A stretch of DNA of 64,000 nt from Opitutales bacterium (GTDB lineage Bacteria > Verrucomicrobiota > Verrucomicrobiia > Opitutales > UBA953): contig JBILHF010000003.1 in NCBI GenBank assembly GCA_044350605.1, positions 3,401 to 67,400 on the forward strand, in the 5' to 3' direction. The translations under genes were made by a program, and so were the position numbers. Of this stretch, positions 1 to 64,000 are shown one piece after another. The notes under the pieces are model-generated. The model saw nothing but the letters and a program-made list of their open reading frames with translations. It was not told the origin of the DNA and did no database searches. How positions within the stretch are numbered: position 1 is the stretch's first letter; each line of letters starts with the position of its first letter.

Positions 1-1208
1 CCGACGGCGACGGCGGGACCGACGACTTGGGCGCCGGCGAGTTCGATGAGCAGGTCCGTGGCGAGGCGCGAAGCGAGTTCGACGCCGGCCGGATCCACGT
101 CACGGGCGAAGCGGTGGGAAGAATCGGTGGAGACGCCGATGCGGCGGGCGACGCGGCGGATCTCGCCGGGGCGGAACCAAGCGGCTTCCAGGAGGACGTC
201 GGTCGTGGACTCGGTCACGCCGGAATCGACGCCACCCATCACGCCGGCGACGACGAGCGGGCGCTGGGCGTCGGCGATGACGCAGACGCCGGTCTCGAGC
301 TTCACCTTCTTGCCGTCGAGGAGGACGATCTCTTCGCCTTCGCGGGCCGGGCGGGCTTCGATGCCCTCAGAGACTTTCTTCGCGTCGAACGCGTGGAGCG
401 GCTGGCCCAGTTCGAGCAGCACCCAGTTCGTGATATCGACCACGTTGTTGATCGGACGGAGGCCGGCGGCCTCGAGGTCGCGGCGGAGCCATTCCGGGCT
501 CGGGCCGACCTTCACGTTCTTCAGCGTGCGGAGCGTGTAGTAAGGGCAGAACTCGGAGGACGAGCGGACGAACTTCACCGCGTCAGCGGCGGAGGGCGCG
601 GCGGCGAGGCCGGCGGCCGTCTTCACCGTGAGCGGCTTGAGCGTGAGCCCCAGCGCGGCGGCGAGGTCGCGGGCGACGCCGCGGATGCCGAGGCAATCGC
701 CGCGGTTCGGGGTCACCGAGATTTCGAGCACCGTATCCGGCGCGCCGAAAAGGGAGTTGAGCGGCGTGCCGACGGCCGGCTGGCGCGGCGTCAGGATGAG
801 CAGGCCGTCCTCGCCCTTGCCGAGGCCGAGTTCTTCGGAAGAGCACATCATGCCCGCCGAGTCGACGTCGCGGAGCTTAGAGACCTTGATCTCGAAACCA
901 CCCGGCATCATCGTGCCCGGGAGCGCGACCGGCACGCGGTCTCCCGCCTTGAAGTTCTTGGCGCCGCAGACGATCTGGCGGAGCGAGCCCTCGCCCGCGT
1001 CGACCTGGCAGACACTGAGACGATCGGCCTTCGGGTGTTTCTCGAAAGATTTGATCTCGCCGACCACCACGAGGGGCAGCGGGGCGAGGCCGAAGGTCGT
1101 GACCGACTCCACCTCGAGGCCGAGCATCGGGAGGACTTCCGCGACGCGCTCAGCAGTGATGCCGGCGAGGTCGAGGTGACGGGAGAGGGCTTGGAAAGAG
1201 ACTTTCAT
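1..1208 (-). CDS. pheT: Phenylalanine--tRNA ligase beta subunit. This is the N-terminal ~402 codons; the 3' end runs off the window.
   Basis: Reverse-strand reading from ATG (1208..1206) gives MKVSFQALSRHLDLAGITAERVAEVLPMLGLEVE. It continues into a tRNA-binding OB block LPLVVVGEIKSFEKHPKADRLSVCQVDAGEGSLRQIVCGAKNF. The gene starts 4 nt after the pheS stop. It is absent from the ORF track because there is no stop inside the window. The + ORF 27..2348 is its shadow. Confidence 0.85.
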   Translation of the reverse strand, partial: MKVSFQALSRHLDLAGITAERVAEVLPMLGLEVESVTTFGLAPLPLVVVGEIKSFEKHPKADRLSVCQVDAGEGSLRQIVCGAKNFKAGDRVPVALPGTMMPGGFEIKVSKLRDVDSAGMMCSSEELGLGKGEDGLLILTPRQPAVGTPLNSLFGAPDTVLEISVTPNRGDCLGIRGVARDLAAALGLTLKPLTVKTAAGLAAAPSAADAVKFVRSSSEFCPYYTLRTLKNVKVGPSPEWLRRDLEAAGLRPINNVVDITNWVLLELGQPLHAFDAKKVSEGIEARPAREGEEIVLLDGKKVKLETGVCVIADAQRPLVVAGVMGGVDSGVTESTTDVLLEAAWFRPGEIRRVARRIGVSTDSSHRFARDVDPAGVELASRLATDLLIELAGAQVVGPAVAV

Positions 1209-1211
1209 GGC

Positions 1212-2252
1212 TTAGGCGAACTGACGCAGGAAGCGCGTGTCGTTGTTGTAGAAGTGGCGGATATCGTCGATGCCGTGGACCAGCATCGCGATGCGTTCGA
1301 GGCCGAGGCCGAAGGCGAGGCCGGACCACTCCTGCGGATCGAGACCGCAGAGTTCGAGGACCTTCGGGTCGACGAGGCCGCAGCCCATGATCTCCAGCCA
1401 GCGGTCGGAGAGACGGCCCAGGTTAGGCGAACGGAGGTCCATCTCGAAGGACGGTTCCGTGAACGGGAAGAACGACGGGCGCAGGCGGATCTCGGCGTCG
1501 GCGCCGAAGGTCTCCTTCACGAAGAAATCGAGCACCCCGCGAAGGTCGGCGAGCGTCACGTTACGATCGATCCAAAGCCCTTCGACCTGGTGGAAGTTGG
1601 CGGAGTGCGTCGCGTCGACCGCATCGCGGCGGAAGCAGCGGCCCGGGGCGACGATGCGAAAGGGCGGCTTGCGCGAGAGCATCGTGCGGACCTGCACGCT
1701 GGACGTGTGCGTGCGGAGGAGGATCGCCTCGTCGGCCTTGCGGGGCGCGTCGGCGGAGCGGAACGCCTTCGGCATGTAGAGCGTGTCCTGCATGTCGCGG
1801 GCCGGGTGATCGGCGGGCGTGTTGAGGGCGTCGAAGCAATGCCACTCCGTCTCGACCTCAGGACCGTCGGCGACGACGAAGCCCAGTTTGCGGAAGGAAG
1901 CCAGGATGCGTTCGCGGGTGCGGGAGAGCGGGTGGAGCGAGCCGGCCGGAGCGTCGGGGCTCGGGAGGGTCGGGTCGACGGACGCGCCGAGAGCGGCGGC
2001 GATCTCGGCGTTCTCGACCTTCACCAGAAGGACCGCGAGGAGTTCCTCGACGGACTTCTTCGCCTCATTGATGAGTTTGCCCACGACCGGGCGTTCTTCC
2101 TTCGAGAGGGTGGCCATCCCCTTCATCACCTGGGTCAGGGAGCCATTGGGGCCGACGACGCGCGCCTTGAAGGCTTCGAGCTCGGCGCGGGTCGCGACGG
2201 CGGAGGCTTCCTGGGTGGCGGCGGCGACGAGTTGGGCGAGCTGCTGCTGCAT
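1212..2252 (-). CDS. pheS: Phenylalanine--tRNA ligase alpha subunit
   Basis: ORF 1212..2297 carries class II aaRS motifs (HPARDMQDTLY, LLRTHTSSVQVR, GLAFGLGLERIAML). I prefer the internal ATG at 2252 (MQQQLAQLVAAAT...), which aligns with the usual PheS N-terminus and lies clear of the hairpin at 2311..2332. Confidence 0.93.
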   Translation of the reverse strand: MQQQLAQLVAAATQEASAVATRAELEAFKARVVGPNGSLTQVMKGMATLSKEERPVVGKLINEAKKSVEELLAVLLVKVENAEIAAALGASVDPTLPSPDAPAGSLHPLSRTRERILASFRKLGFVVADGPEVETEWHCFDALNTPADHPARDMQDTLYMPKAFRSADAPRKADEAILLRTHTSSVQVRTMLSRKPPFRIVAPGRCFRRDAVDATHSANFHQVEGLWIDRNVTLADLRGVLDFFVKETFGADAEIRLRPSFFPFTEPSFEMDLRSPNLGRLSDRWLEIMGCGLVDPKVLELCGLDPQEWSGLAFGLGLERIAMLVHGIDDIRHFYNNDTRFLRQFA

Positions 2253-2298
2253 GGGTTGATTTGTGCGTTGGCGGAGAAAGTCGGCAAGCGAAAGCACC

Positions 2299-2332
2299 CT
2301 GAAAACAAAGAAGCCCCGGAGGGCCGGGGCTT
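2299..2332 (-). terminator. Hairpin plus T-run between rplT and pheS, acting as an intrinsic terminator or attenuator
   Basis: On the minus strand the sequence reads AAGCCCCGG-CCCT-CCGGGGCTT followed by CTTTGTTTTC. It sits 22 nt after the rplT stop and about 50 nt before the pheS ATG. Confidence 0.55.
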
Positions 2333-2354
2333 CGTGAAAGGACGTTAAGTCGTC

Positions 2355-2711
2355 TTAGACGAGCGCGGCCTGGGCCTTCTTGACGATCGCCTCGAAAGCG
2401 GGGGCGTCATGGATGGCCAGTTCGCTCAGGTTCTTACGGTCCATCGTGATGTTGGCCTTCTTGAGGCCAGCGATCAGACGGCTGTAGGAGATGCCGAGGG
2501 GACGGCAGGCGGCGTTGAGACGCACGATCCACAGCTGACGGAAAGTCGACTTGTTCTTGCGGCGGTCGCGATAAGCGAACTTCTGCGCGCGCTGAACGGC
2601 CTCGAGGGCGTAGACGTACAGACGGGATTTGTTTCCGAAGTAGCCCTTAGCGGCTTTGATCGCGCGCTTCTTTCGGGCCTTGGTGGCCGGGCCATTGGTT
2701 GCTCTAGGCAT
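2355..2711 (-). CDS. rplT: 50S ribosomal protein L20
   Basis: The 118-aa product reads MPRATNGPATKARKKRAIKAAKGYFGNKSRLYVYALEAVQRAQKFAYRDRRKNK, a typical L20. Confidence 0.97.
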   Translation of the reverse strand: MPRATNGPATKARKKRAIKAAKGYFGNKSRLYVYALEAVQRAQKFAYRDRRKNKSTFRQLWIVRLNAACRPLGISYSRLIAGLKKANITMDRKNLSELAIHDAPAFEAIVKKAQAALV

Positions 2712-2796
2712 GTTGGTATTTGGTTTTGGTTTTGGTTAGATGGCCTCGGGGTCGCCTTAATGAACACCCGTTCGGCCAAAAATGAGGATCGCCGGC

Positions 2797-2988
2797 TTAG
2801 GCGAAAGGCATGCAGGCCAGCATCTTCTTCTCGAAGCCGTCATCGACGCGCTTGGACTTGTTGGCGCGGCGGCGCTGCTTGCGGGACTTGGAGCTGAGAA
2901 GGTGGCGGGCGTTCGGGGAACGACGCATCACTTTGCCGGTACCGGTCACCTTGAAGCGCTTGGAGACTGACTTGCGGGTCTTTTGCAT
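2797..2988 (-). CDS. rpmI: 50S ribosomal protein L35
   Basis: The last 63 codons of ORF 2797..3642 read MQKTRKSVSKRFKVTGTGKVMRRSPNARHLLSSKSRKQRR, which is L35. The gene lies directly upstream of rplT. The longer ORF extension is a GC artefact. Confidence 0.92.
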   Translation of the reverse strand: MQKTRKSVSKRFKVTGTGKVMRRSPNARHLLSSKSRKQRRRANKSKRVDDGFEKKMLACMPFA

Positions 2989-3150
2989 GGCGGAAAGGGT
3001 CGGAACAAAGGGCGTCCGGGCGGACTTGTAAAGGGGAAAGGGCCAGCGGGGAGGATAAGACCGCACTTTCCGGCCGAGGGCGGATCGGGCCGTCCGTTTG
3101 ACTTTCCCGGCCAAGCCCGCTCCCCTGCCCTGCACCCAAACCTTAAAACC

Positions 3151-3627
3151 ATGCTTTCCCTCGGAAAAAAGCCCAAACTGACCTTCAAAGTGGACGCCTT
3201 CGTGGACGGAAAGGCCGTCAACGCCGCCTTCGCCTCCCTCTTGGACGGTCCGACGATCGTCTCGGTCTACATGCGCAATAACACCTCCGCCTGCGATAAA
3301 CAGGCCGCCGAGATGGACAAAAACGAGAAAGCCATTGTCAGACAAGGGTTTAGGTTGATTGCCGTCTCCCGAGACACCTGTGCCTCCCATGCCAAGTATG
3401 CCGCCAAGCACGGCTACAAGTTCACCCTGGTCTCGGACCCGGAAGACCTCTTCTCCCAGGCCATGGACGCCATCGTCGAGAAGTCCATGTATGGTAAGAA
3501 GTATCTCGGCCCGCTCCGGGCCGCCTACCTCTTCGACGGTGACGGCAAGCTCGTCGGCGTCGTGCCCAAGGTCGAGGCCGCCGAGCATGGCAAGCAGCTG
3601 CTCGCGGCGATCGCCGCGGCGAAGTAA
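3151..3627 (+). CDS. Thioredoxin-fold peroxiredoxin-like protein (Bcp/AhpC-TSA family)
   Basis: From the internal ATG the product reads MLSLGKKPKLTFKVDAFVDGKAV...VYMRNNTSACDKQAAE...ISRDT..HAKYAAKHGYKFTLVSDPE. It has a TxxC peroxidatic-type motif, but the usual Pro of PxxxTxxC is replaced. Confidence 0.6.
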   Translation: MLSLGKKPKLTFKVDAFVDGKAVNAAFASLLDGPTIVSVYMRNNTSACDKQAAEMDKNEKAIVRQGFRLIAVSRDTCASHAKYAAKHGYKFTLVSDPEDLFSQAMDAIVEKSMYGKKYLGPLRAAYLFDGDGKLVGVVPKVEAAEHGKQLLAAIAAAK

Positions 3628-3721
3628 TCCGGCGGCGCGCACGGTGCGGCGGAGATAATCGGTGCTTGAACCATCGCCGCTAAACGGGGAGTTTATCGGC
3701 CAGACACCTCCGCAGTACCTA

Positions 3722-4390
3722 ATGCCTTCGCCCTATCGTCCTAAAAGTCCCCGCCCGAAGAACAACGCGGGACAGAACCGCGGCAACTTCCGCAAAGAAG
3801 ACAAAGGTCCGAAGCGCAACGATCGCATCCGCGCGACCGAAGTGCGCGTCATCTCGCCCAAGGGTGAGATGATGGGCATCATGCCCACGCAGCAGGCGTT
3901 GGACCTCGCCCGCGAGTTCGGCGTCGACCTCATCGAGATCGCCGCGTCGGCCGTGCCGCCCGTCTGCAAGCTGCAGGAATACGGCAAATACCTCTACGAG
4001 GAGGCCAAGAAGCACAAGCACCAGAAGTCGGCCACCAAGGTGAAGGAGATCAAGCTCCGCCCCCGCATCGACAACCATGACCTCTTCATCAAGGTCCGTC
4101 GCGCCGAGAACTTCCTCTTCCACGGCCACAAGGTGAAGCTCCTGCTCCAGTATCGCTACCGCGAGCTCGAGCACCCGGAGATCGGCATCGCCACCATCAC
4201 CAAGGCCATCGAAGCCCTGATGCATATCAGCACGCGCGACAACGAGCCCAAGCGCTCCGGCCGCGCCATCGTCGTGGGCATGACGCCCGTCCAGCAGAAC
4301 AAGCGCAAGCTCCTGCACAACGAAGCCCCGGGCGAAGAAGACGGCGAAGACGACTCCGCGGTGGACAACGACGAAGGCGACGCCGAATAA
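3722..4390 (+). CDS. infC: Translation initiation factor IF-3 (start codon uncertain)
   Basis: The product contains NDRIRATEVRVISPKGEMMGIMPTQQALDLAREFGVDLIEI...PPVCKLQEYGKYLYE...KEIKLRPRIDNHDL. The frame is open from 3662. ATG 3722 is chosen, but IF-3 genes often use non-canonical starts. The protein has a basic N-terminal extension and an acidic C-terminal tail. Confidence 0.9.
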   Translation: MPSPYRPKSPRPKNNAGQNRGNFRKEDKGPKRNDRIRATEVRVISPKGEMMGIMPTQQALDLAREFGVDLIEIAASAVPPVCKLQEYGKYLYEEAKKHKHQKSATKVKEIKLRPRIDNHDLFIKVRRAENFLFHGHKVKLLLQYRYRELEHPEIGIATITKAIEALMHISTRDNEPKRSGRAIVVGMTPVQQNKRKLLHNEAPGEEDGEDDSAVDNDEGDAE

Positions 4391-4394
4391 GCCC

Positions 4395-5366
4395 GTGCGG
4401 CGCATCGCGGCGATCCTCCTGCTCCTCGCCACCGGCGCCCTGCTCCGCGCCGCCTCGACGGATTATCTCCTCGGCGAATCCGTACGTCAGCTCGGCCTGC
4501 GCGATGGCGCCCGCCTGGGCGCCGACGCGCGTTCGTCAGAACGCTACGCCACGCGCGGCGGCATGACCCTCTACGCCGAATACAGCCGCGACTTCATCGT
4601 CGTCGACGGCATCAAGGTCATGCTCGACGACCCCGTCGGTTCGCAGCGCGGCCACCTCACGATCTCCAAGCGCGACTACGACAAGGTCTTCGTACCGCTC
4701 TTCTGGGACGGCCCGCGGACCGCGCCGCGCCGCGTGCTGCTCGACCCCGGTCACGGCGGTAAGGACACCGGCAAGGTCAACGGCGGCCTCAAGTATACCG
4801 AGAAGGCCGCCACGCTCGACACCGCCGCGCGCCTCAAGATCCTCCTCGAGAAGCAGGGCTATGAGGTCTTCTTCACGCGGACCAAGGACGTCTTTCTCGA
4901 ACTCGACGACCGTGCCGCGCTGGCGGCCAAGCTGGGCGCCGACCTCTTCATCAGCCTCCATTACAACGCTGGTCCCGCCGGCGACACCAGCGCCGATGGC
5001 GTCGAGACGTATTGCCTGACCCCGGCCGGCCAGCGCTCGACCAACGCGGGTAAGGCCAAGTCGACCACCGCCGCCGAACCCGGCAACCGTTTCGACACCG
5101 CCAACGTCCTGCTCGCCTGGAGCATCCAGCGACGGATGATCCGGTCCACCGGAGCCGATGACCGCGGCGTCCGACGGGCCCGCTTCGCGGTCCTGCGCAC
5201 CCTCTCCTGTCCCGGCGTCCTGATCGAGGGCGGCTTCATGTCGAGCCGCCGCGAAGGGGCGCTCATCGCCGACGGGGCCTATCGCCAGAAGATCGCCGAG
5301 GCCATCGCGGCGGCCGTCGGCGACTACGCCAGTCGGGTGCGCCCGGCGGCCAAAGCGGGCCGCTAA
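4395..5366 (+). CDS. N-acetylmuramoyl-L-alanine amidase (Amidase_3 family), secreted
   Basis: A signal-like N-terminus MRRIAAILLLLATGALLRA is followed by LLDPGHGGKDTG...ADLFISLHYNA...GVETYCL, typical of AmiA/B/C-type amidases. Confidence 0.85.
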   Translation: MRRIAAILLLLATGALLRAASTDYLLGESVRQLGLRDGARLGADARSSERYATRGGMTLYAEYSRDFIVVDGIKVMLDDPVGSQRGHLTISKRDYDKVFVPLFWDGPRTAPRRVLLDPGHGGKDTGKVNGGLKYTEKAATLDTAARLKILLEKQGYEVFFTRTKDVFLELDDRAALAAKLGADLFISLHYNAGPAGDTSADGVETYCLTPAGQRSTNAGKAKSTTAAEPGNRFDTANVLLAWSIQRRMIRSTGADDRGVRRARFAVLRTLSCPGVLIEGGFMSSRREGALIADGAYRQKIAEAIAAAVGDYASRVRPAAKAGR

Positions 5367-5549
5367 GGCCCCTTTCCCCTCCTTAAAGGGCCAGAATCCG
5401 CTTGCCAAGGGGCTGGGCGGACGGTTCGTTAGACCTTCCTTTCGGCCCGCCGGCATGTGTCAGCGGAATCTCCGAGGGGAAAAACCAAAAACCAACCAAA
5501 CCCTGGAAACGTCCTCCGCGACGGCCAGGACAAACAGTCCGAAAACAAC

Positions 5550-7268
5550 ATGAGCCTAATGGAAAAACTGCTCGCCGAATCGAATTTCGGCGCGCTCAAG
5601 CAACACTCCGTGATCACCGCCACGGTCACCGAAATCCGCGAAGACAAGTTCGTCGTCGTGGACATCAGCGGCAAATCCGAAGGATTCATCCCCCAGTCCG
5701 AATTCCCGGACATGGCCGAGATCCAGGTCGGCATGCAGCTCGAGGTCTACCTCGAGAAGCTTGAGAACAAGGACGGCACCCCGACCGTCTCCTACGATCG
5801 CGCCCAGCAGATCCGCAAGTGGGAGAGCATCGAAGCCAATTGCCAGGAAGGCTCCATCGTCCAGGGCCGCGTCAAGTCCATCGTCAAGGGAGGCCTCATC
5901 GTCTCCGTCGGCGTCGACGCGTTCATGCCTTCCTCCCAGATCGACGTCAACCCGCCCAAGAACCTCGAACAGTTCGTGGGCCAGACCTTCGACTTCAAGA
6001 TCATCAAGATCAACAAGGAGAAGAAGAACCTCGTCGTCTCCCGTCGCGAACTCATCGAAGAACAGCGCGGCGAAAGCCGTCGCAAGCTCCTCGAGGAGGT
6101 CAAGCCCGGCGTCGTCCGTCGCGGCGTCGTCAAGAACATCACCGACTACGGCGCGTTCGTGGACCTCGACGGTCTCGACGGCCTGCTGCACGTGACCGAC
6201 ATGTCCTGGGGCCGCATCGGCCACCCGAGCGAAGTCGTCAAGGTCGGCGAAGAAATCACCGTCATGGTCGTCGAAGTCGACCGCGAGCGCGAACGCGTCT
6301 CCCTCGGCCTCAAGCAGACCCAGCCTAACCCCTGGGAAGGCATCGAGAAGCGCTACCCCGTCGGCCAGAAGGTCCACGGCAAGGTCGTCAACCTCGTCGC
6401 CTACGGTGCGTTCATCGAGATCGAAGGCGGCGTCGAAGGCCTCGTCCACGTCTCCGAGCTCTCCTGGACCAAGCGCGTCCAGAAGCCGTCGGATATCCTC
6501 AAGGTCGGCCAGGAAGTCGATGCGGTCATCCTCAACTTCAACAAGGAAGAACAGAAGATCTCGCTCGGCATCCGCCAGCTCGAAACCAATCCGTGGGAGA
6601 AGGTCCGCCACAACTACCCGGTGGGCGCCCGCGTCCGCGGCAAGGTGCGCAACCTCACCAACTACGGCGCGTTCGTCGAGCTGGAAGACGGCATCGACGG
6701 CATGGTGCACGTGTCCGACATGAGCTGGACCCGCCGCATCAACAACCCGGCCGAAGTCATGAAGAAGGGCGACGACGTGGAAGCCATCGTGCTCGACGTC
6801 GACGTCGACCAGCAGCGCATCTCCCTGGGCGTCAAGCAGACCCAGACCGATCCGTGGTCCGAAATCGACCGCAAGTATCGCATCGGCGACCTCGTCAACG
6901 GCAAGGTCTCCAAGATCGCGAACTTCGGCGCCTTCATCGAGCTCTCCGACGAGATCGACGGCCTCGTGCACGTCTCCCAGCTCGCCGAACAGCGCGTCGA
7001 GAACGTCAAGGACGTCGTCAAGGTCGGCCAGGACGTCACCGCCCGCGTCATCAAGATCGACAAGGAAGACCGTCGCATCGGTCTCTCGATCAAGGCCGCG
7101 AACTACGACGCCGAGCGCCTGCAGGCCGAAATCACCAGCTACGACCGCATCAAGGGCCCGTCGACCGGCGGCGCCCCGGCCCCCTCGGCCGGCGGTTCGT
7201 CCTCCTCGTCGTCGGGCAGCGGAGACTTCAACAGTCTCGGCGACCTCCTCGACAAGGCCGGCAACTAA
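5550..7268 (+). CDS. rpsA: 30S ribosomal protein S1 (six S1 domains)
   Basis: S1 OB-fold units recur throughout (GxVxxITDYGAFVDL..GLLHVSDMSW and similar). I prefer the start at ATG 5550 (MSLMEKLL). The 31-codon upstream extension overlaps the C/A-rich leader. Confidence 0.95.
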   Translation: MSLMEKLLAESNFGALKQHSVITATVTEIREDKFVVVDISGKSEGFIPQSEFPDMAEIQVGMQLEVYLEKLENKDGTPTVSYDRAQQIRKWESIEANCQEGSIVQGRVKSIVKGGLIVSVGVDAFMPSSQIDVNPPKNLEQFVGQTFDFKIIKINKEKKNLVVSRRELIEEQRGESRRKLLEEVKPGVVRRGVVKNITDYGAFVDLDGLDGLLHVTDMSWGRIGHPSEVVKVGEEITVMVVEVDRERERVSLGLKQTQPNPWEGIEKRYPVGQKVHGKVVNLVAYGAFIEIEGGVEGLVHVSELSWTKRVQKPSDILKVGQEVDAVILNFNKEEQKISLGIRQLETNPWEKVRHNYPVGARVRGKVRNLTNYGAFVELEDGIDGMVHVSDMSWTRRINNPAEVMKKGDDVEAIVLDVDVDQQRISLGVKQTQTDPWSEIDRKYRIGDLVNGKVSKIANFGAFIELSDEIDGLVHVSQLAEQRVENVKDVVKVGQDVTARVIKIDKEDRRIGLSIKAANYDAERLQAEITSYDRIKGPSTGGAPAPSAGGSSSSSSGSGDFNSLGDLLDKAGN

Positions 7269-7292
7269 GCCTCGTCCGCCAGGACCCAGAAC

Positions 7293-7320
7293 AGACCCCG
7301 GGCAACCGGGGTCTTTTTTT
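7293..7320 (+). terminator. Rho-independent terminator after rpsA
   Basis: The sequence is AGACCCCGG-GCAA-CCGGGGTCT followed by TTTTTTT, 25 nt after the rpsA stop. Confidence 0.85.
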
Positions 7321-7355
7321 GTGCCCATGGCCCGGGGAGCGGCTACGTTCAGGGC

Positions 7356-8801
7356 ATGGTCCCGTTCAAAGGATACGGCCGGCTGACCCGCAGCACGACG
7401 CTCGCGCTGGCGGCCGCGGCCGTGGTCCTCGGGGCCGAGGCCGCGGGGCTCGTCCCGCCGGACCTGACGGTGGCTATCGCCGTCGGGTGCAAGGTCTACG
7501 TGCTGCTGCGCGTCCTGCGCGCCCGCATCTCGCCGGCCTACCTGCTGCTCTGGGGGCCGCTCGCCTGGTTCTTCCCCGTGCCCACGGCGCTGCTGCTCTT
7601 CGTCTTCGGCGGGCGCAAACACGTCGCGCTCGCCGCCGCCAAGAAGGAGGTCAACCGCGTGGCCTGGCGTCTGTGCGATGCGCCCGACTTCGGCGGCAAC
7701 CGCTTCCGCCTGCTCGGCGACCGACACGGCCGCGACACGCTCGAAGCCCTGCGCGCGCAGATCCGCGGGGCGCGCCGTCGCATCAGCATCGCGACTTACA
7801 TCCTGAGCGACGACGCCGTCGGCCGTGAACTGATCCGGCTGCTCGCCGAGCGCGCGCGGGCGGGCGTGGAGGTGCGGCTGCTCGTGGACGCCATCGGCAG
7901 CTTCGGCATCCCTCTCCGCCTCTGCCGGCCGCTCGTCCGCGCCGGCGGCGAGGTCGCCCGCTTCAACCCTGCCCTCCCCATGTGCGGCAAGGGTTCGGCC
8001 AACTGGCGTAACCACCGCAAGATCGCCGTCTTCGACGGACACGCGGCCATCATCGGCGGACAGAACCTCGGTCTGCGCTACATGGGCGAGACGCCATCGA
8101 ATCGGCGCTTCCGCGACTGCTCCTTCCTCATCGAAGGCCCGACCGCCGCGACCCTTGAAAGCGTCTTCGTCGCGGATTGGTGCCAGGCCACCGACGAGAA
8201 TCCGATGAAGTTCGCGGCCGCGCTGCGCGAACGCTCGCCGCACCTCGGCCAGGCGCGCGTGGAGGTCATCGCCTCGGGCCCGGACTGCGAGCAAGACCCG
8301 CTCTGGGACACCTATGTGAAGCTGTTCTCCGAGTGCCGGGAATCCATCACGGTCGTCACGCCCTATTTCGTCCCGGACCAGACGTTGTTCACGCTGCTGG
8401 CGACCGCGGCCCGCGCCGGCCGCCATGTGAAGATCATGGTCCCGCGCCGCTCCGACCATCGGCTCCTCGATTTCGCCCGCCGCTGGTACCTGCGCAAACT
8501 GAAGGAGGCGGGCGCCGAGATCCTTTTCTTCAAGCCGGACGTCCTCCATGCCAAGCTCGTGGTGGTCGACGGCGAACATCTCGTGGTCGGTTCGGCCAAC
8601 CTCGACATGCGCTCACTGTTCCTGAACTACGAGATCGGAGCGGTCGTACGCGACCCCGCCGCGATCGCCGAGGTCAGCACGCTCATCGCCGGCTGGGAAC
8701 AGGAGTCCACGCGCTATACCGAGGACCTCTACCGACGTAGCCGGACATGGCTCGGCCGGACCGTCGAGAATATCTCCCACGTGATCGCGCCGCTGCTCTG
8801 A
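7356..8801 (+). CDS. cls: Cardiolipin synthase (phospholipase D superfamily)
   Basis: N-terminal TM helices are followed by two HKD motifs: NHRKIAVFDG..IIGGQN and LHAKLVVVDGEHLVVGSANLDMRS. Confidence 0.88.
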   Translation: MVPFKGYGRLTRSTTLALAAAAVVLGAEAAGLVPPDLTVAIAVGCKVYVLLRVLRARISPAYLLLWGPLAWFFPVPTALLLFVFGGRKHVALAAAKKEVNRVAWRLCDAPDFGGNRFRLLGDRHGRDTLEALRAQIRGARRRISIATYILSDDAVGRELIRLLAERARAGVEVRLLVDAIGSFGIPLRLCRPLVRAGGEVARFNPALPMCGKGSANWRNHRKIAVFDGHAAIIGGQNLGLRYMGETPSNRRFRDCSFLIEGPTAATLESVFVADWCQATDENPMKFAAALRERSPHLGQARVEVIASGPDCEQDPLWDTYVKLFSECRESITVVTPYFVPDQTLFTLLATAARAGRHVKIMVPRRSDHRLLDFARRWYLRKLKEAGAEILFFKPDVLHAKLVVVDGEHLVVGSANLDMRSLFLNYEIGAVVRDPAAIAEVSTLIAGWEQESTRYTEDLYRRSRTWLGRTVENISHVIAPLL

Positions 8802-9926
8802 TCAGCCCAGGAAGGCGTGCAGGCGGACCGCGAGCCCGGTGTCGGGCAGCAGGAAACCGTCATGACCGGCGTCCGTGACCACCTCATGGTAGGCGGCGTT
8901 GACGCCGACCGCGGTGGCGGCGGCCAGCAGCATGCGCAGCTCGCTGGTCGGATAGAGCCAGTCGCTCGAGAAACCGATGGCGAGCACCTCCGGGCTGTCC
9001 GGGGCGAAGAGCTTGCCGGCGGCGGCGCGGGCGGTCAGGTCGAAGCGATCCACGGCGCGGGTGATGCGCAGCCAGCTGTTGGCGTCGAAGCGACGGACGA
9101 AGGACGCGCCTTGGTGCTCGAGGTAGCTTTCGACCTGCCAGTGCACCGGGTCGCCCGAGGCGGCGCCGGGCACCTTGGCGCGGCCGAACTTCTGCTCGAA
9201 CGAGGCGGGCGAAAGGTAGCTGATGTGCGCGAGCATGCGACCCACGGCCAGGCCAGAGTCGGGGCCTTCGCCGGGCACGTAATGTCCGCCTCGGAAATTC
9301 GGGTCACGTTCCACGCAGGCGCGCGAGACGGCGTTGAGGGCGATCGCCATCGGCGACTGGCTCAGGCCGGCGGCGAGCACGGCGATCCGGCCGACCTCGG
9401 CGGGATAATCGGCGCACCAAAGGAGCGCCTGCATACCGCCCATCGAGCCGCCGACGACGGCATGGAGGCGGGTGATGCCTAGATGGCGGACGACAAGGCG
9501 CTGGGCCCGGACGATATCTCCCAAAGTGATCTCCGGAAAGAAGCCGCCGTAGGGACGGCCCGTGCGGGGGTCGGTCGAGAGCGGACCGGTCGAGCCTTGG
9601 CAGCCGCCGAGACAATTGACGCCGATGACGAAGAAACGGTCCGTGTCGATGGCCTTGCCGGGGCCGACGAAACAATCCCACCAGCCCGGCTTACGGTCCT
9701 CGGCGGCATAGCGGCCGGCGACGTGATGGTCGCCGCTCAGGGCGTGCGGGACGAGGATCGCGTTCGACTTGTCCGGCAGCAGCGTGCCGTAGGTCTCGTA
9801 GCGCAAGGTCAGGCCGGGCAGTTCACCGCCAAGCTCCAGAGGGAAAGGCTCCGCGGAAGCGTAATCCTGCCAGGCGACCGGGCAGAGTTCGCGAAGGTTG
9901 GTCGGTTGGGCCGGACAGTCGGACAT
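8802..9926 (-). CDS. metX: Homoserine O-acetyltransferase
   Basis: The product is an alpha/beta hydrolase with GGSMGGMQALLW and N-terminal LELGGELPGLTLRYETYGTL, typical of MetX. Its stop abuts the cls stop with zero spacing. Confidence 0.9.
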   Translation of the reverse strand: MSDCPAQPTNLRELCPVAWQDYASAEPFPLELGGELPGLTLRYETYGTLLPDKSNAILVPHALSGDHHVAGRYAAEDRKPGWWDCFVGPGKAIDTDRFFVIGVNCLGGCQGSTGPLSTDPRTGRPYGGFFPEITLGDIVRAQRLVVRHLGITRLHAVVGGSMGGMQALLWCADYPAEVGRIAVLAAGLSQSPMAIALNAVSRACVERDPNFRGGHYVPGEGPDSGLAVGRMLAHISYLSPASFEQKFGRAKVPGAASGDPVHWQVESYLEHQGASFVRRFDANSWLRITRAVDRFDLTARAAAGKLFAPDSPEVLAIGFSSDWLYPTSELRMLLAAATAVGVNAAYHEVVTDAGHDGFLLPDTGLAVRLHAFLG

Positions 9927-10014
9927 GGACGTATCCAGCCAAGCCAGACCCGGGCGGGAGGCAAGTGGCCATTCGTTGTTGCCTCGTCATAAACCTGCCC
10001 AAACCTTGGAAGCC

Positions 10015-10491
10015 ATGTCCCCCGGCCACCGCCACGACGAAGATTGCTGCGGGGCGGGCTCCGGCGACCGTGTCGAGACCGCCCTCCTGCGGATGAAGGA
10101 AAAGGCCATGCGGATCACCTCGCCTCGGCTGACGATGCTCCGGATCCTCGCGGCCGCGAAGCACCCGCTCAGCGCCGAGCAGATCCATGAAGCCGCGGGC
10201 GACGACAAACTCGACCTCGTGACGGTCTACCGCAGCCTCGGCGCCATGGACGACGCCGGCATCGTCCAACGCCACCCCCTCGAGCGGGGTCGCAGCCTCT
10301 ACGCCCTGGTCACTCCCGGACACCATCACCATCACGTCATCTGCCGCCGCTGCGGACGGATCGAACGCCTCCCCGGCTGCGATTCGTCGCGCCTCGAGGC
10401 CGCCGCCAAAGCCAAGGGCTTCGGCGAACTGACGCACGTGATGGAAGTCTACGGCATCTGCCCCGCCTGCGCCGCCTCTTCTCATGCCTGA
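10015..10491 (+). CDS. Fur-family metalloregulator (Zur/PerR-like)
   Basis: The product contains RITSPRLTMLRILAAAKHPLSAEQIH...LVTVYRSLGAMDDAGIV...HHHHHVICRRCGRIE...GICPACAA, a winged helix plus CxxC...CxxC. It has a His/Cys-rich N-terminal tail, MSPGHRHDEDCC. Confidence 0.85.
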   Translation: MSPGHRHDEDCCGAGSGDRVETALLRMKEKAMRITSPRLTMLRILAAAKHPLSAEQIHEAAGDDKLDLVTVYRSLGAMDDAGIVQRHPLERGRSLYALVTPGHHHHHVICRRCGRIERLPGCDSSRLEAAAKAKGFGELTHVMEVYGICPACAASSHA

Positions 10492-12175
10492 TTTCCCCCG
10501 CACCGCCTTCCTCCTCGGAGCCGGCCTCGGCACGCGCCTGCGTCCGCTCACCGAAAACTGCCCGAAGCCCCTGCTCCCGATCGCCGGACGCCCGATGGTC
10601 CTGCAGGCGATGGAGAAGCTCCGCGCCGCCGGCACGCGCCGCTTCCTGATCAACACGCACCACTGCCCCGAAGCCTGGACGCTCGCCTTCCCCGAAGGAC
10701 GTTTCGGCGACGCCGAAGTGAAGCTCGTCCATGAGCCCGTCCTGCTCGAGACCGGCGGCGGCCTCGCCAATATCGCCGGCCTGCTCGGACCGGACGACCA
10801 GGACCTCGTCATCTGGAACGGTGACATCCTCTCCGGTTGCGACATCACGGCAGCCGTCGCGCATCACCGGGCCAACGGTGGCGAAGCCACCCTGGTGGTC
10901 CGCGAAGATGGCCCGAACCGCAACGTCCGCGTCACCGACGAAGGCGTCGTGACCGACCTGCGCGACCGCCTCGGCCAGCAGGATCCGGCCTACCAATACA
11001 CCGGCATCTGCGTCGTCACCAAGGCCTTCGCCCAAGGCGTGCCAACGACGATCGAATCGCTTGTCGAACACTTCCTCCGCCGCACGCAGGCCCAGCCCGG
11101 CAGCATCCAAGGCTTCCTCGACGGCTCCGCGACCTGGCATGACCTCGGCACCATCGAGGAATACCAGGCCGTGAAGGCCCAGCAGGAAAAGCCGGTCCGC
11201 GGCGCCATCACGCCGGCCGATGCGGCCCAGGCCCACGGTTACGAACTCACCGCCGGCGGCGAAGTCCTCAAGGGCGGCTCCGGCCGCAAGTTCCATCGTC
11301 TGCGTAAGCCGACCGGCGAGACCGCCGTGCTCTGCGTCTACGACGATTCCCGCCCCGAGAACCAGCTTTACGGCGACATCGCCGGCGTGCTCCGCGACCA
11401 GATCGGCGTGCAGGTCCCGCAGGTGCTCGCGGCGGACAAAGCCGCAGGCGTGCTCGTGCTCGAAGACCTCGGCGACACCGACCTCTGGTCGCTCGCCCAA
11501 GGCGCCGAGTTCCCGTGGGCGCCTTTCGCCTCCGCGCTCGAACAGGTCGCCGGCATCCATCGCCACGGCGTCGACGCCTTCGCCGCGGCGGGCGTGCCGC
11601 TCATGGAGGCTTTCGGCCCGAACCTCTACCAGTGGGAGCGCCAATACTTCCAGGACAACGCGCTCGGCGGCCGTAAGCCCGACCGCGCCGTCACCGACGA
11701 GATGGCCTCGCTCGCCAAGGAGCTCATGGGCCAGCCCGTCGTCACGATCCATCGCGACTTCCAGTCGCAGAACATCATGGTGCGCGAAGGCTCCGCCTGG
11801 CTCGTCGACCTCCAGGGCCTGCGGCACGGCTGCATGTTCTACGACTACGCCTCGCTCGCCTTCGATCCGTATCTCAAGCGCCCGGACATGGACCTCTGGC
11901 GCATCGAGATCGAGGACCATGCGCGCGAAGTCTCCGGCTGGAAGGGTTCCAGCGACGAGTTCTCGCACCTCTTCCACGTCGCCGCGACGCAGCGCCTCCT
12001 GCAGGCCTGCGGCGCCTACGGTTTCCTCGGCCACAAGAAGGGCCGGCCGGAATACCTCGCGCATCTGCCGCAAGGCCTGCGCAACCTGACGATCGCCGCC
12101 TCCCTCTGCGGGAAGCGACGGATCGCCAGGCTGGCGGAAGAACTCGCGGGCGCCCCGACGAAGGTCAGCCGTTGA
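10484..12175 (+). CDS. Bifunctional sugar-1-phosphate nucleotidylyltransferase / anomeric sugar kinase (MurU-like N-terminus fused to AmgK-like C-terminus)
   Basis: The N-terminus [29 protein letters not shown] is the NTP_transferase signature. The C-terminus is APH-type kinase, with [12 protein letters not shown]...[20 protein letters not shown] resembling the AmgK HRDxxSxN / DFQ motifs. The ATG overlaps the fur-like stop (ATGCCTGA). Confidence 0.65.
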
Positions 12176-13667
12176 CCTTGTCGTCGAGGAAGCGGACGAC
12201 CTCGTCTTCCGTCATGCGCACCTGCTCCAGCGTGTCGCGGTCGCGGACCGTGACGCCGGCGCCCTTCTCGATCGTGTCGAAGTCGATGGTGATGCCGTAA
12301 GGCGTGCCGATCTCGTCCTGGCGACGGTAGCGGCGGCCGATGGCGCCGGCGGCGTCGTAGAAGACGTTGTGGCGCTTCTTAAGGCGGCGGTAGAGGGCCT
12401 CGGCGCGCTCGACGAGCTCGGGCTTGTTCTTCACCAGCGGGAAGATCGCGGCCTTGAACGGAGCGACGCGGGCCGGGAGGCGGAGCACGACGCGCTTCTC
12501 GCCCTCGACCTCGTCCTCATGGTAGGCCGTGGTGAGGAGCGCGAGGAACACGCGGTCGACGCCGACGGACGGCTCGATCACGTGCGGGATATAGCGGGCC
12601 TTGGCGGCCTCGTCGAACCAGTCGAGCTTCTGGCCCGAGACGTTGCTGTGCTGGGTCAGGTCGAAGTCGCCGCGGGCGGCGACGCCCTGGAGCTCCTGCA
12701 CGCCGAAGGGGAATTCGAACATGATGTCCGTGGTGCCCTTCGAATAGTGGGCGAGCTTCTCGGTCGGGTGCGGGTAGAGCGAGAGCTTCGCGCGCGGGAT
12801 GCCGATGGATTCGAACCAGGCCAGGCAACCTTCGATCCAATCCTTATGGGCGGTCGCCCAGTCCGCGGCCGGCGAGATGAAATACTCGATCTCCATCTGC
12901 TCGAACTCGCGGGAGCGGAAGATGAAGTTGCGCGGGTTGATCTCGTTGCGGAACGCCTTGCCGATCTGGGCGATGCCGAAGGGCAGCTTCACGCGGCCCG
13001 TGTCGACGACGTTCTTGAAATTGATGAAGATGCCCTGCGCGGTCTCCGGGCGGAGGTAGGCGGTGGCCGACGCGTCCTGCATGGCGCCGACATACGTCTG
13101 GAACATCATGTTGAACGAGCGGGGCGGCGTGAGCGAACCCGGCTTGCCCGTGGCGGGCGAAGGGACGAGCGCGTGCTCCTCGGGCCTGGCCTCGGTGTAA
13201 TCCTTGAGCATGACCGGCTCGAGCGCGCCCTGCTTGGCGAGCTTGCGCTTCATCTCGTTGGCCATCTCGTCGGCCTTGGCCTGCATGCCGTCGTCCTCGA
13301 GGACGGAGACGTAGCCGATCGTCTCGCCGGCGACGCGCACCGGGGCGAAGAAGAGCTGGTCGGCGCGGTAGCGCATCTTGGACTCCTTGCAGTCGACGAG
13401 CGGGTCGGTGAAATTGTCGATGTGGCCCGAAGCCTTCCAGGTCGTCGGGTGGTGGATGATCGAGGAATCGAGGCCGACGATGTCGTCGCGACGGTGGACG
13501 AAATCCTGCCACCAAGCCTGCTTGATGTTGTTCTTCAGCTCGACGCCGAGGGGGCCGTAGTCGAAGAAGCCGTTGAAGCCGCCGTAGATGTCGGAGGAAG
13601 GGAAGACGAACCCGCGGCGTTTGCACAGGTTGATGATGGATTCCATCTTGTCGGTCGGGTCGGCCAT
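12165..13667 (-). CDS. glyQS: Glycine--tRNA ligase (homodimeric GlyQS type)
   Basis: The product reads [39 protein letters not shown]...[14 protein letters not shown]...[25 protein letters not shown] prefer the start at ATG 13667. The 3' end overlaps the converging gene by 11 nt. Confidence 0.94.
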
Positions 13668-13725
13668 GGCGGGTAAATGCCCCTCACCTATCCCCGCTCC
13701 GGGGGTCCGCCGCAAGCCTGTTCCC

Positions 13726-14664
13726 TCAGCGGGGCTGGGGCTCGGTCGTCAATCCGGCGGCCTTCTTCTTCCAAGTCCGCGCACCTTCGGAGACCGCGCG
13801 AAGAACCCCGGAAACATCGCCGGCGGCGGCGGTCATGCTCGCCTGCGAACCCTCGAGGGCCGCGCCGAAAGAAGCGAGGGCCGTGGCCGCATCGGCGAGG
13901 CGCACCTGGAGGACGGCGAGCGTCTCATCGTCCAACCCGCGCTCCGCCTTCTCGACGGCGGCACGAAGCCGGCCGGAGGCCTCGGCGAAACGTAGCGCGC
14001 GTTCGCCCAGGACTTCGGCCGCGGTCGCTTCGCGGACCGCCGAGGTGCGGGCCACCAGGTCGGCGGAGAAGCGGGTGGCCCGCGCCGGGTCCGCCGAGAC
14101 CAGCCAGCGGTCGAGGTCACGGTCGAGTTCGGCGGCCAGACCGACGAGGTCCGCCTCCGCCAGACGCTCGAGCTGATCGACGAAGCCTTCGAGCCGTCGA
14201 CCGAAAGCCTCGCCGACCGGAGGGATCTCATCGCGCCGCAAGGCGGTCGTCGGCGGGGGCGCGGCGGCGTCCCAGACGAGTTCGACCTGGAGCAGGCCGG
14301 AGGCGGGATTGACGGTGATCAGGCGGGCGCGGAGACCACGGGAGACCTCTTCGCCGAGCCGATCGCCACGAAGACGGTCGGCGAAGCCGCGATCTTCGAG
14401 CGCCTCGGGATCGACGCTCAGGCTGACGAGCGGACGCAGGCGGCCGTCCGCGTCGAGGTCGAGGCCGATGGAGACGACCTGCCCGACCGTGACGCCATTC
14501 ACGCGCACCGGCGTGCCGGTGGCGATACCCTCGACGGAGAACGCCGGGCGGAAGACGAGGGTGACGAGCGGAGCGGACCACGCCCGCCACCACGCGAAAG
14601 CGGACCACAGCAGTCCCGAGACCAGCACGGCCAGCATCAAGCCGCCGAGCGCGCGTCGGCTCAT
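13726..14664 (-). CDS. MCE/MlaD-domain membrane protein
   Basis: An N-terminal TM helix is followed by [25 protein letters not shown], an MlaD/PqiB-type beta-barrel motif. The C-terminal half is helical. The ATG overlaps the pheA stop (ATGA). Confidence 0.7.
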
Positions 14665-15728
14665 CCGGCGGTCTGGGGATAGCTACCGAGCCATTTCACG
14701 ACCTCGCACCGGGGCTTCAGTTCGCCGATGGCGGCCTGGACCGCCGGCGCCTCCCAGTGTCCCGGGAAATCGATGAAGAACAGATACTCCCAGGCGCGCC
14801 GGTGGCTCGGACGCGATTCGATACGGATGAGGTTGATGCCGCGGTCCGAGAAAGCGGCGAGGGCTCCCTGCAGGGCGCCGGGCTCGTGCTTGAGGGTGAG
14901 GACGACGCTCGTCACCTCTTCCGGTGCGCCGACCGCGTTGGCGGCCTTGGCGATGACGAAGAAGCGCGTGGCATTGTCGCGGCGGTCCTGGATGCCGCGG
15001 GCGAGGATGGGAACGCCGCGCGATTCGGCGGCGGTGGCGGAAGCGACGGCGGCCTGGCCCTGCGGCGAGCGCGCGACGAGTTCGACGGCGGCGGCGGTGC
15101 TGTCGGTCTCGACCAGCGCGGCGGCGGGCAGATGACGGGACAGCCAGCCGCGGCACTGGGCGAGGGCGATGTCCTTCGAGAGCACCTTGGTCACCTGGTC
15201 GAGCGGACCCTGGCCGACGAGGCATTGCTCGACCGAAAGGGTGACCTGCGCGACGACCTTCAAATCAGACTCCGCAAGCAGGTCGAGCGAGTGGCTCACC
15301 ACGCCCTCGGTGGAGTTCTCGACCGGGACGACGCCATAGGAAGCCTCGCCGGATTCGACGGCGGCGAAGACATCACCGATGGAGCGCAGAGGCAGCGAAG
15401 GCACGCTGGTGCCGAAGGCGCGAATCTGAGCCTGCTGGGTGAAGGAGCCTTCGGGCCCGAGGTAGGCGACCGGCTTGGCCATCTGGGCGCCGATGGACAG
15501 CGAGATGATCTCGCGGTAGACGGCGCGGAGGCCGGAAGCCGGGATGGCGGGGGCGGCTTCGGTGATCGAGCGCAGGAGCTGTTCTTCGCGCTGCGGGGCG
15601 TAGACCGGCGCGCCGGACTTCAGCTTGGCTTCGCCGATGGCACGGGCCACCTGTAGGCGTTCGCCGAGGAGGCGAAGGATCTCCCGGTCGATGCGATCGA
15701 CCTCGCGACGATGGTCTTCGAGGCTCAT
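14661..15728 (-). CDS. pheA: Bifunctional chorismate mutase / prephenate dehydratase (P-protein)
   Basis: The N-terminal chorismate mutase helix reads HRREVDRIDREILRLLGERLQVARAIGEAK. A prephenate dehydratase domain (VAYLGPEGSFTQQA) and a C-terminal ACT domain (NLIRIESRP) follow. Confidence 0.9.
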   Translation of the reverse strand: MSLEDHRREVDRIDREILRLLGERLQVARAIGEAKLKSGAPVYAPQREEQLLRSITEAAPAIPASGLRAVYREIISLSIGAQMAKPVAYLGPEGSFTQQAQIRAFGTSVPSLPLRSIGDVFAAVESGEASYGVVPVENSTEGVVSHSLDLLAESDLKVVAQVTLSVEQCLVGQGPLDQVTKVLSKDIALAQCRGWLSRHLPAAALVETDSTAAAVELVARSPQGQAAVASATAAESRGVPILARGIQDRRDNATRFFVIAKAANAVGAPEEVTSVVLTLKHEPGALQGALAAFSDRGINLIRIESRPSHRRAWEYLFFIDFPGHWEAPAVQAAIGELKPRCEVVKWLGSYPQTAG

Positions 15729-16510
15729 GCGCTGGGGGTTTCGGGCTCGGGCGGCGGCTCGGTCGCGACCGCGGCGGCGGACTGGTCTTCGAGCGGCAGG
15801 CCGACTTCGGCGTCACCGACTTCGACCGGCGTCGTGGCGCGCGTGATCCATTCCGAGATCTGCGCAGGCGAAAGCACGTCGGAAGCCGGAAGTTCGCCGA
15901 GGGAACGCAATCCGGTGAAGTCGAGGAACTTGTCAGTCGTGCCATACTGCAGCGGACGGCCCGGGAGATCGGCGCGGCCCGTGACGGCGACGAGTTCAAG
16001 CTCGAGCAAGCGGGTGAGCGCGCTATCGACGGAGACACCGCGGATGGCTTCCATCTCGGAGCGGGTGACCGGCTGGCGGTAGGCAACGATGGAGAGCGTC
16101 TCGAGCGAGGCCGGGCTGAGGCGCTGCGGGCGGGGCTCGCCGCGGAGCAGGCGCACCCAATCGGCGTAGGCCGGAGAGATCACGAGGCGGAAGCCCTCCG
16201 GGCCCTGCAGGATACGGCAGGCGTCGTTGGCCTCGCGCATCTCGGCTTCGAGGGCGTCGACGGCTTCACGGATCTGGGTCGCCGTCAGCAAGGTCGGTAC
16301 CTGGTCGATGATATCCTGGATGACCTCCTGGACGGGCGGTCCGGCGGGCAGGACGGTGGGCTCACCGGAGGCTTCGAGCAGGTCAGGCTGCTTCTCGGCG
16401 GCGACCTGGGCATGGTAGCGCTGCACGACCTTCTGGATGTCCTTGATGGACACCGACTCGGAGGTCGAGAACAGGAGCGCCTTGATGATTTTCTTGAGAT
16501 TGAATTCCAC
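15725..16510 (-). CDS. scpB: Segregation and condensation protein B
   Basis: The product contains IIKALLFSTSESVSIKDI...LETLSIVAYRQPVTRSEMEAIRGVSVDSALTRLLELELV..GR.DLPGRPLQYGTT.KFL. The start codon is GTG, and the stop overlaps the pheA ATG. Confidence 0.9.
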   Translation of the reverse strand: MEFNLKKIIKALLFSTSESVSIKDIQKVVQRYHAQVAAEKQPDLLEASGEPTVLPAGPPVQEVIQDIIDQVPTLLTATQIREAVDALEAEMREANDACRILQGPEGFRLVISPAYADWVRLLRGEPRPQRLSPASLETLSIVAYRQPVTRSEMEAIRGVSVDSALTRLLELELVAVTGRADLPGRPLQYGTTDKFLDFTGLRSLGELPASDVLSPAQISEWITRATTPVEVGDAEVGLPLEDQSAAAVATEPPPEPETPSA

Positions 16511-16632
16511 GGGACGAAAGGGGTCTTAAATCGGATTGTAAGGAAGCGTAAGGGCGGTTCAGTGTCCGGCTTCCTGCTCTCTTATCTAGGGGGCACCCAT
16601 CCCCTGACAACCGCAGACTTTTCACACCCATC

Positions 16633-18321
16633 ATGACCGACGCCAACCACTGCCGCCAACACTCCGCCATCGTCGTGGACGGACCCGACCGCGCCCCCAG
16701 CCGAGCGATGCTCCGTGCCGTCGGCTTCAATGACGCCGACTTCCAGAAACCGGTCATCGGCATCGCCTCGACCTGGTCGATGGTGACCCCGTGCAACATG
16801 CACATCGACCGCCTGGCCACCGAAGCCGCCAAGGGCGCGGACGCCGCCGGCGGAAAAGCGGTCATTTTCGGCACGATCACGGTCTCCGACGGCATCTCGA
16901 TGGGCACCCCGGGCATGCGCTACTCGCTCGTCTCCCGTGAGATCATCGCCGACTCGATCGAGGCCGTCACCGGCGCCGAGGGCTTCGACGGCCTGGTCAC
17001 CATCGGTGGCTGTGACAAGAACATGCCCGGCTGCGTGATGGCCATGGCTCGCCTCAACCGCCCGTCCGTCTTCGTCTACGGCGGCACCATCGTCCCCGGG
17101 CTGCACAAGGGCAAGGCCGCCGACATCGTCACCGTCTTCGAAGCCGTCGGCCAACACGCCGCCAAGCAGATCGACGACGCCGAGCTCAAGGAGATCGAGA
17201 AGTGCTCGATCCCCGGCGAAGGCTCCTGCGGCGGCATGTACACCGCCAACACCATGGCCTCGGCCATCGAGGCGATGGGCCTGAGCCTGCCGGACAGCTC
17301 CGCGCAGCTCGCCAACTCCAAGGACAAGCTGAAGGACTGCGAACGCGCCAGCCAGGCCGTGCTCGAACTCCTCAAGAAGAACATCCGTCCGTCGGACATC
17401 ATCTCCAAGAAGTCCATCGAGAACGCCATCGTCACCGTGATCGCCCTCGGCGGCTCGACGAACGCCGTGCTGCACCTCATCGCGATCGGCCATTCCGCCG
17501 GCATCAAGATCACCCTCGAAGACTTCGAGCGCGTCGGCCGCAAGGTCCCGGTGCTCGCCGACCTCAAGCCGAGCGGCAAATACAACATGGCCCACTTCGT
17601 GCGCATCGGCGGCCTCCAGCCGCTGCTGAAGATGCTCCTGGACGCCGGCCTGCTCCATGGCGACTGCATGACCGTCACCGGCAAGACCGTGGCGGAGAAC
17701 CTCGCCAACGTCGGCCCCTACTCCGCCGACCAGGACGTCGTGCGCCCGCTGAGCAATCCCATCAAGGCCGACAGCCACCTCCGCGTCCTCCGCGGCAACC
17801 TCGCCCCGGACGGCGCGCTCGCCAAGATCACCGGCAAGGAAGGCAGCTCCTTCACCGGCCACGCCATCGTCTACGAGTCTGAAGAGGCTTCGCTCCGCGG
17901 CATCCTCGACGGCGAGGTGAAGGACGGCCACGTCATCATCATCCGCAACGAAGGCCCCAAGGGCGGCCCCGGCATGCGCGAGATGCTCGGACCTACCAGC
18001 GCCGTCATGGGCAAGGGCATGGGCAAGACCGTGGCGCTGATCACCGACGGTCGTTTCTCCGGCGGCAGCCACGGCTTCGTCGTCGGCCACATCTCGCCTG
18101 AGGCCGCTTCCGGCGGCCCGCTCGCCATCGTCAAGAACGGCGACCGCATCCATATCGACGCCGTGAAAAACGAGCTCAACCTGGACCTGCCGGCGGAAGA
18201 GATCGCCCGCCGCCTCAAGGAGTGGAAGCCCTCGCCCTGCAAGGAGAAGCGCGGCGTGCTCGCCAAATACGCCAAACAAGTGAAGTCGGCCTCCGAAGGC
18301 GCCATCACCGACGGCGACTGA
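16633..18321 (+). CDS. ilvD: Dihydroxy-acid dehydratase
   Basis: The 562-aa product contains RAMLRAVGF.D.DF.KP.IGIAS...CDKNMPG...ITDGRFSGGSHGFVVGHISPEAA. Confidence 0.96.
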   Translation: MTDANHCRQHSAIVVDGPDRAPSRAMLRAVGFNDADFQKPVIGIASTWSMVTPCNMHIDRLATEAAKGADAAGGKAVIFGTITVSDGISMGTPGMRYSLVSREIIADSIEAVTGAEGFDGLVTIGGCDKNMPGCVMAMARLNRPSVFVYGGTIVPGLHKGKAADIVTVFEAVGQHAAKQIDDAELKEIEKCSIPGEGSCGGMYTANTMASAIEAMGLSLPDSSAQLANSKDKLKDCERASQAVLELLKKNIRPSDIISKKSIENAIVTVIALGGSTNAVLHLIAIGHSAGIKITLEDFERVGRKVPVLADLKPSGKYNMAHFVRIGGLQPLLKMLLDAGLLHGDCMTVTGKTVAENLANVGPYSADQDVVRPLSNPIKADSHLRVLRGNLAPDGALAKITGKEGSSFTGHAIVYESEEASLRGILDGEVKDGHVIIIRNEGPKGGPGMREMLGPTSAVMGKGMGKTVALITDGRFSGGSHGFVVGHISPEAASGGPLAIVKNGDRIHIDAVKNELNLDLPAEEIARRLKEWKPSPCKEKRGVLAKYAKQVKSASEGAITDGD

Positions 18322-18343
18322 GGACTTCCTGAGCGGAAATGAA

Positions 18344-18377
18344 AGGGCGGACGCCTCGGCGGACCGCCCTTTTTGTT
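18344..18377 (+). terminator. Rho-independent terminator after ilvD
   Basis: The stem AGGGCGG..(inner CGC/GCG stem)..CCGCCCT is followed by TTTTGTT, 23 nt after the ilvD stop. Confidence 0.8.
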
Positions 18378-18413
18378 GCAAGCCCTTCGGCGCCGGGAGA
18401 GTATCGGAACATC

Positions 18414-19991
18414 GTGGCCTCCTCCTTCGACCTCTACCGCCAGCAGCTCCTTAACTTCCCTGAACTCGGCGTCTCGCTCGACTTCAGCCGCGCGCCCGCG
18501 CCGGCGGGTTTCGCCGAGAAGATGGCGCCGGCCATCGCCAAGGCCTTCGCCGACATGGCCGCCTTGGAAAAGGGCGCCGTCGCCAACCCCGATGAGAAGC
18601 GCATGGTCGGCCACTACTGGCTGCGCGCTCCGGAACTCGCGCCCGACGCGAAGATCGCCGCCGAGGTGAAGGCGGCCGTCGAAGCCATCGCCGGTTTCGC
18701 CGCGCAGGTGCACGCGGGCCAGGTCAAAGGCTCCGCCGGCAAGTTCACCGACCTCCTTTGCATCGGCATCGGCGGCTCGGCCCTCGGCCCGCAGTTCGTG
18801 GCTGACGCGCTCGGCGGCAAGGCGGACAGACTCCGCGTCCACTTCATCGATAACACCGACCCCGACGGCATCGACCGCGTCTTCGACGCACTCGGCGGAC
18901 GCCTCGGCACCACGCTCGCGATCGTGACCTCGAAATCCGGCAGCACGCCGGAGCCCCGCAACGGGCAGCTCGAAGCCGCGCTCCGCTGGAAGCAGGCCGG
19001 CCTCTCCTTCGCCGCGCACGCCGTCGCCGTCACCGGCGAAGGCAGCCAGCTCGACCAAGTCGCCGTCACCGAAAAATGGCTCGCCCGCTTCCCGATGTGG
19101 GATTGGGTCGGCGGCCGCACGAGCGAGATCGGCCCGGTCGGACTCCTGCCGGCCGCCCTGCAAGGCCTCGACATCCATGGCCTGCTCGCCGGCGCGCGTG
19201 AGATGGACGCCTTGACCCGTGTCCCGGACGCCGCGCGGAATCCCGCCGCGGCGATGGCCCTGGCCTGGCATCACCTCACCGAAGGCCGCGGCTCCAAGGC
19301 CATGGTGGTGCTCCCCTACAAAGACCGCCTCCTGCTGTTCTCCCGCTACCTTCAGCAACTCGTCATGGAGTCGCTCGGCAAGGAGCACGACCTCCAAGGC
19401 CGCCAGGTCTTCCAAGGCCTGACCGTCTACGGCAACAAAGGATCGACCGACCAGCACGCCTACGTGCAGCAGCTCCGCGACGGTGTGAATAACTTTTTCG
19501 CCGTCTTCATCGAAGTCCTGAAGGACCGCGAAGGCGCCTCGCCCGAGGTCGAGCCCGGGGTGACCTCTGGCGACTACCTGCAAGCCTTCCTGCTCGGCAC
19601 CCGCGAAGCCCTTTCCGGCAGCGGTCGCGCCAATATCACCATCACCCTGCAGCAAGTGGACGCCCGGGCCATCGGCATGCTGATCGCGCTCTTCGAAAGG
19701 GCCGTGGGTCTCTACGCCAACCTCCTTGGCATCAACGCCTACCACCAGCCCGGCGTCGAAGCCGGTAAAAAGGCGGCCTCCGAGACCCTGAAAATCCGCG
19801 CCGCCGCCCTCGCCGCCTTGGCCAGATCCAAGGGCAAATGGTTCTCCGCACGGCAGGTTTGCGAGGAAATTGCTCTTGAGGGGCAGGAGGAATTGGTGTT
19901 CAAAGTACTCCTGCACGTTTCCGCCAACCCCGGTGCGATTACTCGACAGGATTCTCCTGACCCCGGGCTAACCCTCTTCCGTCACTCTTAA
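18414..19991 (+). CDS. pgi: Glucose-6-phosphate isomerase
   Basis: The product contains [11 protein letters not shown]...[10 protein letters not shown]...SKSGST.EP...GGRTSE, the PGI signatures. I chose the in-frame GTG at 18414 because the upstream part of ORF 18339.. overlaps the ilvD terminator. Confidence 0.9.
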
Positions 19992-20008
19992 CCCCTCTCC
20001 CCTACCCC

Positions 20009-20950
20009 ATGAGCAAGAAACTTGATATCTTCGTCCGCATCCTCGCCATCGTCCTCGGGGCCCTTGCTCTCGCCGCTGGCTTCATGCTGAAAGGCAAGAT
20101 GGACGTCGCCCTGACCAACACCGCCTGGGCGGTCACCGACCCCGAAGTGAAGGCCGGCAAGGAATACGACGCCCGCATGACCTCCCTCGCCGGCGTGAAG
20201 GCCATCCTCGACGCCAAGCGCAAGGAGATCGAGGAAGCCAACCTCGCCAAGAAGGACCTCAACGCCACCGTCGCGGACAAGAACACCAAGATCGAAGGCC
20301 TCACCGCCGCCAACACCACCCTCGAAGGGGAGCGCGCCGAGCTCACCCGTAAGCGCGACGAACTCGCCGCCCAGCTGACCGACGCCAACAGCAAGAAGGA
20401 CGGCGCCGTCGCCGAACTCACCACCGTCAAGGAAGACCTCGTCCGCGCCACCGAAAAGGCCGCCGGCATGTTCACGAAGGAACAGCTCGCCGAGATCGAA
20501 GCCAAGGCCACCAAGGCCGAAGAACTCGCCGCCGCCCTTCGCGGCAAATACACCGCCCTGCACGCTTGGGCCGCCCGCGCCGCCGAGAACAACGCTCCGG
20601 GCGGCTTCCAGCGCGACCCCTTCGGTGAGCCCGCCAAGGAAGGCGATGCTCCCACCGCCGTCGCCGTGGCCGTCGAAGCCGGGACCGACTCCGTCCTGAC
20701 CAACGTCCTGGCCCTCGACGCCAAGTCGGGCATCGTCGCCTTCTCCGTCGGCGAAGCCATCGGTATCAAGGAAAAGGCCGTCTTCGACGTGAAGGTCGAC
20801 GGCAAGAAGATCGGTAAGGTCCAGATCACCTCCGTGAAAGGCTCCCTCTCTTACGGTCAGCTCCAGCCCGACAAGGACCTCGACCTCGGCGCGATCGCCA
20901 AGGCCTCCTCGGTCTCGCTGGTCCCCTCCACCAAACTCGCCAGCAAGTAA
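20009..20950 (+). CDS. Membrane-anchored coiled-coil protein with a C-terminal beta-rich domain (hypothetical)
   Basis: An N-terminal TM helix (IFVRILAIVLGALALAAGFML) is followed by ~170 aa of K/E/A-rich heptad-like sequence. The C-terminus reads VLALDAKSGIVAFSVGEAIGIKEKAVFDVKVDGKKIGKVQITSV. Codon usage is normal. I recognise no family. Confidence 0.65.
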   Translation: MSKKLDIFVRILAIVLGALALAAGFMLKGKMDVALTNTAWAVTDPEVKAGKEYDARMTSLAGVKAILDAKRKEIEEANLAKKDLNATVADKNTKIEGLTAANTTLEGERAELTRKRDELAAQLTDANSKKDGAVAELTTVKEDLVRATEKAAGMFTKEQLAEIEAKATKAEELAAALRGKYTALHAWAARAAENNAPGGFQRDPFGEPAKEGDAPTAVAVAVEAGTDSVLTNVLALDAKSGIVAFSVGEAIGIKEKAVFDVKVDGKKIGKVQITSVKGSLSYGQLQPDKDLDLGAIAKASSVSLVPSTKLASK

Positions 20951-20951
20951 G

Positions 20952-21122
20952 ATGTCCACCCGCCTCACCATCGCTCTCGCCCTCCTTGCCTGCCTCGGCG
21001 GCCTGGTCGGCTGCGAGACCGTCGAGAAGCCGGCCGACTCCATGCTACCTCAGTCTCAGCCTGCCAACTGGCAGGGCGGCCTCCCGGGCGTCACGACGCC
21101 TGGTTCCGGCTACCGCCGCTGA
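20952..21122 (+). CDS. Small lipoprotein, 56 aa (hypothetical; below the ORF-track cut-off)
   Basis: My own translation gives MSTRLTIALALLACLGGLVGCETVEKPADSMLPQSQPANWQGGLPGVTTPGSGYRR. It has a signal peptide plus lipobox L-V-G-C. It starts 1 nt after the previous stop, and its TGA overlaps the rsmI ATG (TGATG). Confidence 0.55.
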   Translation: MSTRLTIALALLACLGGLVGCETVEKPADSMLPQSQPANWQGGLPGVTTPGSGYRR

Positions 21123-21841
21123 TGACCGCCCGCGACGCAGGCGCCGACGGCCGCCCGGCCGGTCGGCTCTGGGTCGTGGCCACGCCTCTCGGCAACCTCG
21201 GTGACATCACCGCGCGCGCCCGTGAGGCCATCGCGGAGTGCGACCTGGTGGCCTGCGAAGACACGCGGGTGACCGGCGGCCTGCTCCGTCATCTCGACAT
21301 CTCCAAGCCGATGCTCGCCTACCACGAGCACAACGAGAAGGACGCGGCCGTCCTCATCGCCGACAAGGTCGCGGGCGGCGCCCGCATCGCCTTGATCACC
21401 GACGCCGGCACGCCCGGCATCAGCGACCCTGGTTTCCGCGTGACCCGCGAATGTCGTCGCCGCGGGCTCACCGTGACGCCCCTGCCCGGCCCCTGCGCCA
21501 TCGTCGCCCTGCTCTCCGCTTCAGGACTGCCGACCAACGCCTTCCGGTTCGTCGGCTTCCTGGCGCCGAAATCGGCCGCCCGCCGTCGCTTCCTCGAAGG
21601 CCTCAAGCCCGCGGACGAGACCGTCGTGCTGCACGAATCCTGTCACCGGATCGGCGACTTCCTCGACGAGATGCTGGAGATCCTCGGTCCCGCCCGGGTC
21701 GTCTGCGTCGGCCGCGAACTCACCAAACTGCACGAGACCATCCGCACCGCGCCGCTGGCCGAGCTGGTGCCGGCCTTGAAGAGCGGCTCGCTCAAGGGCG
21801 AGTTCACGGTGGCGATCGCGCCGGCCGACTTCGTCCTCTGA
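21122..21841 (+). CDS. rsmI: 16S rRNA (cytidine1402-2'-O)-methyltransferase
   Basis: The product contains LWVVATPLGNLGDITARAREAIAECDLVACEDTR...ITDAGTPGISDPG, a tetrapyrrole-methylase fold typical of RsmI. Confidence 0.9.
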   Translation: MTARDAGADGRPAGRLWVVATPLGNLGDITARAREAIAECDLVACEDTRVTGGLLRHLDISKPMLAYHEHNEKDAAVLIADKVAGGARIALITDAGTPGISDPGFRVTRECRRRGLTVTPLPGPCAIVALLSASGLPTNAFRFVGFLAPKSAARRRFLEGLKPADETVVLHESCHRIGDFLDEMLEILGPARVVCVGRELTKLHETIRTAPLAELVPALKSGSLKGEFTVAIAPADFVL

Positions 21842-21892
21842 CCCTTATCGCGGGTTGACCAGACGGGCGGTTCGACCGCATCCTAGCGGCCA

Positions 21893-22504
21893 ATGGCGGG
21901 TTTCGACGACAGTCTGGTCCGCGAGTATTTCGAGATGAACGGTTTCTTCGTGCGCCAGTCGCGGAAGTACGCCGTCCAATCCCGCCGGAAACGCGCCGAC
22001 GAAGAAGGCGACCTGCTGGTGATCAATCCGTCCCCGCGGCGCGGCGGCGAGACCCCGTTCCAGCTTTTCAGCTCCGACCTGCCGGGCCTGTCCGCCGCGG
22101 TCGTCGCGGTGAAAGCCTGGCACACGACGAAAGCCATCACGCCGACGATGATCAAGAAAGGCGACCTGTTGGAATTCGTCCGCAAGGAAGCCGTCGAAGC
22201 GGCCAAGGAGGCCTTCGCCGACCTCACGCCGACCGAGGGCCAGCCCCTCGCCAAGATCCTGGTGCTGCCGGGCATCCCGGCGACGGAACCGCAGCGCTCC
22301 GAAAGCATCACGCTGCTCCGGGAGAGCGGGGTGGACCATGTGCTGACCTTCCGGACCATCCTCGAGAACCTCGTCCAGGCGGTCGAATCGAACCAGAGCT
22401 ACGCCAAATCCGATACGTTGCAGTTGCTCCGCCTGCTCCGCGTCTACGATATGGTCAAGGCCGCCCAGCTTGAGTTGTTCGGCACCGCCCTCCCTCCGAA
22501 GTGA
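21893..22504 (+). CDS. Hypothetical cytoplasmic protein, 203 aa
   Basis: The ORF has normal codon bias, and its stop overlaps the lpxA GTG (GTGA). I recognise no family. It has a weak nuclease-fold-like pattern (E..GDLLVIN...VVAVKAW). Confidence 0.6.
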   Translation: MAGFDDSLVREYFEMNGFFVRQSRKYAVQSRRKRADEEGDLLVINPSPRRGGETPFQLFSSDLPGLSAAVVAVKAWHTTKAITPTMIKKGDLLEFVRKEAVEAAKEAFADLTPTEGQPLAKILVLPGIPATEPQRSESITLLRESGVDHVLTFRTILENLVQAVESNQSYAKSDTLQLLRLLRVYDMVKAAQLELFGTALPPK

Positions 22505-23280
22505 TCCATCCCTCCGCCCAGGTCCACCCTTCTGCCCGCCTCGCGCCCGACGTCGAGGTCGGACCGTTCGCGATCATCGAGGCCGGCTCGACGCTCGGAG
22601 CCGGCTGCCGCCTCGCGGCGCACGCGATCGTCAAAGCCCGCGCCCGCCTCGGCGCAGGCGTGCGCGTCGACCACTTCGCGGTCGTCGGCGGCGATCCGCA
22701 GGACCTTTCCTTCGACCCCACGACGGACTCCGGCACGGTCATCGGTGACCGCACGGTGATCCGTGAGCACGTCACGGTCCATCGCGCCACCAAGGCCGGC
22801 GAGAATACGGTCATCGGCGCCGATGGCCTCCTGATGGCCGGCAGCCACGTCGCCCACGACTGCGTGCTCGGCGACCACGTCATCCTCGCGAACGGTTGCA
22901 TGCTCGGCGGCCATGTCCACGTCGGCGACCGGGCTTTCGTCAGCGGCGGCGTCGCGGTCCACCAATTCTGCCGCATCGGCGGCGGAGCCCTCGTGTCGGG
23001 CAACGCCGTCATCACCGAGGACGTGCCGCCCAACGCCCTCGCGCACGGACGCAACCTCGTCGCCGGCCTCAACCTTGTCGGCCTCCGTCGCCGCGCGGTG
23101 CCGGTCGCGGCCGTCACGGAGATCAAGCGCGCCTACCACGCCGTCTACGCCACGCAGGGCGCCTGCCCAACGCTGGCGCAGGAGGCCTTGGCGACCGGCG
23201 CCTATGAGACCGCGGAAGCGCGTGACTTCCTGAACTTCTTCCTCGGCGGCAAGCGCGGCCGCTTCGCCTCGCCCGCATGA
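22501..23280 (+). CDS. lpxA: Acyl-ACP--UDP-N-acetylglucosamine O-acyltransferase
   Basis: The protein shows left-handed beta-helix hexapeptide repeats throughout: IHPSAQVHPSARLAPDVEVGPFAIIE...GSHVAHDCVLGDHVILANG. Confidence 0.9.
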   Translation: MIHPSAQVHPSARLAPDVEVGPFAIIEAGSTLGAGCRLAAHAIVKARARLGAGVRVDHFAVVGGDPQDLSFDPTTDSGTVIGDRTVIREHVTVHRATKAGENTVIGADGLLMAGSHVAHDCVLGDHVILANGCMLGGHVHVGDRAFVSGGVAVHQFCRIGGGALVSGNAVITEDVPPNALAHGRNLVAGLNLVGLRRRAVPVAAVTEIKRAYHAVYATQGACPTLAQEALATGAYETAEARDFLNFFLGGKRGRFASPA

Positions 23281-24179
23281 GCGCCCTGCCCATCGCCGTG
23301 ACCTGCGGAGATCCGGCCGGCGTCGGCCCGGAACTCCTCGCGGGCTGGCTGCAGGCCCATCCGGAGCAGGCCGACTCGGTGATGCCCATCGGCCCGGCCG
23401 ATTGGATCGCCTCGCTAGGTCGCGGCTTAGCCGTGGGGCCCGCGGATTTCATCACCCGTCCCGGCCAGCCTGACGACGCCGGGCAACTGATCGCAATCGA
23501 AGCGATGGAACTCGCCGCCCGCGGCACCACCGGCGGTCGCTTCGCCGCGGTCGTCACCGGACCGGTGAACAAGAAAGGCCTCGCCGGCGTCGGCTATGAT
23601 TTCCCGGGGCAGACCGAGTTCTTCGCCTCGCGCTGGAATGGCGAGCCGGTGATGGCGTTCGCCGGCGGCAAGATGACCGTCGGACTCGTCACTTGGCACA
23701 TCCCGCTCGCCGAAGTCCCTCGCGCCGTCACCGGAGCCGACATCCGTCGCACCGTCCTCGCGCTCATCGCCCTGCGCACGAAACTCGGCGACCGCCGTCC
23801 ACGGATCGCGGTTTGCGGCGTCAATCCGCATGCTGGCGAAGGCGGCCTGCTCGGCCAGGAAGACGACCGCATCATCCGACCCGCCGTCGAAGCCCTGCGC
23901 GCCGCCGGCCATGACGTCACTGGCCCGCTGCCGGGCGACACGGTCTTCCATCGCCACCTGCAGGGTGAATTCGACGCCGTCGCCGCGATCTACCACGACC
24001 AAGGCCTCGCGCCGCTGAAGGCCGTGGACTTCTCGACCTCCGCAAACCTCAGCCTCGGATTGCGCCACGTGCGCACGAGCCCTGACCACGGCACCGCCTA
24101 CGATCTCGCCGGACGAAACAAGGCGGACCGCGGCAGCTTCGACGCGGCGATGCGGCTCGCCCGCGTGCTTTCGGCCTGA
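23277..24179 (+). CDS. pdxA: 4-hydroxythreonine-4-phosphate dehydrogenase
   Basis: The product contains GDPAGVGPELL...TGPVNK...GVNPHAGEGG...IYHDQGL...RTSPDHGTAYDLAG. The ATG overlaps the lpxA stop. Confidence 0.92.
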   Translation: MSALPIAVTCGDPAGVGPELLAGWLQAHPEQADSVMPIGPADWIASLGRGLAVGPADFITRPGQPDDAGQLIAIEAMELAARGTTGGRFAAVVTGPVNKKGLAGVGYDFPGQTEFFASRWNGEPVMAFAGGKMTVGLVTWHIPLAEVPRAVTGADIRRTVLALIALRTKLGDRRPRIAVCGVNPHAGEGGLLGQEDDRIIRPAVEALRAAGHDVTGPLPGDTVFHRHLQGEFDAVAAIYHDQGLAPLKAVDFSTSANLSLGLRHVRTSPDHGTAYDLAGRNKADRGSFDAAMRLARVLSA

Positions 24180-24973
24180 TGCGCGCGCTCCTGCTCTGGC
24201 TGGCCACCTGCCTGACGCTGGACGCGGCCGGACCGCGCATCGCCAGCTACAGCCCGGGGGCGACGCAGACGTTGCTCGACCTCGGCTGCGCAGAGGAAAT
24301 CGTCATGGCGACCCGCTGGTGCCCGTTGCCGAAGGATCATCCGGCCGCGCGCGACGCGGACGTCTTCCTACCTGACCTCGAGCGGCTGCTGAAGACCCGG
24401 CCTGACCTCGTGATCCTCCCGCGCATGGCGAATCCTCTCTGGGCCGAGAAGTGCGCGCAGGCCGGCCTGCGCACGATCGTACTGCACGCGGAGGCTCGCA
24501 ATTCGGTGCGCAAGGACATCAGACTTCTCGGCGAGGCAACCGGACGCGGCCAAGCCGCCAGTGAAATCATCTTACGAATGGCGGGCGGCTCAGCGGCGCC
24601 GCCAAAGAAGATCATCGTCATCTGGGATGGCGTGATGGCCGGACCCGAAAGCTATCTCGCCGAGCCGCTGGCCCACGCGGCCCTCCGTTCGGGACTAAGT
24701 CAGGGGGCCTGGGTGAAGTTCGACTGGGAGTTGCTGGCGGCGGCCAAACCCGATGCCGTGATTTGGATTCAGAACGCCGAGACGAACGGGGCTATCGAAG
24801 CCCACCCCGAGAAAATCGCCGAAATGGGTCGGATTCCAGTGATCAAGGACCTCACTTGCGTCAATAAAGGGCATATCTATCAGACTAAAAGCGGTAGCAA
24901 CTGGTTGCCTGGCAGTGGTTTGCAAAAAATATTACCCGAACTTGGGAAACTACGCAAAGAGCTGCACCCCTAG
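24179..24973 (+). CDS. Periplasmic substrate-binding protein, BtuF / Fe-siderophore-binding-like
   Basis: A signal peptide is followed by RIASYSPGATQTLLDLGCAEEIV...LLKTRPDLVIL. The ATG overlaps the pdxA TGA. No permease or ATPase gene is adjacent. G+C drops towards the 3' end. Confidence 0.7.
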   Translation: MRALLLWLATCLTLDAAGPRIASYSPGATQTLLDLGCAEEIVMATRWCPLPKDHPAARDADVFLPDLERLLKTRPDLVILPRMANPLWAEKCAQAGLRTIVLHAEARNSVRKDIRLLGEATGRGQAASEIILRMAGGSAAPPKKIIVIWDGVMAGPESYLAEPLAHAALRSGLSQGAWVKFDWELLAAAKPDAVIWIQNAETNGAIEAHPEKIAEMGRIPVIKDLTCVNKGHIYQTKSGSNWLPGSGLQKILPELGKLRKELHP

Positions 24974-25047
24974 GGTAAATCATCACCGGGAATGCCCTCG
25001 GCCCGATTGACTTCATGCGAATAAAGACGACACTTCAAGTCCACACC

Positions 25048-25299
25048 ATGAACTCCAAGTTCCTCAAGTTCCTCGCCCTCACCGTCGGTCTTCTCGCCGT
25101 CACCGCTTCCTTCGTCAGCGCCGAAGAGAAGAAGGATGGCAAGTGCCCCTGCGAAAAGGAAAAGCCCAAGGCCTCCGTCGTCGCTGAAGAAAAGAAGGAC
25201 GGCAAGTGCCCCTGCGAAAAGGAAAAGCCCAAGGCTGTTGCCGGCGAAGAGAAGAAGGACGGCAAGTGCCCCTGCGAGAAGGAAAAGCCCAAGGCCTAA
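25048..25299 (+). CDS. Secreted Lys/Glu-rich mini-protein with three CPC repeats (83 aa precursor)
   Basis: The signal peptide MNSKFLKFLALTVGLLAVTASFVSA is followed by 3 copies of EEKKDGKCPCEKEKPKA, separated by SVVA and VAG linkers. A strong terminator follows. Confidence 0.75.
   Translation: MNSKFLKFLALTVGLLAVTASFVSAEEKKDGKCPCEKEKPKASVVAEEKKDGKCPCEKEKPKAVAGEEKKDGKCPCEKEKPKA
25123..25296 (+). repeat. In-frame tandem repeat: three 51-nt units with 12-nt and 9-nt linkers
   Basis: The units lie at 25123..25173, 25186..25236 and 25246..25296. Each reads gaaga(g/a)aagaagga(t/c)ggcaagtgcccctgcga(a/g)aaggaaaagcccaaggc(c/t). Differences are synonymous only. Confidence 0.95.
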
Positions 25300-25320
25300 C
25301 CTTCCCGCTCAGGCGATCAA

Positions 25321-25349
25321 AGGACGAACCAACCGGTTCGTCCTTTTTG
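25321..25349. terminator. Bidirectional terminator between the converging CPC-repeat gene and gmhB-like gene
   Basis: The hairpin AGGACGAACC-AACC-GGTTCGTCCT is followed by TTTTT on the + strand and preceded by an A-rich run that serves the - strand. Confidence 0.8.
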
Positions 25350-25354
25350 TTGGG

Positions 25355-25903
25355 CTAGAAAGCCAGCTTCAGCTCGGCCCGGACGAAAGCAGGGAAGTCG
25401 TCGTGCACCGCGAAGCCGCGGGCCGCGGCCTGCGCGAGCTCTTCGGACTTGGCGGCGCCGCTGCGCATCGCGCACGAACGAATGCCAGCATTGAGGCCGG
25501 CATCCCAATCCGTGACGCGGTCACCGGTCATCCAGCAGCGGGCCGGATCCAGCCCGTGCTCGGCGATTTTCTCGAGGATGAAGCGCGGGCTCGGTTTGCG
25601 ATAAAGGGAAGGCTCATCGGGCCGTTCCGGGGCGGCCTTGATCTCCAAGATGCCCGGCGCCGGCAGGGCGAGCAGTTCCAGCATACGCCGATTGCAGGCA
25701 TGGTATTGGTCCCAGGTGAAGATCCCGCGATTGATCCCGCTCTGGTTCGTGAGGATGAAGAGACGGTAACCGGCCCGCAGGCATGCCTCCAGGGCGGGTT
25801 TGACGCCCGGAATCAGCTCGATCTGCTCTTCCCGGCAGGTGTGGTGGTGGTCGCGAATCAGATTACCGTCGCGGTCCAGAAAAAGGGCGGGGTGGCCAGG
25901 CAT
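25355..25903 (-). CDS. gmhB: HAD-IIIA phosphatase, D-glycero-D-manno-heptose-1,7-bisphosphate phosphatase-like
   Basis: The internal start gives MPGHPALFLDRDGNLI...LFILTNQSGI.RG......RKP.P......WMTGDRVTD. The upstream 91 codons of ORF 25355..26176 overlap the rpmF promoter region and are discarded. Confidence 0.75.
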   Translation of the reverse strand: MPGHPALFLDRDGNLIRDHHHTCREEQIELIPGVKPALEACLRAGYRLFILTNQSGINRGIFTWDQYHACNRRMLELLALPAPGILEIKAAPERPDEPSLYRKPSPRFILEKIAEHGLDPARCWMTGDRVTDWDAGLNAGIRSCAMRSGAAKSEELAQAAARGFAVHDDFPAFVRAELKLAF

Positions 25904-26006
25904 CGCCCCAGCCAACCGAACTTGCCCACAATCGCAAGGGAATGGAAAGGGGGCTTGACCGAGGGGGCGGGAGGGGTAGAACCGACCCTCATCCAAGCGT
26001 AGAACC

Positions 26007-26186
26007 ATGGCCAACCCGAAACGTAAACAGTCCAAACGCCGCAGCCGACTCCGTCGTGGCGCCAACCAGTTCCGCGCCCCGAAACTCGTCAAGGATGCCG
26101 AATCCGGCGCCCTTCGTCGCTCCCACCGCGTCGACCCGACCACGGGTAAGTATCGCGGTCGCCAGGTCCTGGACACCGGAGCTTAA
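26007..26186 (+). CDS. rpmF: 50S ribosomal protein L32 (59 aa; below the ORF-track cut-off)
   Basis: My own translation gives MANPKRKQSKRRSRLRRGANQFRAPKLVKDAESGALRRSHRVDPTTGKYRGRQVLDTGA. The gene lies in the classical position upstream of plsX-fabH. Confidence 0.9.
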   Translation: MANPKRKQSKRRSRLRRGANQFRAPKLVKDAESGALRRSHRVDPTTGKYRGRQVLDTGA

Positions 26187-26213
26187 GCTCCACCCCGGGC
26201 TCAGCCCGATCTC

Positions 26214-27284
26214 ATGACCGAAGCCACTCCGAAGAAAGGCCACCGTATCGCCCTTGATTGCATGGGCGGTGACATGGGGCCTTCGGAAGCCGTGGCCGCC
26301 GCCGCCCTCGCCTTCAAGGACGGGATCATCGGCCCGGATGACACTTTGGTCCTCGTCGGCCACGAGGACAACCTGCGCATGCTCGCCTCGGATCACCGAG
26401 CGCTGAAGAACTCCCGCGTCTTATTCCGCCAGGCCGCCAGCATCGTGGCGTCCGACGACGCACCCATGGCCGTGCTCAAGTCGAAGCGTGATTCCTCGAT
26501 GGTGATCGCCCTCGAGATGCTCAAGGCCGGCGAAGTCGACGCCGTCGTCTCCACGGGCAACACCAAGGCCCTCGTGGCCGCCGGCACCATCAAAGTGCGC
26601 CCCATGGAAGGCGCCGAACGACCCGCCCTCGCGGCCATCATGCCGCGACGCGAAGGCCACTTCATCATGCTCGACGTCGGGGCGAACCCCGAAGCCACGC
26701 CTGCGCAGCTGCTGCACAACGCCGTCCTTGGCTCGATCTACGCCCAGAGCGCCCTCGGCATCGCCCGCCCGCGCGTCGGCCTGCTCACCGTCGGCACCGA
26801 AGAAGGCAAAGGCGGACCGCGCATCAACCGCACCCACGCCCTGCTGAAGGCCATGGGGGACAAGATCAATTACGTCGGTCCGGTCGAAGGTTTCGACGTC
26901 TTCGGCGACGCCTGTGACGTGGTCGTCACCGACGGCTTCACGGGCAACATCATCCTCAAGACGCTCGAGGGCCTGGTCTACATGGTCCGCGACATGGTCG
27001 GCAGCAAGGTGAAGAGCAATCCGGTCTACCTGGCCGGCGGCATCGCCATGTTCCCGCTCCTGCGCGACCTGAAAGGCAAATTGAAGCCGGAACGTTACGG
27101 CGGAGCCCCTTTGCTCGGACTGACCGGCCTCGTCATGAAGGCCCACGGGTCCAGCAACCGGCAGGGTATCGCCAGCGCCATCCGCCTGGGGCTCGAAGCC
27201 CTCGGCCACGGCGCCGGCCACCGCATGCTGACCTCGCTGGCGGAGGCGAACGCCGTGGTCGCCGCCACCCCCGAGGAAGCCTGA
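26214..27284 (+). CDS. plsX: Phosphate acyltransferase
   Basis: The product contains IALDCMGGD.GP...VSTGNTKALVA...VTDGFTGNIILKT.EG. Confidence 0.93.
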   Translation: MTEATPKKGHRIALDCMGGDMGPSEAVAAAALAFKDGIIGPDDTLVLVGHEDNLRMLASDHRALKNSRVLFRQAASIVASDDAPMAVLKSKRDSSMVIALEMLKAGEVDAVVSTGNTKALVAAGTIKVRPMEGAERPALAAIMPRREGHFIMLDVGANPEATPAQLLHNAVLGSIYAQSALGIARPRVGLLTVGTEEGKGGPRINRTHALLKAMGDKINYVGPVEGFDVFGDACDVVVTDGFTGNIILKTLEGLVYMVRDMVGSKVKSNPVYLAGGIAMFPLLRDLKGKLKPERYGGAPLLGLTGLVMKAHGSSNRQGIASAIRLGLEALGHGAGHRMLTSLAEANAVVAATPEEA

Positions 27285-27332
27285 GGTTTTAGTGTTCCCT
27301 TCCCCGCCCAAGGGGTCTTTTCTCACGCATCG

Positions 27333-28346
27333 ATGAGCAGCGCTGAGCTATCAGTCTTCATTCGGGCCATCGGGGTCCGCACGCCGGAACGCAAGCTCAC
27401 GAACGCCGAGCTATCCAAGATGGTGGATACGTCGGACGAATGGATCCAGACCCGCTCCGGCATCAGCGAGCGCCGGATCGCCGGCCCGGGCGAGAATCCT
27501 TCTGACCTCGGCGCCCAGGCCGCCGCCCAAGCCCTGCAGCGCGCCGGACTGACGCCGGCCGACGTCGACCTGCTCATCGTCGCCACCATGACGCCGGACG
27601 TCCCCTTCCCTTCCACGGCCTGCCTCCTGCAGGCCAAGCTCGGCCTGCGCCGCGACATCCCCTGCTTCGACGTCTCCGCGGCCTGCTCCGGCTTCGTCTA
27701 CGCGCTCCAGGTCGCCAAGGACATGATGCGCTCCGGCGCCTATCGTCGCGCCCTCGTCGTCGGTGCCGAGAAACTCTCCAGCGTCGTGGATTGGTCCGAC
27801 CGCACCACCTGCGTCCTCTTCGGCGACGGCGCCGGCGCCGTCCTCCTCGAGACCACCACCGAGAAGAACGTCGGCCTGCTCGGCAACCTGCTCGGCGCCG
27901 ACGGCAACAATGCCGAACTCCTGCATTGCGCGGCCGGCGGCTCGGCCGTTCCCGCCACCGCCGACTCCCTCCGCGAGGGACGTCACTTCCTGCGCATGAA
28001 CGGCAAGGAAGTCTTCCGCCACGCCGTCCGCGTGATGGCCGAATCCTGCGAGCGCGTGCTCGCGCAGTGCGGCGTGACTTCGGCGGAGGTCGCCTGGTTC
28101 ATCCCGCATCAGGCCAACATCCGTATCCTCGAGGCCGTCGCCAGCCAGCTCAACGTCGGCATGGAGCGCTTTCCCTCCAACCTGAGCCGCTACGGCAACA
28201 CCTCGGCGGCCTCCATCCCTCTCGCGCTTGAAGAAGCCTGGCAAGACGGCAAGATCAAGCACGGCGACCTCATCCTGATCGTCGCCTTCGGCGCCGGCCT
28301 GACCTGGGGCGCGACCCTCCTTCGCTGGCATGAACCTTCCCTCTAA
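27333..28346 (+). CDS. fabH: 3-oxoacyl-ACP synthase III
   Basis: The product contains TSDEWIQTRSGI.ERR...AACSGFVYAL...IPHQANIRI...GNTSAASIPLAL. Confidence 0.95.
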   Translation: MSSAELSVFIRAIGVRTPERKLTNAELSKMVDTSDEWIQTRSGISERRIAGPGENPSDLGAQAAAQALQRAGLTPADVDLLIVATMTPDVPFPSTACLLQAKLGLRRDIPCFDVSAACSGFVYALQVAKDMMRSGAYRRALVVGAEKLSSVVDWSDRTTCVLFGDGAGAVLLETTTEKNVGLLGNLLGADGNNAELLHCAAGGSAVPATADSLREGRHFLRMNGKEVFRHAVRVMAESCERVLAQCGVTSAEVAWFIPHQANIRILEAVASQLNVGMERFPSNLSRYGNTSAASIPLALEEAWQDGKIKHGDLILIVAFGAGLTWGATLLRWHEPSL

Positions 28347-29451
28347 AATCCTCCTAGCCGCAGCGCTCCTGCTCGGCGCCCACGTCCGCGCGGAATTCGT
28401 CCGGAAGGACGGAGCCTGGCAGGTCAAGCCCGGCACCATCGCCGACGTGAGCCCGCCGTCCCGCCTGCCTGTCCTGCTGCTCGCCATGGACCACGCCTCC
28501 GGACGCCTCGAAGCCGACGACATCGGCGGAGCCCTCAAGGAATGGGAGATCATCGGCGAGGCCAACGTCGGCGCCGAAGCCGAAGCCATCGCCCTGCTCA
28601 CCCGCGCGCGTATCTTCGTCTCCCGCGGGGAATTCGAGAAAGCCACGATCATCATCGACGACCTCTTCGCCCGCCATTCCGGCTTCCCCGGCTTCGCCGG
28701 CGCGGTGGACCTGCAGTTCGACATCGCCAACCGTCTGGCCGAAGGCCAGCGCCGCCGCCTCGGCGGCTGGTTCCCCTGGTTCAGGGACCGTCAAGGCGCG
28801 ATCGCGATGTGGGAGAAGACCATCCGCCTCGCGCCGAACGGCCCGTATGCGGACGACTGCCTCATCCGCATGGCGCGCATCGCCAAGGACGAAGACCTGA
28901 AGGAGAAGACCAACGAGGCGCTGGAACGTCTCGTCAGCGACCACCCCACCTCGAAGTTCGCGCCGGAAGCCCTCGAGATGCTGGCGACGCTCCGTGCCCA
29001 GGAATCGCTCGGACCCGCATGGGATCAGGCGACGACGCTCGAAGCCGCCGACCATTGGCGGACGCTCGCCGACCAGTTCCCGAACGACGCGCGGGCCAAG
29101 GTCGCCATCGAGCAGATCGCCGTCCTGCGCGACCGCGCCGCCCGCGCCCGCCTGAGCCTCGCCCGTTTCTATTTCTTCAACCGCAACAACCCGGAGGCCG
29201 CGAAGCTCATGGCTAACGCCTGCCGGAACATCGCGCCGGAATCCGCCGCCGCCAAGGAAGCCGAAGCCCTGCTCGCCGCGATGATCAAGGACCCCGTTCC
29301 GCCGAAGACCCTCGCCGACCGTCTCCTCGGCGTCGTGCCGCGCCCCCGCACGGCGGCCGAAACCAAACCCCAGGCCGTCGGCGAAGACCTCGACACGCTC
29401 GGATTCAAGAAGGAACCCTCCAAGGGCGCCGTCGGCCCGGAAAGCCGATGA
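28330..29451 (+). CDS. Secreted TPR-like protein, BamD/YfiO-like outer-membrane assembly factor candidate
   Basis: The signal peptide MNLPSKILLAAALLLGAHVRA has no lipobox Cys. Helical repeats with APNGPYADDCLIRMARI...VSDHPTSKFAPEAL resemble BamD/YbgF-type TPRs. The gene overlaps fabH by 17 nt and the next gene by 4 nt. Confidence 0.45.
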   Translation: MNLPSKILLAAALLLGAHVRAEFVRKDGAWQVKPGTIADVSPPSRLPVLLLAMDHASGRLEADDIGGALKEWEIIGEANVGAEAEAIALLTRARIFVSRGEFEKATIIIDDLFARHSGFPGFAGAVDLQFDIANRLAEGQRRRLGGWFPWFRDRQGAIAMWEKTIRLAPNGPYADDCLIRMARIAKDEDLKEKTNEALERLVSDHPTSKFAPEALEMLATLRAQESLGPAWDQATTLEAADHWRTLADQFPNDARAKVAIEQIAVLRDRAARARLSLARFYFFNRNNPEAAKLMANACRNIAPESAAAKEAEALLAAMIKDPVPPKTLADRLLGVVPRPRTAAETKPQAVGEDLDTLGFKKEPSKGAVGPESR

Positions 29452-29933
29452 AGCACTGGCTGCTGCTCGGGACGGCCCTGCTGCTCGGCGGTTGCTCCGC
29501 CTATCAGGCGGGCGGTCCGAAGCCCGCCTTCCGCTCGGTCGAGATCGCGCCCGTCCGCAACGCGACCGCCCGCACCGGCACGCACGCCATCCTGCACTCG
29601 AAGCTCACCGACGCCTTCGCGGGCGACCCGCGCGTGCGCCTCGGCGGCGGTGATGCCGTGCTCACGACCGAAGTCACGGAATACCGTCGCGACGGCTTCA
29701 CGACCAAGCCCGGCGACGCCTTCGCCTTCAACAGTTTCCGCGTGTCCTTCGAGGTCCGCGCCACGCTGACCGCCCAGGGCGGCGCGCGGACGCTCTTCAA
29801 GGACCGCGTCTTCCGCGCCACCACCACGCTGCAGAACGCCGGCGATCCCGTGGCGGAAGAACTCAGCGTCGCCCCGATGCTCTTCGCCGACATCGCCGCG
29901 CAGATCCGGCAGGCGGCCACCACGGCCTGGTGA
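29448..29933 (+). CDS. LptE-like LPS-assembly lipoprotein
   Basis: The lipobox reads LLLGGCSAYQAGG. The following FRSVEIAPVRNAT...LHSKLTDAF pattern is typical of LptE/RlpB. Confidence 0.5.
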   Translation: MKHWLLLGTALLLGGCSAYQAGGPKPAFRSVEIAPVRNATARTGTHAILHSKLTDAFAGDPRVRLGGGDAVLTTEVTEYRRDGFTTKPGDAFAFNSFRVSFEVRATLTAQGGARTLFKDRVFRATTTLQNAGDPVAEELSVAPMLFADIAAQIRQAATTAW

Positions 29934-29934
29934 C

Positions 29935-30585
29935 ATGAACCCGGCCGTCGTCGCACCCTCCCTCCTCGCCGCCGACCACGGTGCGTTCGCGCAAGGCGTC
30001 CGCGCGGTCGAAGCGGCCGGCCTAGACTGGCTGCACATCGACATCATGGACGGGCATTTCGTGCCCAACATCAGCTTCGGCCCGCAGGTCGTCGCCGACC
30101 TCCGTCCGCTGACCAAGCTGCACTTCGACGTGCACCTGATGCTCAGCCATCCGGACCGTTACGTCGCCGCGTTCGCCCAGGCCGGCGCCGAGCGCCTCAC
30201 CGTGCACGTCGAAGCCGACCACGACGTCGCGAAGACGCTCGCCGCCATCAAGGCCGCCGGCCTCACCGCCGGCATCGCGATGAATCCGGACGCCGATCCG
30301 CGTCGCGTGCTGCCGTTCCTCGGCGACGTCGACCTCGTGCTCTGCATGACCGTCTTCCCTGGCTTCGGCGGACAGTCCTTCATGCCTTCGGTGCTCGAGA
30401 GCATCCGCTTCGTCGCCGCCGAACGCGCGAAGCGCGGCGCGAACTTCCGCCTCGAAGTCGACGGCGGCATCAACGTCGAGACCGGCCGGCTCTGCCGCGA
30501 GGCCGGCGCCGATACGTTCGTGGCCGGCACGGCCTTCTTCAAGGCGCCGGATCGCAAGGCCTTCGCGGCCGCGCTGACGGCCTAA
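29935..30585 (+). CDS. rpe: Ribulose-phosphate 3-epimerase
   Basis: The product contains PSLLAAD...LHIDIMDGHFVPN..FGP...DVHLM...MTV.PGFGGQ.F...EVDGG. Confidence 0.94.
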   Translation: MNPAVVAPSLLAADHGAFAQGVRAVEAAGLDWLHIDIMDGHFVPNISFGPQVVADLRPLTKLHFDVHLMLSHPDRYVAAFAQAGAERLTVHVEADHDVAKTLAAIKAAGLTAGIAMNPDADPRRVLPFLGDVDLVLCMTVFPGFGGQSFMPSVLESIRFVAAERAKRGANFRLEVDGGINVETGRLCREAGADTFVAGTAFFKAPDRKAFAAALTA

Positions 30586-31718
30586 GCGGCCGCCGGAGGC
30601 GGCGTCGCCCCGCCGGCTTCGGCCTTCTCGGTCTGCAAGCGGAGCTGGCCGCAGGCGGCGTCGATGTCGTGACCCTTCTCGCGACGCAGCGTGGCCGTGA
30701 CGCCCAGCGCGCGGAGTTCCTTCACGAAGCGATCCTGACGCGTGAGGGACGGACGGACCCACGGAAGGCCTTCGACCTTGTTATACGGGATCAGGTTGAC
30801 GTGCGCGTGGAGTTCGCGGGCGATGACGGCGAGCTTCCTGGCCTGCTCGAGCGAGTCGTTGATGTCCTCGATGAGGATGAACTCGAGCGTCAGCATGCGC
30901 CCGTGTTTGCGGGCGAAGGCCTTGGCCGCAGGAATGAGTTCCTCGAGCGGGAACTTCTTGTTCACCGGCATGATCTGGTTGCGGACCTCGTTGGTCGCGC
31001 CGTGGAGGCTGATGGCGAGACGGAAGCCCAGCGGCTCCTCGGCCAGCTTGAGGATCTTGGGCACCACGCCGGAGGTGGAGATCGTCACGCGGCGGGCGCC
31101 GAAGCCGAAACCCCACTGGGCATTGACGATACGCAGGGCGGCGAGGAGGTTCTCGTAGTTGGCCAAGGGCTCGCCCATGCCCATGACCACGATGTTGTCG
31201 AAGGAGGCCAGCCCTTCGGCGGCGCGGGCCGGATCGGCCTTGTCTTCGATGCGGCAGACCTGGACGAGCTGGGAGACGATCTCCCCTACCGAAAGGTCGC
31301 GCTTCCATCCTTCCAAACCCGAGGCGCAGAACTTGCAGCCATAGGCGCAGCCCACCTGGGTGGAGATACAGATGGTCCGGCGGGACTTCTCCTGGCCTAC
31401 CCCCTCCATCGGGGCGCGGATGATGACCGTCTCGATCAGGGAGCCGTCGCGGAGGCGTTGCAGGATCTTCTGGGTCACGTCGGAGGAGGCCTTGCGCTGG
31501 ACCAGGGCCGTGGCCTCGAAATCATACTGCTCGACGAGCCAACCCCGGAGACCAGCCGGCAGGTTGGTCATCGCCTCGGGGGTTTCGGCCCGGCGGGGGT
31601 ATAACCACTCGAAGACCTGGCCGGCCCGATAACGTGGGTGGCCGGCCGCGACCAGGCGCTCACCGAGGGTGTCCGGCGTTTCGCCGTGGATTGAGGGTTT
31701 TTCGGGCTTAAAGGCCAT
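30582..31718 (-). CDS. rlmN: 23S rRNA/tRNA (adenine-C2)-methyltransferase, radical SAM
   Basis: The product contains RAGQVFEWLY...CISTQVGCAYGCKFCASG...MGMGEPLAN...ISLH. The stop overlaps the rpe stop by 4 nt. Confidence 0.93.
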   Translation of the reverse strand: MAFKPEKPSIHGETPDTLGERLVAAGHPRYRAGQVFEWLYPRRAETPEAMTNLPAGLRGWLVEQYDFEATALVQRKASSDVTQKILQRLRDGSLIETVIIRAPMEGVGQEKSRRTICISTQVGCAYGCKFCASGLEGWKRDLSVGEIVSQLVQVCRIEDKADPARAAEGLASFDNIVVMGMGEPLANYENLLAALRIVNAQWGFGFGARRVTISTSGVVPKILKLAEEPLGFRLAISLHGATNEVRNQIMPVNKKFPLEELIPAAKAFARKHGRMLTLEFILIEDINDSLEQARKLAVIARELHAHVNLIPYNKVEGLPWVRPSLTRQDRFVKELRALGVTATLRREKGHDIDAACGQLRLQTEKAEAGGATPPPAAA

Positions 31719-31817
31719 GGGAGGGGCAGGAGCAGCGGACTCGGAGGCTCAGGACCCCGAAACCCCCGCCTTCCTGCTTGCAAGTGAGAATTGTTATCCC
31801 CAAAACCCACTTTTGCA

Positions 31818-33785
31818 ATGAGCAACAAGGCCCTGACCCCACAAGGTGGTAAAATGAACTCCCTCCAGGCCGCCATCGACCTGGTAGCCACGGGTCAGCC
31901 TGCCTTCTGCCTCCACCAAGCCTGGGGCATCGGCGTCATCCGTTCCTACGACGAGGCGACCAAGCGCCTGGTCATCGATTTCCCTGAGCAGAACAAGAAG
32001 GCCCACGCCATGGACGCCGCCTTCTTCCTCGGTAAGATCGAGTTCATCAACCCGAACGGCGTGGTCGCCAAGGCCTATGCCGACGCCACCAAGGCCGAAA
32101 TCGCCAACCTCGTCGCCAACGACCCGGCCGGCGTGGTCAAGGCCCTCCTGTCCGAATACCCGACCGGGGAATGCACCTCCTACGCCCTCGAAGCCAACCT
32201 CGACCGCGTCCACTTCGCTTCCCTCCCCGCCGGCAAGGATCGCGCCGCCGCCTTCAAGGCCTGGTGGACCAAGGGTCGCGCCGCCGTCCGCAAGGACCGC
32301 GCCATCCTCGTCCCTGAGCGCAAGGGCGGCCTCTACGCCCTCCTCGAAGCCCCGAAGGATCTCGGCGAAGACCTGTTCGCCCAGTATGAAGGCGCTCCGA
32401 ACTTCGAACGTAAGCTGATGCTGCTCGAAGAACTCGCCGGCGCCTCCGCCGCCGAGACGCGCTCCGCCGCCACCGCCGCCAATCTCGACAAGGTCTCCGC
32501 CGACCTCCTCAAGGAGATCAAGAAGCTCGAGACCGCCCGCAAGCGCGACAACCTGCCGGCCATCCTCGGCGGCATCTGGAACCGCGATAAGTTCTTCCGC
32601 TCCGCCGTCGAGAACGTGGAGACCGTCAGCCCGACGGCCTCCGAGATCATCGCCCTCTGCACCGAAAGCGACCTCGCGTTCGTCGCCCTCAACATCCCGC
32701 ACACCACCGAGAAGATCCGCAGCCTGCTGGACCTCGTGCGCGCCCACCACGGCGACCGCTGGTCCGACCGCGCCTTCGACCTCCTGCGTAACCGCGACAT
32801 CGGCGGCACCAAGAGCGGCTCCGCCAAGCTCGTCTCCGAATCCATCGCCTACCTCTGCGACCAGGATCTCGCCGAGGCCGTCGCCACGCGCTTCGCCCAG
32901 TGGCTCGAGACCCGCGAACTCCGCGCCCCGGTGATCATCTGGATCATCAAGAACCGCGACTCCAAGAAATACGCCGCCATCGTCGGCCGCCTGATCGCCC
33001 CTTCGCTCCTCGGAGCCATCCTGTCGTCGATCGACACCGAGTCGCTCGAATCCAATTCGACCGCCCGCATCCCGCTCGCCAACGAACTCATCAAGGACAA
33101 GGAACTGATCGCGAACATCCTCACGCCGGCCGAAGGCAAGAAGGCCGACAGCGAGACGATCTTCGACCTCACCCGCACCATGATGAGCAGCCAGGGCTTC
33201 GATGAGATGACGAAGAAGGCCCTGCTCTCCCGCCTCGCCAAGATCGAGCCGCACGTGCAGCGCCTCGCCAAGTCCAAGCACTCCGGCTCCGAAGCCGAAG
33301 AGAAGGAACTCCTCGTCTCCAAGGCCTCCAAGGAAGAGAAGGAACGCGAGCTCGAGGACATCGTCAAGGTGCGCCTCCCCGCGGTCAAGGAAGCCATCCA
33401 GATCGCCAAGGAGCACGGCGACTTGAAGGAAAATTCCGAATACAAGATGGCCCGACAGGACCATGACACCCTCGCCGCCCGTCGCGCCGAGCTCGACGCG
33501 CTGCTCAAGAAGGCCCGTGTGACCGACTTCTCCGAAGCCCGGACCGACGCCATCAGCGTCGGCTCGAGCATCGTCCTCCGCCGCGGTTCCGACCAGGCGG
33601 AGTTGGCCTACGACCTGCTCGGCGCCTGGGACGGCGAGCCGGAGAAGAATATCCTGTCCTACATCTCGCCCCTCGCGAAGCAGTTCCTCAACCACAAGGC
33701 CGGCGAGACGTTCACGACCAACATCAACGGTAAGGCCGAAAACTGGACCGTGGTGAAGATCGGCCGCTGGGTCGACAAGCGCTGA
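31818..33785 (+). CDS. greA: Long-form GreA-family transcript cleavage factor (~500-aa N-terminal extension plus a GreA coiled-coil and FKBP-like C-terminus)
   Basis: The C-terminal 150 aa read AKEHGDLKENSEYKMARQDHDTLAARRAELDALLKKARV...VGSSIVL....YDLLGAWDG......ISY.SPLAKQFLNHKAGE, the GreA/B signatures. An alternative start is ATG 31854, preceded by AAGGTGG. Confidence 0.8.
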   Translation: MSNKALTPQGGKMNSLQAAIDLVATGQPAFCLHQAWGIGVIRSYDEATKRLVIDFPEQNKKAHAMDAAFFLGKIEFINPNGVVAKAYADATKAEIANLVANDPAGVVKALLSEYPTGECTSYALEANLDRVHFASLPAGKDRAAAFKAWWTKGRAAVRKDRAILVPERKGGLYALLEAPKDLGEDLFAQYEGAPNFERKLMLLEELAGASAAETRSAATAANLDKVSADLLKEIKKLETARKRDNLPAILGGIWNRDKFFRSAVENVETVSPTASEIIALCTESDLAFVALNIPHTTEKIRSLLDLVRAHHGDRWSDRAFDLLRNRDIGGTKSGSAKLVSESIAYLCDQDLAEAVATRFAQWLETRELRAPVIIWIIKNRDSKKYAAIVGRLIAPSLLGAILSSIDTESLESNSTARIPLANELIKDKELIANILTPAEGKKADSETIFDLTRTMMSSQGFDEMTKKALLSRLAKIEPHVQRLAKSKHSGSEAEEKELLVSKASKEEKERELEDIVKVRLPAVKEAIQIAKEHGDLKENSEYKMARQDHDTLAARRAELDALLKKARVTDFSEARTDAISVGSSIVLRRGSDQAELAYDLLGAWDGEPEKNILSYISPLAKQFLNHKAGETFTTNINGKAENWTVVKIGRWVDKR

Positions 33786-33870
33786 ACGGCCCTCCAGGCC
33801 CTCTCGACGAAGCCCCGGTGACGGGGCTTCCTCTTTTGACAAGCCCGCGACCCCCGCCCATCTTCGCCTC

Positions 33871-34809
33871 ATGCCCGACCCTTGGGAATCCCTGCGCCTG
33901 CTGGCCGACCCCACGCGCTCCCGCATGCTCCACCTGCTGCACCGCGGCGAACTCGCCGTCGGCGAGCTCCAGGAGATCCTCGGGCTGCCGCAGTCGCGTA
34001 TCTCCACCCACCTCGCCCTGCTACGTAAGGGCGGCCTCGTGGTCGACCGACGCGACGGGAAGAAATCTTTCTACGCCGTGGCCCGGGACCTCCCGGCCAG
34101 CGTCGGCGGCATCGTCGAAGCGGCCTTGGCCGCCAGCGCCCGCGAACCCAAGGCGGCCGCCGACCAGCGCGCCTGGCAGCGCATCGTGGAGAAGCGCCGG
34201 CAGAAGGCCGAACAGCACTTCAACCACGTGGCCGACCGCCTGGGTCGGAACTACTGCCCAGGACGCTCCTGGGAAGCCATCGGACAGATGCTCTTCCTGC
34301 TCACGCCCAAGGTCCGGATCGCCGACCTCGGGGCCGGTGACGGCACCCTCTCCCGCCTGCTCGCCCGCCAGGCCGAAAGCGTCCACTGCGTGGACAGTTC
34401 GCCGCGCATGGTCCAAGTCGGCCGGGCCTTGGCCAAGAAGGAACAGCTGCGCAACCTCACCTACGTCCTCGGTAATATCGAGAAAGTCCCTCTGCCCGAC
34501 CGGAGCATCGACCTCGCCTTGCTGAGCCAGGCTCTGCACCACGCCGAGAACCCCCGCCTGGCCCTCGCCGAGGCCTTCCGCATCCTCAAGCCGGGTGGTC
34601 GCCTGATCGTCCTCGACCTGCGCGCCCATCGCTTTGAAAAGGCCCGGGAGCTGTACGCCGACCGCTGGCTCGGTTTCAAGGAGAACGAACTCCACGACTG
34701 GATCGAGGAAGCGGGTTTCGCCCAGTCAGAAGTACGCGTGGTGGCCAAGGAAACGAAGGAGCCAGGGTTCGAGACCATCCTGGCGACCGGCCTCCGTCCA
34801 GGGGCCTGA
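33871..34809 (+). CDS. ArsR-family HTH regulator fused to a class I SAM-dependent methyltransferase
   Basis: The N-terminus LRLLADPTRSRMLHLLHRGELAVGELQEILGLPQSRISTHLALLRKGGLV is ArsR/SmtB type. The C-terminus IADLGAGDGTLSRLL...LKPGGRLIVLD is methyltransferase motifs I and post-I. Confidence 0.85.
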   Translation: MPDPWESLRLLADPTRSRMLHLLHRGELAVGELQEILGLPQSRISTHLALLRKGGLVVDRRDGKKSFYAVARDLPASVGGIVEAALAASAREPKAAADQRAWQRIVEKRRQKAEQHFNHVADRLGRNYCPGRSWEAIGQMLFLLTPKVRIADLGAGDGTLSRLLARQAESVHCVDSSPRMVQVGRALAKKEQLRNLTYVLGNIEKVPLPDRSIDLALLSQALHHAENPRLALAEAFRILKPGGRLIVLDLRAHRFEKARELYADRWLGFKENELHDWIEEAGFAQSEVRVVAKETKEPGFETILATGLRPGA

Positions 34810-34943
34810 GTTATTCACAGGCCGACCCCCCCGGTGAGGCCTTGATATTTGCCCTTCAGAGGGGGCTTATTGCTTGGCATCTCTCAGAGGCTTGGGCTAT
34901 ACCTTGGAACCCCCGACGCGGAGCGAAACGCTCCCCTCACCCG

Positions 34944-37900
34944 ATGCTTATCCAAGAGTCCCGTACCTACCAACTGGCCAAGGCCGCGCTGCTCGCCGTC
35001 CTGCTCGCCGTGACCCCGGTCACCGCCGTCCTGCGAGCGCAGACCAAGCCCCTGCCCACCGCCGAGAAGCAGGAAGACCCGTTGAACGTGCTCTACAAGG
35101 CCGCCGACAAGGCCTTCGAAGAGAAGAAGTACAAGGAGGCCCTCGATCTCTTCCAGGAACTCGAGGACAAGGCCGGCGACGTCGCCAACAGCATGAAGGC
35201 GGTCCTCTCCTTCCGCAAGGCCACCTGTCTCTTCTTCATGAAGGACTGGCCCAAGGCCCAGGTCGAACTCACCACCTTCCTCGATAAATACCCCAAGGGA
35301 ACCGAAGATTTCTTCGACGGCGACAATCGCCGCGGCACCGCCGAACTGATCCTCATCGAAGCCTTCTCCAAGCAGGGCAAGTGGGATCAGGCCCTCGCCC
35401 GCCTCGAGAAGATCCGCACCAACGCGCTCGCCCGCCCCGAGGAACGCGTCAGCGCCTTCACCCTTTCGGCCCAGATCGTGGTCGACCGCGCCAAGTCCTC
35501 GACCGACGAACTCAAGAAGGCCGCCTACTCGCAGGCGATCAGCCTCCTCAAGCAGGCCACCGCCGAAGGCATCAATACGCCCGAACGCCGTGAAGCCGCC
35601 TATAAGCTGGTCGAGATGTATACGAAGCTCGGCCTGACCAAGGAGGCCACCCAGCTCAAGAGCGAGATCGACGCCCGCAGCACCGGCTCCCCGGTCGAAG
35701 TGGTGCGTTCCAACTTCCAGCGCCTGGAAATCGGCGACGCGCGTTTCGCGGCCGCCGAATCGGCCGCCGACGAGGCCTTCCGCGGCGACTTCTACCGCCA
35801 GGCCCTCAATAACTACCAGGGCACGCTGCGCCGCGTGAACCTCACCCGCTCCTTCGGTAAGGCGATCGAAGCCAAGCAGACCGAGGTCGAAGGCATGACG
35901 AAGGCCGCCCCGAAGCCGAACGCCGAACAGGCCGACGCCATCCGCCGCGCGCAGCTCGACCTCGAACAGTTCAAGAAGATCGAGGCCGAATTCAAGGCCA
36001 ACAAGGACTACGACGCCTTCATCTCCTACCGCATCGGTCTCTGCCTCCTCGAACTGAAGCGCCCGTGGGAAGCCCACGTGGCCTTCCTCGACATCTTCGA
36101 GAACAGCCCGGAATTCAGCCGCATCGCCGGCGCCTACTACTACCACATCGTCGCCCTGCGCCGGATCGGCCGCAACACCGAGGCCCAGACGAAGTGCAAG
36201 GAATTCATCCAGAAATTCCCGAAAGACGAGATGGTGTCGTCCATCGCCCTCATCCTCGGCGACATCTCCCAGGAGCGCGAAGAATTCCCCGAAGCCATCG
36301 CCCACTACAAGTGGGTGCAGGCCAACGTGGCCAACCTCACGCCTGAGGTGGCCGAAGAGATCGATTTCCGGATCGCCGCCTGCCTTTTCTCGCAGGTCGA
36401 CTGGGCGCCCGCTTCGAAGGCCTTCGAGGCCTTCCTCAAGAAATACGAGCGCTCGTCCGTCCGCCAGCAGGTCCTGTACATGAACGCGCTCTGCTCGTTC
36501 TTCCAGGGCAAGTACAAGGAGACCAAGATCGACTTCGACAAATACCAGCAGGAATACCCGAAGGGCCAGTTCATCCCCGACGTCCGCTACCGCCAGGCGA
36601 TCGTGAAGTTCGGCGTCAACCCGCCCGATATCGCCGGCACCATCAAGCTCTGCGAAGACTGGCTCAAGGATTACGCCAAGGACCGGACCGACGAAGTCAT
36701 CGCCCAGACCCCCGAGGTCTACACCCTGATCGGCGACGCCAACATCCGTCTCGCCGACGAGCTCGACAAGAAGGTCAAGGCCGCCGACATCGACCTGCGC
36801 GTCAACCTGAAGACCCCTGACCGCGCCAAGTTCGCCGCCATCAAGGACAAGCTCGAGAAGGAGAAGGAAGCCGTCACCGGCAAGGCGATCGACGCCTACG
36901 AGGCCGCCGCCAAGAGCGCCCGCACCAATCCGCAGGCCCTCGAGTTCGTCCTCGGTGAGCTGCGCAAGCTCCTCCCCGGCCGCGGCGAGCACAAGCGCAT
37001 GCGCGACCTGTTCAAGGAGATCTTCGACTGGGACCATAACGACCCGAAGGCGATGACCTACCTCTACGAGGTCATCCGCTCCACCGAACGCATGGGCGAC
37101 ATGCCCGAGTTCGCCCAGCAGGCCGAGAAGGTCCGCAAGGATCTCAGCGCCAAGCTCGCCGACGGCCGCAAGGCCGTCGACCAGCTCGAGCGCAAGCAGG
37201 GCGTCACCCGCCCCGAGATCGACACCGCGAAGGAAGCCGTCAAGAAGCTCTCCGCCGAACTCGAAGCCGAACTCGCCAAGGTCGAGGTCAAGCGCCAGTC
37301 CTCCATCGCCGAGCAGAAGAAGCGCGCGCTGAAGATCCTCTCCGACGCCGTCGCCGAATCGATCAACGACCGTAAGCAGGAAGGCACCGAGAAGCTCATC
37401 GTCTTCCTCGCCGAGAAACTCGCGCGCAAGATCAAGCGCGTGAAGGCCGGCGCCAAGCCCGAGCCCGGCGCCTACACCAGCGCCGACGCCGAGAAAGAGC
37501 TGACCAAGCTGCTTCGTCTCGACGAAAACCGCGCCTCCCTCGTCGCCCAGGCCCGCGGCTTCTTCGCCCTCGGCCAGCTCGCCGTGTTCACGCGCGAGCC
37601 TGAGAAGACCGCCGCCAACTTCGCCAAGATCGCCGCCAACTTCAAGGCCGAGGAACTCAACCCGACCATCCTCGCGCTCGTCGGCGACAGCCTGCTAGCC
37701 AAGAACGAGACCAAGAAGGCGGAGGAATACTTCCGCTACATCCTCGAGTTCGCCCGCTCCTCGGAATACGCCGACTACGGCTTCGCCGGCCTCGCCGAAA
37801 TCCGGCTCGGCGAGAAGAAGTATGCCGAGGCGCTCTCCCTCTGCGACGAAGCCATCGACAACAACATCCTGATGTCGAAGGAGCTCGACCTGCGCTTCAC

Positions 37901-38606
37901 CCGCGCCCGCGCGCTCGCCGAACTCTCGAAGCTCGACGACGCCTTCAAGGCCTTCGAAGAGATCATCCGCACCAAGGAATGGCGCGGCGAGAAGACCGCC
38001 GCCTCCCTTTACTGGCTCGGCCAGCTGCATGAGCGCAACGCCGGCCTGATGGCGGCAGGGAAACCGAGCCTCATCACGAAGCCGAAGTCTTCGACCGACG
38101 CGACGCTCGTGCCGAAGGAGATGGCGGGCACGTCGCCGATCTCGGGCGCCGCGCCGCTGACCGTCAAATTCTCCGCCAGCGCGCCGGCCGCGGGCAAGGT
38201 CAGTTATCTCTGGGATTTCGGCGAGAAGGGCGCTACCTCGACCGAAGCAGCCCCGTCCTATGCTTACGCCGCCGCGGGAGAGTTCACCGCCACGCTCACC
38301 ATCAAGGTGGACGGCAAGGAGCAGAGCAAGACGACCGTCACGATCAACGCCCTCGCCAACAACGAGCCCGAAAACGCGAAGGATGCCTACAACAAGTCCA
38401 TCGCCTACTACCGCCGCTGCCACATGACCTGGAAGAAATATGAGATCTGGGCCGCGAAGTCCTACTTCGGCGAAGCCAAGATCCTCGCGACCAAGCTCGA
38501 ACAGAAGGACGCCGCCAAGCGCCTCCTGCAGGAGATGCTCGAGAAAGACCGCATCAAGGACACCCGCGAAGGGGTCGAAGCCAAAGCCTACCTCCTCGGA
38601 CTCTGA
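34944..38606 (+). CDS. Giant secreted TPR-repeat protein (~1220 aa) with an embedded PKD domain
   Basis: I prefer the start at MLIQESRTYQLAKAALLAVLLAVTPVTAVLRAQ (signal-like). TPR-like helical hairpins run throughout. The PKD block reads APLTVKFSASA..GKVSYLWDFGEKG......PSYAYAAAGEFTATLTIKVDG. Confidence 0.8.
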   Translation: MLIQESRTYQLAKAALLAVLLAVTPVTAVLRAQTKPLPTAEKQEDPLNVLYKAADKAFEEKKYKEALDLFQELEDKAGDVANSMKAVLSFRKATCLFFMKDWPKAQVELTTFLDKYPKGTEDFFDGDNRRGTAELILIEAFSKQGKWDQALARLEKIRTNALARPEERVSAFTLSAQIVVDRAKSSTDELKKAAYSQAISLLKQATAEGINTPERREAAYKLVEMYTKLGLTKEATQLKSEIDARSTGSPVEVVRSNFQRLEIGDARFAAAESAADEAFRGDFYRQALNNYQGTLRRVNLTRSFGKAIEAKQTEVEGMTKAAPKPNAEQADAIRRAQLDLEQFKKIEAEFKANKDYDAFISYRIGLCLLELKRPWEAHVAFLDIFENSPEFSRIAGAYYYHIVALRRIGRNTEAQTKCKEFIQKFPKDEMVSSIALILGDISQEREEFPEAIAHYKWVQANVANLTPEVAEEIDFRIAACLFSQVDWAPASKAFEAFLKKYERSSVRQQVLYMNALCSFFQGKYKETKIDFDKYQQEYPKGQFIPDVRYRQAIVKFGVNPPDIAGTIKLCEDWLKDYAKDRTDEVIAQTPEVYTLIGDANIRLADELDKKVKAADIDLRVNLKTPDRAKFAAIKDKLEKEKEAVTGKAIDAYEAAAKSARTNPQALEFVLGELRKLLPGRGEHKRMRDLFKEIFDWDHNDPKAMTYLYEVIRSTERMGDMPEFAQQAEKVRKDLSAKLADGRKAVDQLERKQGVTRPEIDTAKEAVKKLSAELEAELAKVEVKRQSSIAEQKKRALKILSDAVAESINDRKQEGTEKLIVFLAEKLARKIKRVKAGAKPEPGAYTSADAEKELTKLLRLDENRASLVAQARGFFALGQLAVFTREPEKTAANFAKIAANFKAEELNPTILALVGDSLLAKNETKKAEEYFRYILEFARSSEYADYGFAGLAEIRLGEKKYAEALSLCDEAIDNNILMSKELDLRFTRARALAELSKLDDAFKAFEEIIRTKEWRGEKTAASLYWLGQLHERNAGLMAAGKPSLITKPKSSTDATLVPKEMAGTSPISGAAPLTVKFSASAPAAGKVSYLWDFGEKGATSTEAAPSYAYAAAGEFTATLTIKVDGKEQSKTTVTINALANNEPENAKDAYNKSIAYYRRCHMTWKKYEIWAAKSYFGEAKILATKLEQKDAAKRLLQEMLEKDRIKDTREGVEAKAYLLGL

Positions 38607-38611
38607 ACGCC

Positions 38612-39628
38612 ATGCGCCACCCCCTCCTCCTTGCCGCCTTCGCGCTGCTCGCCGCCGCCACGTCGCCGGCCCAGACCTTCGTCTTCAAGGGCGAAAAATG
38701 GGAGATCAACGACCCCTTCAAGCTGGACAACTCCGTCCCGCCGAAGCCGGTCGTCGACGCCAAGAAAGGCGTCATCAACGTGGTCAAGGGAACCGTCGAC
38801 CGCACGAGCAACCAAGGTGGCTTCGAGGTCGTCCTGACCCGCAAGCTTTCCGAGGTCACCGAAATCGTCTGGCCGATGCCCGCCCGCCTCCAGGAGGCCC
38901 AGAACAACGTCAACCGCGGCGAACCGGCCAAGGCCCTCGACAACGCCGAGGCCGTGCTGAAGTTCTTCGAGCCCCTCAAGAACGTCCCGGGCTCCTGGTG
39001 GGTCAAAGCCTCCCTCATCAAGCTCGACGCCCTCGATCGTCTTGAGAACGACGCCGCCACGAACAGCTTCCTCGCGACCTTCGAAAAAGAAGAAGCCGCC
39101 AAGCAGCCCGAAGTCGCCACCCAGATCCAGCTGGCCAAGCTCATGCTGCGCGCCCGCAAAGGCGACCACGAAGCCGTGATCCGCGAGGCCACCGAGCTGC
39201 TCACGAAGGTCGATAGCTCCGAGCTCCAGGCCCGCCTCCACCTCACCAAGGGCAACTCCCTCCTCGCCGCCAAGAAGTATGAGGCCGCGATGACCACCTA
39301 CCTCCGCGTGCCGGTCTTCTTCGGTTCCGAGGCCGAACTGATTCCCAAGGCCCTCCTCGGCGCGGCCCGCGCCTTCCGTGGCATGGACAGCCCCGCCCTG
39401 CGCGACCAGAAACTCGAAGCGATCTCCAACCGCTACCTCTACGACATCATCGTTTCCTTCCCGGTCTCCAAGGAGGCCGAAGAAGCCAAGAAACTGCTCC
39501 CCCCGGAGGAGCGCGCCAAGGCCGAAGCCGACCAGAAGAAGATCGCCGCCGGCGGTCCCCTCCCCGAAGGCGTCATCATGGCCAAACCCAAGCTCGCCGC
39601 CGAAGAGAAGGTCGAAGGCAACAAGTGA
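38612..39628 (+). CDS. Secreted TPR-like helical protein (338 aa)
   Basis: The signal peptide MRHPLLLAAFALLAAATSPAQT is followed by a helical-repeat middle region and a K/E/A-rich tail. The gene starts 5 nt after the giant TPR gene and lies upstream of exbB. Confidence 0.7.
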   Translation: MRHPLLLAAFALLAAATSPAQTFVFKGEKWEINDPFKLDNSVPPKPVVDAKKGVINVVKGTVDRTSNQGGFEVVLTRKLSEVTEIVWPMPARLQEAQNNVNRGEPAKALDNAEAVLKFFEPLKNVPGSWWVKASLIKLDALDRLENDAATNSFLATFEKEEAAKQPEVATQIQLAKLMLRARKGDHEAVIREATELLTKVDSSELQARLHLTKGNSLLAAKKYEAAMTTYLRVPVFFGSEAELIPKALLGAARAFRGMDSPALRDQKLEAISNRYLYDIIVSFPVSKEAEEAKKLLPPEERAKAEADQKKIAAGGPLPEGVIMAKPKLAAEEKVEGNK

Positions 39629-39681
39629 GTCCTTGCCCCTTTCCAAAACCTAACCTAGATACCAACCTACACCCCATCATC

Positions 39682-40473
39682 ATGAAGATGAACCTACGTT
39701 CCGCCCTCCTCAGCACCGCCCTTCTCGGCCTGTTGACCGTCACCGCCTCGGCCCAGGAGGCCGCCGCTGCCGGCGCGCACCACAAGACCCTGGCCGACCT
39801 CTTCATCGAAGGCGGTTGGGTCATGTATCCGATCACCCTCTGCTCCGTCGCGATGATCTGGTTCATGGTCGACGGCTTCATCAAGACCAGCGCCGGCAAG
39901 ATGTATCCCGCCGAGCACGTCACCCAGCTCCGTGAGCTCTTCAAGAAGGGCGACTACGTCGGTGCCTACGCTTTCGCCAAGGCCGCCGGTTCCCCCGTCG
40001 CTGACGTCGTGCGCGCCGGCGTCGCCTTCACTCCGGATGGCAAGACCATGACCGAAGAGGCCATCCTCTCGGAAATCGTCCGCATCCAGGGCGAACTCAA
40101 GGGTCGCTCCTCCTACCTCTCCGTGATCGGGGTCTGCACCCCGATGATCGGCCTCACCGGCACCGTGACGGGCATGATGAGCGCGTTCGAAACCCTCGGC
40201 ACCTCCGGCGTGGGCGATCCTTCCAAGCTCTCCGGCGCGATCGGTGAAGTGCTCGTGGCGACCGCCTCCGGCCTCTTCATCGCCATCCCGGCGTTCATCG
40301 CCTACTACCTCCTGGCCAACCGTATCAACAAGGGCATCCACGACATCACCGAGATCGTGACCGGCCTCTTCCGCGCTTTCCCCTACGACGAAGTCGAAGG
40401 CCGCAAGGTCGGCGACGAAGAGATCTACGCCGCCAAGCCGGATTGGAGCGCTTCTTCGAACGTCCAGGGCTAA
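39682..40473 (+). CDS. exbB: MotA/TolQ/ExbB proton-channel protein with an N-terminal signal peptide
   Basis: MKMNLRSALLSTALLGLLTVTASAQ is followed by WVMYPITLCSVAMIWF...GVCTPMIGLTGTVTGMM.AF......GAIGEVLVATASGLFIAIPA. Confidence 0.88.
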   Translation: MKMNLRSALLSTALLGLLTVTASAQEAAAAGAHHKTLADLFIEGGWVMYPITLCSVAMIWFMVDGFIKTSAGKMYPAEHVTQLRELFKKGDYVGAYAFAKAAGSPVADVVRAGVAFTPDGKTMTEEAILSEIVRIQGELKGRSSYLSVIGVCTPMIGLTGTVTGMMSAFETLGTSGVGDPSKLSGAIGEVLVATASGLFIAIPAFIAYYLLANRINKGIHDITEIVTGLFRAFPYDEVEGRKVGDEEIYAAKPDWSASSNVQG

Positions 40474-40505
40474 GTCCCTTCCACCCCTAAACCAGCAGCA
40501 AGACC

Positions 40506-40946
40506 ATGGCAGGCGGAGGCGGAGGCGGAGAAGGCGAACCGGAGTTCCAGGTCGCGCCGATGATCGACGTGCTCCTGGTGCTGCTCATCTTCTTCATGTC
40601 GATCACCTCCTCGCAGGTGCTCAAGGTCGACAAGAACATCTCGCTCCCGGTCGCCTCGCACGGCGTCAAGCGCGACGACAAGGCCGCGGCCGGCCTGATC
40701 AACATCTCGTGGGACAAGACCACGGGGCAGGCCAAGTACAAGCTCGACGACCGCGAACTCGACCCGAACGACAAGGAAGGCATCGCCAAGGAACTCGCCG
40801 ACCGCAAGGGCACCAACGAGAAGTATCGCCTGCTGGTCCGCGCCGACAAGGAATGCCACGCCAAGTATGTCTCCAAGGCCCTCGAATGGGGCGCCGAAGC
40901 AGGCATCGACAACATCGCCTTCTCCGGCCTCAACCACGAGGAATAA
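40506..40946 (+). CDS. exbD: ExbD/TolR biopolymer transport protein (copy 1)
   Basis: FQVAPMIDVLLVLLIFFM contains the conserved TM Asp. A periplasmic domain follows. Confidence 0.88.
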   Translation: MAGGGGGGEGEPEFQVAPMIDVLLVLLIFFMSITSSQVLKVDKNISLPVASHGVKRDDKAAAGLINISWDKTTGQAKYKLDDRELDPNDKEGIAKELADRKGTNEKYRLLVRADKECHAKYVSKALEWGAEAGIDNIAFSGLNHEE

Positions 40947-40949
40947 CCC

Positions 40950-41393
40950 ATGAAACAGAAGCCAGAAACCGCCGACGCCTCCCCGGGCTTCCAGATCGCC
41001 CCGATGATCGACGTGGTCTTCGTGATCATGCTCTTCTTCATGGTCATGGCCGGCGCCGTCAAGGTGGAGCACGAACTCAAGACGACCCTGCCTGGCAACG
41101 CCGAGACCGCCAAGGAGACCGAACTGCCCGACGAAGTCACGATCGGCGTCAGCGAGACCGGCGAGATCACCCTCAACGAAGATCCGGTCGGCCCTCCCGG
41201 TGACAAGCTCCTCGAGAACCTTTACAACCAGATGAAGCTGATGGGTCAGGCTGCCGAGCAGTCCAAGACCAAGCTGCTCATCACGGTGCAGGCCGAAGAG
41301 AACGCCCGCTACGAGCGCGTGATCAACGTCCTCGATATCCTGGCTAAGGCGAACATCACGAACGTGACGTTCGCGGTGTCCGACACCGAGTAA
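40950..41393 (+). CDS. exbD: ExbD/TolR biopolymer transport protein (copy 2)
   Basis: FQIAPMIDVVFVIMLFFM...LLITVQAEENARYERVINVLDILAKANI. The gene starts 3 nt after copy 1. Confidence 0.88.
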   Translation: MKQKPETADASPGFQIAPMIDVVFVIMLFFMVMAGAVKVEHELKTTLPGNAETAKETELPDEVTIGVSETGEITLNEDPVGPPGDKLLENLYNQMKLMGQAAEQSKTKLLITVQAEENARYERVINVLDILAKANITNVTFAVSDTE

Positions 41394-41417
41394 GCAGGGC
41401 TTTCAGCCGCCGAAGAC

Positions 41418-41439
41418 AGCCGCCGTCAGGCGGCTTTTT
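41418..41439 (+). terminator. Rho-independent terminator after exbD2
   Basis: The sequence is AGCCGCC-GTCA-GGCGGCT followed by TTTT(C). Confidence 0.75.
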
Positions 41440-41450
41440 CGTATCCCGGC

Positions 41451-42791
41451 TCAGCGACCGAAGCCGGCTTCGGATTCAAGGACCTTGCGGACGGCCTCGA
41501 AGTCATTCCCGATCTTGATCGGAGCGGGCGCCGGCAGCTCACCGGGGAAGCGGGAAGCCTGGGCGTCGCCGAAAGCCTCCTGCAGGACGTCCGGGAACTT
41601 GGCGGGATGCGCGGTGCCGAAGACGATGACGTCGTCGAGCTTGGCGCCGTCTCGGGCCAGGAGGTCCTCCGCGGCCTTCCAGCCGACGGCGGTATGCGGG
41701 CAAAGGACGTAGCCGCTGGCGTCGCGGACGCGACGCATGGCGTCGAGGGTGGCCCGGTCGTCGACGGTGACGGCTTCCACGGAGGGGCCGCCCTCACGCC
41801 AGGCGAGCAGGCGGCTGAGGTTGTTCGGGTCGCCGATGTCCATGGCGTTGGAGGCCGTGGGGACCGCGCGACGCGGACGATATTCGCCGGTCGCGAAGAG
41901 GTCGGGCAGCGGCGAGTTGGTGTTCGTCGCGGCGACGAGCGCGGCGACGTCCAGCCCCATCCGGCGGGCGAGCTGCACGGCGCCGACATTGCCGAGGTTA
42001 CCCGAAGGCACCACGATGCCCATGCGACGGCCGGGAGCCAGCAGGCGCTTGGCGTGGAAGGCGAACGGCACCTGCGCGATCAGGCGTACGGGGTTGATCG
42101 AGTTAGCGGTGAGCAGCGGGCGGTGGCGGCGCAGGGACTCGTCGGCGAGCGCGCGCTTCACCATCGCCTGGCAATCGTCGAACGTACCGTCGACGGAAAG
42201 GGCGACCACACCGGGACGGGGCCGGGCGATCTGGGATTCCTGCACGCCACTGACGCCGATGCGAGGATAGAGGACCACGGCACGGACGCCAGGGACGCCG
42301 GCGCAGGCTTCGGTCACGGCGGCGCCGGTATCACCGGAGGTCGCGGCCAGGACGGTCAGCTGCGGGAACTCATCGCCGAGGACGCGCGCGGTGACGCGCA
42401 CGAGCGTGCGGACGGCGAAGTCCTTGAAGGCCGCGGAGGGGCCTTGGAAAAGTTCGAGGACGGCGATGCGTTCGGCCGGGGTGCCCTTGAGCTTCTCCGG
42501 ACGCACGAGCGGCACCGGGAAGTTGAAGGCTTCCTGGCAAAGCTGTCGGAGGACCGCCGGGCCGAGCACCTCACCGAAATACGGGGCCACGACGGCCTCG
42601 GCGAGGTCGGCGTAGGACGCGTCGCGATGGCGCTCCACGAAGCCGGGCGCGAGCTGCGGGATGTGCGTCGGCACCCAGAGGCCACCCTTGGCGGGCATGG
42701 CCGAAAGCAGCACGTCACGCAGGGAGCCGCGACAGGAGGCGTCGGCGGTGGAGACGAATTCCAACTTAGGACTCGGAGAGGACATGGACAC
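41451..42791 (-). CDS. thrC: Threonine synthase
   Basis: The product is a PLP enzyme with LFQGPSAAFKDFA (Lys-PLP motif)...ATSGDTGAA...VPSGNLGN. It overlaps the thrB 3' end by 26 nt. Confidence 0.92.
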   Translation of the reverse strand: MSMSSPSPKLEFVSTADASCRGSLRDVLLSAMPAKGGLWVPTHIPQLAPGFVERHRDASYADLAEAVVAPYFGEVLGPAVLRQLCQEAFNFPVPLVRPEKLKGTPAERIAVLELFQGPSAAFKDFAVRTLVRVTARVLGDEFPQLTVLAATSGDTGAAVTEACAGVPGVRAVVLYPRIGVSGVQESQIARPRPGVVALSVDGTFDDCQAMVKRALADESLRRHRPLLTANSINPVRLIAQVPFAFHAKRLLAPGRRMGIVVPSGNLGNVGAVQLARRMGLDVAALVAATNTNSPLPDLFATGEYRPRRAVPTASNAMDIGDPNNLSRLLAWREGGPSVEAVTVDDRATLDAMRRVRDASGYVLCPHTAVGWKAAEDLLARDGAKLDDVIVFGTAHPAKFPDVLQEAFGDAQASRFPGELPAPAPIKIGNDFEAVRKVLESEAGFGR

Positions 42792-43719
42792 CCTTGGGGT
42801 TGATGCGCGAAACGTAAGGCGTGGCCTTGATCGGCACCGACGAGAACACGGCGGCGACGGCGGCGGCGACCTTGCGGGCGGTCTCTTCGCCTTCGCAGAG
42901 CGCGAACACGCTGGGGCCGGCGCCGGAGATCGAGAAGCCCAGCGCGCCGGCGGCCATGGCGGCGGCCTTGGCGCGGTAGAACTCAGGGATCAGGCGATGA
43001 CGATGGGGCTCGGCGATGAGGTCGTGGAGCGAGCGGCCGATGAGCGCGTAGTCGCTCTTGAAGAAGCCGCACAGCAGGCCGCCGAGATTGCCGCTCTGCT
43101 GCGTGGAGGTCTCGAGCTGGATCTGGCGCGGCATGATCTCGCGGGCGACCTTGGTCAGCACGACGATGTCCGGATGCACGACCGCGGCCCAGAGGCGCTC
43201 CGGGATCGGCACGTCCATCACGTCGAGCTCGGCGTTGGAACGGATGAGGGTGATGCCGCCGAGGAGGCACGGACCGACGTTGTCGGCATGCCAGGCGCCA
43301 TCGGCCGCGGCTTCGCCGGCGACCACGAAAGGCAGGAGCTGACGACGCGTCAGCGGATCACCGAGCAGACGGTTGACCACGAAGGCGCCCCCGACCGCGC
43401 TCGCGGCGCTGGAGCCGAGGCCGCTGCCGAAGGGCATCTTCTTGTGGATCTCCATCTCGATGCCGAGGTCGCTCTTGCCGAGGTGACGGAGCAGCGCGTG
43501 GGCGGAGACGCCGGCGGTGTTCTTCTTCGAGTCGAGCGGCAGGCGGCCGTCGTCACCGGTGATCTTGGTGATGCGCAGGCCGGGGGTCGGCGAGAAGCGG
43601 GCCACGATCTCGTCGCCGGGGGCGTCGATGCAGAAGCCAAGCACGTCGAAACCGCAGGCCACGTTGGCCACGGTGGCAGGCGAAAAGATACGGACTTCTT
43701 TGAGCGGCTGGGCGGACAT
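42766..43719 (-). CDS. thrB: Homoserine kinase
   Basis: The internal ATG gives MSAQPLKEVRIFSPATVANVACGFDVLGF...PFGSGLGSSAASAV (GHMP kinase motif). The 61 upstream codons of the ORF are discarded. Confidence 0.9.
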   Translation of the reverse strand: MSAQPLKEVRIFSPATVANVACGFDVLGFCIDAPGDEIVARFSPTPGLRITKITGDDGRLPLDSKKNTAGVSAHALLRHLGKSDLGIEMEIHKKMPFGSGLGSSAASAVGGAFVVNRLLGDPLTRRQLLPFVVAGEAAADGAWHADNVGPCLLGGITLIRSNAELDVMDVPIPERLWAAVVHPDIVVLTKVAREIMPRQIQLETSTQQSGNLGGLLCGFFKSDYALIGRSLHDLIAEPHRHRLIPEFYRAKAAAMAAGALGFSISGAGPSVFALCEGEETARKVAAAVAAVFSSVPIKATPYVSRINPKGVHVLSES

Positions 43720-43783
43720 ATGACCCCCTTTGACAGGGGTGGGCAGACCTTTCGGGTTGCCTCCCCTTCGGTCAACGGTGAAC

Positions 43784-45748
43784 ATGACGGATACCAGTCC
43801 TTTGATGTCCAACCGCATCCACCAGAACGGTTTTGTGACCGTGGCGGCCGCCTCGCCGGCCCTCCGTCTGGGGGACCCTGCGGCTAATGCCGCCCTGATC
43901 ATCCAAGCTCTGGAAAAAGCCGCCCAGGAAGGGGTGGAAATCGTCGTCCTGCCCGAACTTTGCCTGACCGGCTACAGCTGCGGCGACCTATTCGGCCAGC
44001 GGACCCTCCTCAACGGCGCCCTGAAGGCCCTCGGACAGGTTTGCGAGGCCACCGCCAAGCTTGGCCTCACCGCCCTCGTCGGAACCCCTCTGGAGGTCAA
44101 CGGACGTCTCTTCAACGTGGCCGTGGCGCTCTCCCGGGGCAAGGTCCTCGGGGTCGTCCCGAAGACCCACCTCCCGAACACCGGGGAGTTCTACGAACAG
44201 CGCTGGTTCGCCTCCGCCCGGGTCGCCCCGGTCGCCGAGGTCGAACTCTTCGGCCAGAAGGTCCCCTTCGGCACCGACATCCTTTTCCAGGCGACCGACA
44301 TGCCGGACTGCGTGCTCGGCATCGAGATCTGCGAAGACCTCTGGGCCGTCGAGCCCCCGAGCGGCCCGCAGGCCCTCGCCGGCGCCACCCTGCTCTGCAA
44401 CCTTTCGGCCAGCGACGAGCTCCTCACCAAGGCGGCCTACCGTCGCGACCTCGTGAAGGCCCAGTCCGCCCGCTGCCTGGCCGCCTATGTCTACGCCGCC
44501 GCCGGCGCCGGCGAATCGAGCACCGACATCGTCTACAGCGGCCACGGGCTCATCGCCGAGAACGGCGTCGTCCTCGGCGAATCCGAGCGCTTCCGCTTCG
44601 ACCTCGCCCTGATCGTCTCGCAGATCGACCTCGACCGCCTCGCAGCCGAACGCCGTCGCAACAGCACCTTCTTCGGTGCGCCGGTGGCCGTCCGCCCGCG
44701 CGTCATCGGCTTCACCCTCGGCGTGCCGACCGGCCAGACCCCGAAGCTGCGCCGCCGCTTCAGCCAGCATCCGTTCGTGCCGTCGGACCCGCACCGTCGC
44801 GACGAGAACTGTCAGGAGATCTTCGCGATCCAGTCCACGGGCCTCGCCCGACGTATCCGCCACACGGGCCTCAAGCACGTCGTCATCGGCGTCTCGGGCG
44901 GACTCGACTCCACCCTCGCCCTGCTCGTCACGCTCGAGGCGTTCAATCGTCTCGGCCTCGACCGCAAGGGCATCATCGGCCTCACCCTCCCCGGCCCCGG
45001 CACGTCGGCCCGCACGCGCGTCAACGCGATGCGCCTGATGGAGACGCTCGGCATCACCGCCCGCGAGATCCCGATCAACGAAGCGGTCGAACGCCACCTG
45101 CGCGACATCCAGCATCCGGCCGGCAAGCACGACGTCACCTTCGAGAACGCCCAGGCCCGCGAACGCACGCAGATCCTGATGGACGTCGCCAACCAGAGCC
45201 ACGGCTTCGTCGTCGGCACGGGCGACCTTTCCGAAGCCGCGCTCGGCTGGTGCACGTTCAACGCCGACCACATGTCGATGTATCACGTGAACATCGGCGT
45301 GCCGAAGACCTTGGTGAAGCACCTCGTCGGCTGGGCGGCCCACGCCCGCCATGTCGGCACCGAACGCGCCATCCTCGAGGACATCGTGGCGACCCCGGTC
45401 AGCCCCGAACTGCTCCCGCCCGGCGACGACGGCGAAATCGCCCAGCAGACGGAGATGCTGGTCGGACCCTACGAGCTCCACGACTTCTTCCTGTATCACG
45501 TCATCCGTAACGGCTTCCGCCCCTCCAAGGTCCTCTGGATCGCCGAGCACGCGTTCGCCGGTAAATATGACCAGACGGAGATCCGCCACTGGCTGCGCTC
45601 CTTCCTGAACCGCTTCTTCAGCCAGCAGTTCAAGCGCTCCGTGATGCCCGACGGCCCCAAGGTGGGCTCGCTGGCCCTATCCCCCCGCGGCGATTGGCGC
45701 ATGCCTTCCGACGCCGAGGCGACGGCGTGGCTTGCCGAACTGGGCTAA
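43784..45748 (+). CDS. nadE: Glutamine-dependent NAD+ synthetase (CN-hydrolase plus NAD synthetase domains)
   Basis: The N-terminal nitrilase-like region reads VVLPELCLTGYSC.DLF...ICEDLW. The C-terminal region reads GVSGGLDSTL...GTGDLSE.ALGW.T. Confidence 0.9.
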   Translation: MTDTSPLMSNRIHQNGFVTVAAASPALRLGDPAANAALIIQALEKAAQEGVEIVVLPELCLTGYSCGDLFGQRTLLNGALKALGQVCEATAKLGLTALVGTPLEVNGRLFNVAVALSRGKVLGVVPKTHLPNTGEFYEQRWFASARVAPVAEVELFGQKVPFGTDILFQATDMPDCVLGIEICEDLWAVEPPSGPQALAGATLLCNLSASDELLTKAAYRRDLVKAQSARCLAAYVYAAAGAGESSTDIVYSGHGLIAENGVVLGESERFRFDLALIVSQIDLDRLAAERRRNSTFFGAPVAVRPRVIGFTLGVPTGQTPKLRRRFSQHPFVPSDPHRRDENCQEIFAIQSTGLARRIRHTGLKHVVIGVSGGLDSTLALLVTLEAFNRLGLDRKGIIGLTLPGPGTSARTRVNAMRLMETLGITAREIPINEAVERHLRDIQHPAGKHDVTFENAQARERTQILMDVANQSHGFVVGTGDLSEAALGWCTFNADHMSMYHVNIGVPKTLVKHLVGWAAHARHVGTERAILEDIVATPVSPELLPPGDDGEIAQQTEMLVGPYELHDFFLYHVIRNGFRPSKVLWIAEHAFAGKYDQTEIRHWLRSFLNRFFSQQFKRSVMPDGPKVGSLALSPRGDWRMPSDAEATAWLAELG

Positions 45749-45757
45749 CCCTGCTTG

Positions 45758-47233
45758 ATGGGAGGCGTGAGCCTTCCCGCCCAGACGCATCCCGCCGCCA
45801 CCCAGGCCCTCCTGGCGAAGCTGGGCGCGGAGGTCGTCCGGACCGACGAGCCGTCCTGCTTTGCGGCGTCATTCGACAACATGCGCCTGTCCTTCATGCC
45901 CGAGGCGGTCATCCGCCCGGCGACGGAGGACGACATCGGCGTCACGCTGAAGCTCGCCAATGCACATCGCGTACCCGTCACGGTCCGTGGCCGCGGCACC
46001 GGCACGACCGGCGCCTGTGCCCCGATCAAGGGCGGCTGGGTCATCCACCTCGACCACTGGGACCAGATCGAGATCGATCCGGTCTCCGCGATGGCGACGG
46101 TGCAGCCGGGCGCGATCACGGCGCACATCAACGACCGCGCCGCGCCGCACGGCCTCTTCTTCCCGCCCGACCCGTCATCGGTGAAGCACTGCAGCATCGG
46201 CGGCAATATCGCCACCAACGCCGGCGGCCTGCGCGCGGCCAAATACGGCGTCGTCCGCGACCACGTCTACGCCCTCGAGGGCTTCCTGCCCACCGGCGAG
46301 AAGGTCCGCTGGGGCGCCCCGCTCCGCAAATTCGTCAGCGGACTCAACCTGCGCGACCTGTGGATCGGCTCCGAAGGCACGCTCGGCGTGATCACCAAAG
46401 CGACGCTGAAGCTCTCTGCCCTACCCGCCGCCCGCCGGACGTTCCTGCTGGCCTTCAAGACCGATGAGGCCGCCCTCGAGGCCTCCATCGACCTGATCTC
46501 CCTGCGCGTGAATCCGTCGGTGCTCGAGTTCCTCGACGTCCAGACGGTCGCTGCCACCGAGAAGCGTCGAGGTAAGCGCGTCTTCACTGATGCGGAACTA
46601 GGCGGTTCCGCTGAGACGCACGCCGCGCTGCTGGTCGAAATCGACGGACATCCCGCCGCGCTCGCGGACGACGCAGCCAAGGTCGTCGCCTGGGCTAAAC
46701 GTCACGCGGTCGCCTTCCGTGCGCCGGAAGACCCCGCAGAAGCCGAAGGCCTCTGGGAACTCCGCCGTACCTGCTCTCAGGCGATGTTCGCCCTGGGTGA
46801 TGCCAAGTTGAACGAAGACGTGGTGGTGCCGATCCGCAGCTATGTCGCCCTGCTCCGCTTCACCCGCGAGATACGCGACCGCTTCGGTCTGGCGACCCCG
46901 ACCTTCGGCCACGCGGCCGACGGCAACTTCCACGTGCACATCATGTATGACCGGTTCAATCCGGAGCACTGCCGCAAGGCCGAACAGGCCATCCGCGAGG
47001 TGATGGAGAAGGTCGTCGAACTCGGCGGCGCGATCACGGGCGAGCACGGCATCGGCCTCGCGAAGTCGCCTTTCCTCCCCCTGCAGCACACGCCGGAAGA
47101 GATCGCCGCGATGCGCGCGATCAAGCAGGCCCTGGACCCGAACGGCATCCTCGCGCCCGGCCAGATCTTCGAACCCTTCAACGTCTGGGAGCATCGCCCG
47201 ATCAAGGTCACGCTGCCCTGGGACAAACACTGA
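45758..47233 (+). CDS. FAD-linked oxidase (GlcD / D-lactate dehydrogenase family)
   Basis: The product has a PCMH-type FAD-binding domain: PVTVRGRGTGTTGA...GGNIATNAGG.RA.KYG..RD...GEHGIGL.K. Confidence 0.85.
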   Translation: MGGVSLPAQTHPAATQALLAKLGAEVVRTDEPSCFAASFDNMRLSFMPEAVIRPATEDDIGVTLKLANAHRVPVTVRGRGTGTTGACAPIKGGWVIHLDHWDQIEIDPVSAMATVQPGAITAHINDRAAPHGLFFPPDPSSVKHCSIGGNIATNAGGLRAAKYGVVRDHVYALEGFLPTGEKVRWGAPLRKFVSGLNLRDLWIGSEGTLGVITKATLKLSALPAARRTFLLAFKTDEAALEASIDLISLRVNPSVLEFLDVQTVAATEKRRGKRVFTDAELGGSAETHAALLVEIDGHPAALADDAAKVVAWAKRHAVAFRAPEDPAEAEGLWELRRTCSQAMFALGDAKLNEDVVVPIRSYVALLRFTREIRDRFGLATPTFGHAADGNFHVHIMYDRFNPEHCRKAEQAIREVMEKVVELGGAITGEHGIGLAKSPFLPLQHTPEEIAAMRAIKQALDPNGILAPGQIFEPFNVWEHRPIKVTLPWDKH

Positions 47234-47236
47234 ACC

Positions 47237-47902
47237 ATGCCTCGCACTGTCGCCGTCTTCGATTGGGACGGAGTCGTCATCGACTCCTCCGTCGCCCATG
47301 AACGCTCCTGGGAGGCCTTGGCCAAGGAAGAGAATCTCCCCCTGCCCTCCGATCACTTCAAGCGCGGCTTCGGCAAGCGCAACGAGCTCATCATCCCGGA
47401 CATCCTCAACTGGACGCGTGATCCCGCCGAGGTGAAGCGCCTGTCCAACCGCAAGGAAGCGCTCTACCGCGACATCGCCCGCACGGGCCATGTCCATCTG
47501 CTACCCGGCGTCCGCGAACTCTGCGGCGCGCTGAAGGATCTCGGCATCCCGTGCGTCATCGGCACGTCGACGCACAAGGAGAACCTCGCGCTGTCCTTCG
47601 AGCTCTTCGGCATCGGCCATTTCTTCGCCGGCGCGGTCGCCAGCGAGGACGTCACCAAGGGCAAGCCCGACCCCGAAGTCTTCCTGAAGGCCTGCGCCCT
47701 CGGCGGCGGCGACCCGGCTACCTCTTTCGTCTTCGAGGATTCCTTATCGGGCCTCCAAGCCGGCCTGTCCGGCGGCTTCATCACGATCGCCCTCGCGACG
47801 ACCAACACCCGCGAGCAGCTGGCGCCCGTCGGCGCCCACCGCATCGTGAAGGATCTCTCCGAAGTCGACCCGCAGTGGCTCGCCCGCGGGCGCCTGGGCT
47901 GA
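47237..47902 (+). CDS. HAD-IA hydrolase (beta-phosphoglucomutase-like)
   Basis: The product contains VAVFDWDGVVIDS...GTST...KGKPDPEVFL...FEDS.SGLQAG. Confidence 0.8.
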   Translation: MPRTVAVFDWDGVVIDSSVAHERSWEALAKEENLPLPSDHFKRGFGKRNELIIPDILNWTRDPAEVKRLSNRKEALYRDIARTGHVHLLPGVRELCGALKDLGIPCVIGTSTHKENLALSFELFGIGHFFAGAVASEDVTKGKPDPEVFLKACALGGGDPATSFVFEDSLSGLQAGLSGGFITIALATTNTREQLAPVGAHRIVKDLSEVDPQWLARGRLG

Positions 47903-47903
47903 G

Positions 47904-49889
<1,986 letters not shown>

Positions 49890-51620
49890 TCAGCCGAAAC
49901 GGCGCGTCAGGTCGGCATCCGTCCACTCGACATAGGTCCGCCGGCCCCGCGGGCAGGTGCCGGGCTGGGCGGTGCGGAAGAGCGCTTGGACGAGCTCCAG
50001 GAGTTCGGCGTCCGACAGGCTGTCGCCCTTACGGCGGGCCTTGTTGACGGCGAGTTTGGCGAGGGCGTCGTAGGCCAGCGAGGGGCGGCCGAAGTCGCCT
50101 TCCCGGCGAGCCATCTCGGCCAGCAGGTCGCGGACGAAGGCAAGGGCCTGCTCCGGCTCAAGCCACGCGGGCAAGGCCTGGATGCGCCAGAAGTTGCGTC
50201 CGTATTCCTCGAAGTCGAAGCCGGCGGAAGCCAGCAAGGGCAGGCGCTCCTTGAGCACCGCGGCGGGCAGCGGTTCGAGTTCGATGCTCAAAGGCACGAG
50301 GAGCGGCTGGCTCACCGGCTTCTGCGCGGTGAACTGCGCCAGGATGGATTCGTAGAGCACGCGTTGGTGCGCGGCGCCGATATCAAGGATGGCCAGTCCA
50401 GTCGGGGTCTCGAAGACGGCCCGTTCTTCGCGTAGGCGCGAAAGGAGACGCCAGCCGAGACGGACCGACGGCGCGTGGGTCGGCGAGACCGGCGCAGGCG
50501 CCGAGGACGGCACGTAAGCCGGGGGCGTGGCTCCGGCGGAGACCGGCGCGCTGACGCTCGGGACGGCGGCGGTCAGCGGAGTCGCCGGCGTGATCGTCGG
50601 GACAGTCTCGGCCGGCAGGCCGTCGTCGGCCCGGGCGCGCAGGACCGCGAGGACTGACTCGATGAGGAAATTGCGGACCTTGGCTTCGTCGCGGAAACGC
50701 ACCTCACGCTTGGCGGGGTGGACGTTCACGTCGACCCACGCCGGATCCATTTCGAGGAAGACGAACGCCAGCGGGTAACGTCCCTTCGGGATCAGCGTGT
50801 GATAACTCTCCGTCAGCGCGAAGGCCATCGTGCGGCTGTCGACCGGACGACCGTTGACGACCGTGACGAGGTCCTGGCGCGTGCCGCGGCTGACGCCCGG
50901 CTTACCCAGCAGGCCGCTGAGACGCATGCCCGGTCGTTCGAAGAGCGGCATCAGCGTGACCTCCTCGGCCACCTGTCGGCCCCAGATCTCACGGACGCGG
51001 TCCAGCAAAGGCGCGTTACCCGGCGAGCGGAAGATCTCGCGGCCGTCTTCGCGCAGGAGGAAACCGACTTCCGGGTGGGCGATGGCGTAGAGACGGACGA
51101 GGCGGACGATGTGCGCGGCCTCGGTCTCGTCGGACTTCAGGAACTTCAGACGGGCCGGGACCGGATGGAAAAGATTCGACACCTCGATACGCGTGCCCGG
51201 CGCCATGCCATGGTCACGACGATGCACAAGCTTGCCGCCGTTGATCGCGATCTCCGTGCCCGAGGGCGCCGCGACCGGACGGGTCTGCATCGTGAAACGG
51301 GCCACGCTGGCGATGGAAGGCAAGGCTTCACCGCGGAAACCGAAGGTGGCGATACGGTCGAGATCGGAAGCCAGCTGGATCTTGCTGGTCGCGTGGCGTT
51401 CGAGGCTCAGGAGGGCTTCGTCGCCCGTCATACCCTTGCCGTCGTCCTCGACGATCATGCGGGCCTTGCCGCCGCGGGAGAAGTCCACCGTCACGCGGCG
51501 GGCGCCGGCGTCGAGGGAGTTCTCGAGCAGCTCCTTGATGACGGCGGCCGGGCGCTCCACCACCTCGCCGGCGGCGATCTGGTTGGCCACGGTCGGCTCA
51601 AGGATACGGATGGTCGACAT
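49890..51620 (-). CDS. mutL: DNA mismatch repair protein MutL
   Basis: The product contains IRILEPTVANQIAAGEVVERPAAVIKELLENSLDAG...DDGKGM...FGFRGEALPSIASV. Its stop abuts the uvrB stop with zero spacing. Confidence 0.95.
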   Translation of the reverse strand: MSTIRILEPTVANQIAAGEVVERPAAVIKELLENSLDAGARRVTVDFSRGGKARMIVEDDGKGMTGDEALLSLERHATSKIQLASDLDRIATFGFRGEALPSIASVARFTMQTRPVAAPSGTEIAINGGKLVHRRDHGMAPGTRIEVSNLFHPVPARLKFLKSDETEAAHIVRLVRLYAIAHPEVGFLLREDGREIFRSPGNAPLLDRVREIWGRQVAEEVTLMPLFERPGMRLSGLLGKPGVSRGTRQDLVTVVNGRPVDSRTMAFALTESYHTLIPKGRYPLAFVFLEMDPAWVDVNVHPAKREVRFRDEAKVRNFLIESVLAVLRARADDGLPAETVPTITPATPLTAAVPSVSAPVSAGATPPAYVPSSAPAPVSPTHAPSVRLGWRLLSRLREERAVFETPTGLAILDIGAAHQRVLYESILAQFTAQKPVSQPLLVPLSIELEPLPAAVLKERLPLLASAGFDFEEYGRNFWRIQALPAWLEPEQALAFVRDLLAEMARREGDFGRPSLAYDALAKLAVNKARRKGDSLSDAELLELVQALFRTAQPGTCPRGRRTYVEWTDADLTRRFG

Positions 51621-51786
51621 GGTCAGGCAGGCCCCGACGCGGACCGTCCGGAGGGACGGCCGAGGGCGCGACTGGGGCGGACGGAAGGCACCCGCAGACC
51701 TTTGCCCTTAGCCCCCTCCCCTGCAAGTCGAACGGCTCGGAAACGGTCTTTGTTGCGCCCGGCCCAAGGATGCCAACCTTGCTGAC

Positions 51787-53790
51787 GTGTCGAATCGCCT
51801 GGCCCACGAAAGCTCCCTCTACCTCCGCCAGCACGAGGCCAACCCCGTGCATTGGTGGCCTTGGTGCGCCGAGGCTTTCGCGGAAGCCAAAGCCAAGAAC
51901 AAGCCCGTCCTGGTGTCCGTCGGCTACTCGTCCTGTCATTGGTGCCACGTCATGGCCCGCGAATCGTTCGAACAGCCCTGGGTGGCCGACCTGATGAACC
52001 AGCATTTCGTATGCATCAAGGTCGACCGCGAAGAGCGCCCAGAAGTCGATAAGCTGATGATGGACGCCGTGCAGATGATCCAAGGCCACGGCGGCTGGCC
52101 GCTTAACTGCTTCTGCCTCCCCGACGGCCGCCCGTTCTTCGGCGGCACTTACTTCCCGCCCGAGGATCGCGGTCACGGCCAGGTCCCTTGGCCGCAGCTG
52201 CTGATGCGCGTCTCGGATTTCTATCACCGCAACAAGTCCGAGCTCGCCGCGAACGCCGACGCCATCGCGCAGAACCTGACGCACCTGACCCGCGCTCCGG
52301 ATGCGGACGGCAGCGCGCCTTCGCCGGACGACCTCGTCGCGGCCGCCCACCGCATCTGCGAACAACATGACGATACCTTCGGCGGCTTCGGCGCCGCGCC
52401 GAAGTTCCCCGCCCCGCACACGCTTAACCTGCTGCTCGGCCTGCGCGGCGCGGCCGCGGTCGAAGCGGACCGCGCCCTTGCGACGCGCATCGACGCCGTC
52501 CTGACCATCACGCTCGGCGCCATGGCCCGCGGCGGCCTCTTCGATCAGGTCGGCGGCGGCTTCCATCGGTACTGCGTGGACCGCGACTGGACGGTGCCGC
52601 ACTTCGAGAAGATGCTCTACGACAACGCCCAGCTGCTCGGCACCTACGCCGAAGCCTGGGCCCGTTACCGCGACCCGCTCTACGTCGATATCTGCGAAGA
52701 GACCGTCGGCTGGCTCCTGCGCGAGATGCGTACCGCCAACGGCCTGTTCGCCGCCTCGCTGGACGCCGACACGAATCACCATGAAGGCACGACCTACGTG
52801 TGGACGGCCCCGGAAGTGGCCGCTGCGCTGGGGGACGAAGCCTTCGCGTTCGCGCAGGCCTATGGCCTTTCGGACAAGGGTAACTTCGAGGGTAAAAATA
52901 TCCCTAAACTCAAGGGCGACCACGCTGCGCGTAAACGCTTCGCCCCGGCCCGCGCTAAGCTCCTCGCGCTGCGCGACCAGCGCCCGCAGCCCTCGCGCGA
53001 CGATAAGAATCTCCTCAGCTGGAACGCCCTGCTCGTCGGCAACCTCGCCAAGGCCGGCTGGATCCTCGGCCGTAAGGATTGGATCGAGCTAGCCTTGGAG
53101 ACCGAAGCCTTGCTCTGGACGCGTTTCGCCCGCGAAGACGGTGCTCGGCTGCTCTCGGTCGCACATGGCGACAAGACCACCCTCGACGGCAACCTCAGCG
53201 ACTTCGCCTGGCTCGCCGAAGCCGAGCTCGCCCTCGCCGCCTACGCGCCTTGGGCGCGACCCGGCAAGACGCACCCTTACGCCGTGCGCGCCGAACGCCT
53301 CCTAGGCTCCGCGCTGGAACGCTTCGGCGATCCGCACGCCGTCGGCGCCTTCGTCGTGCCGGCCGAACGCGACGACCTTTCCGTCCGCCAGAAGGACTGG
53401 TTCGACAACGCCGTCCCGGCCGGCAACTCCTCGCTCCTCCATGGCTTCGGCCAGATCCAGATGCTTTCCGCCGACCCGCGCTGGGCGCGCGAGTTCGCCG
53501 ATCTGAGCATGGCTTACGGCGGCCTCTGCAAGAACGTCCCGAACGGCGTCGCCCACGCCTTGGACGGCATCGCCCGCTTCGCGCTTGGTCATGCGACGGT
53601 GAAGTCCGCCGGCGGTTGGGACGAACTTCGCTCCGCCCTCAACGGTGACGATAAGACCGCGCCGCACGCCCGCCCTTACCGCCCCGCTTTCCTCGTCACG
53701 GAGCCCGCCACGGCCGGTTACGCCGTCTGCGTAGGTCAGACCTGCCTCGCGCCCGTCCCGACCGCCCAAGAGGCCGCCGCAAGCCTCTGA
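51787..53790 (+). CDS. Thioredoxin-domain protein, DUF255/YyaL (SSP411-like) family
   Basis: The product contains [48 protein letters not shown], followed by an (alpha/alpha)6-type C-terminal region. The start codon is GTG. Confidence 0.85.
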
Positions 53791-53842
53791 CGGGCAATCC
53801 GCTCTTGCCCGCTCCCATGGGAGCGGGAACATCGGGTCAGGC

Positions 53843-55588
53843 ATGTCAGCCGACCCCCACTACGTCTACGGCCAAGGGCAGAGCTCGCGCTCGAGCTATC
53901 CTATCCTGCTGGGGACGGTGACCGTCGAAGTGGTGGGCTACAAAGAGCGCCGCTACCGCCCCAACTGGCGTCGGATCGGCCTGCTGTTCCCGGTCTTCCT
54001 GCTCCTGCTGTGGGTCGGGCTTTCCGAAGCGAACTACTTCAAGGAGCGCTTCATGAACGGCATCCCGACGACGCGCCGGGCCGACATGTATCTCTACCTG
54101 CCCGACACGGCGGCCAACTCGGTCGCGAACCTCTTCCTCGGCAAGGAGCAGGTTCGCCTGCGTGAGCGGGAGAAGCTGCTGACCGCGAAAGATTCCTACG
54201 GACGGTCGGCGCACCTCTACCGCAAAGGCGAATACTTCGTGAGCGTCGCGAAGGAGGCCCTCGCCCGCCAGGATTACGCCGAGTTCTCCCGCTACATCGG
54301 GACCGGCGCTCAGCTGAGCCCGGCCAACCTGGAAGCCCAGCGCCTCTGCGCCGATCTCTTCTTCGCGTTCCAGCGCCCGCTCGACGCCTACCAGCTGCTC
54401 GAAGAATCCCTCGTCTTCGCCAAGCAGGACCGCGAATACTTCCGCCAATACGTCCAGCGCTGCTTCATGCTGGACCAGGACGCCCGCCTCATCGCCACGG
54501 CCACGAAATACCTGGGCGACTCGGCGGTGGCCGAGGACATCCGCGCGGACCTCCGGCTGGCCGCCGCGCAGGCCCACTTCCTTCGCGGAGACTTCGCCGA
54601 TGCCGCCCGCCTGATCAAGGAACACCGTCTCGACCAGACCGCCGACGGCTACCTCCTCAACTGCCAGCTCCTCTGGGAAAGCGGCGACCGCACGGGTGCG
54701 CTCGCCGAACTCGATGCGGCGCTCGCCGTCTTCCCCGCCGGCGTCCGCCTGCTCGAGATGAAGGCCCGCTGGCTCAAGGAAAACGGTGAATTTTCCCGGG
54801 CCAAGGACACGCTGGACCTACTCGCCATCAGCCAGCCCGGCCGACCAGGCCCGCTCATCCAGTCGCTCTACCTGCTGCCCGGCGAAGAAGGTCGCGTGCG
54901 CCGGGAAGCGTTGACCGAGAAGATCATCGCGACGTTCGGCACCCAGGAGCAGCCGATGCTCGACCTCGCCCGCTTCGGTAATGACACGGCGGACGTCGCG
55001 CTCACCGCCCGGCTGGCGAAGCTCGCGCTCGAACGCAAGTTCGGCAATCGCGTGCGCTTCGACCTCGTCCACGTGGAATGCCTGCTCAACGCCGGCCGCG
55101 CGCGCGAGACGATCCTGCTTGTCGACGCGTTATATAAGCAGGCCGAGCGCGACCAATGGGTCGCCGAGACGCGCATGGCTTTCGACGCCCTGCGCACGAT
55201 CGCCTACTTCGCCGACGGCCAGACTGAGATCGGCTCCATCAACCTGCAGAAGCTCCTGCAGCACCGGAAGGTGCCGCCGCAGGTGCTGGTGGCCGCCAGC
55301 CGCAAACTGATCGCCGCGCGCCGCTACGACGAGGCCAACGAAGTGCTCATCCAGGCCCACCTGCAGAACGAGACCAACCAGGCCATCCTGATGCAGATCG
55401 TGCGACTGAAGCTCGACCATCCGCTGATCTCCGCCGACCTCGAGACCTACCTGCGCCGGCTGATGCTCAACCGCCGCCCTTCGCCGGAAGTCCTCCGGGC
55501 CGCCTTGCGACGACTCGGTTCGGACACCTACCTTTTCTCGGCTGACCGCGAGAAGCTGCTGCGCGACGTCGAAGCCAAGATCAAGTAG
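53843..55588 (+). CDS. Membrane-anchored helical-repeat (TPR-like) protein, hypothetical
   Basis: One TM helix (IGLLFPVFLLLLWVGL) is followed by ~500 aa of helical hairpin-like sequence. I recognise no family. The 3' end overlaps the converging apbE-like gene by 8 nt. Confidence 0.65.
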   Translation: MSADPHYVYGQGQSSRSSYPILLGTVTVEVVGYKERRYRPNWRRIGLLFPVFLLLLWVGLSEANYFKERFMNGIPTTRRADMYLYLPDTAANSVANLFLGKEQVRLREREKLLTAKDSYGRSAHLYRKGEYFVSVAKEALARQDYAEFSRYIGTGAQLSPANLEAQRLCADLFFAFQRPLDAYQLLEESLVFAKQDREYFRQYVQRCFMLDQDARLIATATKYLGDSAVAEDIRADLRLAAAQAHFLRGDFADAARLIKEHRLDQTADGYLLNCQLLWESGDRTGALAELDAALAVFPAGVRLLEMKARWLKENGEFSRAKDTLDLLAISQPGRPGPLIQSLYLLPGEEGRVRREALTEKIIATFGTQEQPMLDLARFGNDTADVALTARLAKLALERKFGNRVRFDLVHVECLLNAGRARETILLVDALYKQAERDQWVAETRMAFDALRTIAYFADGQTEIGSINLQKLLQHRKVPPQVLVAASRKLIAARRYDEANEVLIQAHLQNETNQAILMQIVRLKLDHPLISADLETYLRRLMLNRRPSPEVLRAALRRLGSDTYLFSADREKLLRDVEAKIK

Positions 55589-56516
55589 CCGCTTCTTCGG
55601 AGGAAGTCGGCTTGGCTTCGGGAGCCGGGCGTTCCGTCACTTCGAAATAGGTCACCGAACCGAGCTTCGTGCCGTCCGGCAGCCAGAGACCACGGCTGCA
55701 GCCACGGTTGACGAACTCTTCGGCCTCGGAGGCGTTGAGCACGCAGGCGGCCATGGCGAGCCCTTCGGCCTCAAGGGCGGAAGTCGCGATGGCTCGCACC
55801 GGACCCGGGAGCGATACCGGCTGGCCGGTGCGCGGGTCGACGAGGTTATTGCGGGCCGAGTCGGCCGTCTTGCTGGCCATCGCGAAACGGCAGAGTTTGA
55901 TCTCGGACTGCGCGCCGACGCCGATGCGCCAGCCGGCGGATTCACCGGGCGGATCGAGGGCGAGGGTCACGCTGCCCGAAGCCATCAGCAGGGCGCGGTG
56001 GATACCCCAGCTGCTCTCGAGCATATCGGCCATGCGGTCGAGCGCGTAACCGCGGACGATCGCGCCGAAGTCGACGGCGCAGCCGAACTTGTCGCAGTGC
56101 AGCTCGCAGCCCTCGAGACGGAACGCGCCTTCGCGATAGGCGTTCATGACCTGGGTCCAGGCGGCGTCGTCGGGATTGAATCCGAGGTCGCCACGCTTCT
56201 TCCAATAACTGAACTGGGCGCCGGCGGTGACGTCGAAGGCCTTGCCGGTCTCGGCGGCGACGTCCTTCGAGAAATTCCAGAGCGCCTGCACGTGCTCCGA
56301 GGCGGCGATCATCGCGCCCTCGGGCATATAGTTGATCGACGCGACCGGGCCGCTGTCATGACGGACGTCGGTCTGGAAATCCAGGTCGTCGAGCAGCTGG
56401 AACAAGGCCTCGGCGGCGTTGCGGGCGTAGACGCCGTCCTCCGCGGCGATGCGGACCCAGAAACGGGAGCCGAAGGCCTCGTGCGAGAAGTTGTGGATGA
56501 TGGGGGTGTCTTCCAT
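55581..56516 (-). CDS. apbE: ApbE-family FAD:protein FMN transferase-like protein with no signal peptide or lipobox
   Basis: HEAFGSRFWVRI...AFDVTAG...DFGAIVRGYALDRM...NLVDPRTGQP...AEGLAMA matches the ApbE pattern (H.AMGT, DLGGIAKGYA.D, IIDPRTG.P). The N-terminus MEDTPIIHNF is not secretory. Confidence 0.7.
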   Translation of the reverse strand: MEDTPIIHNFSHEAFGSRFWVRIAAEDGVYARNAAEALFQLLDDLDFQTDVRHDSGPVASINYMPEGAMIAASEHVQALWNFSKDVAAETGKAFDVTAGAQFSYWKKRGDLGFNPDDAAWTQVMNAYREGAFRLEGCELHCDKFGCAVDFGAIVRGYALDRMADMLESSWGIHRALLMASGSVTLALDPPGESAGWRIGVGAQSEIKLCRFAMASKTADSARNNLVDPRTGQPVSLPGPVRAIATSALEAEGLAMAACVLNASEAEEFVNRGCSRGLWLPDGTKLGSVTYFEVTERPAPEAKPTSSEEAAT

Positions 56517-56519
56517 GGC

Positions 56520-57914
56520 TTACTTTCCGATGAAAACGCTTTCGTAGCCTTTGGCAACCAACACCCAGTAGCGGTCGCCGCCTTCGCGGAGGGTCACGCT
56601 GGAGACCGCATAGCCCGGGACGAAAGGTTCGCTGGCGTCGGTAGCGAGAATCAGGCGAAGGGGGGCTTTGGCCGCCTGCGGGAAGTCACTGAAGCCGACC
56701 TTATATTGCCTGAGATAATACGGGAGCGGCCAATAATGCCCTCCCTCCACGGCGACATAGAATTCATCGCCGCAGGCCTTAGCCAGCCTGCCGACACCCG
56801 CATTGAACAAACCGAGGTCCGACGTGCGCGTGTGCTCGGCCAAGGAAGGACGGGCGAGCATCGCGACCGCCGCCATACCGACGGCGAGTAAGGCGACGCG
56901 CGTGACCCGACCGTCGAGCAGATGCGGCAAGGCGAGCGTCAGCGGCAGCGAGAAGACCAGCAGCAGTAGCCACGGCGTCTTGTAAGGCAAAGCGAAGTGG
57001 AAGAGGAAGACGAGGAGCGCGACCAAGCACGGCAGATCGGCCTCATGTCGGCTCCGCCATCCGGCGCGCGAAAGACCGGAGCGGGCGAGGGCGAAGACGG
57101 CCAGCCATGCGGCGGCCCAGCCCCAAGGCGCGAGACTTTCGGCGAAGAGAGTGTCCTCCGATCGGCCGCTGGCGACGCCGAGCGAACGCGCCAACTGCAG
57201 CCACCAGGTCTTCAGGCCGGGCAGATCCGTGAAGCCGACGGATTGGAACAAGGCCCAGGAAGCGACCAGACCGAAGCCGAAACGCAGCCAGCGGCGATCG
57301 GGCACGAAGCGGCGCAGGAGCAACAAGGCCAAGAGAAAGAAGACCAGGTAGGCCGCCGCGGTGACCTTGCAGGCGAGAGCGAAACCGAAAGCCGCGCCGG
57401 AAAGCAACCACCAGCGGGAAGTCGGCGGCGACCCTTCGGCACGCATCCATAAGGCGACACCCCAGACGAAGCCCGTCACCAGCAGCATCTCCTGGACGAA
57501 GTAATAGCTGAACGGCGTGCACCCGCCGGTGAGCACGATGAAGGCGGCCGTCACATACCGCGGCCCCTTGCCGACGCCCGGCAGGATCAAGGCTGCCGCC
57601 GCCATGAGCCCAAGGAAGATCGAGACGATGCTGCGCAGGTAATGCTCCGACATCTCAGTCGGCGCGGTCCCGGTCACCTTGGCGGAGATGAGCAGCGCCG
57701 TGGCCAGCGTCGGTCCATGGAACTTGTCCTGATTCGTGCTATAAGCCTTACCCTCGGACAACTCCTTGGCCAAGGACCACTGGACGGCTTCGTCGGCATG
57801 CAATGATGCGGGCGGGACGAAGGTGATCGCCGACCAGAACAGAGCGACGGTGACGACGATGGCCAGGCCGAACCGCGAGACCGTGCCTGACTGGTTCGTC
57901 GCGTCGACCATCAC
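56520..57914 (-). CDS. GT-C fold membrane glycosyltransferase-like protein (GT39/ArnT/PMT_2-like)
   Basis: The protein has about 10-12 TM helices. The first extracytoplasmic loop carries HADEAVQW, a D-E motif typical of GT-C enzymes. A soluble C-terminal domain follows. The ATG overlaps the thioesterase stop. Confidence 0.6.
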   Translation of the reverse strand: MMVDATNQSGTVSRFGLAIVVTVALFWSAITFVPPASLHADEAVQWSLAKELSEGKAYSTNQDKFHGPTLATALLISAKVTGTAPTEMSEHYLRSIVSIFLGLMAAAALILPGVGKGPRYVTAAFIVLTGGCTPFSYYFVQEMLLVTGFVWGVALWMRAEGSPPTSRWWLLSGAAFGFALACKVTAAAYLVFFLLALLLLRRFVPDRRWLRFGFGLVASWALFQSVGFTDLPGLKTWWLQLARSLGVASGRSEDTLFAESLAPWGWAAAWLAVFALARSGLSRAGWRSRHEADLPCLVALLVFLFHFALPYKTPWLLLLVFSLPLTLALPHLLDGRVTRVALLAVGMAAVAMLARPSLAEHTRTSDLGLFNAGVGRLAKACGDEFYVAVEGGHYWPLPYYLRQYKVGFSDFPQAAKAPLRLILATDASEPFVPGYAVSSVTLREGGDRYWVLVAKGYESVFIGK

Positions 57915-58342
57915 ACGCCGAAATGCTTCTGCAACGCGGTCTTGATGTCGAGCGGCACGAGGGCGGCCGACATCGGACCCTGCGCTTCGCGCCAGGCGTA
58001 GACGGTCGTGAGGGCGCCCTTGGCGACGGCGCGTTCGCCGACGGCGGCGGTGAAGCCCCAGACGAGTTTCTTGTCGCCGATCTCGATCGGCGTCAGCGCG
58101 ACGGTCACGACGTCCTCACGGTAGATCGGGGAAAGGAAGTCGCACTCAACGCGTACCCGGGGAAACCCGGTGAGCTTGGCGCCCTCGGTGCGGAGGAACG
58201 GCAGTTTGAGATGACGGAAGAGGGCCTCTTCGGTCGCCTCGACCCAGAAGAAGACCGTCGAGAAATGCACGATGCCCGCGGCGTCCGTGTCGGAGAAGTT
58301 GGCGCGGTAATCCGCCGTGAAAGGAGCCATGACTCCATCCAA
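57911..58342 (-). CDS. Hotdog-fold acyl-CoA thioesterase (4HBT/YbgC-like)
   Basis: The product contains YRANFSDTDAAGIVHFSTVFFWVEATEEALFRHL, the catalytic Asp region typical of YbgC/4HBT. Confidence 0.75.
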   Translation of the reverse strand: MDGVMAPFTADYRANFSDTDAAGIVHFSTVFFWVEATEEALFRHLKLPFLRTEGAKLTGFPRVRVECDFLSPIYREDVVTVALTPIEIGDKKLVWGFTAAVGERAVAKGALTTVYAWREAQGPMSAALVPLDIKTALQKHFGV

Positions 58343-58367
58343 GCCGTCCGGCCCGCCGGCGCAACCG

Positions 58368-59447
58368 TCAAGGCGCCTTCCGGCCGCCCTTACGGAGCCA
58401 GGAGACCGAGGTCCAGGCGCCGCCGGAGGCCGTCACGCACGCGCGCAAGAAGGCCTGCGGCTCCTGCTGGACGCTGAAGAGGTATAGCCTCGGACCACGG
58501 CCTTGCGCGCCCTTGGCGAAGGCGTCCAGCCACTCGCGCTGCCAACGCGTCTGCCCCTTCTGCGCGCCCCCGAACTTATGATAAGAGCTGTCGGACCAGA
58601 CCATCTTGGGTTCGCCCTTCTTGGCCACGTAGAGACGGACGCCGTCCTGAAAATCCGAGAAGACCACCAAGGCATCATAGGGCTCGGCCAAGAGCCGATC
58701 CATCCATGCGCCCAGCGAACCCTTCTCGCAGGCCGTGCGGACCTTCGCCTGCACCAGGCGTCCCGCGGGCGTCAGGGTCTCGACGACGGTCTGAGTCGGC
58801 CCTTCGCGGAGGCGGGGCGCCTGACCATGGAAACTGCGGCCGTAGACGACCTTGTCGCCCAAGCCGACGACGCGGGCGCCATCGAAGCGGAAGACGTCCG
58901 CGTCCGGAAACTGCTTCCGGATCTCGGCTTCGACGCGCGGCAGGTAGGAACGCATCGACCCTGAGCAATCCAGGTAGACCGCCACGCGCTGCGCGCGGAT
59001 GAACGCACCCATCACTGGACGGCCGGTGAAGCCCATGCGATTACCCAGCCCTGAGCCCAAGCCGTTGCCACCGAAGGCGCCTTGTCCGCGGCCGAACCCA
59101 CCCTTCCCTTTGCCTGACGCCAAACCGGCCAGTCCTGCTTCAAGGGTCGGTAGCTTCATTGGCGGCAGCGCCAGCGTCCCGCTCGCTGACTTTGAGACCA
59201 GTCGCTTCGCCGGCACCGCGACCTTCGGCTTGCGTTGGACCGGGTGAACGGAGGCCGGCGCGCCCGACTTACCTCCGGCGACGGCGTGCGCGACGAACAC
59301 CTTAGCCGGCGGCGGACGAGTCGGCGTGCGCAGGACGACCCAGCAGGCGAGCACGACGAGCAAGCCATGGAAGAGCAGCGACGAAGCCAGGCTGCGCCAA
59401 GCGCGCGGGCGCGGGCGAGAAGCCACGAGAGGATCGGCCAAAGACAT
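58368..59447 (-). CDS. Membrane-anchored vWA/MIDAS-like protein, paralogue 1 (SxxxH TM anchor, Gly-rich linker, vWA-like domain)
   Basis: The TM helix is AWRSLASSLLFHGLLVVLACWVV. The linker reads KSASGTLALPPM...GKGKGGFGRGQGAFGGNGLGSGLG...RPVMGAFI. The domain reads RVAVYLDCSGSM...VEAEIRKQFPDADVF...GSLGAWMD...YDALVVFSDFQDG...GPRLYLFS. Confidence 0.75.
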   Translation of the reverse strand: MSLADPLVASRPRPRAWRSLASSLLFHGLLVVLACWVVLRTPTRPPPAKVFVAHAVAGGKSGAPASVHPVQRKPKVAVPAKRLVSKSASGTLALPPMKLPTLEAGLAGLASGKGKGGFGRGQGAFGGNGLGSGLGNRMGFTGRPVMGAFIRAQRVAVYLDCSGSMRSYLPRVEAEIRKQFPDADVFRFDGARVVGLGDKVVYGRSFHGQAPRLREGPTQTVVETLTPAGRLVQAKVRTACEKGSLGAWMDRLLAEPYDALVVFSDFQDGVRLYVAKKGEPKMVWSDSSYHKFGGAQKGQTRWQREWLDAFAKGAQGRGPRLYLFSVQQEPQAFLRACVTASGGAWTSVSWLRKGGRKAP

Positions 59448-59541
59448 GGCCCGCAGGTTAGCGGGCCATCGTCGGACTCAAGGTCGAGCCCCGTCATCCA
59501 TCCCTGAGCCTTCGCCCCGGCGAAGTCCTCAGGATGGGGCC

Positions 59542-60291
59542 TCAGTTACCGGGACGGGGCGGGCCGTCGGGGCGCAGCCAATCAACGAGCGTGAATTTTC
59601 CGCCCGAGACGTCGGCGCACTTCTGGAGCACGCGCGTCGCGGGATGGCGGGTGGAGAAAAGATAGAGCACGGGTCCTTTGCCTGAGCGCGCGGCCTCGAA
59701 AGAACCGATCCACGAATCTTCCCAGACCTTCTCCGCGACCGTGCGGCTATCGGCGATCTCCGCTTCCGGCAGCGCACGCTGGGCCGCGTCATCGACATAG
59801 ACCTCACCCTTACCAGCCCGAGCCTGGATGACTGGGTCGTTGAAATCCGAGAAGATGACCAGCGCATCGTAACGCTTCTCGCGACGAAGGATATCGACCC
59901 AGGCGCCCACTGAGCCGACTTCGAAATTGCCGGCATAGCGCGAGAGGATCTCTCGGCCCACCGGCGTCATCCGGCTCGTGTCGACCGAGACGCGCGGCCC
60001 CGTGACCGGAGGACGATGAGCCAGGCCCATGAGGCCGCTTCCTCGGACGGCAGCACCATCGACCCAGACCTTGATCGCCGGCACGAGGAAAACATCGGCA
60101 TCGGGGAACTGCTTACGCACCTCCGCCTCGACCGCAGGCAGGGAGTCGGCCATCGAGTTCGAGCAATCAAGATACACGGCGATCCGGGGGCCGGACGTGG
60201 TCGCCGCGGGAAGTTCACCCACCTTGGCCGCATGCGCGAAGGCGGAAAGCAAGGCCAGGACGAGGGTCGTGATCAAACGAGAGGGGCTCAT
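59542..60291 (-). CDS. Secreted vWA/MIDAS-like protein, paralogue 2 (signal peptide only)
   Basis: The signal peptide is MSPSRLITTLVLALLSAFAHA. The domain reads RIAVYLDCSNSM...VEAEVRKQFPDADVF...GSVGAWVDIL..YDALVIFSDFNDP...GPVLYLFS. Confidence 0.75.
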   Translation of the reverse strand: MSPSRLITTLVLALLSAFAHAAKVGELPAATTSGPRIAVYLDCSNSMADSLPAVEAEVRKQFPDADVFLVPAIKVWVDGAAVRGSGLMGLAHRPPVTGPRVSVDTSRMTPVGREILSRYAGNFEVGSVGAWVDILRREKRYDALVIFSDFNDPVIQARAGKGEVYVDDAAQRALPEAEIADSRTVAEKVWEDSWIGSFEAARSGKGPVLYLFSTRHPATRVLQKCADVSGGKFTLVDWLRPDGPPRPGN

Positions 60292-60448
60292 TGGGGTGAA
60301 TCAATCCTAGGCGAAATCAAAATGAAAACAGCAGCAAAACCTTCCGTAAGGCGAAGTCCTCAGTCGGGACCGATGGCCGGAACGCCTCCAAACAGACGCC
60401 CCTCAACGACCCGAAGGCCGTGAGGGGCGGAGATCGCCGACGGAATCG

Positions 60449-62431
60449 TCAGCGCGTCGGAGCGGCACCGCGGTTGCTTCCCGCGCCGGAACCGGCCGGC
60501 CGGAAACGGAGCACGCTGTTGGCGCCTGCCGCCGTAGCCGGAGCAGACATCTCGACGGTGAAGAAACCGGGCGACTTCTTATCCGGGGTCACGGCGACGA
60601 CCTTGGTGCCAGCCGGGAAGCGATTGTCCTGGATGAGCATGCCCGAACGGAGGTCGATCGAACCAGAGACGTCTTCGATCGTCTTGGAGTCCTTCGCGAG
60701 GGTGCCGACCGCCTGGATGAGCGGAATAAAGGCGTAAACCGCGTTGAGGGCGTCCTCGGTGAGCGGGACGGAGACGGTCAGCTGCTTGTCGATCACGCGC
60801 TTCATGCGCTTCTTCTCCGGATCCTCGGGGTCGAGGACATTCTTGAACGTCGGCATTGCCGTGAGGGTCGCGCCATCCGGGACGCCTCGGCCGCTGACCG
60901 GCATGCCGACATAGAGGTCGTCGTAGTTATGCAGGTCGTTGAGGGTATTGGTGCCCTTCTTGCTACTGCCGAATTTCACCATGATCGCTGCTCCCTCGGA
61001 GGCCGAGACGCAGCGCTGAAAGATCGTGCCGGGCTTGTTGCCATAGGCACGGGAAGTGCTGATGAGATAGAGACGGGGGCCCTTGTTCTCGCGGGCGCCG
61101 GCGAAGGCCTTCTCCCACTCGGCCTCCCACTTACGCTCTTCGGGGAAACGCTTGTCGCCGCCGTTATTGCAGGTGATGCGTCCGCTGGCGAGGGCCGTCA
61201 GGGGCTTGCTGAGCGTGAAGCTCACGTTCTCCTTGATCTCGGTCACCGTGGTGCCGGGGGGGATGCCGGAGCCGAGGGCGACCATGCCGACGATCAGGCC
61301 GGAGGTGTCCTTGCACTGCACGACGTTCTGACCGGAGCCACCGCCGTTGGCGATCAACGTCACGGAACGGGCGAAGCCGCCGCCCTGATTGGTGCGATCG
61401 GAGAAGACGACGGGCGGGTCGGCGCGCATGCCCTTGTCAGGCTTGTAGGCGGAGACGTTGCCGATCGCCTTGGTGCGGATCTGGCGGACGCCGTCCTGGA
61501 AGTCAGAGAAGATGATGAGCGCGTCGTAGGTGCGGTCGTCCTTGAGGATATCGACCCAGCCGCCGACGGAGCCCGTCTTGAAATTGGCGGCGTATTTCTT
61601 GTAGATGGCGCGCCCTTGGGTCGTGAGTTTGTTCACGTTCGTCTCGGTCGGGACCAGTTCGCCCTTCGCGTTCTTCTTGGAGCCGGCACCGGTCGGACGG
61701 TTCAGGTAAGGAGCACCCTTAAACTTATCACCGCCGACGATCTCGTTGTCATGGACGTCGATGAACACACCGTTGCTGAGGTAGACGTCCGCGTCCGGGA
61801 ACTTGTCGCGGATCTCGGCCTCGACGCGCTCGAGGTAGGGCAGCATGGAGGCCGAGGCGTCGAAATAGACCGCCAGGCGCTGGGAGAAGATGTTCGCGCC
61901 CATGACCGGCTTCGCGACGAAGTTCTTGCCGCCGCCGGAGCCCATGCCGCGGCCGGTGCCGATGCCGCCGCCGGAGCCGCCGCCGAAGCCCTTGGAAGAG
62001 CCGCCGGCCATCGCGCCGGAGACCATCGACGAGGCCGAAGCGGAGTTCGGCATGTCAGGCAGGGCGATGGAAGCGGAGGCGCTCTTGGAAGTGATGCGGG
62101 TGGTCGTCTTGGCCAGCGACTTCACGTTCTTCGGCTTGATCTTGTGCTGGGTGTTCTTGACGCGCTCGCCGCCGGAACCGCCGCCCGCGCCGGTCGCGAA
62201 CTGGTTAGGGTCCTTCTTGGCGTTGTCCGTGACGGTCGAGACCACGAAGGCGGCCGCGACGAAGATGAGCAAGGCGTGGAAGGCGATCGACACCGAGAGA
62301 CCGCTGGCGCCGATGCGCTGCCAGAAGGACTTCTTGCCGCGCTTGGTACCAAGGATCTCGTCGGTCTCGATCTCCTTGACGGGGGCCGGAGGGACGTCGC
62401 CAGGGGGAGGCGTAGGGGTTTCTTCGCTCAT
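60449..62431 (-). CDS. Membrane-anchored vWA/MIDAS-like protein, paralogue 3 (660 aa, with extra repeat modules)
   Basis: The TM helix is GLSVSIAFHALLIFVAAAFVV. The linker reads KSASASIALPDM...SKGFGGGSGGGIGTGRGMGSGGG...KPVMGANI. The domain reads RLAVYFDASASM...VEAEIRDKFPDADVY...GSVGGWVDIL..YDALIIFSDFQDG...GPRLYLIS. Three GM.V.G.G(I/V)P.GT-type repeats are also present. Confidence 0.78.
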   Translation of the reverse strand: MSEETPTPPPGDVPPAPVKEIETDEILGTKRGKKSFWQRIGASGLSVSIAFHALLIFVAAAFVVSTVTDNAKKDPNQFATGAGGGSGGERVKNTQHKIKPKNVKSLAKTTTRITSKSASASIALPDMPNSASASSMVSGAMAGGSSKGFGGGSGGGIGTGRGMGSGGGKNFVAKPVMGANIFSQRLAVYFDASASMLPYLERVEAEIRDKFPDADVYLSNGVFIDVHDNEIVGGDKFKGAPYLNRPTGAGSKKNAKGELVPTETNVNKLTTQGRAIYKKYAANFKTGSVGGWVDILKDDRTYDALIIFSDFQDGVRQIRTKAIGNVSAYKPDKGMRADPPVVFSDRTNQGGGFARSVTLIANGGGSGQNVVQCKDTSGLIVGMVALGSGIPPGTTVTEIKENVSFTLSKPLTALASGRITCNNGGDKRFPEERKWEAEWEKAFAGARENKGPRLYLISTSRAYGNKPGTIFQRCVSASEGAAIMVKFGSSKKGTNTLNDLHNYDDLYVGMPVSGRGVPDGATLTAMPTFKNVLDPEDPEKKRMKRVIDKQLTVSVPLTEDALNAVYAFIPLIQAVGTLAKDSKTIEDVSGSIDLRSGMLIQDNRFPAGTKVVAVTPDKKSPGFFTVEMSAPATAAGANSVLRFRPAGSGAGSNRGAAPTR

Positions 62432-62568
62432 CGTTTAAAGGGGGTAGTTAATCTTCTCCCCTGCCCCGCCTGCTTCAACCCTTTTTGGGCGGCCAGAGGG
62501 CTGATAACTGGCTCAAGAAATGGCTTGCGGACGGGCCTGCGTGCCATTCTCCTTCGCCTTCCACTGAT

Positions 62569-62646
62569 TGCAGGGTGGAGCAGCCCGGTTAGCTCGTCAG
62601 GCTCATAACCTGAAGGTCGTAGGTTCAAATCCTACCCCTGCACCCA
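62569..62646 (+). tRNA. tRNA-Met (anticodon CAT), initiator-like, with CCA encoded
   Basis: Cloverleaf folded by hand: TGCAGGG-TG-GAGC-AGCCCGGTTA-GCTC-G-TCAGG-CTCATAA-CCTGA-AGGTC-GTAGG-TTCAAAT-CCTAC-CCCTGCA-C-CCA. The D-arm, anticodon loop and T-arm are near-identical to the E. coli tRNA-fMet as I recall it. The A11:U24 pair is present. Confidence 0.9.
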
Positions 62647-62784
62647 ATTTCAAAGCCCTAAGGGGCAGTTAGTTACGGAACTGACAAAAAGGTGCGGATT
62701 TCACTTGAACCGGTCAGAATTAAATGCACGGTATCAGGTATTAAATTTGTCCTACGGGACAATGGGGTAAGTAAGATAAAGCAG

Positions 62785-62832
62785 TAAAAAACAGGCGGCT
62801 TGCATAGGGGTATGCAAGCCGCCTCCTTTTTT
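62785..62832. terminator. Strong bidirectional terminator between the tRNA trailer (+) and pilC/gspF (-)
   Basis: A 14-bp perfect stem AGGCGGCTTGCATA-GGGG-TATGCAAGCCGCCT is flanked by AAAAAA on the 5' side and CCTTTTTT on the 3' side. Confidence 0.85.
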
Positions 62833-62910
62833 GGGGGTCACTCCCCCGCCCTGGACACGAAAAAGCCCGGCTCCTTGCGGACCGGGCTTCGTCGTAGGCA
62901 GGCGGATCGC

Positions 62911-64000
62911 TCAGCCGCCGCCGGTCATCTTCGTGATGAGCGCGATGAGCGGGAGGAACATCGCGAGCACGATCGTGCCGACCACGACGGCGAGGAAGAC
63001 GATGAGGATCGGTTCGATGATGGAAGTCAGCGCGGTCACGGCGTTGTCGACTTCTTCGTCGTAGATGTCGGCGACGCGGTTGAGCATCTCGGGCAGCTGG
63101 CCGGTCTCTTCGCCGACCTGGATCATGGACGTCACCATCTGCGGGAAGACGCCGGACTGCTCGAGCGGCACCGACAGCGGCTCACCGTCGCGGACGCGGT
63201 CATGGACGCGCTCGAGCGATTTGGCGATGACGACGTTGTCGAGCGTATCGCGCGTGATCGTGATGGACTGCAGGATCGGGACGCCCGAGGCCATCAGCGT
63301 GCCGAAGGTGCGGGCGAAGCGGGAGACGGAGACGATCTGCACGAACGTGCCGACCTTCGGCAAGCGGAAGATCATCTTGTCGAAGAGTTCCTTGCCCTTT
63401 TCGGAGGCGAGCCAGCTCTTGAGACCGAAGTAGAGGCCGAAGATGGCGATCGGGGTGGCCCACCAGAATTCGGTGAGGAACCGCGAGATACCCACGACGA
63501 ACTGCGTCAGCGGAGGCATGGTCGTCTTCTGGCTGCTCAGCAGGTTCTGGAACGACGGCACGACCTTCACCATCAGGATGTAGACGATGATGACGGCGAC
63601 GGACATCACGACGCCCGGGTAGACCATCGCAGACTTGACCTTCTTCTGGATGCGCTCGGCCTTTTCGCGGAACTTCGCGAGACGGTCGAGGACCTTGTCC
63701 AGCACGCCGCCCGCCTCGCCGGCGCGCACCATGTTGACGAAGAGCTTGTCGAAGACCTTCGGGTGGGCCTGGAGGGCTTCCGAGAGGTTGTTACCCTGGG
63801 AGACGCTCTCGGCGATATTGGCGAGCACGGCCTTGAAGGCGGGGTTACGCTCCTGCTTGGTGATCAGCTCGAGCGCGCGGAGGAGCGGCAGGCCGGCGAT
63901 GATGAGCGTCGCCAGCTGGCGGGTCATCACGGTCACGTCGTTCTGCGTCACCTTCGAACCGAAGGAGAAGCCGGCCTTGGCCGGGGCGGCGGCCACCGCG
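62911..64000 (-). CDS. Type II secretion / type IV pilus platform protein (GspF/PilC family); the 5' end probably lies beyond the window
   Basis: The T2SSF domain occurs twice: MTRQLATLIIAGLPLLRALELI...MVRAGEAGG.LD..L and FARTFGTLMASGVPILQSI...MIQVGEETGQL...L. The frame is open to the window edge. The GTG at 63996 is an unlikely true start. Confidence 0.88.
   Translation of the reverse strand, partial: AVAAAPAKAGFSFGSKVTQNDVTVMTRQLATLIIAGLPLLRALELITKQERNPAFKAVLANIAESVSQGNNLSEALQAHPKVFDKLFVNMVRAGEAGGVLDKVLDRLAKFREKAERIQKKVKSAMVYPGVVMSVAVIIVYILMVKVVPSFQNLLSSQKTTMPPLTQFVVGISRFLTEFWWATPIAIFGLYFGLKSWLASEKGKELFDKMIFRLPKVGTFVQIVSVSRFARTFGTLMASGVPILQSITITRDTLDNVVIAKSLERVHDRVRDGEPLSVPLEQSGVFPQMVTSMIQVGEETGQLPEMLNRVADIYDEEVDNAVTALTSIIEPILIVFLAVVVGTIVLAMFLPLIALITKMTGGG

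Follow-up and report, generated by a model that had tools for sequence, protein, structure and literature searches.

What does a gene that encodes little more than a signal peptide and three cysteine-bearing repeats do for a lake-water bacterium? This question is raised by a locus within a 64,000-nt stretch of an Opitutales genome (hereafter the window, meaning the whole stretch that was analysed), for which a preliminary description had been made from the letters alone. The translated ORF consists of the signal segment MNSKFLKFLALTVGLLAVTASFVSA, followed by three copies of EEKKDGKCPCEKEKPKA with the linkers SVVA and VAG between them. As judged from its sequence features and conservation, the gene is real and conserved, and its product is predicted to be exported.

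The peptide gene and its surroundings

The following features were assigned at the locus:

24179..24973, + strand: class III periplasmic binding protein (PF01497, Pfam 3.2e-11), 264 aa, directly upstream of the peptide gene
25007..25012, + strand: TTGACT, a -35-like hexamer 36-41 nt 5' of the ATG; putative promoter, no consensus -10 recognised
25048..25299, + strand: peptide gene, 83 aa, stop included in the span (ORF call)
25048..25122, + strand: Sec-type signal peptide, 25 aa, read from the sequence (Lys in the n-region, hydrophobic core, V-S-A cleavage motif)
25123..25173, + strand: unit 1, EEKKDGKCPCEKEKPKA, 51 nt, 17 aa
25174..25185, + strand: linker SVVA, small and hydrophobic, similar to the FVSA that closes the signal peptide
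25186..25236, + strand: unit 2, EEKKDGKCPCEKEKPKA, 51 nt, 17 aa
25237..25245, + strand: linker VAG
25246..25296, + strand: unit 3, EEKKDGKCPCEKEKPKA, 51 nt, 17 aa, ending in PKA
25319..25351, + strand: intrinsic terminator (from folding energy), 12-bp stem, 4-nt loop, then a U-rich tail

The mature chain (residues 26-83) comprises 58 aa and carries three Cys-Pro-Cys pairs amid Lys/Glu-rich segments. The preliminary description had given a length of 59 aa, which counted the stop, and three near-identical units, which are indeed present and prove identical at the amino acid level; the Sec signal that it saw ending in VSA corresponds to the 25-aa signal read here. Tandem Repeats Finder placed the array at 25112/25119-25297 with a period of 60-63, 2.9-3.0 copies and 88-89% matches; the DNA period thus takes in the linkers, and copy 1 the end of the signal peptide. 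At the nucleotide level, the three 51-nt units differ at four positions, every one of them a synonymous third codon position, as had been described. This pattern alone does not pick the strand, since the third positions coincide with those of an antisense frame that is likewise open (ORF 25035..25292); such open antisense frames occur in most orthologues due to composition. What identifies the + strand as coding is the signal peptide, together with the conserved ATG, TTGAC upstream of it and the polarity of the terminator. AlphaFold2 predicted a helix at residues 3-25 (pLDDT about 80) and a disordered mature part (pLDDT 38-52), and sequence comparison showed the N-terminus to be conserved family-wide. 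No paralogue of the peptide was found in its own genome, where the second match had E = 0.25.

Upstream of the gene, TTGAC is invariant in 27/27 aligned orthologous regions. A consensus scan for sigma-70 promoters gave 0 sites upstream of the peptide gene, the promoter alignment of the orthologues contained no palindromic operator, and Rfam gave 0 matches at E <= 0.1 near the peptide gene and the FecCD locus (L070-L072), so that no known riboswitch or other RNA was detected there. Downstream, the terminator sits between the peptide gene and a convergent gmhB-like gene. Its stem (25319-25346) has a folding energy of -27.6 kcal/mol (z = -5.0), equalled by 0/200 shuffles, which bears out the earlier claim that the gene has its own strong terminator; the element at 25319 was absent from the + strand list of a consensus terminator scan. 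Orthologues have three different hairpin sequences at this place, each self-complementary. The local GC trough noted previously was recovered as well (0.51-0.56 vs 0.61-0.73 in the flanks), with its onset about 300 nt 5' of the ORF, in the 3'-terminal part of the gene for the binding protein. As to expression, which the preliminary description had proposed to check, contigs lie over the ORF in 4/4 RNA libraries (lake metatranscriptomes). In three of the four, contig depth was 272-370 over the ORF vs 2-8 over the flanking genes, figures that cannot serve to rank genes.

The peptide gene is present in at least 91/96 genomes of one freshwater Opitutales genus, which itself occurs in many lake-water metagenomes. 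A single-sequence search detected the peptide in 27/36 other species of the genus and a profile search found orthologues in 88/96 genus genomes, while three further genomes contain divergent forms that came to light when the sequence 3' of the binding-protein gene was read. Between species, pN of about 0.005-0.010 compares with pS of 0.08-0.12, and pN/pS against the closest species amounts to about 0.06-0.1, which indicates purifying selection at the level of the compared sequences. Purifying selection and very recent expansion had been offered before as alternatives; the former holds, and the latter is unlikely as the whole story because three-unit forms are common to many species whose proteins differ.

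Beyond the genus, a profile search of 1.84 billion representative proteins gave 14 matches at E <= 0.001, 12 of which are family members, and revealed neither a family member outside the lineage nor a fused form; the two remaining matches, P0125 and P0130, are Cys-free repeat proteins and were judged spurious on reading. In the ESM Atlas the peptide's own cluster stood alone at 0.97, with the remaining matches at <= 0.81 and without names. Pfam searches returned no family for the window peptide or for 11 divergent members, and the sole NCBIfam match of the window peptide, HvfA, lies far under its cut-off, in agreement with the earlier statement that no such family has been described. Likewise, no paper was found in the literature on three motifs of the family. 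Two irregular rows concern single genomes: in G090, "1 TGA" marks the regular stop codon of a form with two units, and in G119 both the binding-protein and the peptide gene are frameshifted with six flanking genes intact. Co-decay of the G119 genes was set aside in favour of likely homopolymer sequencing errors, given that a run of A precedes the shift in the binding-protein gene and that the one in the peptide gene falls within a stretch of Lys codons.

Cysteine pairs in a modular family

The search for homologues and copy-number variation proposed in the preliminary description returned a genus-wide modular family, with one to four or more units and with the cysteines as its conserved feature. 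The counts given here refer to 63 full-length members; left out were one sequence with a masked stretch (L040), two whose ORF runs off the contig (L060 and L039) and two of only 125-136 nt (L033 and L035). Nearly all cysteines (423/443) have a partner Cys within four residues, with the spacings CC (19), CxC (80), CxxC (109) and CxxxC (20). At equivalent places in the family, CPC, CDGC, CPNC, CPNCPC, CC, HCGSC and CPKKC occur. The number of Cys is even in 44/63 members, odd counts also occur, and nearly all units contain a CP dipeptide, with 2-9 of them per protein. Based on these comparisons, the cysteine pair appears as the constrained element of the family, around which spacing, unit number, length and linker type drift.

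Further shared traits concern the C-terminus and the composition. The protein ends in PKA in 53/63 members. On average, the members contain 21.9% Lys, 14% Pro and 9.1% Cys. Arg is absent from 61/63 members, despite a genome of about 65-70% GC, and aromatic residues are absent from 51/63, with a maximum of one. Longer forms of the family have AP-rich linkers. Cys makes up 10% of the window peptide and 17-19% of the forms in G116 and G117, for which the usual metallothionein figure of about 15-30% provides a scale.

Possible metal binding and the upstream binding protein

As the main reading, we propose that the peptide is exported and left unmodified and that it serves, in the manner of a metallothionein, as a metal buffer or chaperone, with Cu(I) as a possible ligand; we give this a probability of roughly 45%. 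After removal of the signal peptide, an intrinsically disordered 58-aa chain would reside in the periplasm, where its unmodified thiolates may take up thiophilic metals, most likely Cu(I) and possibly Zn, Cd or Hg. The units could bind independently, each through its two thiolates, or several of them could surround one small metal-thiolate cluster; the peptide would work as a high-capacity metal buffer or chaperone of the envelope. Metal binding and the identity of the metal, as well as the redox state of the thiols and a periplasmic rather than extracellular location, are what we infer from the features of the family.

In this proposal, the thiols could be kept reduced. Pfam models for DsbB, VKOR, DSBA and Thioredoxin_4 found no match in the peptide's own genome, and DsbB, VKOR and DSBA were each found in 0/35 genus genomes of >= 90% completeness (MAGs, searched with Pfam models only), whereas a fusion of DsbD_N, thioredoxin and DsbD_TM is present. 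Exported thiols, including those of the peptide, may therefore stay reduced in a genus without DsbA/DsbB/VKOR and with a DsbD-type importer of reductant. More generally, with these enzymes lacking throughout the genus, one may ask how exported cysteines are dealt with in these aerobes.

The metal reading is supported by a real and selected gene, conserved cysteine pairs, a metallothionein-like composition, predicted disorder, the lack of a known modifying enzyme, the redox setting just described and the contigs in RNA libraries. Interchangeable CC, CxC and CxxC motifs are typical of metal-thiolate proteins rather than of catalytic redox sites, and Csp1 provides a precedent for extracytoplasmic Cu(I) storage by cysteines that carry no modification. 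As in metallothioneins (SmtA/BmtA, MymT and the modular eukaryotic proteins), we find a small, Lys-rich protein with clustered CC, CxC and CxxC motifs and almost without aromatics and Arg; metallothioneins, too, are disordered without metal and evolve by unit duplication. In contrast, the known bacterial metallothioneins are cytosolic, whereas the peptide has a Sec signal, a lower Cys content (about 9-10%, up to 19% in the one form of G117) and a very acidic besides basic character. No metallothionein model of Pfam or NCBIfam matched the window peptide or the 11 divergent members. Csp1, PcoE and SilE resemble the proposed peptide in binding many metal ions on unmodified side chains outside the cytoplasm, and PcoE and SilE share the disorder predicted for it. 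However, none of them is homologous to it: Csp1 is a folded, Tat-exported four-helix bundle, and in PcoE and SilE the metal is held by Met and His instead of Cys.

Several points speak against the metal reading. At 10%, the Cys content falls short of that in classical metallothioneins, and a single unit offers only two thiols. The near-invariant PKA end, the preference for Lys over Arg and the fixed place by the binding protein are unexplained by simple buffering. Furthermore, neither a gene for a metal regulator or an efflux pump nor a riboswitch is found at the locus, and nothing there names a metal. For HvfA, the nearest analogue in architecture, PMC11252979 reports that the peptide without its modification was obtained in a disulfide-bonded form and failed to compete with BCA for Cu(I); unmodified Cys repeats are thus not automatically good copper ligands.

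If the plain cysteines do bind metal, the peptide would be an exported bacterial metallothionein and a natural equivalent, independent of any modifying enzyme, of the bufferin/oxazolin copper peptides, neither of which we found described in the literature. As a core gene of a lake-water genus with contigs in lake metatranscriptomes, its ligand could matter for freshwater plankton and bear on trace-metal cycling or metal stress there. The peptide is short and simple enough for direct synthesis and testing.

A rather unlikely alternative is that the peptide catches either a metal, free or as a chelate, or a tetrapyrrole and hands it to the class III binding protein, for import by the single FecCD-type importer of the genome. 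The binding protein occurs in 93/96 genus genomes, and it precedes the peptide gene in 27/27 loci with enough upstream DNA, an order that also holds genus-wide (coordinates compared by eye). The preliminary description had called it an orphan BtuF-like protein. This label is misleading: it is the sole PF01497 protein of the genome, which has one strong FecCD permease together with an ABC ATPase on another contig, which fits the proposed hand-off. Its model (pLDDT 90.3) has as best structural matches the heme binders HmuT, BhuT, RhuT, ShuT and PhuT, BtuF and siderophore binders, so that the predicted fold resembles heme and B12 binders best. The genes for the binding protein and the peptide both diverge more quickly than those around them (binding protein 62-70% identity across loci, pdxA 88-96%, gmhB 92-98%). 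Periplasmic transfer from a chaperone to a binding protein is known for AztD-AztC and ZinT-ZnuA. In addition, the Cys-Pro present in nearly all units is a heme-regulatory dipeptide, and thiolates can ligate cobalt in corrinoids.

Other results disagree with such a hand-off. The peptide gene seems to own its upstream element and its terminator, and a comparison of the window with G015 gives 99% identity for the peptide and only 62% for the binding protein, which shows that the two do not co-vary tightly. The Tyr of HmuT that we take to be its heme ligand is aligned with an invariant Phe in the binding protein. ALAD is present in 34/35 genus genomes, indicating that there is no tetrapyrrole auxotrophy; heme auxotrophy was therefore rejected as the reason for the binding protein, the sole miss being the window's own 92%-complete assembly. 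Among 27 more distant binding-protein homologues in other genera, none has such a peptide gene nearby. A complex prediction for binding protein residues 19-264 and mature peptide residues 26-83 scored 0.00 vs a mark of 0.32 and, run without controls, is evidence for neither side. One might go further and see in the two proteins a new kind of uptake system, in which an abundant, ribosomally made, unmodified, multi-unit thiol "metallophore" or chaperone picks up a scarce metal, or one bound to a tetrapyrrole, within the envelope of these streamlined lake bacteria and passes it on to the class III binding protein, the only one of the genus, and to the FecCD importer, with the ...EKPKA ends as a handle for the binding protein or a processing protease; we regard this as unlikely.

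Less likely redox, structural and precursor functions

In a redox role, the peptide could diffuse through the envelope as a CxC/CxxC carrier and there oxidise, isomerise or protect cysteines of other proteins, or it could be consumed as an antioxidant in oxic water exposed to sunlight. Mia40 has CPC as its redox-active motif, and peptides with CXC act as mimics of protein disulfide isomerase. With these systems and the thioredoxin mimetics the peptide shares the Cys-Pro-Cys tripeptide, a redox-active pair even in short peptides. The missing canonical oxidation pathway, as well as the high contig depth over the ORF in the RNA libraries, could be read in favour of such a function. PMC10968419 and PMC11672525 describe Cys-Pro-Cys peptides as "thioredoxin mimetic" antioxidants. 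However, the tripeptide is not fixed in the family, where CDGC-PS, CPNC, CC, HCGSC and CPKKC replace CPC at equivalent places, and the odd Cys counts do not fit either. Thiol-disulfide oxidoreductases have an invariant active-site motif in a folded domain; the family has no such motif, and the predicted disorder offers no fold for tuning a redox potential. Moreover, no partner oxidase for recycling was identified. Taken as a whole, a redox function seems distinctly unlikely.

An even less probable explanation, in our view, is a structural one, with the peptide as an abundant polyampholyte that cross-links the envelope via disulfides or lysines, or spaces its layers, without a specific ligand. 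The 22% Lys and 14% Pro and the AP-rich linkers of the longer forms recall periplasm-spanning spacers, the RNA-library depth figures are high, and this core gene lies among the envelope and lipid genes lpxA, gmhB, plsX, fabH and a BamD-like gene. Yet it is the cysteine pairs that are conserved, while members differ freely in length, type of linker and number of units, and no anchor (lipobox Cys at +1, transmembrane segment or sorting signal) was read in the sequence.

Finally, the multi-unit architecture invites comparison with the HvfA and Buf_EGKCG oxazolins, copper-binding RiPPs whose cysteines are converted to oxazolone/thioamide or thiooxazole and which depend on an MNIO enzyme. As described in PMC11252979 and PMC12452194, these peptides resemble the window peptide in being exported, with a Sec signal of 24-25 aa, a total length of 83-95 aa and three Lys/Glu/Gly-rich repeats with two Cys each; the repeats of the HvfA family comprise 17 residues there, as do the units of the peptide. 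In both families the number of repeats varies. On the other hand, Buf_EGKCG was modelled as a beta-helix (PMC12452194), in contrast to the predicted disorder of the peptide. The NCBIfam model NF050188 (HvfA) matched the window peptide at 20.6 bits vs a cut-off of 95 (E = 5e-4) and 0/11 divergent members at E <= 0.1. EGKCG, the HvfA motif, is absent from the window peptide, whose units read DGKCPC, with KCDGC, KCPNC or HCGSC in orthologues. HvfA is encoded in an operon with MNIO, DUF2063 and DoxX genes, which are missing at the peptide locus. Here, the context consists of housekeeping genes: lpxA, pdxA, the binding protein, the gmhB-like HAD phosphatase gene, rpmF, plsX and fabH were found as neighbours, confirming that no maturase gene is adjacent. 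The MNIO enzyme (PF05114) was found neither in the own genome nor in any of the 96 genus genomes (35 of them >= 90% complete), and DUF2063 (PF09836) had 0 matches in the own genome; both models matched the control genome of Caulobacter. Because the score lies below the cut-off and MNIO, DUF2063 and EGKCG are missing, membership in the HvfA/Buf_EGKCG oxazolin group was rejected.

It is highly improbable that the peptide is a RiPP-like multi-core precursor whose units are cut at the junctions of ...PKA and the small hydrophobic linkers, or whose Cys are modified, through an enzyme from another locus that would belong to a kind so far not tied to such substrates. This idea would draw on the oxazolin-like architecture and the weak HvfA match, on the PKA at the end of each unit and of the protein, on the variable copy number and on linkers that resemble a signal-peptidase site, as expected for the release of identical units. 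In addition to the sub-cut-off score and the differing motif, it is countered by the lack of MNIO in all 96 genus genomes, which strengthens the earlier argument against a RiPP, and by an enzyme gene being adjacent in 0/27 flanked loci. The likeness of the linkers to the end of the signal peptide is itself accounted for by tandem duplication.

The peptide gene and its strand

The peptide gene lies directly downstream of a binding-protein gene:

24179-24973, + strand: class III binding protein, 264 aa (PF01497, 3.2e-11)
25048-25299, + strand: exported Cys-pair repeat peptide, open frame of 83 codons plus stop

As read from the sequence, a Sec-type signal of typical make-up (MNSKFLK, a hydrophobic core, V-S-A) forms the N-terminus of the peptide; the 17-residue unit EEKKDGKCPCEKEKPKA then occurs three times without change, with the linkers SVVA and VAG between the copies. 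The mature peptide has 58 residues; the 59 given in the preliminary description include the stop. The tandem array reported by Tandem Repeats Finder spans 25112/25119 to 25297 (period 60-63 nt, 2.9-3.0 copies, 88-89% matches), so that the linker is part of the duplicated DNA unit, as is the signal-peptide end in its first copy. Four sites vary among the three 51-nt cores, each a third codon position, and the differences are indeed all synonymous, as had been claimed. Since these sites are also wobble positions in the open antisense frame 25035..25292, and antisense frames are open in most orthologues by composition alone, the + strand was assigned from the signal peptide, the conserved ATG, the invariant upstream TTGAC and the polarity of the terminator U-tail. 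This TTGAC, located 36-41 nt 5' of the ATG, is present in 27/27 aligned orthologous upstream regions; a consensus -10 was looked for upstream of the gene and not found. The strong terminator of its own previously ascribed to the gene was recovered as a stem at 25319-25346 (U-tail on the + strand, -27.6 kcal/mol, z = -5.0), and orthologues carry three different hairpin sequences at this site, each self-complementary. The local GC trough is likewise real (0.51-0.56 versus 0.61-0.73), with its onset inside the 3' end of the binding-protein gene.

Distribution, anatomy and expression of the family

The peptide gene is genuine and conserved within a single freshwater (lake-water) Opitutales genus. 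A search with the single sequence detected a relative in 27 of 36 further species of this genus, and in none of 24 genomes that each represent another family of the order. A 16-member profile, applied to 96 genus genomes, detected the peptide in 88 of them. Among the eight misses, three (G064, G116, G117) have a divergent exported Cys-rich ORF directly 3' of the same binding-protein neighbour, two (G024, G088) have contigs that stop at the peptide position, and three (G025, G032, G033) gave no match to the binding protein either. The homology search suggested earlier revealed genus-wide orthologues with unit numbers from one to four and beyond. In the 29 loci first collected, the gene order is pdxA - binding protein - peptide - gmhB-like (HAD phosphatase, opposite strand) - rpmF, and the binding protein precedes the peptide in all 27 loci having upstream DNA. 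Compared with its closest relatives, the gene shows pN of 0.005-0.010 and pS of 0.08-0.12.

Of 282 candidates from a word-index search of 5.8 billion clusters, 134 proteins reached E <= 0.01. None carries a name other than 'hypothetical', and where a source is given, which is rare, it reads Opitutia, Opitutales or Verrucomicrobiota. When 1.84 billion representatives were searched exhaustively with a profile, only 14 matches reached E <= 0.001, of which twelve were family members; the other two, Cys-free repeat proteins, were judged spurious. In line with the statement that no such family has been described, the peptide is not covered by any family model, structure, publication or named protein in the databases and literature searched, and none of the papers searched contains any of three family motifs.

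Family members have one (P0117, P0120), two, three or four units (G026), and there are longer mixed forms of 140-166 aa. Three unit types recur, namely KKDG(E)K-C-P-(x)-C-...-EKPKA, (S/N)HCG(S/K)C(G/D)KKD(E/A)P followed by an Ala/Pro/Thr linker, and (D/E)CPKKCDKDKKDAPAAPATA; at equivalent places CPC is swapped for CDGC-PS, CPNCPC, CC-P and similar motifs. Composition was counted in 63 full-length members (of 65 collected, one was left out for a masked stretch and one because its ORF ran off the contig). A partner Cys lies within four residues for 423 of 443 cysteines (CC 19, CxC 80, CxxC 109, CxxxC 20), and the family contains 21.9% Lys, 14.4% Pro, 13.4% Ala, 12.7% Glu, 9.3% Asp and 9.1% Cys. 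Most mature chains are devoid of aromatic residues (51/63) and almost all of arginine (61/63), while the C-terminus reads PKA in 53, PKS in five, and PKV and PQA in one each. AlphaFold2 on the family alignment modelled the signal peptide as a helix and the remainder at pLDDT 38-52, by which the mature peptide is predicted to be disordered. The two smallest-genome members (G116, L034; G117, L032) encode a very different, far Cys-richer form (17-19% Cys) with the motifs CC, CCDC and CSSCSSC and a final K instead of PKA. At one further locus (L103, G119:C1:178500-184500) both the binding-protein gene (~2540-2600) and the peptide gene (~3200-3215) are frameshifted beside intact lpxA, pdxA, gmhB, rpmF, plsX and fabH. 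Homopolymer sequencing error is the likelier cause, because the first shift follows an A run and the second falls in a Lys-codon stretch.

The window is nearly whole in 14 lake-water DNA runs, one of them possibly the source sample, and partly covered in six RNA runs. As for expression, for which evidence had been called for, contigs cover the ORF in all four RNA runs compared (four study codes). RNA contigs cannot show strand, ends or level; related organisms add up in the depth figures, and the internal repeat raises word depth further, so the coverage (ORF-confined contigs of depth 272-370 versus 2-8 on the binding-protein and gmhB-like genes in X16, X17 and X18; 158 to ~3000 on the ORF, 25 on the binding-protein gene and 336 for a contig extending from the ORF into the gmhB-like gene in X15) was taken only as presence in RNA libraries and as a hint that abundance may be high.

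The neighbouring binding protein and its locus

The binding-protein model (pLDDT 90.3) matches structures of the heme binders HmuT, BhuT, RhuT, ShuT, PhuT and HutB, of BtuF and of siderophore binders at E 1e-15 to 1e-10, and a profile search against the PDB agrees. Its earlier description as an orphan is misleading: it is the only PF01497 protein in its genome, and another contig encodes one strong FecCD permease together with an ABC ATPase, so that it probably serves this importer as its working binding protein. The Tyr of HmuT 'VGYMR', which we take to be the heme ligand, aligns to an invariant Phe, and, from the alignment, an unusual ligand site is possible. T-R-W-C-P-L-P-x-x-H at residues 45-54 and a second invariant Cys (C92) are shared by the whole set of 14 aligned binding proteins. 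Tetrapyrrole auxotrophy as a reason for the gene is ruled out by the presence of ALAD in 34/35 genus genomes. The one lacking a hemB match, versus 34/34 others, is the genome of the window itself (92% complete, 185 contigs), most likely owing to an assembly gap.

Between species, the binding protein diverges unusually fast (62-70% identity, versus 88-96% for pdxA and 92-98% for gmhB); taken together, pdxA, gmhB and rpmF keep 88-100% identity in the same species pairs. Most differences in the binding protein lie, as judged by eye, in the C-terminal lobe (~24480-24973, window GC 0.51-0.61), and the gene, especially this part, could be a hot spot of recombination or diversification. None of 27 loci with distant homologues in other genera contained a small exported Cys-rich ORF within ~1.5 kb. 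Further along the locus, the longest gmhB-like ORF (25355-26176, - strand, 273 aa, GTG start) overlaps rpmF (26007-26186, + strand); as residue 96 is the first of its HAD domain, translation probably begins near 25903. A 203-aa ORF 5' of lpxA (21893-22504, + strand) matched no Pfam family at E <= 1e-5.

Possible functions of the peptide

What is selected in the family are closely spaced Cys pairs in a flexible, highly charged, Lys-rich chain free of arginine and aromatic residues, whereas unit number, pair spacing and linker type change freely. This pattern suits metallothionein-like metal-thiolate binding better than it would redox catalysis or a structural protein with a fold. Because, in addition, a modifying enzyme of the known class (PF05114, MNIO) is encoded in 0/96 genus genomes, which extends the earlier argument against a RiPP from the adjacent genes to the whole genus, the reading we tentatively favour, at a probability of about 0.45, is an exported buffer or chaperone that binds metal without being modified. 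Cu(I) would most likely be its metal, a preference argued from the chemistry of CxC/CxxC sites.

The metal-buffer reading does not account for three features, which keep ideas of hand-off and processing alive: units and whole protein alike end in a near-invariant PKA, Lys is strictly preferred, and the gene has a fixed place beside the binding protein. A role as hand-off partner of the binding protein ranks second and is unlikely; the divergence of the latter does not track the peptide (in G015, the peptide is 99% and the binding protein 62% identical).

A redox peptide is quite improbable given the poorer fit of the freely changing units, spacings and linkers to a catalytic site, but the redox gene set leaves room for a part of its own in thiol-disulfide chemistry. 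Models of VKOR, DsbB, Thioredoxin_4 and DSBA found no match in the genome of the window, and DsbB, VKOR and DSBA were each found in 0 of 35 genus genomes at least 90% complete, while control genomes matched as expected. A fusion of DsbD_N, thioredoxin and DsbD_TM is present (G000:C151, L073:262-2334). On this evidence, the envelope would have a reducing pathway and be missing the canonical oxidising one, which makes free thiols on the exported peptide plausible. The genus itself is aerobic-looking and lake-dwelling, without a canonical disulfide-forming pathway. An envelope component is less probable still.

Least likely is a processed or modified product of some enzyme not yet linked to the peptide, which could account for the PKA ends and is opposed by the missing MNIO enzyme.

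The sole NCBIfam match is a weak one to NF050188 ('oxazolone/thioamide-modified RiPP metallophore HvfA'; E = 5e-4, 20.6 bits, cut-off 95). According to PMC11252979, HvfA is 95 aa long, including a Sec signal of 24 aa, and places 6/8 cysteines within three AEGKCGEGKCG repeats; PMC12452194 lists an MNIO enzyme, DUF2063 and DoxX in such gene clusters. The architecture of a Sec signal plus Cys repeats truly resembles that of HvfA, but the motif is not EGKCG, 0/11 divergent family members matched HvfA, and neither PF05114 nor PF09836 (DUF2063) was found in the window's own 92% complete genome, which excludes the peptide from the HvfA family. By analogy, it may yet act HvfA-like as an exported copper binder. 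PMC11252979 also reports unmodified HvfA as disulfide-bonded and not competing with BCA for Cu(I), which counts against assuming that plain cysteines are enough.

In kind, the peptide sits between two groups, the exported, enzyme-modified bufferin/oxazolin peptides and the bacterial metallothioneins, which to our knowledge are cytosolic. What sets it apart is that its gene belongs to the core of the whole genus, has a fixed partner and is supported by RNA.

Follow-up and report, generated by a model that had tools for sequence, protein, structure and literature searches.

A tandem gene family of an Opitutales bacterium with TonB/TolA-type anchor motifs and a putative, divergent vWA-like head

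Described systems and the three-gene family

Proteins with a TonB/TolA-like anchor and a vWA domain have been put forward for the Verrucomicrobia and other phyla as 'vWA force transducers', a proposal made in 2025 from computation only (Williams-Jones et al., 2025; PMC12204202). In PVC bacteria, their genes are often situated downstream of a gene for a TPR protein, one that is tolQ-like, and two that are tolR-like (PMC12204202). The original prediction for the locus treated here, which regarded this architecture as not described, is outdated in that respect. Cryo-EM placed S16 and H20 of TonB in contact with S34 and W38 of ExbB, and S18 and H22 of TolA in contact with S28 and W32 of TolQ. The D-box of TonB, a short strand between prolines, is bound by the ExbD dimer (PMC10907165), and Asn fully replaces His20 of TonB according to the title of Swayne and Postle (2011) as cited in PMC8928145.

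The window analyzed here, a stretch of 64,000 nucleotides from a freshwater Opitutales bacterium, contains a family of three consecutive genes whose products are unannotated. The ORFs of paralogue 1 (58368–59447; 359 amino acids), paralogue 2 (59542–60291; 249 amino acids), and paralogue 3 (60449–62431; 660 amino acids), all on the minus strand, lie exactly at the predicted positions. They have a domain of approximately 210 amino acids in common (BLASTP E 1e-37 to 9e-43), a similarity far beyond chance: paralogues 1 and 3 match with E = 1e-37 in an alignment covering anchor, linker, and head, and paralogue 2 matches paralogue 1 with E = 9e-43. The blocks AVY(L/F)D.S.SM, VEAE.R..FPDADV, GS.G.W.D, YDAL..FSDF.D, GP.LYL.S, and C...S.G, by which this domain had been recognized, were all found in the alignments. 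No sequence match to the family was obtained in Pfam, NCBIfam, or PDB. It is a small family: among 1.84 billion proteins it comprises 116 clusters at 50% identity, which belong to the Verrucomicrobiota wherever their taxonomy is named, and its members are called 'hypothetical protein' throughout. The explanation favored here, with a confidence that is about evenly balanced, is that these are TonB/TolA-type inner-membrane-anchored proteins which carry a different, vWA-like head and are coupled to a motor.

The most similar DNA block of the paralogues is only 42 nt long (86% identity), against a genomic GC3 of 0.76–0.87, and the large and small paralogues are already separate across the Opitutae clade, with orthologues down to approximately 60% identity. 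With so short a block and so old a split, the suggested recent duplication of, or gene conversion between, paralogues 1 and 3 is not supported; the two anchored paralogues appear to be an ancestral pair. Paralogue 2 groups with the large-paralogue lineage in the branching pattern and is confined to the subclade represented by the window (25 loci).

Anchor helix and linker

Paralogue 1 consists of a cytoplasmic tail, a transmembrane (TM) helix (residues 16–40; 59328–59402, minus strand) with the motif SLLFH at residues 23–27, a disordered linker of approximately 100 amino acids, and the putative vWA-like head (residues ~141–350; 58398–59027, minus strand). Its AlphaFold model contains the helix at residues 16–40 and has pLDDT values above 90 at residues 140–350. 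The orthologues of this protein have 76–92% identity and are without exception named 'hypothetical protein'. Paralogue 3 comprises a cytoplasmic tail rich in Pro, a TM helix (residues ~43–67; 62231–62305, minus strand) with S48-x3-H52 (SIAFH, residues 48–52), a linker, and a head with D191-x-S193-x-S195; it additionally contains an inserted module of ~70 amino acids and a C-terminal extension of ~170 amino acids, while its orthologues beyond the subclade measure only 430–450 amino acids and do not possess these added modules. Paralogue 2 comprises only a Sec signal peptide (residues ~1–21) and a head, with neither anchor nor linker. The prediction of a signal peptide without an anchor was borne out by reading of the N-terminus, which is a typical Sec signal (MSPSRLITTLVLALLSAFAHA before the cleavage point, A after it), and by a predicted helix at residues 3–24 of the model. 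As read from the sequence, the anchored paralogues have an N-in, C-out topology, with positive charges before the helix and an export signal peptide on the anchorless paralogue; the anchor would thus lie in the inner membrane and the head in the periplasm. They may work as a heteromeric or alternative pair, and the secreted paralogue 2 may be a soluble partner or competitor.

Conservation of the TM Ser and His among orthologues, which had been named as a test of the predicted TonB/TolA-type anchor, was observed in 47 of 48 anchored representatives (mutual identity at most 50%), and across orthologues and distant relatives alike Ser-x3-His hardly varies. Within the motif-bearing segments (n = 47), the His is present in all 47, the Ser in 46, Leu at +7 in 43, Ala at +11 in 41, and Val at +15 in 39; L+7, A+11, W+14, and V+15 are conserved on the helical face that they share with Ser-x3-His. 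In some distant relatives the motif reads S-x3-N, not S-x3-H, a natural replacement that parallels the reported substitution of Asn for His20 in TonB. The resemblance to the E. coli proteins otherwise stops at the motif: TolA aligned with the family anchor in register but scored only 1.2 bits, TonB was not in the top 10 of 355 ORFs ranked by anchor similarity, and the family has Ala and Val at +11 and +15, where SHLS has Leu and Ser.

The linker of approximately 100 residues is conserved as well and contains an FxTGAGGG box, a basic stretch, a short strand-prone box of the form (R/K)I(T/A)SKS..S.I.LP(D/E).P, and a segment rich in GxGxGxG. Paralogues 1 and 3 both have the two boxes reported for them, KSAS..(L/I)ALP.M and (R/K)PVMGA.I, as well as the Gly-rich stretches, and all of these are conserved family-wide. 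The distance from the anchor Ser to strand 1 is fixed at 119–158 residues (130–158 save in two representatives), and nearly all length variation among members is located in the cytoplasmic N-terminus before the helix.

Fold of the head domain

AlphaFold models the head with confidence. In paralogue 1 it shows the element order b1-a1-b2-b3-long helix-b4-hairpin-a-b5-a-b6. Of the 17 top PDB matches of this head, 15 are vWA domains (E 2e-3 to 5e-2, probability at most 0.97), among them those of Rpn10, TFIIH p44/p34, CLCA1, vWF A1, and TEM8, and the model of paralogue 2 (pLDDT 86.8, pTM 0.86) had the VWA domain of CLCA1 as top match (E 6e-3, probability 0.94). For both models vWA thus ranked first (probability 0.84–0.97), with E 2e-3 to 2e-2 and TM-scores of 0.42–0.47 for the best matches; no structural match in PDB was found at E ≤ 1e-3, and all TM-scores were below 0.5. 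The D160-x-S162-x-S164 motif of paralogue 1 (58956–58970, minus strand), which is of the MIDAS type, is located at the C-terminal end of strand 1, and hhalign placed the strand-1 motif on the DxSxS of the vWA domain of YfbK from E. coli. DxSxS is invariant in 47 aligned family members and 15 distant relatives; neither it nor the Asp after strand 4 varies even in barely detectable relatives, and the (F)SDFxD residues are invariant as well. Pfam VWA models did not match any of the 47 members, and an equivalent of the MIDAS Thr was looked for and not found. The predicted divergent vWA/MIDAS-like head is consequently upheld in part, by the best PDB matches of two independent models and by the invariant DxSxS and post-strand-4 Asp, and lacks backing in E-values, TM-scores, Pfam VWA profiles, and the MIDAS Thr. 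With support that is weak in places, the head may be regarded as a divergent vWA-like alpha/beta domain, in which D-x-S-x-S and (F)SDFxD would supply the residues of a MIDAS-like metal site.

The weakness of all structural matches, the lack of a VWA profile match, and PatB/SGNH-type esterases ranking just under the vWA matches of paralogue 2 (probability 0.3–0.44) would also suit a head of another three-layer alpha/beta fold (e.g., SGNH- or flavodoxin-like). In that case the TM motif would serve oligomerization or stability in this family specifically, its likeness to TonB being due to chance, in line with an anchor that shows no statistically demonstrable similarity to TonB or TolA of E. coli. 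This is quite improbable given the first rank of vWA for both models, the invariant DxSxS together with the acidic residues that follow strand 4, the absence of a conserved His or Ser-His-Asp arrangement as in a hydrolase, and a polar His of the single-pass helix that never varies except, in nature, to Asn, the pattern known for TonB. The usual pairing of MoxR ATPases is with vWA proteins, and the gene of one distant relative with S-x3-N (P0465) is located directly upstream of genes for a MoxR AAA+ and a DUF58/VWA_2 protein. A role of the family as Bat/MoxR-type anchored vWA proteins, in which a MoxR AAA+ chaperone system (cf. BatA/BatB, ViaA) would have the head as its substrate or adaptor and no proton-driven motor would take part, is nevertheless very improbable: P0465 is a single case, the scanned window genes and the gene lists read for the other loci contain neither MoxR nor DUF58, MoxR ATPases are proteins of the cytoplasm but the head is exported into the periplasm, and the conserved helix face and linker would be left unexplained.

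Genomic setting, candidate motor, and comparison with known systems

As predicted, a pilC/gspF gene (T2SSF platform protein; 62911–63996, minus strand, cut by the window end) is located upstream of the three paralogues; in relatives it is the final gene of a pilB-pilT-pilB-pilC cluster, and it precedes the family in every Opitutae locus examined that had enough flanking sequence. The order pilC, family, 4HBT gene kept in these loci would suit proteins that are accessory parts of this type IV pilus or a type II secretion-like apparatus, either as periplasmic adaptors at the inner membrane or as a module for metal-dependent adhesion, with the helix face meeting the pilus platform and not ExbB. 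vWA modules are found in pilus-associated proteins such as PilY1. Mucin uptake in Akkermansia reportedly depends on a pilus locus (MUL2) as well as on the Mul1 locus (PMC13174399, PMC12418764). Such a role is unlikely, however, as a strong terminator-like hairpin (62793–62824, minus strand; 14-bp stem with 8 GC pairs, then a T-run) within a 480-bp intergenic gap separates pilC from paralogue 3, which also weakens the proposed functional tie to pilC, and paralogue 1 is instead tightly packed with a 4HBT thioesterase gene, a PMT-like gene, and ApbE. Outside this clade family members are found in unrelated housekeeping contexts without pil genes, the proteins have no prepilin-type N-terminus, and the Ser-x3-His/Asn signature would remain unexplained.

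The YbgC/FadM-like 4HBT thioesterase gene (57911–58342, minus strand), an assignment made at 28 bits and thus under the NCBIfam cut-offs, starts 25 bp after paralogue 1 and is followed without gaps by genes of a GT-C/PMT-like membrane protein (56520–57914, minus strand) and ApbE (55581–56516, minus strand), a neighborhood kept in the Opitutae loci examined. In E. coli, ybgC stands before tolQRA.

For the favored motor-coupled, anchored proteins, the likeliest motor would be a TonB-less locus 17 kb from the vWA-like genes (34842–41393, plus strand), which contains genes of a TPR/PKD protein (1,254 amino acids), a Mul1B-family protein (338 amino acids), an ExbB/TolQ-like protein (39625–40473, plus strand), and two differing ExbD/TolR-like proteins (40506–40946 and 40950–41393, plus strand). 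The predicted ExbB-ExbD-ExbD set without an adjoining TonB gene is thus present; no TonB or transducer gene follows the ExbD genes, the next gene being thrC on the opposite strand, and the arrangement is unchanged, likewise without transducer, in relatives at 76% identity. The ExbB and both ExbD genes look functional, the TM Asp being kept in both ExbD copies; the first TM helix of ExbB has a Ser at W-5, compared with a spacing of W-4 in E. coli, as read from the sequence where the alignment is poor. In approximately 100 distinct loci around family members, with flanks of up to 10 kb, no ExbB gene was found, and the sole ExbD gene was two genes away from a family member (in L088).

We infer motor coupling of the family, which could proceed as in TonB: the helix would dock outside an ExbB/TolQ-type pentamer via its Ser and His, like S16 and H20 of TonB on ExbB, the periplasmic ExbD/TolR dimer would capture the strand-prone box as a motor box, like the D-box, and proton-motive force would let the head bind or release, in a metal-dependent way, a partner in the periplasm or outer membrane. 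The candidate motor box is situated 50–60 residues past the helix, in contrast to ~12–15 in TonB, and the linker is Gly-rich, neither Pro-rich nor helical. By the published description, the family may belong to the 'vWA force transducers' or be closely analogous to them, and the gene order of the window's motor locus agrees with the one reported upstream of the vWA transducers of PVC bacteria (PMC12204202).

Three tandem genes and their shared head domain

The three consecutive minus-strand genes were found as open reading frames (ORFs) exactly where the original prediction had placed them: paralogue 1 at 58368-59447 (359 aa, anchored in the membrane), paralogue 2 at 59542-60291 (249 aa) and paralogue 3 at 60449-62431 (660 aa, anchored). 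All sequence blocks quoted in that prediction are present in a shared head domain of ~210 aa (42-44% identity). Paralogues 1 and 3 could be aligned by BLASTP (E = 1e-37) from the transmembrane (TM) helix through the linker and into the head, and paralogue 2, which consists of a Sec-type signal peptide followed directly by the head, matched paralogue 1 with E = 9e-43. The window has a G + C content of ~66%.

A small module, (D/G)L.VGM.v.G.G(I/V)P.GT.vT...T.S.P.T, additionally occurs three times in paralogue 3, at residues ~375-420, ~500-575 and ~590-655, with one copy inserted in the head and the other two forming a C-terminal extension. Local alignments of these modules had z-scores of 5.7, 4.6, and 2.7 relative to shuffled sequences. 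The modules had no Pfam match, and the 430-450-aa orthologues of other subclades do not contain them.

The AlphaFold2 models of paralogue 1 (pLDDT > 90 across residues 140-350) and paralogue 2 (mean pLDDT 86.8, pTM 0.86) predict a head with the element order b1-a1-b2-b3-long helix-b4-hairpin-a-b5-a-b6, which is compatible with the strand order of von Willebrand A (vWA) domains. When the model of paralogue 1 was compared to the PDB using Foldseek, vWA domains accounted for 15 of the 17 top matches (Rpn10, TFIIH p44 and p34, CLCA1, vWF A1, and TEM8), with E-values of 2e-3 to 5e-2 and probabilities of up to 0.97. The top match of paralogue 2 was the VWA domain of CLCA1 (E 6e-3, probability 0.94, target-normalised TM-score 0.47), and TEM8 came next. 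For both models, the structural matches to vWA domains had E-values of 2e-3 or weaker, target-normalised TM-scores of 0.42-0.47 and an rmsd of 7-10 Å, and no PDB match reached E ≤ 1e-3 or a TM-score of 0.5. PatB/SGNH-type esterases ranked after TEM8 in the search with paralogue 2, at lower probability; since the head has no conserved His, its reading as an SGNH hydrolase was considered and then dropped.

A MIDAS-type D-x-S-x-S motif (D160, S162, S164) is located at the end of strand 1 and is invariant in 47 members of the family (the three paralogues and their homologues) and in 15 distant relatives. After strand 4, D265 (FSDFxD) is invariant and D268 nearly so. The complete set of residues invariant among the 47 aligned members (in paralogue 1 numbering) comprises A156, V157, D160, S162, S164, V172, A183, D184, Y257, D265, and F266, and in the 15 far more distant relatives the invariant core is reduced to D-x-S-x-S-M and the D-x-x-D after strand 4. 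In the loops, no conserved Thr or Ser was found that would correspond to the MIDAS Thr ligand; S244 is not invariant and lies inside a long helix. At the level of sequence profiles, the Pfam models VWA, VWA_2, VWA_3, and VWA_CoxE did not match the three window proteins at E < 1, and a Pfam scan of the 47 members at E < 10 found no recurrent family and a single VWA_CoxE match (0.18) in one member. No vWA domain was found among PDB sequences with a single protein or with the family profile, which matched only the Gly/Ser linkers of engineered fusion proteins. An hhalign comparison with E. coli YfbK placed the DxSxS of the family onto the DTSGS of YfbK, with the strand-1 segment alone being aligned (probability 15%). 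The vWA/MIDAS head proposed originally is favored by the DxSxS motif, the Asp after strand 4 and the vWA domains as top structural matches; a VWA profile match and the MIDAS Thr were not found. We read the head as a vWA-like domain of truly divergent sequence, in which a MIDAS-type DxSxS is combined with acidic residues after strand 4, an assignment that is moderately supported and not proven.

For none of the three window proteins was there a match in Pfam or NCBIfam at E < 1, or among PDB sequences with E-values of up to 10 allowed. Since every public copy carries the name "hypothetical protein," the family lends itself well to a new Pfam/NCBIfam model. It is also small, because a head-profile search of 1.84 billion cluster representatives retrieved only 116 clusters at E ≤ 1e-3, 52 of them below 1e-30. 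A Pfam scan of ten of the weakest matches of this search found no VWA domain, and TPR only in a few doubtful ones; a bridging search from the distant relatives returned matches that were all unnamed and all without Pfam domains. Wherever a taxonomic name is given it is Verrucomicrobiota, and the close orthologues stem from metagenome-assembled genomes (MAGs) of freshwater Opitutales/Opitutae (Verrucomicrobiota). Several public MAG records containing the Opitutae locus (L031, L054, L021, L058) have titles that read 'Akkermansia muciniphila' or 'uncultured Klebsiella sp.', which apparently are taxonomic mislabels.

Membrane anchor and linker

The anchored proteins consist of a single TM helix with a Ser-x3-His motif, a linker and the C-terminal head. 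Conservation of the TM Ser and His among orthologues had been put forward in the original prediction as a test of its own TonB/TolA comparison, and the motif [S/T]-x3-H was indeed found in 47 of 48 anchored representatives at ≤50% identity, anchored meaning here that a hydrophobic helix precedes the head. Ser occupies the first position in 46 of the 47 motif-bearing anchors and His the last in all of them. Other conserved positions in these 47 helices are Leu at +7 (n = 43), Ala at +11 (n = 41), Val at +15 (n = 39), and a Trp at +14, and the conserved Ser, His, Leu, Ala, Trp, and Val all lie on one helical face. According to cryo-EM structures, S16/H20 of TonB and S18/H22 of TolA contact a Ser and a Trp in TM1 of ExbB/TolQ (PMC12215075); the match of this Ser-x3-Trp partner motif in TM1 of the window ExbB was ambiguous. 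The full SHLS motif, with Leu at +11 and Ser at +15, is not present in the family, which has Ala and Val at these positions; of the two halves of SHLS, the one formed by Leu and Ser is less conserved (PMC12215075). One subgroup of the distant relatives has Asn instead of the anchor His (Ser-x3-Asn), and Asn can fully replace His20 of TonB according to the title of Swayne and Postle (2011) as cited in PMC8928145.

A profile of the TM anchor had no match outside the family among all ORFs of the examined loci. Searched against the E. coli loci, it aligned TolA in register at 1.2 bits and did not place TonB in the top 10, and similarity of the anchors beyond the motif thus has no statistical support. 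The anchor appears to be of the TonB/TolA type, a reading of the sequences that is well supported by conservation and not by statistics.

Conserved elements of the linker are an FxTGAGGG box, a basic stretch, a (R/K)I(T/A)SKS..S.I.LP(D/E).P box, a GxGxGxG-rich segment and the NFV..VMG strands, which pack onto the head. The (R/K)I(T/A)SKS..S.I.LP(D/E).P box, which occurs family-wide at 50-60 residues past the helix, is a candidate motor box that fits only partly the published pattern of a short strand with alternating hydrophobic and polar residues, flanked by Pro and close behind the helix (PMC10907165). The distance from the anchor Ser to strand 1 of the head is 119-158 residues, and 130-158 in all but two members. 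Due to this near-constant spacing, members of up to 721 aa differ mainly in the cytoplasmic N-terminal extension and not in the periplasmic part. Extensions of ~200-340 aa precede the same TM anchor in P0142, P0146, P0149, P0156, P0162, P0166, and other family proteins, a few of them with weak Pfam matches to zinc-ribbon or coiled-coil models.

Gene neighborhood and the motor locus without TonB

Two family copies of ~360 aa and ~430-720 aa, both anchored, were found in 47 loci, three copies in 25 loci including the window, and one copy in 17 loci, many of which are on contigs ending early. The two-copy anchored arrangement is the ancestral state. According to a distance tree, the split into large and small paralogues is older than the radiation of the clade, and the paralogue with the signal peptide groups with the large ones. 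Gene conversion between the paralogues, which the high DNA-level similarity of paralogues 1 and 3 had suggested, was rejected in view of this early split and of a best-matching DNA block of only 42 nt (86% identity).

In the window, pilC/gspF is located upstream of the family genes. A 518-kb contig with an orthologue of 89% identity carries, in this order, coaE, pilB, a pilT-like gene, pilB, pilC, the 660-, 249-, and 359-aa genes, 4HBT, a gene for a PMT-like membrane protein and ApbE, and the order pilC-family-4HBT-(PMT)-ApbE is kept in the Opitutae loci examined. The proximity of pilC had led to the alternative that the three proteins are associated with a pilus or with secretion. However, a very strong intrinsic terminator-like hairpin (62793-62824, minus strand; 14-bp stem, 8 GC pairs, and a T-run) lies within the 480-bp gap after pilC, no prepilin-type N-terminus was recognized by reading the sequences, and distant members occur away from pil genes, all of which argues against this association. 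Downstream, the genes are tightly packed, with gaps of 25, -4, and 3 bp between paralogue 1, 4HBT, the PMT-like gene, and ApbE. Considering the terminator after pilC against this dense packing, the three family genes most likely begin their own transcription unit.

The hairpin and T-run at 62793-62824 are readable on both strands. The genes that follow paralogue 1 almost without gaps (55581-58342, minus strand) code for a YbgC/FadM-like 4HBT thioesterase, a 464-aa PMT_2/Agl23-like GT-C membrane protein and ApbE. This neighborhood is kept across the clade, and ApbE is also the divergently oriented neighbor of one of the distant family members (L082, L083).

Outside the clade, family members are situated among unrelated housekeeping genes, and in 12 neighborhoods of distant members plus one metagenome scan, neither ExbB/ExbD nor pil genes nor any other partner recurred. 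ExbB is absent from the examined flanks (up to 10 kb) in ~100 loci around family members; in one distant member, an ExbD gene lies at a distance of two genes. In a single case (L103, 10001-12957), a relative with a Ser-x3-Asn helix (P0465) is located directly upstream of MoxR AAA+ and DUF58/VWA_2 genes, in a Bat/MoxR-like context.

The window does contain an ExbB-ExbD-ExbD set without an adjoining TonB gene, as had been noted originally. This motor locus (34842-41393, plus strand) codes for a TPR/PKD protein of 1254 aa, a Mul1B-family protein of 338 aa, an ExbB/TolQ-like protein and two different ExbD/TolR-like proteins. The 338-aa protein matched the NCBIfam Mul1B family with E 1.1e-11, which is below the family cut-off, and both ExbD proteins retain the TM Asp. 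Since thrC comes next on the opposite strand, ExbB-ExbD-ExbD is not followed by a gene for TonB or a transducer, and none of the window genes scanned contained a TonB_C domain. The same transducer-less arrangement occurs in relatives of 76% identity (L101, L102), and among the matches listed in a search for ExbD2 homologues (at least 120) all were at least 76% identical and had the same synteny. In Akkermansia, the MUL1 locus type has been linked to mucin uptake (PMC13174399, PMC12418764).

It is attractive to infer a coupling of the family to this TonB-less ExbBD locus. A specific mechanism can be put forward only tentatively, and we consider it rather doubtful: the family would provide the missing transducers of a TonB-less MUL1-type TPR-Mul1B-ExbB-ExbD-ExbD motor of Verrucomicrobiota, in which a metal-dependent vWA-like head would couple the proton motive force (PMF) to large-glycan uptake or to an outer-membrane/pilus-associated partner. 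In this scheme, the two anchored proteins would form a heteromer, the secreted paralogue would serve as a soluble regulator, and the system would represent a third Ton/Tol-like functional class with sequence-distinct transducers. Should the proposed coupling to a motor hold, Verrucomicrobiota possess Ton/Tol-like energy coupling with a transducer whose terminal domain is a metal-dependent adhesion-type head and not that of TonB, which would help to explain how bacteria with TonB-less ExbBD energize outer-membrane processes. The family supplies conserved residues that can be mutated, namely the TM Ser/His, the LP(D/E)xP box of the linker and the DxSxS and SDFxD of the head, and the anchorless paralogue is a natural control.

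Relation to known transducers and vWA proteins

Like TonB and TolA, the proteins of the family cross the membrane once, with the N-terminus inside and Ser-x3-His on one face of the helix, and have a periplasmic linker with a short conserved strand-prone box followed by a globular C-terminal head. As with many tonB genes, the family genes are often orphan from exbBD. The adjoining YbgC-like thioesterase gene also resembles Tol-Pal/Ton loci, as ybgC heads the tolQRA operon of E. coli and tonB neighbors the thioesterase gene yciA. In contrast to TonB and TolA, the family lacks a TonB_C or TolA_C domain (no Pfam/NCBIfam match) and has a different head fold, its anchor contains Ala at +11 and Val at +15 instead of Leu and Ser, its linker is Gly-rich and not Pro-rich or helical, its candidate motor box lies much farther from the membrane, and no significant sequence similarity extends past the motif.

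The predicted head shares with MIDAS vWA domains (CLCA1 VWA, integrin I domains, E. coli YfbK) the same alpha/beta order, the DxSxS after strand 1 and the Asp after strand 4. It differs from them by one long helix in place of a2 and a3, a beta-hairpin inserted after strand 4 and the absence of the last helix, and neither a MIDAS Thr nor a profile-level sequence match was identified. The window resembles the Akkermansia MUL1 locus (Mul1A TPR protein, Mul1B) in having a Mul1B-family protein, which in the window is encoded between a large TPR protein and ExbB-ExbD-ExbD; the three family genes are located outside this locus. BatA and BatB of the MoxR (aerotolerance) operons likewise are membrane-anchored vWA-type proteins, and one distant relative of the family is found beside MoxR and DUF58 genes. 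Bat proteins, however, give Pfam VWA matches, which the family does not, and no MoxR or DUF58 gene is among the window genes scanned. A Ser-x3-His anchor is not a known feature of Bat proteins.

In architecture, the family fits the vWA force transducers that Williams-Jones et al. (2025, Mol Biol Evol 42:msaf138; PMC12204202) have proposed. These combine a TM helix containing SHLS with a disordered linker, in which a motor box is located, and a C-terminal domain of vWA fold. Such transducers are reported from Proteobacteria, Planctomycetes, Verrucomicrobia, Bacteroidetes, and Rhodothermaeota, with no assigned function and no reported phenotypes (PMC12204202). The original prediction had regarded a TonB-like anchor carrying a vWA head as an undescribed architecture, and this central claim of novelty is superseded by that proposal. 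The family shares with these transducers one TM helix that contains the His of SHLS, a disordered linker for which a strand is predicted, a predicted C-terminal vWA-like domain in the place of a TonB/TolA C-terminal domain, and its presence in Verrucomicrobia. As in the PVC loci of such transducers, the window contains the TPR gene, the tolQ-like gene and the two tolR-like genes reported upstream of them (PMC12204202). Unlike in the published gene order, however, the TPR-Mul1B-ExbB-ExbD-ExbD cluster of the window ends without a transducer and the family is located 17 kb away, past pilBTC; in all other contexts seen the family genes are orphan and not beside motors. Further differences are a head that is invisible to all Pfam VWA models, a Gly-rich linker, and the ancestral tandem pair, to which an anchorless secreted third copy is added in the subclade of the window. 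The family fits the published description of vWA force transducers, among them the Tichowtungia proteins, in architecture, although its vWA assignment is weak, and we rate it as a putative new, unannotated member of this recently proposed and still uncharacterized kind.
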